Assembly: GCA_903915735.1 (NCBI GenBank)
Contig: CAIWUA010000053.1
Coordinates: forward strand, 1-38,624
Length of the DNA: 38,624 bases
Source of the DNA: Candidatus Adlerbacteria bacterium
GTDB lineage: Bacteria; Patescibacteriota; Minisyncoccia; Phycocordibacterales; SBAW01
Reading direction: 5' to 3'
Numbering within the stretch: the stretch's first letter is position 1; the number at the start of each line of letters is the position of its first letter. The position numbers and the translations under genes are program-made. Positions 1 through 38,624 of this stretch are shown piece after piece. The notes beneath the pieces were generated by a model, which made no database searches, was not told where the DNA came from, and worked only from the letters and a program-made list of their open reading frames with translations.

Positions 1-33
1 CCAAAACTAGGACATCCGATGTCCTAGTTTTGG
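1..33. terminator. Perfect inverted-repeat hairpin (A4-stem-T4), probably a bidirectional intrinsic terminator for an off-window gene
   Basis: Positions 1-16 (ccaaaactaggacatc) are the exact reverse complement of 18-33 (gatgtcctagttttgg). A- and T-tracts flank the GC core. The window edge may truncate it. Confidence 0.45.
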
Positions 34-66
34 ACTGGGTGTGAAGAACTAAAGAAAAAGCGGGGG

Positions 67-72
67 TACAAT
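67..72 (+). promoter_or_regulatory. Candidate -10 box TACAAT, 6 nt upstream of the GTG start at 79
   Basis: tacaat at 67-72, then aagggt, then gtg. No TG extension, so it is weaker than the other boxes in this window. Confidence 0.25.
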
Positions 73-78
73 AAGGGT

Positions 79-732
79 GTGAACTTCATACACGGCATTT
101 TGGTCGGTATTGGGCTCTTTTTTGGCGCCCTCTGGTCCGGCACGCTCGGGCTTTTTCATGTGTCTGCTCCTACTTCGCAGTCTCAAAGTAGCTATACTAA
201 CGCTAGCACAACCATACAAACTGACGACAAAGATTTTACTTATACCAAAGATTCATATCATGTATATATGAATGGAAATATTCTCGCTGTAGATACGGGT
301 GGTCCAGCCTACGGACAGGAACCCGATGCCAGAACCTTTGTGTATGCTGGAGGCAAGGATGGCAGCTATTATTTTAAAGACAAAAATTATGCGTATTTCA
401 CCAACTGGCAGGAGTTTGCTGGTATGCCAAATGCAGACCCAGTCACATTTTCGACCAATTCTGATATTCTACCTTTCGCTAAAGACCAAACGCATGTTTT
501 TCTTGGAAGGGAGGTTGTCACGAATGCTGACCCGTCCACATTTGTTGTCGTCGATTCTCAATATACACATGATGCAAAAAACGTTTACTGGTTTGGATAC
601 AATGGGGGCCCTTTGATTTCAAAATTAATTAATGGAGCCGATGTTGCGACTTTTTCGGTTGTTTCCGGTCAGTCGTCTTACGACGCTCAAGACAAAAATC
701 ATAAATACCTGCAGGGGCAAATTGTGCAGTAG
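79..732 (+). CDS. Membrane-anchored DKNYY-repeat family protein
   Basis: 217-aa ORF with a GTG start. It has an N-terminal hydrophobic helix (GILVGIGLFFGALWSGTLGLF) and repeated KDKNYAYF / DAKNVYWF / DKNHKYLQG motifs separated by ADP(V/S)TF. The gene is visibly more AT-rich than its neighbours. Confidence 0.6.
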   Translation: MNFIHGILVGIGLFFGALWSGTLGLFHVSAPTSQSQSSYTNASTTIQTDDKDFTYTKDSYHVYMNGNILAVDTGGPAYGQEPDARTFVYAGGKDGSYYFKDKNYAYFTNWQEFAGMPNADPVTFSTNSDILPFAKDQTHVFLGREVVTNADPSTFVVVDSQYTHDAKNVYWFGYNGGPLISKLINGADVATFSVVSGQSSYDAQDKNHKYLQGQIVQ

Positions 733-746
733 GTCTCTTTACAAAA

Positions 747-755
747 TGGTATAAT
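747..755 (+). promoter_or_regulatory. Extended -10 promoter TGGTATAAT, 8 nt upstream of the ATG at 764 (leaderless or near-leaderless)
   Basis: tgg at 747-749 and tataat at 750-755, an 8-nt spacer (tacggtcg), then the ATG. No Shine-Dalgarno sequence fits in the gap. Confidence 0.45.
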
Positions 756-763
756 TACGGTCG

Positions 764-2494
764 ATGGCGGAGGATCCTAATCAAATAACTTTCTTTGCCC
801 AGACCAACTCCCGCGGGAGCTCGATGCCTTTTGGTATTAAGCGCAAGGACCGCGCGCGGCACATGTATGTCATCGGCAAGACTGGCATGGGCAAGAGTAC
901 CTTGCTCGAGAACATGGCTATACAGGACATCCGCAACGGCGAGGGGATAGCCTTTATCGACCCGCACGGCTCGACCGCCGACCGGATCATGGAGTACGTG
1001 CCGGCGCACCGCGTCAAAGACGTGGTGTACTTTGCGCCGTTCGACATGGACCATCCGGTAGCGTTTAACGTGATGGAGGACGTCGGCTATGACAAGCGGC
1101 ACCTGGTGGTGTCGGGGCTCTTGTCGGCGTTTCGCAAAATTTGGGTCGACGCATGGAGCGCGCGCATGGAGTACATTTTGTCGAACACGCTTTTAGCACT
1201 GCTCGAGTATCCGGGCGCGACGCTGCTGGACGTCAATCGCATGCTCATCAACAAAGCCTTTCGCAAAAAGGTGGTCGACAACGTCAAAGACCCGTTGGTC
1301 AAGAGCTTTTGGGTCGACGAGTTTGCCAACTACACCGACCGCTATACTCAAGACGCGACGCCCGCTATCCAAAACAAAGTAGGGCAGTTTACCTCTAACC
1401 CACTGATCCGCAACATCGTCGGGCAGCCCAAATCATCTTTTGACATCCGCAAGCTGATGGATGAGAAAAAGATTTTGATCATGAACCTCAGTAAGGGCCG
1501 CGTGGGCGAGGTCAACGCGACGCTGCTCGGCTCGATGCTGGTCACTAAAATATATTTGGCCGCGATGTCGCGCGCCGATGTGCCTTTGGAAGTGATGAAC
1601 AAGCTGCCCAACTTTTATTTTTACGTCGATGAGTTTCAAAACTTTGCCAACGAGAGCTTCTCTGACATCCTCTCCGAGGCGCGCAAATACAAACTCAACC
1701 TGCTTATTGCGCACCAATACGTCGAGCAGATGGAGGAGGAGGTGCGCGACGCGGTGTTTGGCAACGTGGGCACGACGGTCGCGTTTCGGGTCGGGCCGTT
1801 TGATGCCGAAGTGCTCGAAACTATTTTTAACCCGCAGTTTACCGCGACCGACTTGGTCAACCTTGGGTTTGCGCAGGTGTACCTGACGCTCATGATAGAC
1901 GGCGTCGGATCGCCGCCCTTTAGTGCGACCACACTGCCGCCGTTTGACCCGCCGCCCGAGCGGTTTGTCCCGCAGGTGCTCGAGGCGTCGCGCGCCGCCT
2001 ATGGCAAGCCACGCGCGCAGGTAGAGACGGCGATAGACGAGTGGAATAAGCTCGAGACGTTTGTGCCCGAGACAAAGCCTAAAAAAGATTATAGGCCGGC
2101 ACCTAAAGCTGCTTCTGCACCTGTGTCTGCGCCCGCTCATCCCGTCCACCATCCAACCCCCGAGGTTAAAAAAGAGGTAGCGGTTTTACACAAAGCCGCG
2201 GCAGCCCCGGCAGCGCCTGTGACTCGGCAACCTGCGCCGGCAACATACTCGCAGCCGGTTAAACCCCCACTCGGCGGGGCTAAAAGCTTGCGCGAGGCCT
2301 TGCAGATGGCCACCGGTACCAAAACGCCGCCCCATGCCAAAGACTTAAAAGAGACGCTCGGTCGCCTCGCCCCCGAGGCAGCTAAGCCCAAGCCGGAGCA
2401 TGCGCCGGCACTCAAACATCCTCAACCGCCAGAGCTCAGCCAAGAAAAGCTGCGCGAGATGCTGGCAGTCGAGCCGCTTGATGATGCTACGTAA
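764..2494 (+). CDS. Soluble VirD4/TraG/TraD-like type IV coupling-protein family ATPase with a disordered Pro/Ala/Lys-rich C-terminal tail
   Basis: 576-aa ORF. Walker A GKTGMGKST, a Walker-B-like strand FYFYVDEFQNF, and ARKYKLNLLIAHQY typical of T4CP/FtsK-HerA ATPases. No N-terminal TM helix. About 140 aa of low-complexity tail. Confidence 0.7.
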   Translation: MAEDPNQITFFAQTNSRGSSMPFGIKRKDRARHMYVIGKTGMGKSTLLENMAIQDIRNGEGIAFIDPHGSTADRIMEYVPAHRVKDVVYFAPFDMDHPVAFNVMEDVGYDKRHLVVSGLLSAFRKIWVDAWSARMEYILSNTLLALLEYPGATLLDVNRMLINKAFRKKVVDNVKDPLVKSFWVDEFANYTDRYTQDATPAIQNKVGQFTSNPLIRNIVGQPKSSFDIRKLMDEKKILIMNLSKGRVGEVNATLLGSMLVTKIYLAAMSRADVPLEVMNKLPNFYFYVDEFQNFANESFSDILSEARKYKLNLLIAHQYVEQMEEEVRDAVFGNVGTTVAFRVGPFDAEVLETIFNPQFTATDLVNLGFAQVYLTLMIDGVGSPPFSATTLPPFDPPPERFVPQVLEASRAAYGKPRAQVETAIDEWNKLETFVPETKPKKDYRPAPKAASAPVSAPAHPVHHPTPEVKKEVAVLHKAAAAPAAPVTRQPAPATYSQPVKPPLGGAKSLREALQMATGTKTPPHAKDLKETLGRLAPEAAKPKPEHAPALKHPQPPELSQEKLREMLAVEPLDDAT

Positions 2495-3632
2495 TTACTT
2501 TTTACTTTTCATTTTCTTGCTCGTAGTACCGGCGCCGCTGCTTGCCGCGGATTTGGTTAATATCAACACGGCCGATAAGGCTACCCTGATGACCCTGACC
2601 GGTCTTGGCGGCACGGGGGTAAAGGCTCAGGCGGTTATCGACTACCGGACCCAAAACGGGCCGTTTCAAAAAATAGAGGACATTATGAATGTGAGTGGCA
2701 TAGGCCAGGCGACCTTTAACGGTTTTAAAGATCGCATTACGGTCGGTGACGCAGCGCAAACTCAAACACAAACCCAGCCACAGACGCAGGCGACCAGCAC
2801 ACCCACGCAGACACAGGTTGCTGTGTCGCTCGGCGGCGTGGGGCCGCCGCCGATAACCGCGCAAATAACCGCCGACACGGTGACAGCTGCGGGGGCGGGG
2901 ACCTACTTTGCCGGCGAAGTGTTTGGCACCAAAGGCGAACCGCTGTCGGGCGCGCGCTATATTTGGAACTTTGGCGACGGCGCGACCGCCGAGGGGGTGC
3001 ATCAAATGCACACCTATGTGTACCCCGGCAGTTATGATGTTGAGTTGTCGGTTGGCTACAACTACTCGAGCGCTACGGCACGGGTATTGGTTGTCGCTAA
3101 GGCGCCACAGGTCGCACTCGTGTTGCAGGCCGATAACTCACTCTTGGTCGTCAACAACTCTACACAAGATTTGTCGCTGGGAGAGTGGTCGCTCGAAAGT
3201 GGTCATAACACTTTTGTTATTCCGCCGGACACGCTCGTACATGCGCAAGGTGGTGTGCGCTTTGCGCCTTTAATTATGGGGTTTGCCGCGCAGCGCGGTG
3301 CACTCCTACGCTTCCCTAACAACACCACGGCAGCGACCTCGACACTCGCTAACGACTCGCCGCTCCATGGAGAGCAGGTTGCTTTATCTACGCCACCAAC
3401 AGACAAGACTCCCGTGCCGATGGCCAAAGCTCCGGTAGCCAAGATAACCGCCGCTAAAACCATCGATCAAGCTGCGGCCGTTGTTGCAACCCCCGTATCG
3501 CGCGAGGTGGGGTGGAGCTATGTTGTCGGCCTCGCCGCTATCATTGCGCTCGGGGTCGTCGGGACCTACTATGCATATACCAAACCAAAGACGGTAACCG
3601 AGGCCGCCGTCGACGAGTTTGATATTGAATGA
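2481..3632 (+). CDS. comEA: ComEA-type helix-hairpin-helix DNA-binding protein fused to a TQ linker, a PKD domain, a lamin-tail-like domain and a C-terminal TM anchor
   Basis: The ATG at 2481 gives the signal peptide MMLRNYFLLFIFLLVVPAPLLA. HhH region: NINTADKATLMTLTGLGGTGVKAQAVIDYRTQNGPFQKIEDIMNVSGIG. PKD-like: YIWNFGDGATAEGVHQMHTYVYPGSYDVELSV. LTD-like: VVNNSTQDLSLGEWSL. C-terminal TM: VVGLAAIIALGVVGTYYAY. The gene overlaps the upstream gene by 14 nt. Confidence 0.75.
   Translation: MMLRNYFLLFIFLLVVPAPLLAADLVNINTADKATLMTLTGLGGTGVKAQAVIDYRTQNGPFQKIEDIMNVSGIGQATFNGFKDRITVGDAAQTQTQTQPQTQATSTPTQTQVAVSLGGVGPPPITAQITADTVTAAGAGTYFAGEVFGTKGEPLSGARYIWNFGDGATAEGVHQMHTYVYPGSYDVELSVGYNYSSATARVLVVAKAPQVALVLQADNSLLVVNNSTQDLSLGEWSLESGHNTFVIPPDTLVHAQGGVRFAPLIMGFAAQRGALLRFPNNTTAATSTLANDSPLHGEQVALSTPPTDKTPVPMAKAPVAKITAAKTIDQAAAVVATPVSREVGWSYVVGLAAIIALGVVGTYYAYTKPKTVTEAAVDEFDIE
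2755..2817 (+). repeat. CA-rich imperfect repeat coding a Thr/Gln linker (QTQTQTQPQTQATSTPTQTQ)
   Basis: caaactcaaacacaaacccagccacagacgcag...cagacacag, read directly. It lies in frame inside the ComEA-like CDS. Confidence 0.7.
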
Positions 3633-4735
3633 CCAAAAGAATACTTATTTTTAGCCTGGCATACTACCCGCGGGTGGGCGGGGCCGAGGTGGCTATTAAA
3701 GAGATTACCGACCGCATTGCGCCGAGCGATATCGAATTTCATATGGTGACGCTGCGGTTTTCGCCAGCAGATGCGCCGGAGGAAAAAATCGGGAATGTAT
3801 TGGTACATCGGGTCGGGTGGGGAGGCTCGTATCTGGATAAAATATTATTTGTACCGCGCGCGGCGTTGGCTGCCCGCCGTCTGCATAAAAAAGAAACGTT
3901 CGACGGCGCGTGGGCCATGATGAGTTATATGCTCTTTCCGCTTGTGCTTGCCAATCTTAAAATACCCTACGCGCTTACCTTGCAAGAAGGGGATACCGAA
4001 GAGCATATGTTTGCACGGGTGCGGGTGCTGCCTTTTTTGTTTTTGTTGCGGCGGGGGTTTCGTAATGCGACTGCGGTTTCGGCACTCTCTATTTTTTTGG
4101 CCGAGTGGGCCAAGCGCATGGGATACCGCGGCAAGGTTGAGATAGTGCCCAACGGCGCTGATACCCAAAAATTTTCAGGACCAAAAATAGCACACGAGGG
4201 CGTGGTGCTTGTTACCTCATCGCGGCTCGTTTATAAAAACGCGGTAGACGACGTGTTGCGCGCGGTGGCGTTGGTCCCGGGGGCCCGGTTTATAATTGCG
4301 GGCGAAGGGCCCGAGGAGGCAAAACTCAAAGCACTTGCGCACGAACTTGGAGTTGAAAGTCGCGTCGAATGGCTTGGGTATGTCGACCATACGCGGTTGG
4401 CCACGCTACTACACAGCGCGGATATCTATGTCCGGCCAAGTCGGAGCGAAGGTTTTGGTGCCTCATTTGTCGAGGCAATGGCGGCGGAGATCCCTATCAT
4501 TACGACACAAGAAGGGGGGCTTAAAGACTACATTACGCCTGAGGTTGCCTGGCCGGTAGCCAAAGACAGCCCCGAGCAAATTGCCTTGCAGGTTAAGGCT
4601 ATTTTGAGTAACCCCGAGGCCACTAAAGTAGTTGTAGAGAGGGCACGGCAGTTGGCCGTACAAAAATACGATTGGAGCTTGATTGCGCGCGACATGCGGG
4701 ATAAAGTGTTTGCCCGCCTTTTTCATGGAGTATAA
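3629..4735 (+). CDS. GT-B fold glycosyltransferase (GT4-like)
   Basis: 368 aa. E-x7-E region RPSRSEGFGASFVEAMAAEIPIITT. ATGA overlap with the ComEA-like stop. Confidence 0.8.
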   Translation: MTKRILIFSLAYYPRVGGAEVAIKEITDRIAPSDIEFHMVTLRFSPADAPEEKIGNVLVHRVGWGGSYLDKILFVPRAALAARRLHKKETFDGAWAMMSYMLFPLVLANLKIPYALTLQEGDTEEHMFARVRVLPFLFLLRRGFRNATAVSALSIFLAEWAKRMGYRGKVEIVPNGADTQKFSGPKIAHEGVVLVTSSRLVYKNAVDDVLRAVALVPGARFIIAGEGPEEAKLKALAHELGVESRVEWLGYVDHTRLATLLHSADIYVRPSRSEGFGASFVEAMAAEIPIITTQEGGLKDYITPEVAWPVAKDSPEQIALQVKAILSNPEATKVVVERARQLAVQKYDWSLIARDMRDKVFARLFHGV

Positions 4736-5726
4736 AAAAAAGATTTTAATAGCGACCGGGCTGTATCCGCCAGAGAGCGGCGGGCCGGCCACCTACACCA
4801 AACTTTTAGAGGAGCGTCTGCCGATGCTTGGGTTTGATGTTATGGTGCTGCCGTTTAGTGCGGTGCGGCACTTGCCTAAAGGAGTGCGGCACGTAGTCTA
4901 TTTTTTTCTTTGTGTTGGGTATGCGATGATGTGCGACTTGGTGTATGCGCAAGACACCGTGAGCGTCGGCCTGCCGGCTGTCTTGGCGGCAAAGGTCGCG
5001 GGGAAAAAGTTTGTAGTGCGTGTGCCCGGCGACTATGCCTGGGAGCAGGGGCGGCAGCGCTTTGGGGTGAGCGACGAGCTCGACGAGTTTCAAACTAAAA
5101 AATATGGTCTCAAGGTCGAGCGCTTGCGCCGCCTGCAGCGCTTTGTGGTGCGCAGCGCCAAAGCCGTCGTGGTACCGAGTAAGTATATGCAAAGAGTAGT
5201 GTCGGGGTGGGGAGTAAAACCAGTTCTTCATTACAACGGGATAGATGTCCCGATTGCTTTTGAAGAACCGCACCGCCCCTCTGGTTTTTTGATTGTATCT
5301 TTTGGTCGTGATGTGCCATGGAAAGGTTTCGATGCATTGCGTCGTATCGCACAAAAAGAACCGTCTTGGCACCTCAAAATTTTTAGCGAGCTTCCACGGG
5401 TGCAGGCTATGGGCTGGCTTAAGGCGGCGGATGTTTTTGTGATAAATTCTTGGTACGAAGGCCTCTCGCATCAGCTGCTTGAGGCAATGGCGCTCGGCAC
5501 ACCAATTGTCGCAACCAACGTGGGCGGTAATCCAGAGTTGGTTGACGACGGGAGCGGTGTCCTTATTGCACCCGGAGATGATGCAGCACTTTATAACGCA
5601 CTAAAAAAGATAGCGGCAGATCCTGTGGGCGCACGTTCGCGCGCGCAAAACGCTCGACATGTAGTAGAGGCTTTTTCAATCACCCATACGCTCCCCAAAC
5701 TTGCCGAATTTTTGAAAACACTATGA
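4725..5726 (+). CDS. GT-B fold glycosyltransferase (GT4-like)
   Basis: ATG at 4725 (MEYKKKILIATGLYPPESGG) is preferred over the in-frame start at 4683. C-terminal motif NSWYEGLSHQLLEAMALGTPIVATNVGGNPE. Confidence 0.75.
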   Translation: MEYKKKILIATGLYPPESGGPATYTKLLEERLPMLGFDVMVLPFSAVRHLPKGVRHVVYFFLCVGYAMMCDLVYAQDTVSVGLPAVLAAKVAGKKFVVRVPGDYAWEQGRQRFGVSDELDEFQTKKYGLKVERLRRLQRFVVRSAKAVVVPSKYMQRVVSGWGVKPVLHYNGIDVPIAFEEPHRPSGFLIVSFGRDVPWKGFDALRRIAQKEPSWHLKIFSELPRVQAMGWLKAADVFVINSWYEGLSHQLLEAMALGTPIVATNVGGNPELVDDGSGVLIAPGDDAALYNALKKIAADPVGARSRAQNARHVVEAFSITHTLPKLAEFLKTL

Positions 5727-6595
5727 AAGTCCTAATGATCACTGGCGACAAAAAGGTTGCGACAAGCGCGCGTTTTGCCCTGCAGGCCGCGCAGGTAGAT
5801 AAGCTTGCCGTGGTGTATTGGGGGCGGGGAGCACTGTGGCCAGCCATGCCACAGGAGCATTTTGATGTGGTGACGGTCCAAGACCCCTTTTGGCGCGGGC
5901 TGTTTGCGTGGCGGGTGGCGCGTCGCATGGGCGCAAAATTTAATGTGCAGGTGCACACCAGTGTTTTGACTATGCTTGGCAAATTTATTTTGCGCCGGGC
6001 AGACTCAATACGTGTCGTGTCCGAAAAGATAAAAAAGCAGGTTGAGGCTATTGGTGTGCGCACGCCAATAACCGTGTTGCCTATCTATGTAGATATTTCT
6101 AAATTTCAGAATATAGTCCGGCAACCACACAGTAAAAAAATAATCCTGTGGATAGGCCGGTTTGAGTGGGAGAAGGACCCCATTTTTGCAATACATATTA
6201 TAAAAAATGTAATTGATGCAGGAGTCGATGCCCGGTTGGTCATGCTCGGGTCGGGTACTCTGGAGCCCACCATACAAAAACTCGCGCAGGATTTGCCTGT
6301 AGAGTTTGCGGGTTGGCAAGACCCGGTGCCCTACTTGGAGCAGGCCGACATGGTGCTCTCAACCTCTCTGCATGAAGGGTACGGTGCCAGCATGGTCGAA
6401 GCGCTCGCAGCTGGGGTGCCGGTGGTCGCGCCCGATGTTGGCATTGCCCGCGAGGCCGGGGCCATAGTCGCGCCGCGCTTACAACTTGCGCAGGCTACAA
6501 TAGATACGCTACGCTCAGGGGCTGTGGGTACTTTGCGGCTTGCGGTGCCCTCGAGACAAGAGTGGGCAGAAAAATGGAAACAATCACTTCAATAA
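5723..6595 (+). CDS. Short GT-B glycosyltransferase (GT4-like)
   Basis: 290 aa. STSLHEGYGASMVEALAAGVPVVAPDVG. ATGA overlap with the upstream stop. Confidence 0.7.
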   Translation: MKVLMITGDKKVATSARFALQAAQVDKLAVVYWGRGALWPAMPQEHFDVVTVQDPFWRGLFAWRVARRMGAKFNVQVHTSVLTMLGKFILRRADSIRVVSEKIKKQVEAIGVRTPITVLPIYVDISKFQNIVRQPHSKKIILWIGRFEWEKDPIFAIHIIKNVIDAGVDARLVMLGSGTLEPTIQKLAQDLPVEFAGWQDPVPYLEQADMVLSTSLHEGYGASMVEALAAGVPVVAPDVGIAREAGAIVAPRLQLAQATIDTLRSGAVGTLRLAVPSRQEWAEKWKQSLQ

Positions 6596-6596
6596 T

Positions 6597-7439
6597 ATGG
6601 ACAAACCTCTAATAGGATTTATAGGGCAAGGCTGGATAGGCAAAAACTATGCCGACGATTTTGAAAGGCGCGGGTTTGAGACCGTGCGTTACGCGCTCGA
6701 GCCACAGTATGTTGGCAACAAAGAAAAAATTAAAGAGTGCGACATGGTGTTTATTGCCGTGCCGACACCGACGACACCTGCAGGATTTGACCCGAGCATT
6801 GTCGAGGGTGCCCTAACGCTCGTTGGGGCGGGGAAGATAGCGGTGCTTAAGTCGACCATTTTGCCCGGCACGACCGCTCGCCTGCAGGAAAAATATCCGC
6901 ACGCGGTCTTGTTGTACTCGCCGGAGTTTTTAAGCGAGGCAACCGCCGCACATGATGCGGCTAACCCGTTCTCTAACATTGTGGGGGTTTCTTGCAACGA
7001 CGCAGCTCATCAAGAGGCCGCGCAAAAAGTGCTCGAGGTATTGCCGCCTGCGCCGTTTGTGCAGGTGTGTACCTCGACCGAGGCGGAGATTATAAAGTAC
7101 TCGCACAACCTTAATGGGTACTTTCAAATTATGCTGGCCAACGTATTGTATGATGCCGCGCAGCAGTTGGGGGTCGACTGGGAGTCGGTGCGCACGGCAC
7201 TCGACCACGACCCTTTGGTGGCCAACCGCTACGGCCGACCGGTGCACAAAAGCGGCCGCGGCGCGGGCGGTGGCTGCTTTATTAAAGACTTTGCCGCCTT
7301 TCGTGAGCTATATACAAAACTCATGCCCAACGACGCCAAAGGCTTGGCGATGCTTGCCGCATTAGAGCAAAAAAATATCGAGTTACTTACAGAGAGCGGC
7401 AAAGACCTCGACCTCTTGCGCGGCGTGTACGGCAAATAA
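6597..7439 (+). CDS. UDP-glucose/GDP-mannose dehydrogenase family protein lacking the C-terminal UDP-binding domain
   Basis: ATG at 6597 (MDKPLIGFIGQGWIGKN is a Rossmann motif). The central domain carries a catalytic-Cys-like motif GGGCFIKD. It is only 280 aa, and the next gene starts 2 nt after its stop. Confidence 0.6.
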   Translation: MDKPLIGFIGQGWIGKNYADDFERRGFETVRYALEPQYVGNKEKIKECDMVFIAVPTPTTPAGFDPSIVEGALTLVGAGKIAVLKSTILPGTTARLQEKYPHAVLLYSPEFLSEATAAHDAANPFSNIVGVSCNDAAHQEAAQKVLEVLPPAPFVQVCTSTEAEIIKYSHNLNGYFQIMLANVLYDAAQQLGVDWESVRTALDHDPLVANRYGRPVHKSGRGAGGGCFIKDFAAFRELYTKLMPNDAKGLAMLAALEQKNIELLTESGKDLDLLRGVYGK

Positions 7440-7441
7440 GT

Positions 7442-8422
7442 ATGCGGTTGTTAGTTATTACACAGGCGGTTGATACTACCGACCAAGCGCTTGGGTTTTT
7501 TCATCGATGGCTCGAAGTTATTTCAGAAAAGTTTGATGAGATAGAGGTAGTGTGTCTAAAAGAAGGAACACACGCTTTGCCTAAAAATGTTTCGGTATAC
7601 GCGCTCGGCAAGCCTGCCTCAAAATTTAAATATATTTTTTATTTTTATAAATATATTTTTTCTCTCCGATACGACGCGGTGTTTGTACATATGAACGAGG
7701 AATATGTGTTGCTTGGCGGCTGGTGGTGGCGCTTGGTGGGTAAAAAAGTGGTGCTATGGCGCAATCACAAAATGGGTTCGTGGCGCACGCGCCTTGCCGC
7801 GCGTGTGGCCTCGGTGGTTTGCTACACGTCGCCTGACGCGTTTGTGGCTCGGTATAAAAAGTCGGTGCAGATGCCGGTGGGGATCGATACGGAGTTTTTT
7901 ATGCCCCCACCCGTACCTGCAGCAGACACCATTTTATTTTTAGGTAGGATTGACCCGGTTAAAAAAGTCGAGGTCTTTGTAGAGGCACTCGGCAAAATTT
8001 CGTCGCCGTTTAAAGTTGATATATACGGCAGTCCGACCGACCCACACTCCGCCTACGCCAAAGCGCTTGCCGCTAAAGTTGCCATACGTCCCGGTGTCCC
8101 GCATGCACAAACCCGCGAGCTCTACCAGTCGCACGCCCTGTACGTTAACCTGACGCCGTCGGGCAGCTTTGATAAGACGATAGGCGAGGCGATGGCGAGC
8201 GGCTGCCTCGTCGTGTGTGCTAACGAGGCTTTGCGCGGTGTGCTGCCGGACGCCCTGCTGTGCCAAGACACCGCAGACTCGGCGGCCAAGGCCATTGAGC
8301 ACGCGCTTGCCATGAGCGCCGCCGAACGGGAGTCGGTAGTAAAAGGCCTACGCACCTATGTAGAACAAGAGCATTCACTGCGATTGCTTGCCGACCGGTT
8401 GCCGGCCATACTGACACAATAA
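7442..8422 (+). CDS. Glycosyltransferase (GT-B, GT1/GT4-like)
   Basis: 326 aa. N-terminus MRLLVITQAVDTTDQALGFFHRW and C-terminal LTPSGSFDKTIGEAMASGCLVVCAN. The 5' third is AT-rich. Confidence 0.6.
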   Translation: MRLLVITQAVDTTDQALGFFHRWLEVISEKFDEIEVVCLKEGTHALPKNVSVYALGKPASKFKYIFYFYKYIFSLRYDAVFVHMNEEYVLLGGWWWRLVGKKVVLWRNHKMGSWRTRLAARVASVVCYTSPDAFVARYKKSVQMPVGIDTEFFMPPPVPAADTILFLGRIDPVKKVEVFVEALGKISSPFKVDIYGSPTDPHSAYAKALAAKVAIRPGVPHAQTRELYQSHALYVNLTPSGSFDKTIGEAMASGCLVVCANEALRGVLPDALLCQDTADSAAKAIEHALAMSAAERESVVKGLRTYVEQEHSLRLLADRLPAILTQ

Positions 8423-9174
8423 TGAAAGCATTTATCAAACAACTTTTCTTTTTGTTGGCACCCAAGCCGCGGCTGCCCGAGAATAGGGCGGTGATACTTA
8501 TGTACCACTCAGTCAGCGATTGGGATCACTTTGCAACAGTGTCTCCGGCTGATTTTGAAAAGCAGATGGCATATCTGGCGGCCAAAAAAATTCCTGTCGT
8601 ATCTTTGAGCGAACTGGCTCGGCGCCATGCGCGAAGCGAGTCGCTTGGCGGCGCGGCGGTTATTACGTTTGATGACGGCTATCGCGACAACTACACCGCA
8701 GCGTACCCAGTATTGCGCCGGTTTGGATTCCCCGCGACTGTATTTGTAGAGTCGGGTCTTATCGGCAGGGACAACAACGGCATACCGCACATGAACGCTG
8801 ATGAGATGAGGCAGATGTCCGATCTTGTTGAATTAGGAGCACATACCAAGTCACATCCTAAATTAGCCAACCTTTCTCCCGAGGAGGCACATGGTGAGAT
8901 AGAGCACTCAAAACAGGCGGTCGAAGCGGCCCTCGGCAAACCTTGTACCTTGTTTGCCTATCCGTTTGGCAATTACAATCAGGGGACTATCTCTATTGTG
9001 CGCGGGCTGGGCTTCGACGCAGCGGTCACGGTTAAAGAGGGGACGGTCTGCCGCGAAAGTAAAATACTCGAACTCCCGCGTGTCTCTATCGACCGTTCGA
9101 CCACCTTTGCCCAGTTTAAGGGCAAACTCTCGACCACGGTTGATTGGTATGAGCGGCTAAAACTATGGCACTAA
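8422..9174 (+). CDS. Polysaccharide deacetylase (NodB homology domain)
   Basis: 250 aa with TFDDGYRDNY and HTKSHP motifs. TAATG overlap of 1 nt with the upstream stop. Confidence 0.8.
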   Translation: MKAFIKQLFFLLAPKPRLPENRAVILMYHSVSDWDHFATVSPADFEKQMAYLAAKKIPVVSLSELARRHARSESLGGAAVITFDDGYRDNYTAAYPVLRRFGFPATVFVESGLIGRDNNGIPHMNADEMRQMSDLVELGAHTKSHPKLANLSPEEAHGEIEHSKQAVEAALGKPCTLFAYPFGNYNQGTISIVRGLGFDAAVTVKEGTVCRESKILELPRVSIDRSTTFAQFKGKLSTTVDWYERLKLWH

Positions 9175-9794
9175 CTTTTGCCGGTCAAATTTTGCAGGGC
9201 AAAACCTTGGGCCGCGTGCTATTTAACGCGCAGGTGGCACGGTATGCTCCGCAACTTGCGGGTCGCGTGCTTGACTTGGCGGGAGGCGGCAGCTATGAGG
9301 CGTTGTTGCCGACCGGGTTTGAGGTAGTGCGCACCAACGTGGTACCGGACAAAGGAGTGCCCGTCGACTTTAATAAGCCGCTCCCATACGCAGACGACTC
9401 GTTTGATTTCGTATTGCTTTTTAACGCGCTCTATATTGCCGAAGACCCGCCCGCACTCATGCGCGAAATCCGGCGTGTCTTGCGGTCAGGAGGTCACGTG
9501 CTTATCGCCTCGCCCTTTCTTGCCAACGAAATGCGCGAGCCGCACGACTATGTGCGCTTTACCAGTGAGGGGCTTTTGCGCCTGCTGCACGGCGCACGGT
9601 TTACTCGTATTGAGTTGACCCCGTATGGTGAGCGTTTTAGCACCGCGGCTAACCTCTTACACGACGTGTGGCTCTTCCCGCTCTTGCGGTTGCCTATCTA
9701 TGCGTTGGCCTGTGCACTTGATACCATCATCCCGCACAAGGTACATACCCTGCATCCGGCCCCACTCGGCTGGTTTTGCGTGGCAGAAAAATAA
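9165..9794 (+). CDS. Class I SAM-dependent methyltransferase
   Basis: 209 aa. Motif I VLDLAGGG, and a post-I region SFDFVLLFNALYIAEDPPALMREIRRVLRSGGHVLI (Methyltransf_11-like). Confidence 0.7.
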   Translation: MALTFAGQILQGKTLGRVLFNAQVARYAPQLAGRVLDLAGGGSYEALLPTGFEVVRTNVVPDKGVPVDFNKPLPYADDSFDFVLLFNALYIAEDPPALMREIRRVLRSGGHVLIASPFLANEMREPHDYVRFTSEGLLRLLHGARFTRIELTPYGERFSTAANLLHDVWLFPLLRLPIYALACALDTIIPHKVHTLHPAPLGWFCVAEK

Positions 9795-9795
9795 T

Positions 9796-10917
9796 ATGGA
9801 CTCTAAAAAACCTATCCTGATATTTGCCGTCAACGACCTGTTGGTTGGGGGCGTGCAGAGGTTATATATAGACCTTTGTAAGCAAGGGTTCCCCGAGTAC
9901 GAGGTGCACTTGGTGACACTGTTTAAATTTCCTAGCAAACACGAGTGGTTTGATGCGGTGCCAAGCCAGGTGGTCGTGCACCAGTTTAATTTTAAAAATT
10001 TTAGGGACATGAGTGAGTGGGTAAGACTTGCGCGCTTGTTGCGGCGGCTGGGGCCCGCAGTAATTGTGTCGAGTCTCTTTTTTAGTAATACCGTGACCCG
10101 TGTGCTTGGGTTTTGTATGCGTATTCCGGTTATTGCTATCGAGCACAATACCTACACCGGCAAGACGCCAAACCAGCAACGGGTCGATCGACTGTTGGCA
10201 CACGCCACCTACCGCATAGTTGCGGTCTCTAAAACGGTGCTTGAGTTTACCGCACGGCAAGAACGCATACCTAAAGAAAAGTTTGTGCTTATACACAATG
10301 GGGTCGACCTGGCGGCGCTCGACACGGCTGCACGCGCCGCTGATCCGGCGGCTACCCGTGCGGCAATCGGACTTTCGTCGCAACAGCGGTTAGTAGTTGC
10401 GGTGGGGAGACTCACGGAGCAAAAAAATCCCGAAGCGCTTATTAAAGGATTTATAGACTTCCACACCGCCCACCCCGAGTATGTACTTGCGTTGGCGGGC
10501 CAAGGCAAGTTGCAGGAGTCGCTCAAAGAGCTCATTACCACACACGGTGCGGGCGGGTATATCAAGCTGCTCGGTGCGCGCAACGACGTGGCCGCGCTGT
10601 GCCGCGCGAGCGATTTTTTTGTTTCGACCTCGCACATCGAGGGGTTTGGATTGGCGCACGCCGAGGCCTTGCGGTGCGGTATCCCGGTGCTTACCACCAA
10701 GACCGCCGGTCCCGACGAGATGATTATCGAGGGGGAGAACGGGCTCTTTTTGCAGGATGGGACGCCAGAGGCCGTTGCTAGGGGCCTCGAGCGTATGACC
10801 ACCACAACCTTTAGTGCTCCCGAGCATATTGCCGCCTCGGTCGAACGGTTTTCTATCATAAAGGCCGCGGCCGCCTACCGCGCGCTTATTGCACAAACGA
10901 TCAATCGTCATGCCTAA
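9796..10917 (+). CDS. GT4-family glycosyltransferase
   Basis: ATG at 9796 (MDSKKPILIFAVNDLLVGGVQR); the longer ORF from 9625 overlaps the previous gene. STSHIEGFGLAHAEALRCGIPVLTTKTAGPDEMI. Confidence 0.8.
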   Translation: MDSKKPILIFAVNDLLVGGVQRLYIDLCKQGFPEYEVHLVTLFKFPSKHEWFDAVPSQVVVHQFNFKNFRDMSEWVRLARLLRRLGPAVIVSSLFFSNTVTRVLGFCMRIPVIAIEHNTYTGKTPNQQRVDRLLAHATYRIVAVSKTVLEFTARQERIPKEKFVLIHNGVDLAALDTAARAADPAATRAAIGLSSQQRLVVAVGRLTEQKNPEALIKGFIDFHTAHPEYVLALAGQGKLQESLKELITTHGAGGYIKLLGARNDVAALCRASDFFVSTSHIEGFGLAHAEALRCGIPVLTTKTAGPDEMIIEGENGLFLQDGTPEAVARGLERMTTTTFSAPEHIAASVERFSIIKAAAAYRALIAQTINRHA

Positions 10918-12046
10918 AAAACCAACAATAGCGCTCATGAGTTATGCGATGGACGGTCGCCCCGGTATGGGTACAGCGCTGTATACGCGCAAACTTATCG
11001 AGCAACTGCTGCAAGACGATCGTTTTGAGTGGTGCCTAGTGCATTTTGATAAAGTTGATGACCCGCTCTACGCCAACGTGCGCGAAATTATCATGCCGCA
11101 GGTGCGGCTCCCGTTTGCAACCCGTTTTGTCCGGACGCTGCTCTTTTTTTGGCGGTACCACCACGAATCGTTTGATGTTATCCACTGGTTTCAGCCGCGG
11201 CTGTACCCGTTTTTTTGGTTGGCGCCTGCGCGACACATCGTGGTGACCGCCCACGGAGCGGGGGATATTACCGCGCTGGGAGAGTTTCCTTTATCGCGGA
11301 GGATGTTTAACGCGGTGATGAAGTATGGCAACCGTTTTATAGCGGCGGTTATCGCGGTGTCAGAGTTTGGCAAAGAGGAGATAGTCGAGCACTACCACGT
11401 GCCGGCCTCAAAAGTATTTGTAACTTACAACGGCGGGAGCGAAGGCTATACCCCTCTTGCTAAAGATGAGGCGCGGCGTCGCATGAGCGCGCAGTACGGC
11501 ATATCGACGCCCTTTATCCTCGATGTGTCGCGGCTCGAGCCGCACAAAAATGTTGCTATGTTGGTCGAGGCCTACGAGTTGCTGCGGCACCAGCACCCGG
11601 TGTCGCACCAGCTGGTGGTGGCGGGCCGCAAAGGCTATGAGGCCGAGCGCACCCTCGAGCTCGCACAGCGCTCGGCCTACTCGGCTGATATCCGCTTTTT
11701 AAACTACGTTGCCCCCGAGGATTTAAACGCGCTCTATGCGGCGGCCGATCTGTTTGTCTTCCCGTCGCTTAACGAGGGGTTTGGCCTGCCGCTCGTAGAG
11801 GCTTTTGCCTCGGGGACGCCGGTTATCACCTCTACAGTAACTGCCTTGCCCGAGGTGTCCGGTGATGCGGCAGTGCTGGTTGACCCTACCAGCAAAGCGG
11901 CCCTTACCGAGGCCATGTATCGGGTCCTAAGCGACAAGTCCCTGTACGCCCAACTGGTAGAGCGCGGTCTTGCTCGGGCAAAAGAGTTTACCTGGCAAAA
12001 GACCGCGCGCGCGACCGCGGACATCTATCGTATACTGCTCACATGA
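10910..12046 (+). CDS. GT4-family glycosyltransferase
   Basis: ATG at 10910 (MPKKPTIALMSYAM). FPSLNEGFGLPLVEAFASGTPVITSTVTALPEV. Confidence 0.8.
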   Translation: MPKKPTIALMSYAMDGRPGMGTALYTRKLIEQLLQDDRFEWCLVHFDKVDDPLYANVREIIMPQVRLPFATRFVRTLLFFWRYHHESFDVIHWFQPRLYPFFWLAPARHIVVTAHGAGDITALGEFPLSRRMFNAVMKYGNRFIAAVIAVSEFGKEEIVEHYHVPASKVFVTYNGGSEGYTPLAKDEARRRMSAQYGISTPFILDVSRLEPHKNVAMLVEAYELLRHQHPVSHQLVVAGRKGYEAERTLELAQRSAYSADIRFLNYVAPEDLNALYAAADLFVFPSLNEGFGLPLVEAFASGTPVITSTVTALPEVSGDAAVLVDPTSKAALTEAMYRVLSDKSLYAQLVERGLARAKEFTWQKTARATADIYRILLT

Positions 12047-12660
12047 CAAGCTGGAACCCGCATTTTTTTGAGCAGTCGGTCAGGCGTATCTTTACGCCCG
12101 GGCGGAGTATCCTCGACATCGGCGGCGGCCTGCGGGTCGACCCCGCGCGCAACAATCGGTACGATGCCGGCATGGCGTGGCTCGTGCCGCTCCTTAGCCA
12201 AGTCGACTACAAGATAATCGACAAGGTGCCCGACTACAACCCCGACCTGGTGGGTGACATCCACCAGTTGCCGCTTGCCGACGGCTCGTTTGATGCGGTG
12301 GTATGCATATCGGTGCTCGAGCATGTCGAAGACCCTCAGCGCGCAGTGCGCGAGATACATCGCGTGCTCAAACCGGGCGGTCAGGCGCTCTTGTATGCAC
12401 CGTTTTTGTACTACTATCATGCCGAGCACGGCTACTATGCCGACTACTGGCGCTTTACCAAAGATGCGTGGGCGCATCTGTGCCGGGAGTTTTCGTCAAT
12501 CGAGCTCGTGCCTGTGCGCGGTGCGTTTGAAACGTGGATAAAAATAAGCCCGCTCGGCAGGAGCAAGCTCTTGTGCAAGGCCGCACACGAGGTCGATCTT
12601 TTGTTTGGCAAGATGAGCAGCAACCAAGTGAGCGGCTACAATGTCTTTTTAATCAAATGA
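12043..12660 (+). CDS. Class I SAM-dependent methyltransferase
   Basis: 205 aa. ILDIGGGL and SFDAVVCISVLEHVEDPQRAVREIHRVLKPGGQALL. ATGA overlap with the upstream stop. Confidence 0.75.
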   Translation: MTSWNPHFFEQSVRRIFTPGRSILDIGGGLRVDPARNNRYDAGMAWLVPLLSQVDYKIIDKVPDYNPDLVGDIHQLPLADGSFDAVVCISVLEHVEDPQRAVREIHRVLKPGGQALLYAPFLYYYHAEHGYYADYWRFTKDAWAHLCREFSSIELVPVRGAFETWIKISPLGRSKLLCKAAHEVDLLFGKMSSNQVSGYNVFLIK

Positions 12661-13766
12661 AGCTGCTATACCTTACCCACAGCCGCATACCGACCCAAAA
12701 GGCTCACGGGCTGCAGGTCATGGTCATGTGCGAGGCGTTTGCCGCTGCGGGCGCCGAGGTTTCGTTAGTAGTGCCGGACAAGCGCAACTTTACGGGGGAG
12801 GATCCTTTTGCCTACTACGGCGTTACTAAAAACTTTTCTATCACGCGTTTGCCTATCAGCGACTTTGGGAGCCGGTGGCAAATGTTTAATGCGCTCTTTT
12901 TTTGGCTCGATGTGTGGTCGTTTGCTCGCGCGCTGCGCCGCTGTAGCGCCGTGCACCGAAGCGACGTGCTGTATACGCGCGATTACCCGCTGCTCTTTGC
13001 CCTGCCGCGCGCACGAGCGGTTGTACTCGAGCTCCACAGTATCCCTAAACGGGGGTGGCTTTTCAATCGGGCGCTTGCACGGACCACGCACGTGGTTGCT
13101 ATTACGCAAGCGCTCAAAGATGACCTGGTCGCCTTGGGTGTCGACCCAAACAAAATAACCGTCGCGCCCGACGGCGTTAACGTGCGCCTGTTTGAGCACC
13201 AGATTATGCAACAAGAAGCCAGGCAGCGGTTAGGGTTGCCGCACGAAGGTGCGTTGGCTTTGTATGTAGGCGCGCTCGGTGGCTGGAAGGGCACCGAAAC
13301 CTTGGTAGCCGCGGCCGAAGGGCTTGCCGAGCCGCAGGTGGCGCTGGTTGGTGCCGATGCGGCCGAGGTACCCGTGTTGTCAAAAAAATATCCGTACGCG
13401 CACTTTGTTGCGTACCTGCCGTATCGCGAGTTGCCGCGTGTCCTTGCGGCTGCCGATTTGTTAGTGCTCCCCAATACGGCGCGACAAGAGATCTCGGCGC
13501 GGTACACCTCGCCGCTTAAGCTGTTTGCCTATATGGCCTCGGGCAAGCCTATTATCTGTTCAGACGTGCCAAGTATACGCGAGGTGCTCGATGACTCCTC
13601 GGCACTATTTTTTAAAAGCGACGACCCGGCCGATCTCCGCGAAAAGTTGCGTTACGCGCTTGCGCATAAAGACGAGATGGCCGCACGCGCCAAGCGCGCG
13701 CTCGAGCTGGTGCAACACTACACGTGGGACAAACGCGCCGAACAGATACTTACTTTTTTGGGCTAA
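12657..13766 (+). CDS. GT4-family glycosyltransferase
   Basis: ATG at 12657 (MKLLYLTHSRIPTQKAHGLQVM) in an ATGA overlap. The longer ORF from 12534 lies inside the previous gene. Confidence 0.7.
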   Translation: MKLLYLTHSRIPTQKAHGLQVMVMCEAFAAAGAEVSLVVPDKRNFTGEDPFAYYGVTKNFSITRLPISDFGSRWQMFNALFFWLDVWSFARALRRCSAVHRSDVLYTRDYPLLFALPRARAVVLELHSIPKRGWLFNRALARTTHVVAITQALKDDLVALGVDPNKITVAPDGVNVRLFEHQIMQQEARQRLGLPHEGALALYVGALGGWKGTETLVAAAEGLAEPQVALVGADAAEVPVLSKKYPYAHFVAYLPYRELPRVLAAADLLVLPNTARQEISARYTSPLKLFAYMASGKPIICSDVPSIREVLDDSSALFFKSDDPADLREKLRYALAHKDEMAARAKRALELVQHYTWDKRAEQILTFLG

Positions 13767-14853
13767 GCGCGGCGAGGTCATCCAGCAGCAGGCGAGCGCT
13801 GTTGCGGTACTCTAACTCATGCGCACGCACAGGCGCATGGGCCGCGAGCGCGGCACGGGTGGCGGGGTCTGTTAAGGTCTGCATTTTTTTAATCAAGTCG
13901 GCACCATCGCCGTTTTTAAAGGTCATTCCTGCAGATCCCGCCACAAAGGCAGCGCCGGTGCCTTCGGTGGCAAGCACCGGTGCGCCGCAGGCGAGCGCCT
14001 CGGCAATAGTGCGACCAAACGGCTCTACCCATCGGCACGGATGTATAAAAACATCTGCGTGTTGATAAAAAGCCGCTAACGCATCGCCGCTTTGCCATCC
14101 GTAGCAGTGCACCTGCTCGTTTGCGGCGGCGCGCGCGGCCGACTCCATCGGCCCCGTGCCGACGATATGCACTTTCACCTGGCGCGGCAGGAGCGACGCC
14201 GCCTGTAAAAGAAGGTCGGTCCCTTTGTCGGTACTCAGGCGCCCGGCGTATACAAAATGCGTTTCGTCCGGATGTTTTATAAACGGCGCCGGCTGTCGCG
14301 ACAACGCCGCAAAAGCCTTGGTGTCGACAAACTCGGGTATCATCAGTGCCCGCGCGTGGTGGTAGCCGTACGACTCGTACACGGCTTGCGTAACAGGGGA
14401 GTCAAAGTACAACCTGTCGAGGTGCCGCATAAGTGCCGCACCAAAAGTCTTTTCCCACAAGCGGCGGCGGAGCACAAACAGTAGTGCTCGCGGTCGGTGC
14501 AGCCCCATCCCCGGCAGGTAATTGTTGAGATAGGCAACCGCTGCCCCGGTGCCACCGCCGCGTTTGTACAAGCCGCCGGCCCACAAAAGTGCGTGCCCGT
14601 AGAGCAGATGCACGTCTGCCTGCGACTCGCGCATAAGCGCGGCCACCTGCCGTTGTTGCGCAAAAAAGCCGCCGCTGCAAGGGCGCACCAACACCGGGCA
14701 AGGGGCCACGGCGGCGTCGATGCTCGCCTCGAGGGTGATAAGGCGCACAGTGTGGCCGGCCTCGACCAAACTTGCGAGCATGAGCGCAAGCGTTTGGTGC
14801 GAGCCGCCGCCCGAGAGCGGGTTGTAGCGGAGACTATAGAGGTCGATATGCAT
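13750..14853 (-). CDS. GT4-family glycosyltransferase
   Basis: 367 aa. HPCRWVEPFGRTIAEALACGAPVLATEGTGA. Its 3' end overlaps the convergent GT gene by 17 nt. Confidence 0.75.
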   Translation of the reverse strand: MHIDLYSLRYNPLSGGGSHQTLALMLASLVEAGHTVRLITLEASIDAAVAPCPVLVRPCSGGFFAQQRQVAALMRESQADVHLLYGHALLWAGGLYKRGGGTGAAVAYLNNYLPGMGLHRPRALLFVLRRRLWEKTFGAALMRHLDRLYFDSPVTQAVYESYGYHHARALMIPEFVDTKAFAALSRQPAPFIKHPDETHFVYAGRLSTDKGTDLLLQAASLLPRQVKVHIVGTGPMESAARAAANEQVHCYGWQSGDALAAFYQHADVFIHPCRWVEPFGRTIAEALACGAPVLATEGTGAAFVAGSAGMTFKNGDGADLIKKMQTLTDPATRAALAAHAPVRAHELEYRNSARLLLDDLAALSPKK

Positions 14854-14856
14854 GAA

Positions 14857-16350
14857 TTATTGTTTGACCAATCCGGCGGCCGGGCCAAGGAGCGCGCAAA
14901 ACGACTCGAGGTTGTGCACCATCTCTTTTTTGTCGGCACCTACCTCCCACAGGCGATGCAGCGAGACGTTTGCCGAGCGCTCAAGCAGCGCCGCCACATA
15001 CTGCTCGAGCTCGTGCTCGTCAAAATTAAAACGCTCTACTTGTTGTTGCACCAACAAAGGGAGCTCGTCTATACGCTCGCACTTTTTGACCATCGACACG
15101 CGGTTAAAGTAGACATCGCCAAACGTGATGACCGGCTTTTTAAACAGGAGCGCCTCCCAGCCGGCGGTACCGGTGATGGTGCACAGTAGTCTTGACTCCT
15201 TAATAAGCCGGTAGTTGTCGAGGTTGGGGTGCACCAAACGCACATTGGGGATTTTTTTGAGCGTTTGGTAGTACGCGCGCGTTCGGTATCCGACCATGGC
15301 CGGGTGCTCTTTGACATAGAGTTTAAAGTGCAGCGGCAACGAACGGGCTATTTGTTTAATCAGGTTAAGCTGGTCGGTCCAGTAGGGCGCCAACAGCAAG
15401 GTGGCCATCTCGGGGTCGAGGTGGAGCGGGTAGTAGGCATAGGCCTCGCCCTCGACAGGCGTGTCGTACAAGTCGTGGTACCCGCGCATAAGGCGCGCCT
15501 TGCGCTGCACGCGGTCGATAAAAAATCCCCACGGCGCTTCGTCGGTGTAGTCGCGCGCTTTGCCGGCTAGTGCTCGCGACAGTACCACCGCAAACCACGA
15601 TGCCGAGCGCCACAGCGACGATGGCAAAAACCAGCGCAGTGCTCGCGCGCGGCTACCGGAGCGCTTAAACTGCTCCATGACATACAGGTACGGCCGCGGC
15701 GCGTCGCGATATTTTTTTATATACGTACGGGCAGCCTCTTCGTTGCCGGTCGCACCAGTGCGCAGTTGTGCAAAACGTTCGTCGACAAAACTAAAAGTGC
15801 GATAGTCCTCGCTCAGCGCATACCCGCCGTCGATGCGTGTCTCGGCACCTACCAAAACGCGGATACCCTTCTTTTTAGCAATGTGATACAAGAGCATGTT
15901 GCCGAGCGAGGATACGACCGGCAGGTATACAAAGTCGGGGCGCTCGGTATCGAGCATGCTGATAATGGCGCGCGCGGTCACCTGCAACATCCGTGCCATC
16001 TCTTCGTGCGTATAAGGGGCCTCGTCGTGGGGGTACTCGCGCACGGCCTGCCCGTGGCGGATAATGCGGTCGACCGCTAAGTAGGGCCACAAGTAGGGGA
16101 GACCGTAGTCTTTTTCTATCTGTGCTATATACGCCCAGTCAACTTTTTCGGTAAACGAGGCGTTGTGCAGGTCTTCGTCTAACAGCAGGGTGCCGTAGGC
16201 GACCTCTTTTTGCTCGCGCAGGTAGGCAAGGTTGTGCCGCAGGTACACATAGCCGCACGCCTCGGTCACGCCCCACTGCCGCATGAGGGTCTGTACTATT
16301 TGGTGGGCAACCGGGGTAAATCGCCGTTGAAACACAAAGCAAGCTTTCAT
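14857..16350 (-). CDS. Capsule polysaccharide biosynthesis protein, KpsC/KpsS-like (Capsule_synth family)
   Basis: 497 aa, soluble. Motifs YYPLHLDPE, LYVKEHP and TITGTAGWEALLFKKPVITFG match the pattern of KpsS/KpsC-type ulosonic-acid transferases. Confidence 0.6.
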   Translation of the reverse strand: MKACFVFQRRFTPVAHQIVQTLMRQWGVTEACGYVYLRHNLAYLREQKEVAYGTLLLDEDLHNASFTEKVDWAYIAQIEKDYGLPYLWPYLAVDRIIRHGQAVREYPHDEAPYTHEEMARMLQVTARAIISMLDTERPDFVYLPVVSSLGNMLLYHIAKKKGIRVLVGAETRIDGGYALSEDYRTFSFVDERFAQLRTGATGNEEAARTYIKKYRDAPRPYLYVMEQFKRSGSRARALRWFLPSSLWRSASWFAVVLSRALAGKARDYTDEAPWGFFIDRVQRKARLMRGYHDLYDTPVEGEAYAYYPLHLDPEMATLLLAPYWTDQLNLIKQIARSLPLHFKLYVKEHPAMVGYRTRAYYQTLKKIPNVRLVHPNLDNYRLIKESRLLCTITGTAGWEALLFKKPVITFGDVYFNRVSMVKKCERIDELPLLVQQQVERFNFDEHELEQYVAALLERSANVSLHRLWEVGADKKEMVHNLESFCALLGPAAGLVKQ

Positions 16351-16378
16351 AGTTTTATGAGGTGTGAGAAAGATAAGG

Positions 16379-16385
16379 TATTATA
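16379..16385. promoter_or_regulatory. Overlapping -10 boxes of a divergent promoter (TATTAT on +, TATAAT on -)
   Basis: tattata at 16379-16385 in the 70-bp divergent intergenic region 16351-16420. The reverse complement of 16380-16385 is a perfect TATAAT. Confidence 0.35.
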
Positions 16386-16420
16386 CGGCGGATAGTAGCG
16401 TGTGACCTTTAGAACAGTCA

Positions 16421-18223
16421 ATGGACATCCCTCTCTTCTCATCGGCATCAAGAGCGAGCATGCGCCGGACGCATGAGCTCTTTCGGCGCGCCTTTGGGCC
16501 CTATGTCCCGCATACCATTGCTATTGTGCTTTTGGCGGCGTTAGGGAGCGCCATGGAAGGGCTTGGCATCAGCGCTATTGTGCCGGCCTTTTCGTTTGCC
16601 GGAGGACAGGCCGGCACCGCCGCCGATGCCATCTCCCAAATCATACAACACCTCTTCTCGTTTATAGGTTTGCCGTACTCGTTTAGGTTTTTGCTGTTTT
16701 TTATGGGCGTGCTCTTTGTGCTAAGGACGGTGTTGGTGCTGGTCATACAGTATGTCACGGCGCGCATCGTCTATGGCTACGAGCGCGACCTGCGGACGAC
16801 ACTGTTTGGCAACATGGTCCGCGCGGGGTGGCCATTCCTCTCGCAGCAAAAGGTCGGGCAGCTCGATCAGCTGCTTATTACCAACACGACCAACACGTCG
16901 CAGTTTTTTAACTTTATCTCTACGCTGGCACTCATCGGCACCAAAGCCATCGCCTATATCATCATCGCGATAAATCTCGCGCCTACCGTAGCGGTTGCCA
17001 GTTTGCTGGCCGGCCTCGTGGCCTTTGTGGGGCTGCGGCCGCTTTTTAGCGCCGCCAAGGCCGCCTCGGTGCGGGTCGAGCGGCTTAACCGCGGTATGGC
17101 CCACTTTGTCAGCCAGCACGTCGGCGGCATGAAGACCATTAAAGCCGCGGCGGTCGAGGAGCCGGTCGAGCGTACTATTGGCGAGTTTTTTGAGAGTATC
17201 CGCTCGCTGTTTGTGCGCATGATGGTGTTGCGCGGCACCACCGAAACGTTGGTGCGCCTGTTTGGGCTTGGGTTCGTTGGTATTGTGTTTGTGGTTATGT
17301 ACCAGACACCCGGGTTTAACATCGCGGCCTTTGCGGTGATCGTGTATGTAATCAATCAAATCTTTTCGCAGGTGCAGGCGATGCAGGTACAGATGCACGC
17401 GCTCAGCACGATGGTGCCGTACATTGGCAGCGTGTTTGCCCAAGTAGATGACGCGCGCGCCAACCGCGAGGAGACCGGCGGCGGCCCCATGCCAACGCAG
17501 TGGGAGACGCTTGCGTTTGACCACGTATCGTTTACCTATCCGGGGCGCGAGCGCACGCTCGAGGACGCCTCGTTTGAGATTAAGCGCGGCGGTATTGTGG
17601 GCATTATCGGCCCGTCCGGAGCGGGCAAAACCACCCTGGTCGACCTGCTCATGCGCTTGTTTGACCCGCACAAGGGCGAGATTGTGCTCGATGGAGTTGC
17701 GGCGCGCACCGTGTCACGCACCGCGTGGCGCACGCAGGTTGGCTATGTGGCCCAAGACTCGTTTTTGCTTAACGACACCATTGCTCGCAATATTGCCTTT
17801 TATCATGCGTGCTCGCATGAGGAAATAGTTGCCGCCGCCAAAGCCGCCAGCGTGCACGAGTTTATCGAGTCGTTGCCGCAGGGGTACGAGACCGTCATAG
17901 GCGACCGCGGAGTGTTGGTGTCCGGCGGACAGCGCCAACGCATCGCGCTGGCGCGCGCACTGGTACGCATGCCCGAGCTGCTTATCCTCGACGAGGCCAC
18001 GAGCTCGCTCGATAGCGAGACCGAGGCCGCCGTGCACGAGGCGATAGATACCTTGCGCGGCAAGACCACTATCATCATCATTGCACACCGTTTGTCGACC
18101 GTTGCGTCGGCCGACGAGTTGCTGGTGGTCGAAAAGGGTCGCATCACCGAGCGTGGCACGCCCGAGGAGCTGTTAAAAAACAAAGACTCCTATTTTGCTA
18201 AAGCGTATGGCCCCCGTGCATAA
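16421..18223 (+). CDS. Fused TMD-NBD ABC exporter (MsbA/PglK/Wzk type)
   Basis: 600 aa with an N-terminal multi-TM domain. Walker A GPSGAGKTT, signature LSGGQRQRIALARAL, Walker B LLILDEATSSLD. An alternative start at M14 (16460) is possible. Confidence 0.85.
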   Translation: MDIPLFSSASRASMRRTHELFRRAFGPYVPHTIAIVLLAALGSAMEGLGISAIVPAFSFAGGQAGTAADAISQIIQHLFSFIGLPYSFRFLLFFMGVLFVLRTVLVLVIQYVTARIVYGYERDLRTTLFGNMVRAGWPFLSQQKVGQLDQLLITNTTNTSQFFNFISTLALIGTKAIAYIIIAINLAPTVAVASLLAGLVAFVGLRPLFSAAKAASVRVERLNRGMAHFVSQHVGGMKTIKAAAVEEPVERTIGEFFESIRSLFVRMMVLRGTTETLVRLFGLGFVGIVFVVMYQTPGFNIAAFAVIVYVINQIFSQVQAMQVQMHALSTMVPYIGSVFAQVDDARANREETGGGPMPTQWETLAFDHVSFTYPGRERTLEDASFEIKRGGIVGIIGPSGAGKTTLVDLLMRLFDPHKGEIVLDGVAARTVSRTAWRTQVGYVAQDSFLLNDTIARNIAFYHACSHEEIVAAAKAASVHEFIESLPQGYETVIGDRGVLVSGGQRQRIALARALVRMPELLILDEATSSLDSETEAAVHEAIDTLRGKTTIIIIAHRLSTVASADELLVVEKGRITERGTPEELLKNKDSYFAKAYGPRA

Positions 18224-19652
18224 ACGCAAAAAATTATTTTTGGTTGGCTGGGCAAGCCTCTTGTCGGAGCAAATTTATTCGGTACACAAACTCGCTAAGG
18301 AGCACGACATTCTTTATTGGGTGCGGATCAAGGACGTGGTCCCATTTGAGGAAAAGGATTTTCCTAACACCCTATTTCATGACTACCGCGACGCGCTTGC
18401 CGCACGGCCCGCGCCCGGTATCGATGCGTCCGGTTTTGGCATACCCTCAGCGAAAGAGTTCGGCGCCTTGGCGGATGTCGAAGCAGAGTTTATGGTCATG
18501 ACCGAAAAGTGGTATGAGAGCTGGTCTATCAATCGCCGGAAGGAACTTTTTTATGAGATGGTGCGCTACTGGGGCGGGGTGCTGGATATGTTGCGGCCCG
18601 ACGCTATTGTCATGACCGACATACCGCACGAAATGTACAGTTTTGTGCTCTATCATTTGGCAAAACGTCGCGGCATCGGGACTATCATGTTTGAAAACGT
18701 GCTGAGGTACGACCGGCTGCTCATGTACCGTGATTATAATGACGGCAATCCGGCGCTCTCGATGGTAGCAAAAATCGGCTACCCCCACCGTGAGCTCGCC
18801 AGCTTGCCTTTGGACATACAAGAGCAGTATCTCGAACAGACCGGACAAAAAGAGCCCACGCCAAAATATATGGGTACTTTCAAACAGGAGCATACCGGGT
18901 GGGGAAAGCTGCGTCGTACGACAAAAGCCCTGGTGCCGTTTATCAAAGACGGGAGCATCATCGAGCGGGGAGTCACGAGGCTTTTTAAGCTGTTAAAGCC
19001 TTCGATACGGAGCGAGTTTGCGCGCTACGTCGGCGTGGCGCAGTATGGTGTGCCCTTCGTGTACGTGCCACTCCATTATCAGCCCGAACGCACCTCAAGC
19101 CCGCAAGGGGGAGTCTTTTCGGACCAGATGCTTTTGGTTAAGACGCTTGCTGCCTCGTTGCCCGCAGGATGGAGGCTGTTGGTAAAAGAGCATCCCAATC
19201 AGTGGCTGCCGCACGGCGACGATTATACGCCGTATCGCTACCCCGGGTTTTATGAAGAGCTTGCCAAGATACCCGGCGTGATCCTTGTCCCGCTTTCGAC
19301 CAGCACGTTCGAGCTTATCGAACATGCGCAGGCGGTGTCGACCATCAGCGGCATCCCGGCATGGGAGGGACTGTTGCGCGGCAAGCCGGCGATCCTGTTT
19401 GGTTGTTCGTGGTTTATGCACGCGCCCGGTGTGTACCGGGTGGACAGCGTAGCGTCCTGTCGCCAGGCGCTAGCAGAGATAGCCGCCGCGGGCGGCCCAT
19501 CGGCCCAGTCGATGGTCGATTATCTTGGTGCGCTCGGGGACGCGAGCGTGCAAGGCTACCTCGACGTCTATGGTCGCGCGTGGGCGCCGTACTCGCCCGA
19601 GGAGTATGCGCGCAATCTGTCCGGCGCGATAAGCGAGGCGCTTGCGACATGA
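18207..19652 (+). CDS. Capsule polysaccharide biosynthesis protein, KpsC/KpsS-like (Capsule_synth family), paralog of 14857-16350
   Basis: ATG at 18207; the track start at 18195 is a TTG. Motifs YVPLHYQPE, LLVKEHPNQ and TISGIPAWEGLLRGKPAILFG. Overlaps the ABC gene's 3' end. Confidence 0.6.
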   Translation: MAPVHKRKKLFLVGWASLLSEQIYSVHKLAKEHDILYWVRIKDVVPFEEKDFPNTLFHDYRDALAARPAPGIDASGFGIPSAKEFGALADVEAEFMVMTEKWYESWSINRRKELFYEMVRYWGGVLDMLRPDAIVMTDIPHEMYSFVLYHLAKRRGIGTIMFENVLRYDRLLMYRDYNDGNPALSMVAKIGYPHRELASLPLDIQEQYLEQTGQKEPTPKYMGTFKQEHTGWGKLRRTTKALVPFIKDGSIIERGVTRLFKLLKPSIRSEFARYVGVAQYGVPFVYVPLHYQPERTSSPQGGVFSDQMLLVKTLAASLPAGWRLLVKEHPNQWLPHGDDYTPYRYPGFYEELAKIPGVILVPLSTSTFELIEHAQAVSTISGIPAWEGLLRGKPAILFGCSWFMHAPGVYRVDSVASCRQALAEIAAAGGPSAQSMVDYLGALGDASVQGYLDVYGRAWAPYSPEEYARNLSGAISEALAT

Positions 19653-20407
19653 AAGTAAAAACTCTTTTTACCATGGGTTGGGGTTGGGCTGTGCGCTACA
19701 CGCTCAAGCGTGCTCGGTTTAAACTCGGATTCTTGTGGTCAAAGATAATCGGCCGAAGGTATTGGGTGGTTGCTGTTGGCGGCACCAAAGTAAAATTGAG
19801 CTTTAGTACGCCCTACCACGAGCGGCTCGGCTCTTTTTTGCACCGTGGCTTGCACGAAAAAAAGTTGCTCGAGTGGTGGGCAAGCGAGGCTCGCGACAAA
19901 CGGGTGGTATATGACGTCGGCGGCTTTAACGGCGTCTATGGGATTGTGGCGGCCACAATAAATCCGGCGGCCGTCGTGCACATCTTCGAGCCGGACCCGG
20001 TCAACATCACCCACATCGAGGAAAATGTTCGCCTCAATGGCGTACGCAATTGCGTGGTCGAGCGAAAGGCAGTCGGGGACGAAGACGGATTTCTTTTGTT
20101 TGCGGGCGACGGCAGCACGGGCGGCAGGTTGTCGCCGCAAGGCACCTTGCGCGTGCCGGTGGTGCGACTCGATTCATACGAGGCGCCCGACCTAGTAAAG
20201 ATAGATGTCGAGGGCGGGGAGTGTGCCGTCTTGCGCGGGGCGCAACAAGCATTGCAACGTGCGCCTTCGATGTTGCTTGAGGTCGGCCCTGCAACGCCTT
20301 TGGCCGAATTAAAAACGCTTCTTTTGCCGCTGGGGTACCACTTGCCCGAGCAGGTGCCTCCTGGCAACTACATAAGCCAAAAAGGCACCCTCGTGTTTGC
20401 CGATTAG
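19649..20407 (+). CDS. FkbM-family SAM-dependent methyltransferase
   Basis: ATG at 19649 in an ATGA overlap with the upstream stop. VYDVGGFNGVYG and LVKIDVEGGECAVL are typical of FkbM/Methyltransf_21. Confidence 0.75.
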   Translation: MKVKTLFTMGWGWAVRYTLKRARFKLGFLWSKIIGRRYWVVAVGGTKVKLSFSTPYHERLGSFLHRGLHEKKLLEWWASEARDKRVVYDVGGFNGVYGIVAATINPAAVVHIFEPDPVNITHIEENVRLNGVRNCVVERKAVGDEDGFLLFAGDGSTGGRLSPQGTLRVPVVRLDSYEAPDLVKIDVEGGECAVLRGAQQALQRAPSMLLEVGPATPLAELKTLLLPLGYHLPEQVPPGNYISQKGTLVFAD

Positions 20408-20413
20408 TAGGTA

Positions 20414-20426
20414 GGGGTCAGACACC
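20414..20426. repeat. Left 13-mer GGGGTCAGACACC (near-palindrome), preceded by GTAGGTAG
   Basis: Read directly. 12 of 13 positions match the reverse complement of 21099-21111; only the central base differs. Confidence 0.7.
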
Positions 20427-20444
20427 TCAACATTAAAATAGTTG

Positions 20445-20453
20445 TGGCATAAT
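20445..20453 (+). promoter_or_regulatory. Extended -10 TGGCATAAT, 6 nt upstream of the RAYT ATG
   Basis: tgg at 20445-20447 and cataat at 20448-20453, then taatac, then the ATG at 20460. Confidence 0.4.
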
Positions 20454-20459
20454 TAATAC

Positions 20460-21083
20460 ATGGCTCGGCAGCCTCGCATCGATTTAGGTGATTATGTATA
20501 TCACGTCATCAACCGTTCCAACGGCCGTGCACAGATATTTTTCAACGATGAGGATTATCAGGACTTCGAGCATCTCCTTAACGAAATGGCGGAAACTTAC
20601 GAGATGCGAATATTGGGTTACGTCCTTATGCCCAACCATTGGCATCTCCTCTTGTATCCTCGACAAGACAAAGATCTCGCCAAAGCTCTACAATGGCTTG
20701 GCACTACCCACGCCCGCCGGCACCATTCTCGCAAAGGAACCGTCGGTGGCGGGCATTTATATCAAGGGCGCTATAAATCCTTTCTGATTCAAGAAGATCT
20801 ACACCTACTTACTGTACTGAAATATATTGAACGTAATCCTGTACGGGCCAAACTCTGTACGAGGACCGAGTTGTGGTCATGGGGGAGCGCCTATCGCCGA
20901 AAGAACAAACTCAAGAAGCCCAAACTTTCCGCACTGCCAATTGATTTACCGCGTGACTACACAGAATGGGTCAACATACCGGAGTCAGCCGAGCAGCTAA
21001 AATCCATCCGACAGTCGGTCAATAGGGGTGTACCATATGGGGAGGAGAGGTGGATAAAAAGATGGAATAATATTAAACAATAG
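20460..21083 (+). CDS. IS200-like Y1 (HUH) transposase / REP-associated tyrosine transposase (RAYT)
   Basis: 207 aa. HUH motif in MPNHWHLLLYP and the catalytic-Tyr region LKYIERNPVRAKL. N-terminus MARQPRIDLGDYVYHVINRSNGRAQIF is typical of this family. Confidence 0.8.
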   Translation: MARQPRIDLGDYVYHVINRSNGRAQIFFNDEDYQDFEHLLNEMAETYEMRILGYVLMPNHWHLLLYPRQDKDLAKALQWLGTTHARRHHSRKGTVGGGHLYQGRYKSFLIQEDLHLLTVLKYIERNPVRAKLCTRTELWSWGSAYRRKNKLKKPKLSALPIDLPRDYTEWVNIPESAEQLKSIRQSVNRGVPYGEERWIKRWNNIKQ

Positions 21084-21098
21084 TTTATGACTTTTTGT

Positions 21099-21111
21099 GG
21101 TGTCAGACCCC
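21099..21111. repeat. Right 13-mer GGTGTCAGACCCC, the inverted partner of 20414-20426
   Basis: Read directly. It starts 16 nt after the RAYT stop. Confidence 0.7.
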
Positions 21112-21117
21112 AGACCC
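21104..21117 (+). repeat. Tandem 7-mer CAGACCC x2 overlapping the right 13-mer
   Basis: cagaccc at 21104-21110 and cagaccc at 21111-21117, read directly. Confidence 0.7.
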
Positions 21118-21133
21118 CCAGCACGCTTTATAT

Positions 21134-21397
21134 ATGAATACACTCATTTCTTTAATTCTTGGGATTGTTGGTATTTTATGTATTATTTATTTTCGCCGAG
21201 TGGCACATTTTTGTGCCGCATTCATGGCAAAACGATTTCGTGAAATTTATGGCAGGTACGCAACGGAGCGGGGTTGGGATAATCCAAATACTCAGTTTAA
21301 TAAATACTTTTACCGAGGTATCGTTTTATTTTTTGGATTTTTCTTACTAATTATGTCCTTCCACGAGTTCTTTGGAACGTTATATCTTAATCAATAG
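21134..21397 (+). CDS. Small (87-aa) two-TM membrane protein, function unknown
   Basis: ATG at 21134 (MNTLISLILGIVGILCIIYF...) and a second hydrophobic span GIVLFFGFFLLIMSF. The track ORF from 21095 starts at a TTG inside the repeat. AT-rich. Confidence 0.45.
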   Translation: MNTLISLILGIVGILCIIYFRRVAHFCAAFMAKRFREIYGRYATERGWDNPNTQFNKYFYRGIVLFFGFFLLIMSFHEFFGTLYLNQ

Positions 21398-21414
21398 TCA
21401 AAGCAAAAATAATT

Positions 21415-21585
21415 ATGGCGTTTTTTAATTACTCCAACCCAATTTACTTCATAGCCGCAGCTTCATTTCTAGTAGCGGTGTTGTTGATAGTGTATAAAAA
21501 AGAAAAGATTTCTCCTCGGTCATGGTCCATGATTGTTTTTATAACGATTATCCTCATTGGGTCTTTACTTCTCAAATTTCACTAA
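21415..21585 (+). CDS. Small (56-aa) two-TM membrane protein, function unknown (below the ORF-track cutoff)
   Basis: Hand translation: MAFFNYSNPIYFIAAASFLVAVLLIVYKKEKISPRSWSMIVFITIILIGSLLLKFH*. Two hydrophobic helices are separated by a basic loop. Confidence 0.35.
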   Translation: MAFFNYSNPIYFIAAASFLVAVLLIVYKKEKISPRSWSMIVFITIILIGSLLLKFH

Positions 21586-21735
21586 AAACAGAGCCTAAAA
21601 ACACCACTCAGTCCCTACTCCTCCTACGACCGCAACGGCAACCGCGTCTTTGCAGGCACAGGTACCCCAACCCAACCCTTAATAAAGAGGTAATTTACCT
21701 TTGCAACTAAAGCTCTTCTCAGGGGGTTATAGCTA

Positions 21736-21744
21736 TGGTATAGT
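21736..21744 (+). promoter_or_regulatory. Extended -10 TGGTATAGT, 19 nt upstream of the pseB ATG
   Basis: tgg at 21736-21738 and tatagt at 21739-21744. It is the first strong promoter-like motif after the AT-rich island. Confidence 0.45.
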
Positions 21745-21763
21745 CACGCGCGTCTAACAACGT

Positions 21764-22759
21764 ATGTATACCCTCAAAAATAAGGTTATTTTGATCACCG
21801 GCGGGACAGGCTCCTTTGGCAAAGCCTGTGTTAAAAAAATCCTCGATGAGCACGATCCTAAGGCTATCCGCATCTACAGCCGCGACGAGCTTAAGCAGTG
21901 GGAGATGCAGCGCGAGTTTAACTCGGATAAACTGCGCTTTTTGATAGGCGATGTGCGCGACGCCGAGCGTCTTACCCGCGCCTGCGAGGGGGTCGACGTT
22001 GTCATACACGCGGCTGCGCTTAAGCAGGTGCCCGCATGCGAGTACAACCCGATGGAGGCGGTTAAGACCAACATCAACGGCGCGATGAACGTTATTAACG
22101 CGGCGCTCGACAACAATGTCGACAAAGTGATTGCCCTGTCGACCGACAAGGCCGCCGGACCGGTCAATATTTATGGCGCGACCAAGCTTGCCTCAGATAG
22201 GCTCTTTATCCAATCCAACTCGTACCGCGGCCCTATGCGCGACACGCAGTTTTCGGTGGTGCGCTACGGCAACGTGATGGGCAGCCGCGGCAGCGTTATA
22301 CCGCTCTTTCGCAAACAGCGCGAAACCGGCACGGTCACCATTACCGACAAGCGCATGACGCGCTTTTGGATCACGCTCCCGCAAGCGGTCGACTTTGTGC
22401 TGTCGAGCTTGGCGGTTATGCAGGGCGGCGAGCTGTTTGTCCCCAAGATCCCCAGCATGACCATGCTCGAGCTGGCCAAGACCATTGCGCCCAAAGCAAA
22501 AATAAAAATGATCGGCATCCGCCCCGGCGAAAAGCTGCACGAGTGGCTTATCTCGCCGGGCGAGGCGCGCACCGGTCTTGAGATGAAGGATCGCTACATC
22601 ATTCTTTCAGAGTCGCAGGACGGGTGGAGCCACGATATGAGCCGCTACCCGGCCGCACGCAAGGTTAAAGAGGGGTTTGAGTACAACAGCCGCGACAACA
22701 AGAGCTACCTGAGCACCAAGGCTATGTTGGCGCTTCTCAACGAGCTCGATTTGGCCTAA
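21764..22759 (+). CDS. pseB: UDP-N-acetylglucosamine 4,6-dehydratase (inverting), PseB/FlaA1 type
   Basis: 331 aa. ILITGGTGSFGK, IYSRDELKQWEMQ, HAAALKQVPACEYNPMEAVKTNI, LSTDKA and YGATKL correspond closely to PseB/FlaA1 proteins. Confidence 0.85.
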   Translation: MYTLKNKVILITGGTGSFGKACVKKILDEHDPKAIRIYSRDELKQWEMQREFNSDKLRFLIGDVRDAERLTRACEGVDVVIHAAALKQVPACEYNPMEAVKTNINGAMNVINAALDNNVDKVIALSTDKAAGPVNIYGATKLASDRLFIQSNSYRGPMRDTQFSVVRYGNVMGSRGSVIPLFRKQRETGTVTITDKRMTRFWITLPQAVDFVLSSLAVMQGGELFVPKIPSMTMLELAKTIAPKAKIKMIGIRPGEKLHEWLISPGEARTGLEMKDRYIILSESQDGWSHDMSRYPAARKVKEGFEYNSRDNKSYLSTKAMLALLNELDLA

Positions 22760-22770
22760 ACTGAGCGTAT

Positions 22771-23832
22771 ATGACCTTCGCCAAAAGCTTTAAGATAGGG
22801 GACCGAAAAGTGGGCGAGGGCGCACCGACGTATTTTATCGCCGAGATAGGCGCTAACTTTGACGGCAACCTAGAGCTTGCCAAAAAGTACGCGCTCGAGG
22901 CTAAAAAAATCGGCGCCGATTGTGCCAAGATACAAACCTTTACCGCCAAAAAAATAGTCTCGCGCGAGGCCTTTGCAAAGATGCAGTTAAAGGGCGTGCA
23001 CGGCAGCTGGAAGCGCCCCGTAGACGAGGTGTTTAAAGAGGTCGAGTTTCCTCACGCATGGCACAAAGAGTTTTTTGAGTACTGTTGGAGCATCGGCATT
23101 ACGCCGTCGACCGCCGCTTATGACAAAGAGGCCGTCGACTTGGTCGACAAGCTTGGTATCGAATTTTATAAAATAGGCTCGGGTGATATCACGTGGCTCG
23201 AGATGGTCGAGTATGTGGCGCGCAAGGGCAAGCCGGTAGTGCTGGCGACCGGCGCGGCGACGCTTGCCGAGGTAGACGAGGCCGTGCGCACGATCGAAAA
23301 GACCGGCAACAAAAATCTTGCACTCCTGCAGTGCATCACCAACTATCCGTCAAAGTTTGAGAGTGCCAACATTAACGTGCTCAACACCTACCGCGACGCG
23401 TTTGGCGCGGTGGTTGGCTACTCGGACCACACGCCGGGCGACACGGTGGTGCTTGGCTCGGTGGCGATAGGCGCCAAAGTGATAGAGAAGCATATTACCT
23501 TTGACCGCGCTAACAAAGGCCCCGACCACCCGCACTCGATGACATTTGATGAGTTTGGCGCCATGATCCGCCGCACTCGCGAGCTCGAAAAGGCGATGGG
23601 CACCGGTGTTAAAGAGGTGGTGGCCGAGGAGGCCGAGACGGTCATCGTCCAGCGCCGCGGGCTCACGGCCGCTGCACGTATTACTAAGGGCCAAAAATTT
23701 ACCGCTAAAAATGTGGCGGTCCTGCGCCCCGCGCTTGGCATCCCGCCTAAATTTAAAAGCGCCATTGTCGGCAAGAGCGCCAAAAAGACTCTTGCCCAGG
23801 GCGCCCCTATCCACTGGGAGGATATTGCTTAA
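22771..23832 (+). CDS. Nonulosonic acid synthase, NeuB/PseI/LegI/SpsE family, with a C-terminal SAF domain
   Basis: 353 aa. YFIAEIGANFDGNLELAKK, KIGSGDITW, GYSDHT, IEKHITFD. C-terminal SAF-like region RRGLTAAARITKGQKFTAKNVAVLRP. Confidence 0.85.
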   Translation: MTFAKSFKIGDRKVGEGAPTYFIAEIGANFDGNLELAKKYALEAKKIGADCAKIQTFTAKKIVSREAFAKMQLKGVHGSWKRPVDEVFKEVEFPHAWHKEFFEYCWSIGITPSTAAYDKEAVDLVDKLGIEFYKIGSGDITWLEMVEYVARKGKPVVLATGAATLAEVDEAVRTIEKTGNKNLALLQCITNYPSKFESANINVLNTYRDAFGAVVGYSDHTPGDTVVLGSVAIGAKVIEKHITFDRANKGPDHPHSMTFDEFGAMIRRTRELEKAMGTGVKEVVAEEAETVIVQRRGLTAAARITKGQKFTAKNVAVLRPALGIPPKFKSAIVGKSAKKTLAQGAPIHWEDIA

Positions 23833-23834
23833 CC

Positions 23835-24422
23835 ATGACACCCCGAGAGCAATTTATTGCTGTCATCAGCAACGACACGCTTAAAAAAGCGGATGCAATA
23901 GTGATACTCGAGGGTGACGGTCTTGCCCGCATCCCCGAAGCGGCGCGTTTGTACAAAGAGGGTTGGGCGCCGCTGGTTGTCATTTCAGGCGGCATTAAAA
24001 ATCCTCCGCACAGTATTACTGCGTCGGAGATGCTGCCCGCGGTTGTGGCAGCCGGCGTCCCCGCGAGCGCGGTAGTGCTTGAAGAAAAGTCTCAACACAC
24101 TCGCGACCAGGCGGTAGAACTTGCAGCGCTGTGCCAAGCACGCGGGTGGAGCCGGCTTATTATTGTCGCATCGCACTATCATCAGTACCGCGCATACCTA
24201 ACGTTGCTTAAAGGTCTTATCGAGGCGGGGCTCGAGCGCACCGTGCAGCTTATTAATGCGCCGGCGCGCAGCCTGCCGTGGTTTGCACAAGATGCGCAAG
24301 GCAAGCGCATAGACTTGCTTGCGGGGGAGTTTGAACGTCTCGAGTTGTACGCGCCCAAGGGGCACTTGGCTACATTTGAGGATGCGATACTTTACCAAGA
24401 GTGGAAGGAGCAGCAGATATAA
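23835..24422 (+). CDS. DUF218 / YdcF-ElyC family protein
   Basis: 195 aa. ADAIVILEGDG...LVVISGG...SQHTRDQA...IIVASHYHQYRA is typical of DUF218. Confidence 0.65.
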   Translation: MTPREQFIAVISNDTLKKADAIVILEGDGLARIPEAARLYKEGWAPLVVISGGIKNPPHSITASEMLPAVVAAGVPASAVVLEEKSQHTRDQAVELAALCQARGWSRLIIVASHYHQYRAYLTLLKGLIEAGLERTVQLINAPARSLPWFAQDAQGKRIDLLAGEFERLELYAPKGHLATFEDAILYQEWKEQQI

Positions 24423-24428
24423 AAAGAT

Positions 24429-24941
24429 ATGAAAAAACTCCCTTGGCAGTATGAGTTTGAGGACCGCGGCGATGTGGTTGCGGTGCGCGCGCAATCGGGC
24501 GTAACACTCAACCAGATGCGCGAGTACTTTGGCATGGACCCGGCCGCCGAGCCCTGCTTTTATAACCAAGACTGGTATCTTAAAGAGGATTTTGCAGCTA
24601 CCACCGCCACCGACGGAGAGTGGCACGTGCTGCACAAGAATGTCCGCGAGGAGTGGCGCGCAAAGATGCCTCAGGATATCGAGGCTGCGCTTGCCGGCAA
24701 CGAGCGACTCCCCACCGCGGTAACGGCCGCCTTTGTCTTTTTTGTCTATTGGTACGAGACGGGCGGGAAGCGGCTATGGGAGCACGACTTTGTGTGGTGC
24801 AGCGACACGGACCACAACGGCGACCGCATCTATGTTGGGCGCTACGAAGACCCGACCGGCGTCAACAAAAACGGCTTTAACATCCACCGGCACCTCGCCT
24901 TGCGCCCGGCCTACAGCGCCGCCCCGGAGGTGCTTAGCTAA
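24429..24941 (+). CDS. Hypothetical protein (170 aa), no recognisable family
   Basis: Long ORF with codon usage like its neighbours and a 6-nt gap from the upstream gene. No motif recognised. Confidence 0.5.
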   Translation: MKKLPWQYEFEDRGDVVAVRAQSGVTLNQMREYFGMDPAAEPCFYNQDWYLKEDFAATTATDGEWHVLHKNVREEWRAKMPQDIEAALAGNERLPTAVTAAFVFFVYWYETGGKRLWEHDFVWCSDTDHNGDRIYVGRYEDPTGVNKNGFNIHRHLALRPAYSAAPEVLS

Positions 24942-24943
24942 GC
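24932..24943. repeat. 12-bp perfect palindrome GCTTAGCTAAGC holding the stop codons of two convergent genes
   Basis: Read directly. Both genes end CTT AGC TAA (-LS*) on their own strand. An adjacent TTTTTTAAAAAA palindrome lies at 24944-24955. Confidence 0.9.
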
Positions 24944-25245
24944 TTTTTTAAAAAATACTGCGCGCGTAGTTGCAAGTGTTTGTTTTTATCGTTTGCGGCC
25001 CAAGCCTCGAGCTGCTCTGGTGGGATGCGGTGCGCGAGGCCCATCAGCAAAAGTACGTCGGGTGCGAGCGAGTCTATAAGATTGTATTTGACCAGCAACT
25101 TTTCAAGAGTGCCGCGCAGGGTGTTGATGCGGCCGTTGTCGTCGCCTGCCTCGCCAAACACCTGCATGGTCGTGCCAAACGACACGTGGTTGTAGAGCAC
25201 GCCGACCAGCGCCTTTTCCTCCCCCTCGTTAAGCGTTTGTTCCAT
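24934..25245 (-). CDS. Hypothetical protein (103 aa), no recognisable family
   Basis: ORF with its own extended -10 box upstream and a terminator separating it from the upstream minus-strand gene. Confidence 0.5.
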   Translation of the reverse strand: MEQTLNEGEEKALVGVLYNHVSFGTTMQVFGEAGDDNGRINTLRGTLEKLLVKYNLIDSLAPDVLLLMGLAHRIPPEQLEAWAANDKNKHLQLRAQYFLKKLS

Positions 25246-25254
25246 ATTGTGGCT

Positions 25255-25263
25255 AGTATATCA
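25255..25263 (-). promoter_or_regulatory. Extended -10 TGATATACT (minus strand), 9 nt upstream of the ATG at 25245
   Basis: The reverse complement of 25255-25263 (agtatatca) is tgatatact. It is the same 9-mer as the box at 26358-26366. Confidence 0.4.
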
Positions 25264-25271
25264 AAAAGAAA

Positions 25272-25299
25272 AAGACCGGAGCGCGAACGCTCCGGTCTT
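25272..25299. terminator. Bidirectional intrinsic terminator (12-bp perfect stem, 4-nt loop cgaa)
   Basis: aagaccggagcg-cgaa-cgctccggtctt, flanked by aaaaagaaaaa on one side and tatatttta on the other. Confidence 0.75.
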
Positions 25300-25304
25300 A
25301 TATT

Positions 25305-26267
25305 TTATCCGTGGAAGCCAAATGCAAGCAGGGACACACCGATGATGCCCAGGGCCGCAAAGCCCCACTGGTGTTTGTCGAAGCCCCGACCTTCTTTAAA
25401 GATCCAAAGCCCGATGGTGGTCGGTATTAACGCCTCGGACACTAGCAGGATAGGCCCCACCACCGTTTGTGGTGCGAGTACTTTTGCCCAGTACTCGATA
25501 GCAAGACAAGTGCAGAGGCCCACTGCAAAGACAAAGATAAGGCCAATATCTTTGGCTCGGTACGGCTTGCCGGTCTCGACCTGTACGTTGTGGAACACCG
25601 TACGAAAGTAGGCACTCCGGAGCGCCAACAGCGGGAGTAGGAATTTGCGTCCCAAGAAAACCGTCCCTAACGCTAGGGACGAGCCGAGGTACCACGCAAA
25701 CACAAACTGCCCGGCGTTCATATGCTCGATGGCGAAGTATCGCTGCGAGAAGTCCGCCACACCCCACAGCACACTGTAGAGCATGACACACAGGTAGAAG
25801 TGAGCCGACTCTCCGCCATTCTTTTTGTCGTGCCACCAAAAGAGAACTCCGGTGGCAAAACACAGTGCCATGCCCATGGCGCTGACCGCGTTTAAGTAGC
25901 GGCCGTCGCCAATAAGCGCTATCGCCAGCAAGACCGCGATAATGTCATCACCAAACGACAAAAGCGAGGTCTTGCTCATTGATATGCGACTGGCGCGCCA
26001 TTGAGTGATGTTGGCAAAGCCGTTGAGCACACCAACGCCGACCACCAGCAACGTGGTAGTGGTAAACGAAAAGCCTCCGGTCGCTGCGGCAAACAACGTG
26101 CCGGCTACAGCGCAAAGACCCATGTTTACCGTGAGCCGCTTTATTTGGTCGGGCTGGTCGGCAAGATATTTGCCGAGCCACCGAACCGCGACATAGGCGG
26201 CAATGATATAGACCAGGACAGGTATCCACCAAGGGACCCCGAGCAGGACGGTTGTGAGTGTGTGCAT
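25305..26267 (-). CDS. Polytopic (about 10 TM) membrane protein, DMT/EamA-like transporter superfamily
   Basis: ATG at 26267 is preceded by gaaggg (SD-like) 7 nt upstream. The track start at 26318 is a TTG inside the promoter region. Hydrophobic helices run throughout. The family call is tentative. Confidence 0.5.
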   Translation of the reverse strand: MHTLTTVLLGVPWWIPVLVYIIAAYVAVRWLGKYLADQPDQIKRLTVNMGLCAVAGTLFAAATGGFSFTTTTLLVVGVGVLNGFANITQWRASRISMSKTSLLSFGDDIIAVLLAIALIGDGRYLNAVSAMGMALCFATGVLFWWHDKKNGGESAHFYLCVMLYSVLWGVADFSQRYFAIEHMNAGQFVFAWYLGSSLALGTVFLGRKFLLPLLALRSAYFRTVFHNVQVETGKPYRAKDIGLIFVFAVGLCTCLAIEYWAKVLAPQTVVGPILLVSEALIPTTIGLWIFKEGRGFDKHQWGFAALGIIGVSLLAFGFHG

Positions 26268-26308
26268 TGGATACCCTTCAGATATTTGTAGAACGAGGCT
26301 GGTAATAT

Positions 26309-26317
26309 AATATAACA
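26309..26317 (-). promoter_or_regulatory. Extended -10 TGTTATATT (minus strand) with a leader of about 41 nt to the ATG at 26267
   Basis: The reverse complement of 26309-26317 is tgttatatt, in the AT-rich divergent intergenic region. Confidence 0.35.
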
Positions 26318-26357
26318 ATACATCACATACGTCAATACTGCTGCAAAAAATGTCGCT

Positions 26358-26366
26358 TGATATACT
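26358..26366 (+). promoter_or_regulatory. Extended -10 TGATATACT, 8 nt upstream of the ATG at 26375
   Basis: tga at 26358-26360 and tatact at 26361-26366, then gagtacac, then the ATG. Confidence 0.45.
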
Positions 26367-26374
26367 GAGTACAC

Positions 26375-27589
26375 ATGCAGAAGAAAATAATCCGCGTAGG
26401 GGAGCTGGAGCGCAAGTATGTTGAGGAGGTGTTGGCGACCGACTTTAGTGCGGCGCGCGGCATCAACATGCTCGGCCGGCTTGAGAAGGCTTTTGCCGAC
26501 AAGTGGGGCGGTGGGTTTGCCATTGGCCACACCAACGGCACGGCCACGCTGCACTCGGCGCTTTTTGCCGCCGGCGTACGCGCGGGCGACGAGGTCATTG
26601 TCCCGCCACTCACCATGGCGGCAACCGCGATGGCTGTTTTGCAAGCCGATGCGGTACCTGTCTTTGCCGATATCGACGAAGAGACGTTTCAAATCGACCC
26701 AAAGTCGATCGAAAAGCTCATCACTCCGCGTACCAAGGCGATCATGACCGTGGCGCTCTACGGACTCTCGCCCGACATGGACCCTATTATGGCGCTCGCC
26801 AAAAAACACAACATCATAGTTATTGAGGACGACGCGCAATGCTTTTTAGCAACCTACAAAGGTAAGCTGGTGGGGACTATCGGCCACCTGTCGAGTTTTA
26901 GCTTTCAATCGAGCAAGCACATGACCGCGGGCGAGGGCGGGATGGTGTTGACCCAAGACCCCGACATGGCCGACCTGGTGCGACGCTTTTCGGTCCTTGG
27001 CTACGCCGGTGTATCGCGCAAAACCGGCAAGATAACTAAAGATGATATCCAAAATCCTAACTACGACCGGCATGTGTCGATGGGGTACAACTACCGCATG
27101 GCCGAGTTGTGTGCGGCGGTCTCGTTAGGGCAGCTCGAGCGGCTTGATGAGCTGGTGCAGCGCCGTGTCGACTCGGCCGAGCTTTTTATCAAAGCGATAG
27201 GCGACTGCGCGTGGCTGCGCCCGCAGGTGACGCCCGCCGACCGTACCAACTCATACTGGGCGTTGGCGGTGCGGTTGATGGATGGCGCACCCGTGGGGTG
27301 GAGCGAGTTCCGCAAAAAGTTTATGGAGCTTGGCGGCGATGGCGTGTACGCCACGTGGAAGTTGACCTACCTCGAGCCTATGTTCCAAACGATGGACTTT
27401 TCGGGTAAAGAAAAGGTAATAGAGGCGACCTACAAAGGCACCCTGCAAGAGTGGAGGCCGGGCCTGTGTCCCGTGGCCGAAAAGGTGCAGCAGCAAATTT
27501 TAGCGTTTAAAACCAACTACTGGGACTGGGAGCGCGCCGAGCAGCAGGCCGAGATTCTTAAAAAGACCATCGAGTTTTATGGTGGGTAA
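26375..27589 (+). CDS. DegT/DnrJ/EryC1/StrS-family PLP-dependent sugar aminotransferase (PseC/SpsC-like)
   Basis: 404 aa. HTNGTATLHSAL, IIVIEDDAQC, and the PLP-Lys region SFSFQSSKHMTAGEGG. Confidence 0.8.
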   Translation: MQKKIIRVGELERKYVEEVLATDFSAARGINMLGRLEKAFADKWGGGFAIGHTNGTATLHSALFAAGVRAGDEVIVPPLTMAATAMAVLQADAVPVFADIDEETFQIDPKSIEKLITPRTKAIMTVALYGLSPDMDPIMALAKKHNIIVIEDDAQCFLATYKGKLVGTIGHLSSFSFQSSKHMTAGEGGMVLTQDPDMADLVRRFSVLGYAGVSRKTGKITKDDIQNPNYDRHVSMGYNYRMAELCAAVSLGQLERLDELVQRRVDSAELFIKAIGDCAWLRPQVTPADRTNSYWALAVRLMDGAPVGWSEFRKKFMELGGDGVYATWKLTYLEPMFQTMDFSGKEKVIEATYKGTLQEWRPGLCPVAEKVQQQILAFKTNYWDWERAEQQAEILKKTIEFYGG

Positions 27590-28331
27590 CAAACGCGTGG
27601 TGGCGGTGGTGCGGGCGCGGATGACCTCGAGCCGCTTGCCGGGCAAGGTGCTCATGCCGCTTGCCGGCAAACCGGTGCTGCAGCACATGATAGAGCGCCA
27701 CCGCCGCAGCGCCTACACCGACGAGGTTGTTGTGGCGACCACCGACAAACCGACTGACGACCCGGTGGTCGCTTTGTGCGAGAGTTTGGGCTGCGCCTAT
27801 GTTCGCGGGAGCGAGGATGATGTGCTGGCGCGTGTGGTCGGCGCGGGCGAGGCCGCCCGCGCCGACATTTTGGTCGACGGGATGGCCGACAGCCCGCTGG
27901 TCGACTGGCGCATTGTCGACCAGCTGGTCGAGATGTTGGTCGAGGGCGGCTATGACTGCACCAGCAACGAGTTTAAAGAGACCTTTCCGGTTGGGCTCGA
28001 CGCGCGCGTATTTTCTTTCCCCACGTTGTGCGAGGCCGCGCGTGTCGACCACGAGCCCATGTACCGCGAGCACGCCGGGTACTCTATCCGCAGCCAGCCC
28101 GACAAGTTTAAACTCGGCAACCTCGAGGCCGCGGGCGACCTGCGCTGGCCCGCGTTGCGGCTCACGCTCGACACGCAAGAGGACTACGCGGTTATTGGCG
28201 CGGTGTACGACGCGCTCTATCCAACCAACCCCGACTTTTCGGCTGCAGAGGTGGTGGCCTTTTTAAAAACGCGCCCCGACTTGGTGGCGCTCAACTCGGT
28301 TGTTGCTCAAAAGGTGCCCGGGGTACAATAG
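27579..28331 (+). CDS. Cytidylyltransferase, SpsF/FlmC/acylneuraminate cytidylyltransferase-like (CTP_transf_3)
   Basis: 250 aa. VAVVRARMTSSRLPGKVLMPLAGKPVLQHMIER matches the N-terminal nucleotide-binding motif. 11-nt overlap with the upstream gene. Confidence 0.7.
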   Translation: MVGNKRVVAVVRARMTSSRLPGKVLMPLAGKPVLQHMIERHRRSAYTDEVVVATTDKPTDDPVVALCESLGCAYVRGSEDDVLARVVGAGEAARADILVDGMADSPLVDWRIVDQLVEMLVEGGYDCTSNEFKETFPVGLDARVFSFPTLCEAARVDHEPMYREHAGYSIRSQPDKFKLGNLEAAGDLRWPALRLTLDTQEDYAVIGAVYDALYPTNPDFSAAEVVAFLKTRPDLVALNSVVAQKVPGVQ

Positions 28332-28336
28332 CGCAT

Positions 28337-29179
28337 ATGCAAAATGCCAAACCGATAGCCTTGAGCGACTTGCCGCAACACTCACTGTGGCCGGCCCGCT
28401 TGCTTGGCCTTGCTCCGTGGGAGGATGTCCGCCGCGACCACGCCAAAGTCGATCAAGAGTACAACCTCGGCAACTACAAAAAGTGTCTCGACTTTTTTGA
28501 CCATGCAGCGCACAAGCCCTCTTTGCAAGAGGTACGCCGGCAGGAGTTTGGCGAGGTATCGACCGCGCTGTCTTCGCGCGGCGACGATCTTGTGTTGATG
28601 GACTTTTGGGAGTCGTACCAAGCGTACTACGACCTTATTGCGGCGAGCGTGCTGCCGCGCGCCAAGGGCGCGCGCACGATACTCGAGCTCGGCTGCGGGT
28701 ATGGCTACAATCTTGATATGTTGCGCGAGCGCGCCCAGGGGTTTGCCTACTGTGGGGGAGAGTTTTCGCCAAACGCGGTTGCACTCGCGGGCAAACTCTT
28801 TAAGGGTGACATCAAGGTCGAGCCGCTCGACTTGTATGCCGCCGCGTACCCGGTGCTCGAGGCGGCCGAAGGTCCCGTCGTTATTTACACCGCACACGCC
28901 ATCGAGCAAATACCCGACATCAGCAACCTGTTTGTGGTGCTGGTCAAACACAAAGACAAGATACAAGAGGTTATCCACTGCGAGCCGGTGCAAGGTCTGC
29001 AAGGCGACTCGTTGTTGGGGCTTTTGCGCCGCAGCTACACCAATGCCTGCGACTATAACCGCAACCTTATCGAGGAGCTGCGCCGTCGCGATGATATCGA
29101 GATCCTCGAGGCGACCCCCAACGTGTTTGGCGTTAATGCCTTTAACGCGACGTCGGTTATTCGCTGGCGATTCAAGTAG
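28337..29179 (+). CDS. Class I SAM-dependent methyltransferase
   Basis: 280 aa. Motif I ILELGCGYGYNL. Confidence 0.6.
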   Translation: MQNAKPIALSDLPQHSLWPARLLGLAPWEDVRRDHAKVDQEYNLGNYKKCLDFFDHAAHKPSLQEVRRQEFGEVSTALSSRGDDLVLMDFWESYQAYYDLIAASVLPRAKGARTILELGCGYGYNLDMLRERAQGFAYCGGEFSPNAVALAGKLFKGDIKVEPLDLYAAAYPVLEAAEGPVVIYTAHAIEQIPDISNLFVVLVKHKDKIQEVIHCEPVQGLQGDSLLGLLRRSYTNACDYNRNLIEELRRRDDIEILEATPNVFGVNAFNATSVIRWRFK

Positions 29180-29184
29180 GGGGA

Positions 29185-29193
29185 TGCTATAGT
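29185..29193 (+). promoter_or_regulatory. Extended -10 TGCTATAGT, 8 nt upstream of the ATG at 29202
   Basis: tgc at 29185-29187 and tatagt at 29188-29193, then tctcccgt, then the ATG. Confidence 0.45.
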
Positions 29194-29201
29194 TCTCCCG
29201 T

Positions 29202-31478
29202 ATGCAATACACCACATACCTGCGCTGGGGCGTTTTGGCAGCTATCTTTTTAGTTATTTTTACGCCGTTTATTATCGCCGACGGCGGGGCGATGTATCAA
29301 GCCGGGTCGCAGGTGCACAGTTTGTACTGGCCGGTGACCAACTTTTTCTTCCCCTACATTACGGGCAAAAATTTTGTCTTTAGGATCTTGGTCGAGATAG
29401 CGCTGCTCGGCTATATCTTGCTGGCACTCGCCGAGCCCAAGTATCGCCCGCGCGCCTCACTCATCATGTGGGCGGCGCTTGGGTTGGTGGTCTGGGTCGG
29501 AGTCTCGACCATCACGAGCCTCGACCCTATAAAAAGCTTTTGGAGCAACTTTGAGCGCATGGACGGGTATATCAATCTCATCCACTTGTTTGTTTGGTTT
29601 GTCATCACGGGGGCAGTTCTTACGGCCGACAACCTGTGGGATAGGTTTATCAACACGACCATCGGCGCGAGCGTCGCGCAGGGGCTCATTGCGCTCCTTC
29701 AGGTCACCCACTCGCTTGGGTTCGAGCCGAGCTCGCAGTCCGGCGCGCGCGCCGACACCACTTTTGGCAACGCGACCTACCTGGCGGTGTACATGCTCTT
29801 TGCTATATTCCTCACGCTGTTTATGCTCGCGCGGCGCAAGGCGGCGGGCAAACTCTCGTCGGGTTGGCAAATATGGTATGGCCTCGCGCTCGTGCTGCAA
29901 TGCGTCGGGCTCTACTTTACCGAGACGCGCGGCGCGCAGCTCGGCGTCATTGGCGGAGTCATCATCGGCGCTATCTGGATAGCTATTTTTGCCCGCGGCG
30001 CGCACTTTAAGGGTGTGCGGCACTTGGCGTGGTATGCGCTTGGCGCGCTTGCCGTGCTTATTGTCGGCTTTGTCGGCATACGCGACACCTCGTTTGTTAA
30101 GAGTTCGGGCGCACTCAACCGCCTGGCGTCTATCTCACTTAATGATGCAACCGTACAGTCGCGCTTGCTCTACATTTGGCCGACGGCGCTCAAGGGGATA
30201 GGCGAGAAGCCTGTTGTGGGCTGGGGCGAGGAAAACTTTAACTTTGTCTTTAACAAATACTACCAGCCGGCGATGTACAACCAAGAGCAGTGGTTTGACC
30301 GCGCGCACAACGAGTTTCTCGACTTTGGGATAGTAGCGGGTGTGCCGGCGCTCTTGTTGTATGCAGCACTCTTTGTGCTTGCGGCGTTGGCGGTGTGGCG
30401 CTCGCGGCTTAGCGTGCTCGAGCAGGCGGCACTGGTGGGGCTTTTGGCAGGCTACGCGTTTAACAACCTGTTTGTGTTCGACAACTTGGTAAGTCTGTTT
30501 TGCTTCTTTGCGGTGCTCGCGTTTTTGCACGGTGTCTCGCGCAAAGAGTTGCCGGGGTGGATGTTTCTCTCGCGCAAAATGAGCGCCGAGGGGCTCGCTA
30601 TCGCCGCACCGTTGGTGGTTATCGCGGTAGCGGGCGGTGCGTGGTACTTTAACCAGCCGGCCATGGTGCGTGCCTCGCAGTTGGTGCAGGCGGTTGGCTC
30701 GCAAAACACGCCGCAGGCCAACCTCGCGCTCTTTCAAAGTGCGTTGGGTAACGCAACCTTCCCCGGCAATCCGATAGGCGTGCAAGAGACTATCGAGCAG
30801 CTGTCGCAGTTTGCCGCCAACACGGTACAACAGTCCACAATCGACCCGTCAATTAAGCAACAATACTTTACGCTTGCGACCGAGAGCCTCCAAAACTTGA
30901 CCCTGCAACGCAAGCACGATGCGCGTCTCGAGCTCTTTATGGGTACGTTGTGGTCGAGCCTCGGCCAGTTTCCTCAGGCGCTCGCCTCGCTGCAGCAAGC
31001 CGTTGCCGACAGCCCCAAAAAGCAGCAGATACTCATGCAGCTTGGGCTCGTGCAGATACAAACCGGCGACACTATCAACGCTATTGCGACCATGCGCACC
31101 GCGTTTGAGGAGGAGCAGGGCTATGACACCGCGCGCGTGCTGTATGCCAGCGCCTACTACTATGCGGGCGACCTTACGCACGGCGACCAGCTCCTTATCG
31201 ACAAATGGGGGACGGTTATTGTCGACAACGACCAGCTGTTGCAGGTGTACACCAACATCAAGCAGTGGGGTCGCGCCGAAAATATTTGGAAGTTGCGCAT
31301 AAGCAAAGACCAAAACAACACGCAGTTGCACTTGGGGCTGGCCTCGACCTACTTTAAGGCGGGCGACAACGCAAGCACTATTGCCGAGCTCCAAACGATT
31401 GCCAAACTAGACCCGTCGACTGCGGCGCAGATGCAAACACTGATAACCAAAATTAAAGACGGCACCCTCAAGCCGTAG
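29202..31478 (+). CDS. O-antigen ligase family (Wzy_C) polytopic membrane protein with a C-terminal TPR domain
   Basis: 758 aa with about 12 TM helices. SFWSNFERMDG, TETRGAQLG, WGEENF and AHNEFLDFG are Wzy_C-type loop motifs. The C-terminal ~300 aa carry TPR-like repeats (LGQFPQALASLQQAV..., YFKAGDNASTIAELQTI). Confidence 0.75.
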   Translation: MQYTTYLRWGVLAAIFLVIFTPFIIADGGAMYQAGSQVHSLYWPVTNFFFPYITGKNFVFRILVEIALLGYILLALAEPKYRPRASLIMWAALGLVVWVGVSTITSLDPIKSFWSNFERMDGYINLIHLFVWFVITGAVLTADNLWDRFINTTIGASVAQGLIALLQVTHSLGFEPSSQSGARADTTFGNATYLAVYMLFAIFLTLFMLARRKAAGKLSSGWQIWYGLALVLQCVGLYFTETRGAQLGVIGGVIIGAIWIAIFARGAHFKGVRHLAWYALGALAVLIVGFVGIRDTSFVKSSGALNRLASISLNDATVQSRLLYIWPTALKGIGEKPVVGWGEENFNFVFNKYYQPAMYNQEQWFDRAHNEFLDFGIVAGVPALLLYAALFVLAALAVWRSRLSVLEQAALVGLLAGYAFNNLFVFDNLVSLFCFFAVLAFLHGVSRKELPGWMFLSRKMSAEGLAIAAPLVVIAVAGGAWYFNQPAMVRASQLVQAVGSQNTPQANLALFQSALGNATFPGNPIGVQETIEQLSQFAANTVQQSTIDPSIKQQYFTLATESLQNLTLQRKHDARLELFMGTLWSSLGQFPQALASLQQAVADSPKKQQILMQLGLVQIQTGDTINAIATMRTAFEEEQGYDTARVLYASAYYYAGDLTHGDQLLIDKWGTVIVDNDQLLQVYTNIKQWGRAENIWKLRISKDQNNTQLHLGLASTYFKAGDNASTIAELQTIAKLDPSTAAQMQTLITKIKDGTLKP

Positions 31479-31521
31479 CTATCGGGGTGTGGGGATAAAA
31501 TAGATAAGCGTCTATAAAAGA

Positions 31522-31530
31522 TGCTAAGCT
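31522..31530 (+). promoter_or_regulatory. Candidate extended -10 TGCTAAGCT, 9 nt upstream of the ATG at 31540
   Basis: tgc at 31522-31524 and taagct at 31525-31530. This is a weaker hexamer than the others. Confidence 0.25.
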
Positions 31531-31539
31531 TTGCACCAT

Positions 31540-32118
31540 ATGAATCCTTTAGCCGTGGGGGCTTTTGTGCGAAAGGTGTGGCGTTTTTTGCGCTGGCCGG
31601 TGTATATAGTGCTGGCTGCTTTTGTTTTGCTTGTAGGGTGGGGGGTTAAGCTCAATTTTGATAAAGACAAAACCGATGCGGCGGTGGCGGCTATCCATGC
31701 GCAAAAGTTGACGCTGGCCGATGTCGAGGGCAAAAACCTGCCGCCGGTCCCCGACCAGGCCGAAAATGATGCCACGGTTGTCGGCATAGACAAAAACAAC
31801 AACGGCATCCGCGACGATGTCGAGTTGGCGATCTTTAAAAAGTATCCCAACTCAGCCAAAATAAGAGCAGCCGAGTTGCAGTATGCGATGACCGAGCAAA
31901 TGTTTTTGACCAAAGTGTTTGATACAGGGACTTGGAAAGCGGTTGCGGAGGAGGATAGTCGTGCAGCTACCTGTATGTTGTTAATTAAGGCGAACAGGAA
32001 AGAAGTGCAAGAATGGGTAAATAATACACAAAAAAGAAAAGACGAAAGAACAAAAGTTTTTTCATTTATTACTAGTAATGGAGACGCGCCTGGTCCATCA
32101 TGCGACGTTTCGCTTTAG
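31540..32118 (+). CDS. N-terminally membrane-anchored protein (192 aa), function unknown, with one EF-hand-like DxNxNGxxxD loop
   Basis: ATG at 31540; the track start at 31531 is a TTG. TM helix WPVYIVLAAFVLLVGWGV. Loop DKNNNGIRDD. Its 3' end overlaps the next gene by 19 nt. Confidence 0.5.
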   Translation: MNPLAVGAFVRKVWRFLRWPVYIVLAAFVLLVGWGVKLNFDKDKTDAAVAAIHAQKLTLADVEGKNLPPVPDQAENDATVVGIDKNNNGIRDDVELAIFKKYPNSAKIRAAELQYAMTEQMFLTKVFDTGTWKAVAEEDSRAATCMLLIKANRKEVQEWVNNTQKRKDERTKVFSFITSNGDAPGPSCDVSL

Positions 32119-34043
32119 TATTATTTTTTCTTGTCTCACCACTAGTCGCACAAGCGGCGTGTTCTGATAATGGGTATACAGTAGTGTTTGTTAATGGAGT
32201 TTTTGATACACAAGAACAAGCACAAGAGGATAAGTTAGCATTGCGCGACAAGGTTGGTATTCAAATAAATAACCAACCAATTTCTTATATTGTTGGCTAC
32301 AACCAATCTCACTTCGCTGGGGCGGGGGATCTTTTTGAGTCCTATTTTCCTTCATTCGACCAACACGACCTTGATACGATTTTGAATCAAATTCACGACG
32401 AGGTGACGACCCGCAAACTGATCATTGTCGGGCATTCTCAGGGCGCGGTATATGCCAACAAAATGTATGAGTATTTGATAGCGCACGGCGAGCCCAAAGA
32501 GTCGGTGGCGGTGTATGCGGTGGCTACCCCCGACAGCTATGTGGCCGGCGGCGGCAAGTACGTAACCTATACGCACGATGATCTTATTACCAATATATCC
32601 AAATTTGTTGGGCTCCATCCATTGCCGGCCAACCTTACCTTTAGCGACTTTTTAGACAGTGCAGCTCAGACGCCTGCTCCTGTGCAAGGCCATTCTTTTA
32701 TTGACGAATATCTCACCGCTTTTTCTGGGCGTATAACATCGGATATAAACAGCGAGTTGTGGGTGCTCCGGAGCGGTGAGTCGGCAACTACCGACGGCTG
32801 TTTTGATCCGCCGCCAAAAACCTTGGGGTATAAAGCAGAGGGGGTGGCTCTCGCCATCGCCGACCCTGTCTCGGTGGCCGTTAAAGTTACTGCCGTTGTG
32901 GGCTATCAAGTTGTAGCCGCAGTTGTAGGCACCACTTATAATGTTGCCTCTGCCGCTGTTGGCTCGGTCCTTGGATTCTTTACACCAACACCTTCGACAT
33001 CGGCCACCAACGACCGCGCACTCAACGACACTGGCATGACTTTGCTCAACGCTCTTAATATGACCAGTATTGATATGAAGACCGCCGACCAGCTGCAACG
33101 CACGCCGCCAAAAAAGAGTCCAAGTGGTAATGGCCAAGGCGCGGCGGCTATTTTAGCTTTTAGCCAAGACGAGCCGGCATCGCCCCCAGGCGAGGTGCTG
33201 GGGAGCTCGACTGTTGCTACCACTACACCTTTCCCCGTTGCCTCCAACGTCATGCCTGGTGCAGACGTACACTACAACGCCCCAAGTTTTGGCGGGGCGG
33301 CCGCAACGCAAGACAGTGCTCCGCAAGACCCGCCGGCGGATGCCGCGGCACCGCTTGCGCCGCCCACCATCACCTTTAGCAACTGGCGGGCCATAGAGGA
33401 TACGCAATCATGCACTATCGGTCTTCGGTATGTCGACGTGTCATGGAGCGCGGTGCCGAGCGCCACTTACTATGAAATATATGCAAAAGATGCTCTAAGC
33501 GCTACGTTTGATACCTACGCAACCACCACCGATACGGCGTGGCCAAACTTACGGCTTTGGACCAACAACACCATCGACCCCATTACCCTTACCGTGACCG
33601 CACATATCGATGGAGGTAGTTCGGTAGCAACTACAGTACAGGTCGACCAGGCTTTGGCCGACCAGCAGCCGCCCACTCTGTTAGTTGACTCGATGATCCC
33701 GGCCACGCACGCAACGGGCGTGCCGGTTACTACGAGCATACAAGTGCCATTTAACAAGCCTATTAAACCAAGTTCGGTGGTAAATCCCTACAGTATCGAA
33801 CTTAATCAGATGCCCGATCGAACCTTGGTGCCGACTACCCACTCGCTCAGTCCGGACGGGACCACTATCATTCTTACACCGCTTGAACCTCTTGCATACG
33901 GCACCAGCTACAACCTCTCCATATCGTGCGAAATTAGTGACCTGTACGGGAACATTCTCCCCAACGGCATCGCGTGGTTTTATGACAACCTCCCGCCGTA
34001 CTTTACGACCGAGGGGGATCCTGGTGTCGTGCCGCCTCAATAG
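32100..34043 (+). CDS. Secreted alpha/beta-hydrolase (lipase/esterase-like) fused to FN3-like and SbsA/Big_5 Ig-like domains
   Basis: 647 aa. Signal peptide MRRFALVLFFLVSPLVAQA. Nucleophile elbow IIVGHSQGAVYA (GxSxG). A low-complexity linker, then FN3-like VSWSAVPSATYYEIY, then Big_5-like PATHATGVPVTTSIQVPFNKPIKPSSV...YGTSYNLSIS...DLYGN. Confidence 0.6.
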   Translation: MRRFALVLFFLVSPLVAQAACSDNGYTVVFVNGVFDTQEQAQEDKLALRDKVGIQINNQPISYIVGYNQSHFAGAGDLFESYFPSFDQHDLDTILNQIHDEVTTRKLIIVGHSQGAVYANKMYEYLIAHGEPKESVAVYAVATPDSYVAGGGKYVTYTHDDLITNISKFVGLHPLPANLTFSDFLDSAAQTPAPVQGHSFIDEYLTAFSGRITSDINSELWVLRSGESATTDGCFDPPPKTLGYKAEGVALAIADPVSVAVKVTAVVGYQVVAAVVGTTYNVASAAVGSVLGFFTPTPSTSATNDRALNDTGMTLLNALNMTSIDMKTADQLQRTPPKKSPSGNGQGAAAILAFSQDEPASPPGEVLGSSTVATTTPFPVASNVMPGADVHYNAPSFGGAAATQDSAPQDPPADAAAPLAPPTITFSNWRAIEDTQSCTIGLRYVDVSWSAVPSATYYEIYAKDALSATFDTYATTTDTAWPNLRLWTNNTIDPITLTVTAHIDGGSSVATTVQVDQALADQQPPTLLVDSMIPATHATGVPVTTSIQVPFNKPIKPSSVVNPYSIELNQMPDRTLVPTTHSLSPDGTTIILTPLEPLAYGTSYNLSISCEISDLYGNILPNGIAWFYDNLPPYFTTEGDPGVVPPQ

Positions 34044-34051
34044 ACCGGTGC

Positions 34052-34060
34052 TGGTATACT
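34052..34060 (+). promoter_or_regulatory. Extended -10 TGGTATACT, 6 nt upstream of the murB GTG start
   Basis: tgg at 34052-34054 and tatact at 34055-34060, then gtctac, then GTG at 34067. Confidence 0.4.
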
Positions 34061-34066
34061 GTCTAC

Positions 34067-35053
34067 GTGCAATTTGAGGAATATATACCGCTCGCGCCCC
34101 TGACCACCTTTTGCCTTGGCGGGCCGGCGCGATATCTTGCACGAGTGCAAGATCATAAAGAAGTTCGTGCAGCCCTCTCTTTTGCAAAAGAGAGGGCGTT
34201 AAGGGTTTTGATTCTTGGCGGCGGCTCAAATATGTTGGTCGGTGATGCGGGCTTTGACGGCTTGGTTGTCAAAATAGAGTTTAGCGGCGTTGAGTTGCAA
34301 GAGACTACTTTAATAGCCGGTGCGGGCGAAAGTTGGGATGGGTTGGTGGCGCGTGCGGTGAGCGAAGGGTTGTGGGGCGTAGAAAATCTTTCCGGCATCC
34401 CCGGTACGGTCGGCGCCGCACCGGTACAAAACATCGGCGCCTACGGCAGCGAGGTTAAAGACACGGTTGTCTGGCTCGAGGCTTTTGATATCGAGACAGG
34501 GGATATGGTGCGGTTTGCAAATAGTGAGTGTGGGTTTGGGTATCGAACCAGTGTGTTTAAAAAGTCGCCGGGCCGGTATGTGATACTGCGTGTTGCGTTT
34601 GAGTTAAAAAAAGACGGTACCCCAAATAGTTCGTATAAAGATTTAGCTGACACATCAAGGTTAAACCTTGATGAGATACGGGCAAAAGTGCTTGCTATAC
34701 GGGCGCGCAAGTTCCCCGATTTGACCAAAGAGGGTACCGCGGGCTCGTTCTTTCTTAATCCGGTGGTATCGCCCGAGGTTGCGGCCGCGCTTAAGGGGCG
34801 CTACCCCGACCTGCCGCAGTTTGCCGCCGAGGGCGGGGTTAAACTTTCGCTCGCGTGGTTGCTTGATACGGCCTTGGGTCTAAAAGGTGCGAGTGTGGGC
34901 GGCGCGCGCTTGTTTGAGCGGCAGCCGCTGGTGGTGGTTGCCTCGCGCGATGCACGTGCGCAAGACGTTGTGGCGCTCGCACAAAAAATAAAAAAAGAAG
35001 TAAAAGAAAAATTACATATAGAAATAGAAGAAGAAGTAAGAATTTTAGACTAA
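34067..35053 (+). CDS. murB: UDP-N-acetylenolpyruvoylglucosamine reductase
   Basis: 328 aa with a GTG start. PLAPLTTFCLGGPARY, ILGGGSNMLV, ENLSGIPGTVGAAPVQNIGAYG, FGYRTSVFK and GSFFLNP are MurB hallmarks. Confidence 0.9.
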   Translation: MQFEEYIPLAPLTTFCLGGPARYLARVQDHKEVRAALSFAKERALRVLILGGGSNMLVGDAGFDGLVVKIEFSGVELQETTLIAGAGESWDGLVARAVSEGLWGVENLSGIPGTVGAAPVQNIGAYGSEVKDTVVWLEAFDIETGDMVRFANSECGFGYRTSVFKKSPGRYVILRVAFELKKDGTPNSSYKDLADTSRLNLDEIRAKVLAIRARKFPDLTKEGTAGSFFLNPVVSPEVAAALKGRYPDLPQFAAEGGVKLSLAWLLDTALGLKGASVGGARLFERQPLVVVASRDARAQDVVALAQKIKKEVKEKLHIEIEEEVRILD

Positions 35054-35058
35054 CAAAG

Positions 35059-35067
35059 TTATCCACA
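35059..35067 (+). promoter_or_regulatory. Single perfect DnaA-box consensus TTATCCACA
   Basis: ttatccaca read directly, 6 nt after the murB stop. No second strong box lies nearby. Confidence 0.3.
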
Positions 35068-35121
35068 CGTGTACGCGAATGTTCGTTGTGTATGCATAAA
35101 TAAAGTTCGATACTTACAGGT

Positions 35122-35142
35122 AGAGCATCGAATTGCTCTTTT
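35122..35142 (+). terminator. Weak hairpin (6-bp stem agagca/tgctct) followed by a TTT tract; possible murB terminator
   Basis: agagca-tcgaat-tgctct-ttt, read directly. The stem and T-tract are both short. Confidence 0.25.
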
Positions 35143-35217
35143 GAAATACTCCTAGGATATTTCTTAAGAGCGGTCGAGCGATGCGTAGCCCAATCGCGGC
35201 GCAAGCCGCCAACTATT

Positions 35218-35274
35218 ATGGCCAAGAAAAAGAAGGCAGCAAAAAAGAAGAAGGCAAAGAAGGCACGCCGCTAA
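35218..35274 (+). CDS. Candidate 18-aa Lys-rich micropeptide MAKKKKAAKKKKAKKARR
   Basis: Hand translation. The ORF ends 31 nt before a strong intrinsic terminator and has no clear SD. It could be non-coding. Confidence 0.25.
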   Translation: MAKKKKAAKKKKAKKARR

Positions 35275-35305
35275 ATTGCGCGCGTGTTCCTCTCGAAAAG
35301 AAAAA

Positions 35306-35328
35306 CCCCGACCTCGGTCGGGGTTTTT
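35306..35328 (+). terminator. Intrinsic terminator (ccccgacc/ggtcgggg stem + T5), with an A-tract upstream
   Basis: aaaaaccccgacctcggtcggggttttt, read directly. Confidence 0.75.
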
Positions 35329-35338
35329 CTTATATTTG

Positions 35339-35347
35339 TGGTATAGT
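35339..35347 (+). promoter_or_regulatory. Extended -10 TGGTATAGT, 11 nt upstream of the secA ATG
   Basis: tgg at 35339-35341 and tatagt at 35342-35347, then atgaccctatt, then the ATG at 35359. Confidence 0.45.
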
Positions 35348-35358
35348 ATGACCCTATT

Positions 35359-37824
35359 ATGGCCTTCTTTAAGTCTTTGTGGGGCGACCCGGCCCAAAAA
35401 ATAGTGGCCTCGAGTAAGGGGATAGTCGAGGCGGTCAATGCGCTCGAGCCGCAGTATAAGGCTCTTTCAGACGAGGAGCTCTATGACCGCACGCACAAGT
35501 TTCGCAATCGTATTTCGGCCGGCGAGACGCTCGAGGATTTGTTGCCCGATGCCTTTGCCGCAGTACGCGAGGCGTCGGTGCGCACCACGGGGCTGCGGCA
35601 CTTTGACGTGCAGCTTATCGGCGGCGTGGTGCTTAACAATCGCGGCATCGCCGAGATGAAGACCGGCGAGGGTAAAACCTTGGTGGCCACATTGCCGGCC
35701 TACCTTAACGCACTGATGGCCAAGGGCGTGCACATTGTTACCGTCAACGACTACTTGGCGCGCCGCGACGCCGCGTGGATGGGCCAGGTGTATGCCGCGC
35801 TCGGCATGTCGGTGGGTATCATCGGCAGCGACGGCTCGTACCGCTATGACCCCAAGCATCTTGAGGTCGACAAAGAGCGCGACCAAGAGGGGAGCTTTAA
35901 AGTATTTTATGACTTTTTGCGGCCGTGCACGCGCCGCGAGGCCTACGAGGCCGACATTACCTACGGCACCAACTCCGAGTTTGGCTTTGACTACCTGCGC
36001 GACCATATTAGCTACGACGCGCGCGAGCTGCGCCAGCGCGGCCACTACTTTGCGCTGGTCGACGAGATAGACTCTATCCTTATCGACGAGGCGCGCACCC
36101 CGCTTATCATATCGGCGCCGGCCCAAGAGTCCGAAGATTTGTACCGCACGATGGCGCGCATCGCCACGCAGCTGCAGCCCGAGCGTGACTACACCGTGGA
36201 TGAAAAGCAGCGTGCCATCCAACTGACCGACGACGGCATTACCCGGGCCGAAAAGGCGCTGGGTATAGACAATATATATACCGAGGGCGGTATTAAGTAC
36301 GTGCACCATCTCGAGACGGCCGTGCGCGCCCAAGCCTTGTTTCATTTAGACAAAGAGTATGTGATACGCAATGGCGAGGTGGTTATTGTCGATGAGTTTA
36401 CCGGCCGTTTGCAGCCGGGGCGCCGCTGGAGCGACGGCTTGCACCAAGCCATTGAGGCCAAAGAGGGTGTGGCCGTGCAAAAAGAGTCGCGCACGTTTGC
36501 CTCGATTACCTACCAAAACTACTTTAGGCTCTACGACAAACTCGCGGGCATGACCGGCACGGCCAAAACAAGCTCTGAGGAGTTTTATAAGGTGTATGGG
36601 CTCGAGGTTATTGAGGTCCCGACCAACAAGCCGGTGGTGCGCAAAGACAATAATGACTTTATCTTCCAAACCGAGGCGGGCAAGTTTGCCGCGGTCGCCA
36701 AAGGGGTTAAGCAGCTGCACCACAAAGGGCAGCCGGTGTTGGTGGGCACTGTCTCGATAGAAAAGAACGAGCTCTTGAGCAACTACCTGCGCCGCGAGGG
36801 CGTGCCGCACGAGATGCTCAACGCTAAAAACCACGAGCGCGAGGGCGAGATCATTGCTAACGCCGGTAAAAAGGGCAAGGTGACCGTGGCCACCAACATG
36901 GCCGGCCGCGGCGTCGACATCAAGCTCGGCGGTGCCCTTGCCACGGCGGCCGAGGCCGAGGAGGTGCGCGCACTCGGGGGGCTCTTTGTGCTTGGCACCG
37001 AGCGCCACGAGGCGCGCCGTATCGACAACCAGTTGCGCGGCCGCTCGGGCCGCCAAGGCGACCCGGGCGAGACGCAGTTTTTTGTGTCGCTCGAGGACAG
37101 CCTGATGCGCATCTTTGCCCCGGAGTCGATTAAGACCATGATGGGGCGCTTTGGGATCCCCGAGGACGAGCCTATCGAAAACCGCATGGTCAACCGCGCA
37201 CTCGAGAGCGCCCAAAACAAAATAGAGGGTTTTAACTTTGACGCACGCAAGCACGTGCTCGAGTTTGACAACGTGCTCGACAAACAGCGCCGCGCTATCT
37301 ACGAGCGCCGCACCAAAATTTTGACCGGCCGCACGCACACTATTGCCGAGGTGTTGGCCGAGTTGGCGGGGGACAGCACCGAGGCCAAAGCCCTGCTCGA
37401 CAAAAAAACCGAGGAGCTGGGCGAAGAGGCATTTCTTAACGCGGCACGCGGCGTCTGCCTGCAGACCCTTGATATGTTGTGGGTCGACCATTTGGAGTCG
37501 ATGGAGTACCTGCGCGGCTCGGTTAACCTGCGCGCCTATGGCCAACGCGACCCACTAACCGAGTACCGTCGCGAGGGCACGCAGATGTTTAAAAACTTAG
37601 AGGAGATGTACCGCGGGCGGGTGTTCGAGATGCTCGATAATTTGACGCCCCAACCCAACCCGATGATAGCGCAGATGCCCGCGCCGGTTATCACCGTGCA
37701 CGCACCCGGTGCCGACGTGATAGGCCGCAACGATCCGTGCGTGTGTGGGTCGGGTAAAAAATGGAAGTCCTGCGGCCTAAAAAATACCGAAGAGCACCAA
37801 CGCTTGCTGGCGGAGAAAAAGTAA
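35359..37824 (+). CDS. secA: Preprotein translocase ATPase SecA
   Basis: 821 aa. MKTGEGKTLVATLPAYLNAL, LVDEIDSILIDEARTPLIIS, GRSGRQGDPG, and a C-terminal zinc motif CVCGSGKKWKSCG. Confidence 0.95.
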   Translation: MAFFKSLWGDPAQKIVASSKGIVEAVNALEPQYKALSDEELYDRTHKFRNRISAGETLEDLLPDAFAAVREASVRTTGLRHFDVQLIGGVVLNNRGIAEMKTGEGKTLVATLPAYLNALMAKGVHIVTVNDYLARRDAAWMGQVYAALGMSVGIIGSDGSYRYDPKHLEVDKERDQEGSFKVFYDFLRPCTRREAYEADITYGTNSEFGFDYLRDHISYDARELRQRGHYFALVDEIDSILIDEARTPLIISAPAQESEDLYRTMARIATQLQPERDYTVDEKQRAIQLTDDGITRAEKALGIDNIYTEGGIKYVHHLETAVRAQALFHLDKEYVIRNGEVVIVDEFTGRLQPGRRWSDGLHQAIEAKEGVAVQKESRTFASITYQNYFRLYDKLAGMTGTAKTSSEEFYKVYGLEVIEVPTNKPVVRKDNNDFIFQTEAGKFAAVAKGVKQLHHKGQPVLVGTVSIEKNELLSNYLRREGVPHEMLNAKNHEREGEIIANAGKKGKVTVATNMAGRGVDIKLGGALATAAEAEEVRALGGLFVLGTERHEARRIDNQLRGRSGRQGDPGETQFFVSLEDSLMRIFAPESIKTMMGRFGIPEDEPIENRMVNRALESAQNKIEGFNFDARKHVLEFDNVLDKQRRAIYERRTKILTGRTHTIAEVLAELAGDSTEAKALLDKKTEELGEEAFLNAARGVCLQTLDMLWVDHLESMEYLRGSVNLRAYGQRDPLTEYRREGTQMFKNLEEMYRGRVFEMLDNLTPQPNPMIAQMPAPVITVHAPGADVIGRNDPCVCGSGKKWKSCGLKNTEEHQRLLAEKK

Positions 37825-37866
37825 ACTATCATACGGTTTAGAGTTCTCTAGCAGAGGAGTCAGGCC

Positions 37867-38088
37867 ATGGCCTACTTTGGTTCTACCCGCTCTACTCGTG
37901 ACATTAATCGGGAGATTATCGGCGGTAACATCGACCGCGACCCAGTCGGCCGGCGGCTGACACCTGAGGCGCGAGAGAAGGCGATTAATTTTGCGGTCGA
38001 TAACTGGCCAGCCAACACAGGCAACGGCGTAGCGACTCAAATCGGCATCAAACACGTCACTTCAGGCGTTTTCAAAACCGATAAATAG
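37867..38088 (+). CDS. Hypothetical protein (73 aa)
   Basis: A canonical SD (gaggag) lies 8 nt upstream of the ATG, and a terminator-like hairpin follows the stop. No family recognised. Confidence 0.5.
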   Translation: MAYFGSTRSTRDINREIIGGNIDRDPVGRRLTPEAREKAINFAVDNWPANTGNGVATQIGIKHVTSGVFKTDK

Positions 38089-38114
38089 CACGGCTCTCGC
38101 GGGTCGTGTTTTTT
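38089..38114 (+). terminator. Intrinsic terminator-like hairpin (cacggc...gtcgtg) + T6
   Basis: cacggctctcgcgggtcgtgtttttt, read directly. The stem contains one G-U pair. Confidence 0.5.
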
Positions 38115-38119
38115 ATATG

Positions 38120-38125
38120 TATAGT
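38120..38125 (+). promoter_or_regulatory. -10 box TATAGT, 9 nt upstream of the ATG at 38135
   Basis: tatagt at 38120-38125 is directly preceded by tg. Then taggtaaat, then the ATG. Confidence 0.35.
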
Positions 38126-38134
38126 TAGGTAAAT

Positions 38135-38624
38135 ATGGAAGAAATTGAGGTTAAATTTTTGAATATTAATCCGGAGGCCCTGCAAAAGCAGTTGGCTGAC
38201 CTTGGCGCTACTAAAGTGGGTGAGTACTTTTATCGCCGGCGGGTTTTTGATTACCCCGATTACCGGCTTAACACGCAACATTCTTGGTTGCGCTTGCGAG
38301 ATGAAGGCGAGCAAGTGACACTCAGTTTTAAACGCCGCATGGGCGTGACATCTTCGGATGCGAGCACCAACGACGGCGGTATGCAAGAGATGGAGGTGGT
38401 GGTGAGCGATTTTAACAAGACTGCCGAGCTTATTTTGGCGCTCGGGTTTGTCGAAAAGTTTTATCAGGAAAATAAGCGCACGCGCTGGGTCAAAGACGGT
38501 GTCGAGTTTGACATAGACACGTGGCCCGAGCTCGAGCCGTATTTAGAGATAGAGGCCCCGAGTTGGGGGCAGGTAGACGAGGCTATCACGCTGCTTAAGC
38601 ACACCCAGCTTTGCAGCAAAGCCA
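38135..38624 (+). CDS. CYTH-domain protein (triphosphate tunnel metalloenzyme / class IV adenylyl cyclase-like), 3'-truncated by the window end
   Basis: Hand translation: MEEIEVKFLNINPEALQKQLADLGATKVGEYFYRRRVFDYPDYRL...WLRLRDEGEQVTLSFKRR... It has the N-terminal ExExK signature (EIEVK). There is no stop before the window end, and the ORF is absent from the track. Confidence 0.65.
   Translation, partial: MEEIEVKFLNINPEALQKQLADLGATKVGEYFYRRRVFDYPDYRLNTQHSWLRLRDEGEQVTLSFKRRMGVTSSDASTNDGGMQEMEVVVSDFNKTAELILALGFVEKFYQENKRTRWVKDGVEFDIDTWPELEPYLEIEAPSWGQVDEAITLLKHTQLCSKA

Follow-up and report, generated by a model that had tools for sequence, protein, structure and literature searches.

The two genes considered here lie near the start of the 38.6-kb window (the whole stretch of DNA that was analysed), where they form a conserved two-gene chromosomal unit that opens a cell-surface glycan operon of Paceibacteria (Parcubacteria). 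Profile and homologue comparison identify ORF A (764..2494, forward strand, as are all features of this unit) as an anchorless P-loop ATPase of 576 aa from the VirD4/TrwB family (T4CP-like), and ORF B (2481..3632), which starts at the ATG at 2481, encodes a surface-anchored modular protein of 383 aa. As the initial annotation stated, the reading frames overlap by 14 nt (2481..2494), the ORF A stop (TAA, 2492-2494) falling just inside ORF B, which opens with ATGATG (2481-2486); ORF B in turn overlaps by ATGA (3629-3632) a GT4 glycosyltransferase gene (3629..4735) that opens a long surface-glycan cluster. Since gene overlaps occur often in this operon, the overlap between A and B is by itself weak evidence of a joint function. 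An extended -10-like element, TGGTATAAT (747..755), was picked out by eye 8 nt upstream of the ORF A ATG and might possibly act as a near-leaderless promoter of the A-B-glycosyltransferase unit, a tentative proposal; a sigma-70 scan returned no -35/-10 pair at 747..755 and, over positions 1-6000, neither promoters nor terminators in excess.

Three Pfam models recognise ORF A above their gathering cut-offs, namely TrwB_AAD_bind (5.2e-8, 32.6 bits against 20.5, continuous over aa 28-343), TraG-D_C (1.1e-6, 29.1 bits against 22) and T4SS-DNA_transf (2.5e-4, 20.5 bits against 20.1), and TrwB is its nearest solved relative in the PDB by sequence (E 3e-4). No NCBIfam equivalog cut-off was reached, and the NCBIfam CedD model gave a weak partial match (9e-6) limited to the Walker A region. 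The core (aa 1-430; 764..2053) is almost invariant in the family alignment and carries a Walker A motif, GKTGMGKS (aa 38-45; 875..898), and a Walker B motif, FYFYVDEF (aa 284-291; 1613..1636), both read from the sequence and the homologue alignment; most of their residues, the catalytic ones included, are invariant in 15 homologues. Judging by these motifs, ORF A is a catalytically intact cytoplasmic P-loop ATPase. It has no transmembrane segment, the highest 19-residue Kyte-Doolittle window being 1.37, and an upstream start that would add a membrane anchor is excluded because 764 is the first start codon downstream of an in-frame stop and all homologues share the M-x-E-D-P-N start. The first description of the gene, as a T4CP-type ATPase lacking a membrane anchor, is thereby borne out. 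The structure model of ORF A failed (pLDDT 41.6); it predicts helices at low confidence over aa 117-235, and the all-alpha domain might correspond to the predicted helical insert that separates the two Walker motifs. The core is followed by a disordered C-terminal tail (aa 431-576; 2054..2491; pLDDT <50) rich in proline, alanine and lysine (P 18%, A 18%, K 11%), a region that measures 260 to 500 aa in relatives. Two short motifs, PPLGGAKSLREAL (2264..2302) and HAKDLKETL (2333..2359), are conserved within it by alignment, as is a C-terminal peptide, LSQEKLREMLAVEP (2435..2476; family consensus (V/I)PE(D/E)xLRxxLxV(D/E)). This acidic-hydrophobic end could be a docking peptide for a putative partner; it is retained at loci without B and does not co-vary with the cytoplasmic tail of B. 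A role for ORF A in anti-phage defence (MADS mad8/HerA-type) was considered and rejected: the mad8 match (2.3e-13) is a generic, ATPase-level one, partner genes are missing, and the gene belongs to the core and is strongly conserved.

The homologue search scored more than 8,000 matches, with about 70% identity among the matches listed; 22,273 family representatives were counted at E<=1e-3, and the species-representative genome collection contains at least 594 stretches that match. The ORF A family, a chromosomal one of Paceibacteria, is very large and highly conserved. Its relatives at about 50% identity are long forms with a transmembrane segment and a DUF8128 N-domain, one paralogue of this kind sitting beside the dcw cluster, and that domain is homologous to the N-terminus of a T4CP-like protein from a B. 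subtilis plasmid (hhalign 98.8%, E 1e-16), which adjoins relaxase and Tcp/VirB4-like genes. The core of A is 28% identical to the plasmid protein, whereas the membrane segment and the entire DUF8128 domain are absent from A, and no separate DUF8128 gene was found in the window or within ±8 kb of 80 loci. By these comparisons A is a short form of the monoderm (pLS20/DUF8128-type) conjugative coupling proteins, one that has lost both membrane segment and N-domain. Might the locus, then, be the remnant of an integrated conjugative element? The outgroup relatives of A are plasmid coupling proteins, and an IS200-type transposase is present at 20460-21083; the latter, however, is 18 kb from ORF A, the window holds no relaxase, integrase or T4SS gene, and the family is spread over hundreds of species at the above identity (among the matches listed) in a fixed housekeeping context, so that such an origin is very unlikely. 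What recurs around ORF A across loci is RsmI, Mur ligases, DUF4015, an L,D-transpeptidase/PBP5 fusion, an epimerase and GT4, a housekeeping setting unlike that of a mobile element. The initial annotation had noted that the window lacks VirB4, VirB6 and relaxase genes, and none was found in its 38.6 kb, nor were comEC, comF or pil genes; no relaxase or T4SS gene adjoins A in the window or within ±8 kb of the 80 loci.

ORF B starts with a hydrophobic stretch (aa 1-29, from hydropathy and model) that would place the protein outside the cytoplasm; within it, MMLRNYFLLFIFLLVVPAPLLA (2481..2546), a helix in the model, is a putative signal peptide, then probably cleaved, or an anchor. Next comes a ComEA-type helix-hairpin-helix (HhH) DNA-binding domain (aa 24-88; 2550..2744; HHH_3 4.5e-16), which scores 61.7 bits against the ComEA HhH region model TIGR00426 (cut-off 53.1), keeps both GIG hairpins and superposes in Foldseek on Geobacillus ComEA (8dss_B) with an rmsd of 1.5 Å over 68 residues at 41% identity; against full-length comE (TIGR01259) the score is 66.2 bits, short of the 152.35 required, with a match confined to the HhH part. 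A TQ-rich linker recognised from the sequence (aa 89-112; 2745..2816; pLDDT <50) leads to a PKD domain (aa about 109-207; 2805..3101), found by Pfam PKD and PKD_4 above cut-off (1e-9 to 1e-10, aa 124-204), whose IWNFGDG fits the WxFGDG motif and which reaches a Foldseek TM-score of 0.79 to the ColG PKD. Then follow a second Ig-like beta domain with a confident beta fold in the model, divergent and lamin-tail-like (aa 211-289; 3111..3347), a Ser/Thr/Ala/Pro-rich stalk evident from composition and model (aa 290-340; 3348..3500), a C-terminal transmembrane helix placed by hydropathy and model (aa about 341-365; 3501..3575) and, from homologue comparison, an 18-aa cytoplasmic tail (3576..3629) with the clade-specific end motif ET..(D/E)EF(D/E)IE. 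The AlphaFold model of ORF B has a pLDDT of 81.5. Signal peptide, ComEA HhH domain, TQ linker, PKD domain and C-terminal helix had all been proposed at the outset and withstood the searches; the lamin-tail domain (LTD), part of the same proposal, stays below threshold in the protein of the window, with an E of 0.062 against Pfam LTD. For this region hhalign gives E 0.0064 in the correct register at a probability of only 6%, and no lamin match occurs among the best 50 Foldseek hits. About 15 homologues of ORF B among the matches listed bear precomputed PF00932 matches, and an HMM iterated from the region also finds bona fide LTDs; the assignment is thus softly supported at the level of the family and sub-threshold in ORF B of the window itself.

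The adjacency on which the initial annotation had built its proposal is kept in relatives: B lies directly downstream of A at 60 of the 76 loci with enough downstream sequence, and searches that start from distant B homologues recover the pair reciprocally. A loss of the adjacency among relatives and an upstream start with an anchor had both been named as grounds for refuting the proposal, and neither applies. The ComEA domain, which had been taken as a constant part of the pair, is not one, since only 17-18 of the 60 B partners carry the HhH head and most of the others bear a bona fide LTD in the same position (Pfam 1e-15 to 1e-20). These B proteins are orthologous, and in two clades of the ATPase tree their HhH and LTD heads are intermixed, a sign of repeated head swaps. 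In another Patescibacterium (L088), a ComEC-like gene overlaps by 4 nt the gene of a protein with two HhH domains and an LTD, so that ComEA/LTD receptors seem to pair either with a channel or with an A-type ATPase.

How much this association says about function is debatable, since RsmI (62 of 80 loci) and a GT4 orthologue downstream (about 64 of 80) accompany A about as faithfully as B does, and the adjacency could accordingly stem from conserved gene order in compact genomes; this weighs against any shared pathway, including the one that we prefer. A and B would then be neighbours with separate jobs, A as coupling ATPase of a chromosomal, relaxase-less, oriC-proximal T4SS of Patescibacteria and B as a ComEA or adhesin acting with ComEC and type IV pili. 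Overlaps are frequent across the operon, B is absent from 16 of the 76 loci (21%) and has no universal tail through which to contact A, and PMC12102498 describes T4CP genes as commonly far from virB4, with virB4 of Paceibacteria near dnaA/dnaN. Against this stand a spacing far tighter than background (of 58 scored A-B pairs, 93% are at most 25 nt apart, versus 51% of 579 other same-strand pairs), the almost constant rank of B, when present, at +1 from A (40 of 42 in the main cluster), the membership of both proteins in DNA-handling families and the similar coupling of a ComEA/LTD relative to ComEC elsewhere. We regard separate functions as possible, if doubtful.

At loci without B, A still precedes epimerase, GT4 or Wzy_C genes; A heads the glycan cluster whether or not B is there, which raises the question of an envelope or glycoprotein module. 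B would in that case be a glycosylated stalk or adhesin, substrate of the GT4/Wzy_C (PglL-like)/nonulosonic-acid cluster, and A would act in envelope biogenesis or division, in the manner of FtsK for instance, and not in DNA uptake. The Ser/Thr/Ala/Pro-rich linkers of B and its overlap with the first glycosyltransferase gene, the Wzy_C+TPR proteins within the cluster, the upstream Mur ligases, DUF4015 and L,D-transpeptidase/PBP5, the dcw-associated long-form paralogue and the S-layer and glycan-binding Ig-like proteins that Foldseek also returns for B are all consistent with it. The ComEA HhH head, however, is a module specific to DNA binding, it is hard to see how an anchorless ATPase would reach exported polymers, and we know of no T4CP-type ATPase in a glycan or S-layer pathway; we therefore consider an envelope module unlikely.

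In its strictest form, the original proposal made of A and B alone a self-contained, ComEC-independent capture and translocation machine, with the tail of B tethering an A hexamer to the membrane. Small membrane proteins can indeed recruit TM-less coupling proteins, TraI and TraJ of pIP501 being an example (PMC7434980), and the B proteins of the window's clade have a conserved ET..EF(D/E)IE tail. Yet each B has a single transmembrane helix, which offers no plausible DNA pore, and no channel gene, whether for ComEC, for VirB6 or for a polytopic protein that recurs, was found within ±8 kb of A at 80 loci, from which it follows that the module is not self-contained. B is moreover missing at the loci counted above, and the B proteins of the Kaiserbacteria clade, which keeps the pair, end inside the transmembrane helix. 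With a tail that is unconserved in B and lacking in that whole clade, and an end peptide of A that persists where B is gone, universal docking of B onto the ATPase is unlikely, and contact through the tail had to be abandoned as a general rule. As most genomes of the phylum are reported to encode ComEC (PMC13293708) and the pair brings no channel gene, the proposed DNA route distinct from ComEA-ComEC-ComFA likewise finds no support. A stand-alone machine has, in our view, little chance of being correct.

Comparison with known systems helps to delimit what is new. By motifs and profiles A belongs to the coupling-protein family; it has no N-terminal anchor and, in the window and among the conserved neighbours at 80 loci, no linkage to a relaxase or T4SS, and family membership would predict a hexameric ring with a central channel and a DNA-dependent ATPase activity. 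Like TraJ of pIP501, with TraI as the small membrane protein that recruits it, A has a VirD4/TrwB-family nucleotide-binding domain without N-terminal anchor and is encoded alongside a membrane protein (PMC7434980). The genes for TraJ and TraI, though, share a plasmid-borne tra operon with those for relaxase, VirB4 and VirB6, whereas A is chromosomal, orphan and housekeeping-like, and its long disordered tail finishes in a conserved peptide; and where TraI is a small polytopic tether, B is a large receptor outside the cytoplasm, with a single C-terminal helix. With the ComEA-ComEC-ComFA pathway the pair shares a bona fide extracytoplasmic ComEA HhH domain and a cytoplasmic TM-less ATPase, in addition to the overlap of a related ComEA-LTD protein by ComEC in L088; it differs in that B has its anchor at the C-terminus and PKD and LTD-like domains in its stalk, in that A is of the FtsK/HerA superfamily whereas ComFA is a DEAD-box helicase, and in that comEC and comF are missing from the A-B neighbourhood. 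The LTD nucleases ExeM (Shewanella) and Xds (Vibrio) resemble B in signal peptide, C-terminal hydrophobic anchor and surface or secreted location of a DNA-acting protein with an N-terminal lamin-tail domain (PMC6085458), but a nuclease domain is lacking in B, and no role has been established for the LTD itself. H. pylori ComB and archaeal Ced, both T4SS-related importers, offer a parallel as conjugation-derived ATPases serving DNA import; ComB works without a T4CP and Ced with membrane proteins of its own, and such partners were not found near A-B. A soluble T4CP is not in itself new, as both the TM-less coupling proteins, acknowledged as a subfamily (PMC7434980), and the orphan ones that abound in Patescibacteria are already published: a 2025 study (Microb Genom, PMC12102498) counts 5,713 VirD4-type T4CPs, most far from virB4 and just 148 near it, and proposes exaptation. 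A is very probably among these 5,713; that study, as far as available, contains no description of a short anchorless form, a tail peptide or a ComEA/LTD-PKD pairing, and neither the conserved A-B pairing nor the head swap seems to have been described before.

The occurrence of an anchorless A beside a ComEA-like B in hundreds of genomes hints at a DNA-handling role at the cell surface. In the explanation that we find best, and hold to be quite possible if short of probable, B is an extracellular DNA receptor, A a nucleic-acid motor or recruiter of the same pathway, and the channel is encoded elsewhere. B would be exported and then held on the cell surface by its C-terminal helix, its PKD and LTD-like stalk presenting an exchangeable N-terminal head, ComEA HhH or lamin-tail, to bind extracellular DNA. 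A, plausibly a DNA-import motor, would serve the same uptake or transfer pathway from the cytoplasm, in the part played by the peripheral ATPase ComFA in Gram-positive competence, while the membrane channel would be supplied from elsewhere in the genome by ComEC or by oriC-proximal VirB6/VirB4 machinery; contact of A with the cytoplasmic tail of B might occur in the clade of the window, not as a general rule. ComEA is found in only some genomes of the phylum (PMC13293708), and LTDs co-occur with extracellular nucleases and metallo-beta-lactamase membrane hydrolases (PMC6085458). The lack of a channel gene near A and of B at 16 of the 76 loci weighs against the receptor-and-motor explanation too, as do two further points: DNA binding by the LTD is not established (PMC6085458), and in the single Patescibacterium for which genetics has been done, epibiotic growth required neither t4cp nor comEC, as cited in PMC12102498. 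It is tempting to go further and to suppose that a conjugative coupling protein was domesticated in Paceibacteria, lost its membrane part and became a cytoplasmic motor for nucleic-acid import, with B as its dedicated receptor, HhH- or lamin-tail-headed, a supposition that we consider somewhat unlikely. If true, the bacterial lamin-tail domain would be an extracellular DNA-binding module equivalent to ComEA, and thousands of orphan T4CP genes of Patescibacteria would gain a function.

ORF A (764-2494, + strand, 576 aa) encodes an ATPase of the type IV coupling protein (T4CP) kind, as the initial annotation had proposed: it scores above the Pfam gathering cut-offs for TrwB_AAD_bind (5.2e-8), TraG-D_C (1.1e-6) and T4SS-DNA_transf (2.5e-4), all of them coupling-protein families, its top solved relative by sequence is TrwB (E 3e-4), and the key residues of both Walker motifs (A, aa 38-45; B, aa 284-291) do not vary among homologues. 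The NCBIfam models for TraD, CD1115-type VirD4 and CedD gave partial, far-sub-threshold matches only. The claim that the protein lacks an N-terminal membrane anchor also holds, since the highest hydropathy over 19 residues is only 1.37, and an anchor hidden behind an alternative upstream start is excluded because position 764 is the first start codon after an in-frame stop and the homologues all begin MxEDPN. In lacking a transmembrane (TM) helix, A is like the recognised subfamily of TM-less coupling proteins (PMC7434980). Residues 431-576 are Pro/Ala/Lys-rich and contain three short motifs shared by homologues, of which the last forms the very C-terminal end. An AlphaFold2 model of A, built from a low-diversity alignment of 15 sequences, was of low confidence (pLDDT 41.6). 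A possible extended -10 element, TGGTATAAT (747-755), lies 8 nt 5' of the ATG and, on a reading of the sequence, suggests that A starts a transcription unit. Given this short distance and the lack of a recognisable Shine-Dalgarno sequence before the ATG (747-766), the mRNA may be leaderless or nearly so. The promoter and terminator scan of positions 1-6000 gave nothing above shuffled sequences, and the Rfam and tRNA scans of the window were empty.

A word-index search with ORF A returned at least 8,000 matches; among the 120 matches listed, ORF A is mostly 67-77% identical over its full length and the names are those of Patescibacteria. In the exhaustive search, 22,273 cluster representatives reached E<=1e-3 and 6,081 of them E<=1e-30, and at least 594 stretches matching ORF A occur in the species-representative genome collection. 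Residues 1-400 are nearly invariant among homologues, which fits a core function of A and not that of a mobile or defence gene. A role in a defence system was itself ruled out, the generic mad8/HerA-level match standing alone, without partner genes. Distant members of this short form share one plan, an anchorless core followed by a disordered tail of 260-500 aa and a conserved end peptide of one of two types, (V/I)PEDxL(K/R)xxL or LxPGxxVxF. Two associations with NUDIX proteins were observed, a NUDIX-like N-terminal domain fused to a short-form ATPase (P0291) and a NUDIX gene 25 nt 3' of A in one locus (L048:9699-10160).

Relatives of about 50% identity are longer: one or two TM helices stand at their N-terminus, and next comes a domain of some 350 aa with the precomputed assignment PF26449/DUF8128. 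Such long forms were found in Saccharimonadia, Microgenomates, Berkelbacteria and Minisyncoccia (e.g., P0314, P0303, P0336). One long-form gene (L083:10001-12636) is split into 520 and 348 aa; it follows dprA-topA and a sigma-like gene and adjoins a divergent dcw cluster (MurG, FtsW, MraY, PBP, RsmH, MraZ). The DUF8128 domain of the long forms shares homology (hhalign probability 98.8%, E 1e-16) with the N-terminal region of a "DUF87" protein of 913 aa from B. subtilis plasmids, which joins a DUF8128-like domain to a T4CP-like core (L082:5948-10039, plasmid NZ_OX419581.1). Directly 3' of this gene stand a replication-relaxation-family relaxase and TcpD/TcpE/VirB4-like conjugation genes, and the plasmid protein is the conjugative prototype of the Patescibacteria ATPase family. 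By this homology, A descends from conjugative coupling proteins of monoderms and has been truncated, which is consistent with the monoderm type of Patescibacteria type IV secretion systems (T4SS) concluded in PMC12102498. Searches by tblastn and HMM for a separate gene encoding the missing TM/DUF8128 part found none, either in the window or in the ±8 kb around A at the 80 related loci. That A is a relic of a conjugative element would sit with such an ancestry, and we consider it very improbable; plasmid and phage relatives of ORF A are at most 39% identical and its context is housekeeping, on which grounds a mobile-element or phage origin was ruled out. In the plasmid collection, the closest non-Patescibacteria relative is a 395-aa anchorless orphan, 39% identical, amid transposase and recombinase genes of an alphaproteobacterial plasmid (L081:7001-8188, Sulfitobacter mediterraneus NZ_CP081110.1).

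ORF B (2481-3632, + strand, 383 aa) indeed overlaps the end of A by 14 nt. Its product comprises an N-terminal hydrophobic signal, a ComEA helix-hairpin-helix (HhH) domain (HHH_3, 4.5e-16; TIGR00426 above cut-off), a TQ linker, a PKD domain, a second Ig-like beta domain, a Ser/Thr/Ala/Pro-rich stalk, a single TM helix and an 18-aa tail. The model (pLDDT 81.5) superposes on the PKD domains of ColG and on Geobacillus ComEA. The layout first described is thus borne out save for the lamin-tail domain (LTD), whose identity is tentative: the direct profile-profile match is weak, so that we name the second beta domain only "LTD-like". A sortase- or exosortase-type sorting signal at the C-terminal helix was ruled out, since such signals usually end in a basic tail, whereas here the tails are acidic or absent.

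Is this gene pair more than an accident of gene order? We fetched 80 loci with A homologues, called ORFs anew and iterated HMMs from the domains of the window. Downstream sequence sufficed at 76 loci, and at 60 of these a B-type gene comes immediately 3' of A, so the pair is syntenic in relatives; a reverse search from distant B homologues (27-30% identity) found A directly upstream in L085/L086 and L087. The overlap alone proves little, overlapping genes being usual in this operon (e.g., the ATGA at 3629-3632 shared by B and the following glycosyltransferase gene). Spacing of at most 25 nt is seen in 93% of A-B pairs (n=58) versus 51% of other same-strand pairs in the same loci (n=579). The 16 B-less loci have epimerase, GT4 or Wzy_C+TPR genes immediately 3' of A. 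In one B homologue locus where A is missing, an IS200-type transposase gene lies directly 5' of B (L084:313-1026).

The head of B is itself variable. An HhH domain is present in only 17-18 of the 60 B proteins; most others carry a bona fide LTD at its position (Pfam 1e-15 to 1e-20), and after either head the order of PKD, LTD-like domain and TM anchor is constant. Shorter variants consist of HhH and TM or of LTD and TM only. On a neighbour-joining tree of ATPase cores, two separate clades each contain HhH and LTD types intermingled, so that the head has been exchanged more than once. LTDs are known from extracellular nucleases and alongside metallo-beta-lactamase membrane hydrolases (PMC6085458). 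In another Patescibacterium (L088:2580-5263; GCA_964409535.1, CAYPDQ010000016.1), a ComEC-like gene (474 aa, DUF4131 and Competence domains) overlaps by 4 nt a gene whose 420-aa product has an LTD besides two HhH domains of the ComEA type, ComEC filling the slot held in the window by the T4CP-like ATPase. Taken with the A-B pair, this indicates that ComEA/LTD receptors are tightly coupled to either an uptake channel or an A-type ATPase, and such coupling is the strongest circumstantial argument for A acting in DNA traffic. It is tempting to hypothesize, as the best explanation though a tentative one, that B would be a surface nucleic-acid receptor with interchangeable heads and that A would serve its pathway in the cytoplasm as motor or recruiter, functionally analogous to ComFA and bound by its end peptide to a channel whose gene lies elsewhere, either ComEC or the oriC-proximal T4SS. 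Genomes of the phylum encode ComEC in most cases and ComEA in only some (PMC13293708).

How A and B would meet is constrained by their ends. The cytoplasmic tail of B is conserved within clades only: it ends ET..(D/E)EF(D/E)IE in the clade of the window, it is short and basic in other clades, and Kaiserbacteria-clade proteins end inside the membrane helix (…GGAFIFL). Most of the latter (L017, L020, L024, L026, L031, L034, L036, L045, L056, L063, L064, L067, L069, L077, L078) share the end (K/R)SPW(T/A)LGFLGV..LAG.AFIFL, with no cytoplasmic residue past the helix; over the last 30 aa compared, this anchor is unusual and strongly conserved. The C-terminal peptide of A is conserved across all these clades and in B-less loci, so that it probably docks to something other than the tail of B. 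A contact between tail and ATPase, put forward initially, thus fails as a general rule, and B cannot tether the ATPase to the membrane throughout the family in the TraI/TraJ manner. That A and B form a self-contained machine, the strict form of the original proposal, we regard as improbable. The window, an entire contig (38.6 kb) from a Paceibacteria (Parcubacteria) genome, holds no T4SS, relaxase, comEC, comF or pil genes (VirB4, VirB6 and relaxase had rightly been called absent). The single TM helix of B offers no DNA pore, and no polytopic membrane protein recurs as channel candidate within ±8 kb of A at the 80 loci (the 10-TM neighbour in L054 was rejected as ComEC, being a Wzy_C+TPR protein). 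The lack of a B tail common to all clades sits well with A and B being mere neighbours, A serving a chromosomal T4SS and B serving ComEC, which we hold to be rather unlikely, if a serious contender; the tight spacing and the ComEC-coupled relative stand on the other side.

The flanks of the pair are housekeeping envelope genes: of the 80 loci, RsmI lies upstream in 62, Mur ligases in 51, DUF4015 in 31 and an L,D-transpeptidase/PBP5 fusion in 10, and downstream are an NAD-dependent epimerase in 43 and a GT4 run in 64. The gene 5' of A in the window (79-732), whose DKNYY-family product has a hydrophobic segment at its N-terminus, does not belong to the conserved unit, as it precedes A in only one of the 80 loci (L014). 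Elsewhere the window encodes MurB, SecA and proteins that make surface glycans; among the last are many GT4 transferases, a nonulosonic-acid set (NeuB, aminotransferase, cytidylyltransferase, PseB-like dehydratase; 21764-28331) and a 758-aa Wzy_C+TPR protein (O-antigen-ligase/PglL-like; 29202-31478). In view of these genes and of its Ser/Thr/Ala/Pro-rich linkers, B may be a surface protein that carries O-linked glycans. This neighbourhood would suit a role of the pair in envelope or glycoprotein biogenesis, an unlikely reading next to the receptor heads and coupling-protein core. Within the glycan cluster, an IS200/Y1-type transposase gene (20460-21083) sits in a GC-poor stretch (0.47 vs ~0.56), and four ORFs (485, 170, 213 and 195 aa; 18195-19652, 24429-25611, 31531-32118) have no Pfam match at E<=1e-5.

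Patescibacteria are known to have many orphan VirD4-type genes: 5,713 were counted across 2,918 genomes, 148 of them close to virB4, and exaptation has been suggested (PMC12102498). A single genetic study cited there found t4cp and comEC both non-essential in a Saccharibacterium; it bears only indirectly on A, because that organism would carry the long form. ComEA-like annotations are already on record for some B homologues, and the A-B module, whose function is predicted, is not categorically new. We did not find described the short-form design of core, disordered linker and end peptide, its descent from coupling proteins of the DUF8128 type, its close and conserved linkage to an [HhH|LTD]-PKD-LTD-like-TM receptor, or the recurrent HhH/LTD head swap.

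Patescibacteria are unable to make nucleotides and are thought to depend on scavenged nucleic acids. Highly conserved, anchorless and paired with a ComEA/LTD receptor, A is a concrete and testable candidate motor for their DNA import, and the pair opens direct experiments on the role of the orphan coupling proteins discussed in the 2025 literature and on what powers this import. The head swap likewise provides a hypothesis that can be tested for the lamin-tail domain of bacteria, long an obscure one. Should the pairing prove to be gene order only, it would still define a distinct short-form T4CP family of core, disordered linker and end peptide, together with a modular variant of ComEA that bears inconsistent labels from present annotation pipelines.

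Follow-up and report, generated by a model that had tools for sequence, protein, structure and literature searches.

A locus that joins Capsule_synth paralogs to nonulosonic acid genes

Which sugar acid would two Capsule_synth-type proteins transfer when their conserved neighbours are genes for nonulosonic acid (NulO), not Kdo, synthesis? We addressed this question for two such proteins, CapA and CapB, encoded in a window of 38,624 nucleotides that represents an entire contig of a Parcubacteria-like genome from the candidate phyla radiation (CPR). CapA and CapB flank a fused TMD-NBD ABC exporter, with a GT4 gene after CapA and an FkbM methyltransferase gene after CapB, and the NulO genes (PseB, NeuB-family, DegT and CTP_transf_3) lie downstream of FkbM, beyond an IS200-type insertion (Table 1). 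Taking the best explanation as a whole, we consider it reasonably likely that the locus is a surface-glycan operon, in which CapA and CapB act as CMP-NulO transferases decorating a lipid-linked glycan that is flipped by the PglK/MsbA-type exporter. Shown directly are the family membership, the motifs, the kept gene order and a relationship that is closer with KpsS1 than with KpsC. The earlier note had supposed a host lacking an outer membrane, which agrees with its CPR affiliation, since descriptions exist for only a few CPR members and these are monoderm (PMC8871954).

Table 1. Features of the glycan locus, with positions in the window.
Feature	Position	Strand	Evidence
Upstream array: seven GT4, two Methyltransf_11, polysaccharide deacetylase, short UDP-Glc-dehydrogenase-like ORF	3629-13766	+	Pfam scans
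GT4 glycosyltransferase	13750-14853	-	PF00534, 90 bits
CapA, 497 aa, putative CMP-NulO transferase, KpsS1/GT118-like modified GT-B	14857-16350	-	PF05159, 37 bits, E 3.4e-9
Divergent intergenic region CapA/ABC, 70 bp	16351-16420	.	Sequence
Fused TMD-NBD ABC exporter, type IV/ABCB-like half-transporter, putative flippase	16421-18223	+	PF00664 + PF00005
CapB, 485 aa, second putative CMP-NulO transferase	18195-19652	+	PF05159, 20.2 bits (cutoff 20)
FkbM methyltransferase, 252 aa	19649-20407	+	PF05050/TIGR01444, 83 bits (TIGR01444)
IS200/IS605-type Y1 transposase	20460-21083	+	PF01797, 66 bits
PseB, inverting UDP-GlcNAc 4,6-dehydratase	21764-22759	+	TIGR03589, 485 bits (cutoff 407.75)
NeuB-family nonulosonic acid synthase, SAF domain	22771-23832	+	PF03102, 270 bits
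DUF218 protein (23835-24422); 170-aa protein of no assigned family (24429-24941)	23835-24941	+	
DegT/PseC-type aminotransferase	26375-27589	+	PF01041, 280 bits
CTP_transf_3 cytidylyltransferase, predicted to make CMP-activated sugar acid	27579-28331	+	PF02348, 101 bits
Class I methyltransferase, end of NulO cluster	28337-29179	+	Conserved in L002
Wzy_C (O-antigen ligase/PglL-type) membrane protein with C-terminal TPR	29202-31478	+	PF04932, 65 bits, plus TPR

The GT4 gene has the same direction as CapA, 3 nt downstream of it, and likewise follows the CapA homolog in three related loci (L001, L003 and L040). The upstream array, which probably builds the acceptor glycan, is convergent with this GT4-CapA operon, the 3' ends overlapping by 17 nt (13750-13766). 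The CapA start at 16350 is supported by homolog alignment, whereas the public gene call for CapB begins at 18207 (481 aa). Of the 70-bp divergent promoter proposed previously between CapA and the exporter, the spacing stands if the ABC start is 16421 and widens to 109 bp with the publicly called start at 16460. The promoter itself found less support: the gap contains a single weak sigma-70-like -35/-10 match on the minus strand (16421-16392), and the nine promoter-like sites of the region are not clearly above shuffled sequences (5.1 +/- 2.3). On the other side, the CapB start overlaps the ABC stop, suggesting that exporter and CapB are translationally coupled, and FkbM begins in an ATGA overlap with the CapB stop. 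A longer ORF from 19361 was rejected as an artefact.

As expected from the earlier note, a NeuB-family synthase and a cytidylyltransferase are found 2.4 and 7.2 kb downstream. PseB, the first step of the Pse-type pathway, is 54% identical to A. baumannii PsaA. NeuB-family synthases make nine-carbon acids; the one encoded here (33% identity to PsaF/PseI) scores 300 bits on the NeuB and 285 bits on the PseI model, both below the equivalog cutoffs. Likewise, the DegT aminotransferase stays below cutoff on the LegC and PseC models (201 bits each), as does CTP_transf_3 on all models, with KdsB (68 bits) ahead of PseF (30 bits). The window contains no PseG, PseH or NeuC homolog. The DUF218 protein and the 170-aa protein, whose gene order is kept in L002, L048 and L078, may take over the PseG and PseH steps; in L044 and L047, DUF218 adjoins NeuB. 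The IS200/IS605 insertion, where GC falls to 0.47, splits FkbM from the NulO genes, is absent from the equivalent site in L002, L003, L047 and L048, and is no functional part of the system.

CapA and CapB carry a variant of the Kdo transferase nucleophile motif

Aligned over 322 aa, CapA and CapB share 26% identity (E 2e-21), which makes them true paralogs; no TM segment is predicted in either. Their recognition as soluble Capsule_synth-type proteins is borne out: both match PF05159 (37 and 20.2 bits), and all genes are placed as previously described. The characteristic motifs are PLH310-L-D-P-E314, KEH349-P350 and GTAGWE399ALL..KPVITFG in CapA, and PLH294-Y-Q-P-E298, KEH333-P334 and E391 in CapB; they are kept from CPR to Clostridia, Vibrio, Nitrosopumilus and SAR11 relatives.

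With the retaining β-Kdo transferases KpsC/KpsS (GT107) and WbbB (GT99), the two proteins have in common the Pfam superfamily, the HP motif, a carboxylate at the nucleophile position and the association with ABC-dependent export. The AF2 models are confident (pLDDT 85.8 for CapA, 87.4 for CapB) and comprise an N-terminal alpha/beta domain, a helical subdomain of ~100 aa, which is basic (pI 10.5 and 9.7, respectively), and a C-terminal Rossmann domain. In the comparison with KpsC and WbbB that the earlier note had recommended, the modified GT-B layout with helical subdomain is as described for these enzymes, but Foldseek ranks UDP-GlcNAc 2-epimerases above them, with every TM-score below 0.5. 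A PDB search with CapA returned KpsC matches, yet the sequence likeness to KpsC/KpsS/WbbB is confined to ~75-125 residues (26-39 bits). Aligning the CapA-family profile with T. dismutans KpsC-C placed H310...E314 onto Q...D165, the QXXXD nucleophile motif of Kdo transferases (PMC10148158). CapA and CapB have PLHxxPE, that is HxxxE with a glutamate, where the Kdo enzymes have QXXXD with an aspartate. The genetic context also differs from that of the Kdo enzymes: the window is without a Kdo pathway and without a split KpsMT or Wzm/Wzt transporter. In agreement with the earlier note, no KdsA, ABC2_membrane/KpsM or KpsT-type gene was detected among the 35 main ORFs scanned.

The closest characterized relative is the pseudaminic acid transferase KpsS1

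CapA and CapB resemble Acinetobacter KpsS1 far more than they do the Kdo transferase KpsC. In the C-terminal domain, CapA is 39% identical to KpsS1 (E 6e-25; hhalign probability 99.4%, 334 columns) and CapB 27% (E 1e-14; 98.2%, 280 columns), whereas KpsC reaches only 26 and 17 bits. Since the PF05159 match of CapB is borderline by itself, barely exceeding the cutoff, we based its Capsule_synth membership on this hhalign result and on the precomputed PF05159 matches of most CapB homologs. KpsS1 (480 aa), a retaining Pse5Ac7Ac transferase of A. baumannii KL2-type loci related to Gtr59 and KpsS2, is the founder of GT118 (Walklett 2024, as cited in PMC12887879). Similar to CapA and CapB in length, it shares with them the PF05159 match, P[LI]HxxPE replacing QXXXD, the conserved histidine of HP, and STAGxEALLxGKP; KpsS1 itself reads PIHFHPE and STAGYEALLLGKPV. 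Its gene, too, lies beside a PseB/PseC/PseI/PseF module. The likeness is strongest in the donor-binding half, while the first ~130 N-terminal residues do not align. KpsS1 has a YE motif (Y131-E132; PMC12887879), whose Glu132, the proposed base, is missing from both CapA and CapB, and it has HK instead of HP. Moreover, KpsS1 operates in a diderm bacterium within a Wzx/Wzy capsule pathway, where it adds one Pse to the repeat unit and not to lipid (PMC4487303; locus L043), whereas in the CPR bacterium a fused ABC exporter is the partner of CapA and CapB, of a type often present as two paralogs.

CapA and CapB most likely use a CMP-activated nine-carbon NulO, as the earlier note had proposed, rather than CMP-Kdo, and the sugar attached is most likely of the pseudaminic acid type. 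The enzyme idea as such has been described before: the PF05159 proteins Gtr59, KpsS1 and KpsS2 were linked to NulO modules, and NulO transfer by such proteins proposed, in 2015 (PMC4487303), and transfer of NulO instead of Kdo by a Capsule_synth protein was shown biochemically in 2024 (Walklett 2024 via PMC12887879). A second parallel is offered by the Tannerella forsythia Pse and Leg transferases Tanf_01245 and TFUB4_00887 (BFO_1060 family), soluble proteins of ~445 aa with an HP motif. Their genes come shortly after those for CMP-NulO biosynthesis, a methyltransferase gene being close by, and the enzymes add the terminal NulO to a lipid-linked glycan destined for S-layer proteins in protein O-glycosylation (PMC5420450). 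The match to the BFO_1060-family NCBIfam model is only weak here (29.7 bits vs a cutoff of 200).

An ABC-coupled operon of probable NulO transferases recurs across CPR loci

To assess synteny, we counted genes in 40 long metagenomic CapB loci (12 kb or more). In 34 of them, CapB immediately follows the ABC exporter gene; NulO genes (PseB, NeuB or CTP_transf_3) occur in 37, and two PF05159 paralogs in about 20. L002 and L048 contain CapA, ABC, CapB, PseB, NeuB, DUF218, the 170-aa gene, DegT and CTP_transf_3 without the IS element, and non-CPR relatives also reside beside PseB/DegT/NeuB genes. As the arrangement recurs in dozens of loci, the neighbourhood is not a peculiarity of one genome. We found no paper on this CPR operon layout with ABC coupling; what is new is the ABC-coupled operon recurring across the CPR loci examined.

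The exporter, with ~6 predicted TM helices, has the single-chain PF00664 TMD plus PF00005 NBD architecture of HepA, MsbA and PglK, the Campylobacter N-glycan flippase. Its best NCBIfam matches are far below the equivalog cutoffs (HepA 338/725, MsbA 312/602 and PglK 234/1000 bits), and it is a generic ABCB-type protein. Like these transporters, it sits inside a glycan operon without a detected Wzx; across the six loci with Pfam annotation, no listed gene matches a Wzx-family model. As for them, one would expect it to carry a lipid-linked glycan after completion, here putatively the NulO-bearing one. The window has no priming phosphoglycosyltransferase; a Bac_transf enzyme of this type occurs in seven related CPR loci and a Wzy_C-TPR ligase-like gene in eight metagenomic loci, downstream of ABC-CapB, which points to a polyprenol-linked glycan and PglK-like flipping. 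The Wzy_C-TPR protein (10 predicted TM segments) is a candidate for handing the glycan, once flipped, on to the final acceptor; the exporter, this protein and the transferases are linked to one another by co-localisation only. Capping by FkbM, as suggested earlier, is conjecture, the methyltransferases at this position belonging to different families in related loci.

We infer the donor sugar, mechanism, lipid carrier, exporter substrate and final acceptor, which may fit together as follows. PseB, DegT, the NeuB-family synthase and CTP_transf_3 would produce a CMP-activated 5,7-diamino-tetradeoxy-nonulosonic acid of the pseudaminic type, probably assisted by DUF218 and the 170-aa protein. CapA and CapB should be cytoplasmic, peripheral-membrane GT-B enzymes of a KpsS1 (GT118)-like branch of the Capsule_synth superfamily, whose C-terminal Rossmann domain would bind the CMP-sugar via the KEHP histidine and the GWEA glutamate; the invariant PLHxxPE glutamate would occupy the site of the nucleophilic aspartate of retaining Kdo transferases. 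Their divergent N-terminal domains may select two acceptor positions on the GT4-built lipid-linked glycan. The ABC half-transporter, apparently coupled in translation to CapB, would then flip the finished glycan as PglK does, and the Wzy_C-TPR protein may pass it to a protein or wall acceptor.

Alternative functions of the paralogs

The earlier note had envisaged a KpsS/KpsC-style sugar-acid linker on phospholipid. In such a Kdo-free group 2 capsule anchor, the KpsS-like paralog would prime the phospholipid with NulO and the KpsC-like one extend a short linker, whereupon the GT4 enzymes build the polymer, FkbM caps it and the ABC exporter exports the whole glycolipid. The common paralog pair, mirroring KpsS plus KpsC, the tightly linked exporter, the lack of a phosphoglycosyltransferase in the window and most related loci, and basic helical subdomains suited to a membrane surface speak for this scenario. 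We nevertheless regard it as unlikely, because the Bac_transf and Wzy_C-TPR genes of related loci favour a polyprenol-linked glycan, KpsS1 acts on a repeat unit rather than on lipid (PMC4487303), the exporter is a fused ABCB type and not KpsMT, and the methyltransferase family differs between loci. That CapA and/or CapB could instead be the missing hydrolase or 2-epimerase (PseG/NeuC-like) of the NulO pathway would account for the absence of such homologs from the window, and is consistent with the top Foldseek matches to UDP-GlcNAc 2-epimerases (E 1e-8 to 1e-9), a weak profile match to the M. jannaschii epimerase (E 0.012) and a faint PF02350 match in one homolog. This is quite improbable, as the TM-scores to epimerases are all ~0.3 and sequence profiles assign both proteins to PF05159, not PF02350. 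Moreover, the PLHxxPE, KEH and GxEALL motifs recur in KpsS1, whose transferase activity is proven and whose Acinetobacter locus also encodes PsaD/PseG, and L042 keeps two PF05159 paralogs despite a canonical PseG-PseH fusion.

Less probable still are genuine transferases of β-Kdo or another octulosonic acid, supplied with donor by the KdsB-like cytidylyltransferase and genes elsewhere in the genome. PF05159 and KpsC are indeed the sole sequence relatives with solved structures, and CTP_transf_3 matches the KdsB models better than those for PseF; but HxxxE replaces the QXXXD that is invariant in β-Kdo transferases, KdsA and KpsMT are absent from the window, the adjacent synthase is of the NeuB family, the conserved neighbours make NulO, and described CPR members are monoderm. 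We give the least credence to TagB/TagF-like polyol-phosphate transferases that would make a teichoic-acid-like polymer for ABC export, NulO being a side decoration by another enzyme. An LtaS-type sulfatase gene adjoins CapB in L040, and the T. forsythia members of the weakly matching BFO_1060 family were first annotated, and described by their authors, as TagB-like. Against this, neither CapA nor CapB matches PF04464, the window has no CDP-glycerol or CDP-ribitol synthesis gene, and BFO_1060/Tanf_01245 is genetically required for Pse/Leg transfer (PMC5420450).

Gene map of the locus

The window spans a complete contig of 38,624 bp from a metagenome-assembled genome. In it, a fused ABC exporter is flanked by two Capsule_synth (PF05159) paralogs, here named CapA and CapB. 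ORF listing and Pfam scans bear out the arrangement described in the earlier note, with a GT4 gene and CapA on the minus strand and the exporter, CapB and an FkbM methyltransferase on the plus strand. The intervening divergent gap contains a single, weak sigma-70-like match in a promoter scan. Downstream of an IS200-type transposase follow genes for PseB, a NeuB-family synthase, DUF218, a 170-aa protein, DegT, CTP_transf_3, a methyltransferase and a Wzy_C-TPR protein. Neither genes for CMP-Kdo supply (kdsA, kdsB) nor a KpsMT or Wzm/Wzt transporter were found within the 38.6-kb contig; in agreement with the note, no KdsA, KpsM or KpsT-type gene is among its scanned ORFs. Taken as a whole, the locus is real and coherent.

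Features of the contig in forward-strand coordinates
Feature	Position	Strand	Remarks
TraG/VirD4-like coupling ATPase	764-2494		
ComEA-like HHH protein with PKD domain	2400-3632		
GT4	5723-6595		290 aa
UDP-glucose-dehydrogenase-like ORF	6540-7439		299 aa
GT4	13750-14853	-	minus-strand pair with CapA
CapA	14857-16350	-	497 aa; PF05159 37.0 bits
Divergent gap CapA/ABC exporter			70 bp
Fused ABC exporter	16421-18223	+	PF00664 and PF00005
CapB	18195-19652	+	485 aa; PF05159 20.2 bits, cutoff 20
FkbM methyltransferase	true start 19649	+	overlaps CapB stop
Low-GC stretch	20407-21764		GC ~0.47
IS200/IS605-type Y1 transposase	20460-21083		in low-GC stretch
Small 2-TM ORF	21095-21397		in low-GC stretch
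Extended -10 promoter-like site	21716-21744		just upstream of PseB
DUF218 gene and 170-aa protein	23835-24941		in NulO cluster
Two genes	24934-26318	-	103 aa; ~320-337 aa with ~7 TM segments
Cytidylyltransferase	27579-28331		
Wzy_C-TPR protein	29202-31478		758 aa; after NulO cluster

In the public annotation, CapA (475 aa, P0001) is called from a position 22 codons downstream of the start that the homolog alignment favours (window 16285-16350), and the N-terminal sequence MKxCFxxQRRF, kept in 20 of 20 aligned sequences, supports the longer start. The best genome match of CapA is a Kaiserbacteria MAG (59% identity). Its closest named homologs belong to Parcubacteria/CPR lineages, among them Kaiserbacteria, Portnoybacteria, Giovannonibacteria, Harrisonbacteria and Niyogibacteria, some being labelled just Patescibacteria or "bacterium". 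In the small number of CPR organisms characterised to date, the envelope is monoderm (PMC8871954).

The low-GC stretch carrying the transposase and the 2-TM ORF sits between FkbM and PseB. Because PseB directly follows CapB or FkbM in four syntenic loci from other genomes and metagenomes (L002, L003, L047 and L048), the IS200-type element looks like a recent insertion that split the operon. An inverted-repeat search for the ends of the element yielded nothing informative.

Relationship of CapA and CapB to KpsS1 and the Kdo transferases

CapA and CapB align with each other over 322 aa at 26% identity (E 2e-21), which marks them as paralogs, and have no predicted membrane segments. Their assignment to the Capsule_synth family holds up, as both score at or above the PF05159 gathering cutoff, and a precomputed match to this family is present in 119 of the 120 CapA homologs listed and in most CapB homologs. 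The CMP-sugar-binding HP motif of the C-terminal Rossmann domain (KEH349-P350 in CapA, KEH333-P334 in CapB) is invariant or nearly so across the two families and aligns with the VHP of KpsC; a GxEALL..KP..FG motif is retained as well. When solved structures were searched by sequence, KpsC was the sole match, and solely through its C-terminal Rossmann half (26 bits for CapA, 17 bits for CapB). Using a profile of 20 CapA homologs, we lengthened the alignment to T. dismutans KpsC-C (6mgd). Here, CapA H310 and E314 fall on Q and D165 of the KpsC-C QXXXD motif, the aspartate of which is the proven nucleophile of retaining β-Kdo transferases (PMC10148158). The family consensus reads PLHxEPE for CapA and PLHYQPE for CapB, and both families thus have PLHxxPE (HxxxE) instead. 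In comparison to GT107 (KpsC/KpsS) and GT99 (WbbB), CapA and CapB share the HP motif, whereas the invariant QXXXD with its Asp nucleophile is absent from both and replaced by HxxxE.

A closer relative was found in Acinetobacter. Searching a plasmid collection with CapA by tblastn gave matches in two A. baumannii chromosomes filed as plasmids, at a psaA-F/wzx/kpsS/wzy capsule locus, and the KpsS1 sequence was taken from one such misfiled chromosome. The encoded KpsS has 480 aa and carries Y131-E132, an exact fit to the description of KpsS1, the Pse transferase of GT118, in PMC12887879. Its motifs are PIHFHPE and STAGYEALLLGKPV. BLASTP aligns KpsS1 with CapA at 39% identity over 132 aa (E 6e-25) and with CapB at 27% over 136 aa (E 1e-14), and hhalign extends these matches to 334 columns (99.4% probability) and 280 columns (98.2%), respectively. 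By these sequence comparisons, both proteins are far closer to the retaining pseudaminyltransferase than to the Kdo transferases. Like KpsS1, they are encoded next to a NulO biosynthesis module, both in the window and in related loci. The resemblance has limits: the first ~130 residues of CapA and CapB do not align with KpsS1, and the YE motif, whose Glu132 was put forward as general base (PMC12887879), is not kept, Y131-E132 lying opposite L143-P144 in CapA and M140-T141 in CapB. When E. coli genomes were searched at the DNA level with a Vibrio homolog, aiming at the Gtr59-like genes of O108/O165, no match was obtained.

Confident AF2 models (pLDDT 85.8 for CapA, 87.4 for CapB) predict an alpha/beta domain at the N-terminus and a Rossmann domain at the C-terminus, along with a helical subdomain of ~100 aa that is basic in both proteins. 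This predicted layout fits the modified GT-B organization reported for KpsC and WbbB. Foldseek searches of the PDB with both models returned KpsC and WbbB at E ~1e-6, but with 2-epimerases ranking higher and TM-scores of at most 0.48, generic GT-B matches that cannot separate KpsC, WbbB and sialyltransferase-like folds.

The transferase-exporter-NulO neighbourhood recurs in CPR genomes

The superfamily as a whole is large: at E <= 1e-3, the CapA profile retrieved 10,931 cluster representatives, of which 1,867 also pass E <= 1e-30. Among species-representative genomes, 37 loci contain CapA relatives. In the CPR-type set, made up of 33 of the loci retrieved with L040-L042 added, at least one NulO-pathway marker lies within 10 kb in 22 of 33 loci, with DegT accepted as marker. 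The fused ABC exporter is present in 9 of 33 and CapB in 7 of 33, and all seven CapB-bearing loci contain the exporter. The order CapA, ABC, CapB, PseB, NeuB, DUF218, 170-aa gene, DegT, CTP_transf_3 and methyltransferase is found in L002, without the IS element, and the Pfam-annotated locus L044 has CapA divergent from ABC-PseB-...-CTP_transf_3-DUF218-NeuB. In metagenomes, a CapB profile yielded more than 576 relatives. Of 80 loci kept, 40 were at least 12 kb long; in 34 of these, the ABC exporter immediately precedes CapB in the same orientation, and 37 contain PseB, NeuB or CTP_transf_3, with at least two of them in 23. The association with NulO genes and a fused exporter proposed in the earlier note is therefore a recurrent one. 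PF05159 genes come in twos in about 20 of the 40 long loci, as a CapA-CapB pair or as CapB copies in tandem. No Wzx was listed in the annotated loci, nor detected by an insensitive single-sequence search.

Outside CPR, distant relatives in Clostridia, Vibrio and Nitrosopumilus adjoin PseB/DegT/NeuB genes. SAR11 single-cell genomes (Pelagibacteraceae) have one or two tandem PF05159-like genes with PLHxxPE and KEHP (L035 9074-12500; L036 7536-12500) that adjoin a fused ABC exporter (25% identity to that of the window), and the transferase-exporter pairing may thus reach beyond CPR.

A particular layout is seen in the Pfam-annotated L042 (Logan SRR2544004 contig, 3315-21087), which combines a canonical PseG-PseH fusion, two NeuB genes, an ABC exporter and two convergent PF05159 paralogs. 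One NeuB-family synthase belongs to a full PseB/C/G-H/I set, the other lies with SIS, CTP_transf_3, Inositol_P and polysaccharide pyruvyl transferase genes, suggesting that a separate transferase serves each of two distinct sugar acids. PseB or NeuB sets are also duplicated in five metagenomic loci (L058, L086, L099, L102 and L106).

Exporter and Wzy_C-TPR protein

The exporter combines a TMD (PF00664, 32 bits; ~6 TM helices predicted) and an NBD (PF00005, 113 bits) in one polypeptide, the same fused build as PglK, MsbA and HepA. Its scores on the HepA, MsbA and PglK equivalog models (338/725, 312/602 and 234/1000 bits) are all under cutoff, and a PDB sequence search returned generic ABCB proteins. 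The Wzy_C protein (O-antigen ligase/PglL-like) carries C-terminal TPR repeats and possibly represents a CPR O-oligosaccharyltransferase or ligase. Homologs lie downstream of ABC-CapB in eight metagenomic loci (L062, L063, L068, L070, L084, L085, L087 and L106). Homologs of the Bac_transf phosphoglycosyltransferase occur in seven CPR loci; none was found in the window.

Sugar pathway genes

PseB scores 485 bits on TIGR03589, above the equivalog cutoff, and the PseC-like, PseI/NeuB-like and cytidylyltransferase genes score under theirs. For the cytidylyltransferase, KdsB models score higher than PseF (68 vs 30 bits, all under cutoffs), and by this sequence criterion the activated sugar may be other than canonical Pse. 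No homolog of PseG or PseH was found in the window. Several CPR NulO clusters (window, L002, L044, L047, L048 and L078) have DUF218 beside their NeuB-family synthase, usually accompanied by the conserved 170-aa protein, which matches no family. Canonical PseG and PseH are absent; the two proteins may stand in for the UDP-sugar hydrolase and N-acyltransferase steps. Of note, two minus-strand genes without Pfam or NCBIfam match break up the plus-strand NulO cluster, and L002 offers too little room for them at the corresponding position. For the ORFs in 24429-26318, 31531-32118 and 21095-21397, scans with relaxed Pfam and NCBIfam thresholds gave nothing usable.

Proposed function and alternative readings

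Family membership, motifs and conserved gene order come directly from the analysis, whereas what follows on the donor, the mechanism, the lipid carrier, the substrate of the exporter and the final acceptor is inferred. The neighbouring GT4 enzymes would build an acceptor glycan, and CapA and CapB most likely transfer a CMP-activated Pse-type NulO onto two acceptor positions of this lipid-linked glycan. By analogy to PglK, the finished product would most likely be flipped by the translationally coupled ABC half-transporter, and the Wzy_C-TPR protein is a candidate for the last transfer step.

The reading of CapA and CapB as true Kdo transferases is weakened by the missing QXXXD and by a neighbourhood of NulO genes, and we rejected it as the main one. 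Against the paralogs being a PseG/NeuC-like hydrolase or epimerase of the pathway itself speaks the canonical PseG found beside the PF05159 gene in both L042 and the Acinetobacter locus; this reading, like that of a TagF-like polyol-phosphate transferase, was rejected as the main one. A lipid-linker model in the style of KpsS/KpsC is possible but disfavoured, given that phosphoglycosyltransferase and Wzy_C genes occur in related loci. We regard it as improbable that monoderm CPR possess an equivalent of the group 2 capsule anchor pathway that does without Kdo, in which the paralogs would prime and extend a short NulO linker directly on a membrane phospholipid and an MsbA-like exporter, in place of KpsMT, would bring this glycolipid to the cell surface.

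CPR/Patescibacteria account for a large share of bacterial diversity and live attached to other cells, and to our knowledge almost nothing is known of their surface chemistry. In the literature searched, we found no paper linking nonulosonic or pseudaminic acids to these organisms. Dozens of CPR loci share an operon in which an ABC exporter is combined with a NulO pathway and one or two KpsS1-like transferases. This recurrence suggests that CPR envelopes commonly contain an acidic sugar of the pseudaminic type, and it names candidate enzymes and a candidate exporter. The central idea of the earlier note, NulO instead of Kdo transfer, is substantively correct, though it had precedents. The PF05159 proteins Gtr59, KpsS1 and KpsS2 were reported by Kenyon et al. 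2015 (PMC4487303) always to adjoin NulO modules, and a function as retaining NulO transferases was predicted for them there. This activity was demonstrated biochemically for KpsS1 by Walklett et al. 2024, who defined GT118, as far as the account relayed in PMC12887879 goes, and the Pse and Leg transferases of T. forsythia are a further precedent (PMC5420450). That nonulosonic acids can be transferred by Capsule_synth proteins was known in principle, and this is unchanged. Three features are new: a large CPR branch of KpsS1-like enzymes with its own N-terminal domain, its usual occurrence as two paralogs, and the close linkage, within one operon, to a fused ABCB-type exporter instead of Wzx or KpsMT. 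The GT118-like NulO transferases thereby gain a large divergent branch in which Glu occupies the position of the Asp nucleophile of Kdo transferases.

Other features of the contig

Upstream of the locus, the GT4 gene at 5723-6595 lacks most of its N-terminal domain, and in the UDP-glucose-dehydrogenase-like ORF the NAD domain is incomplete and the C-terminal domain missing; both may be decaying genes or frameshifts. The contig start (79-3632) encodes a DKNYY-family protein, the coupling ATPase and the ComEA-like protein, which have no relation to the glycan genes and may be parts of a DNA uptake or transfer machinery.
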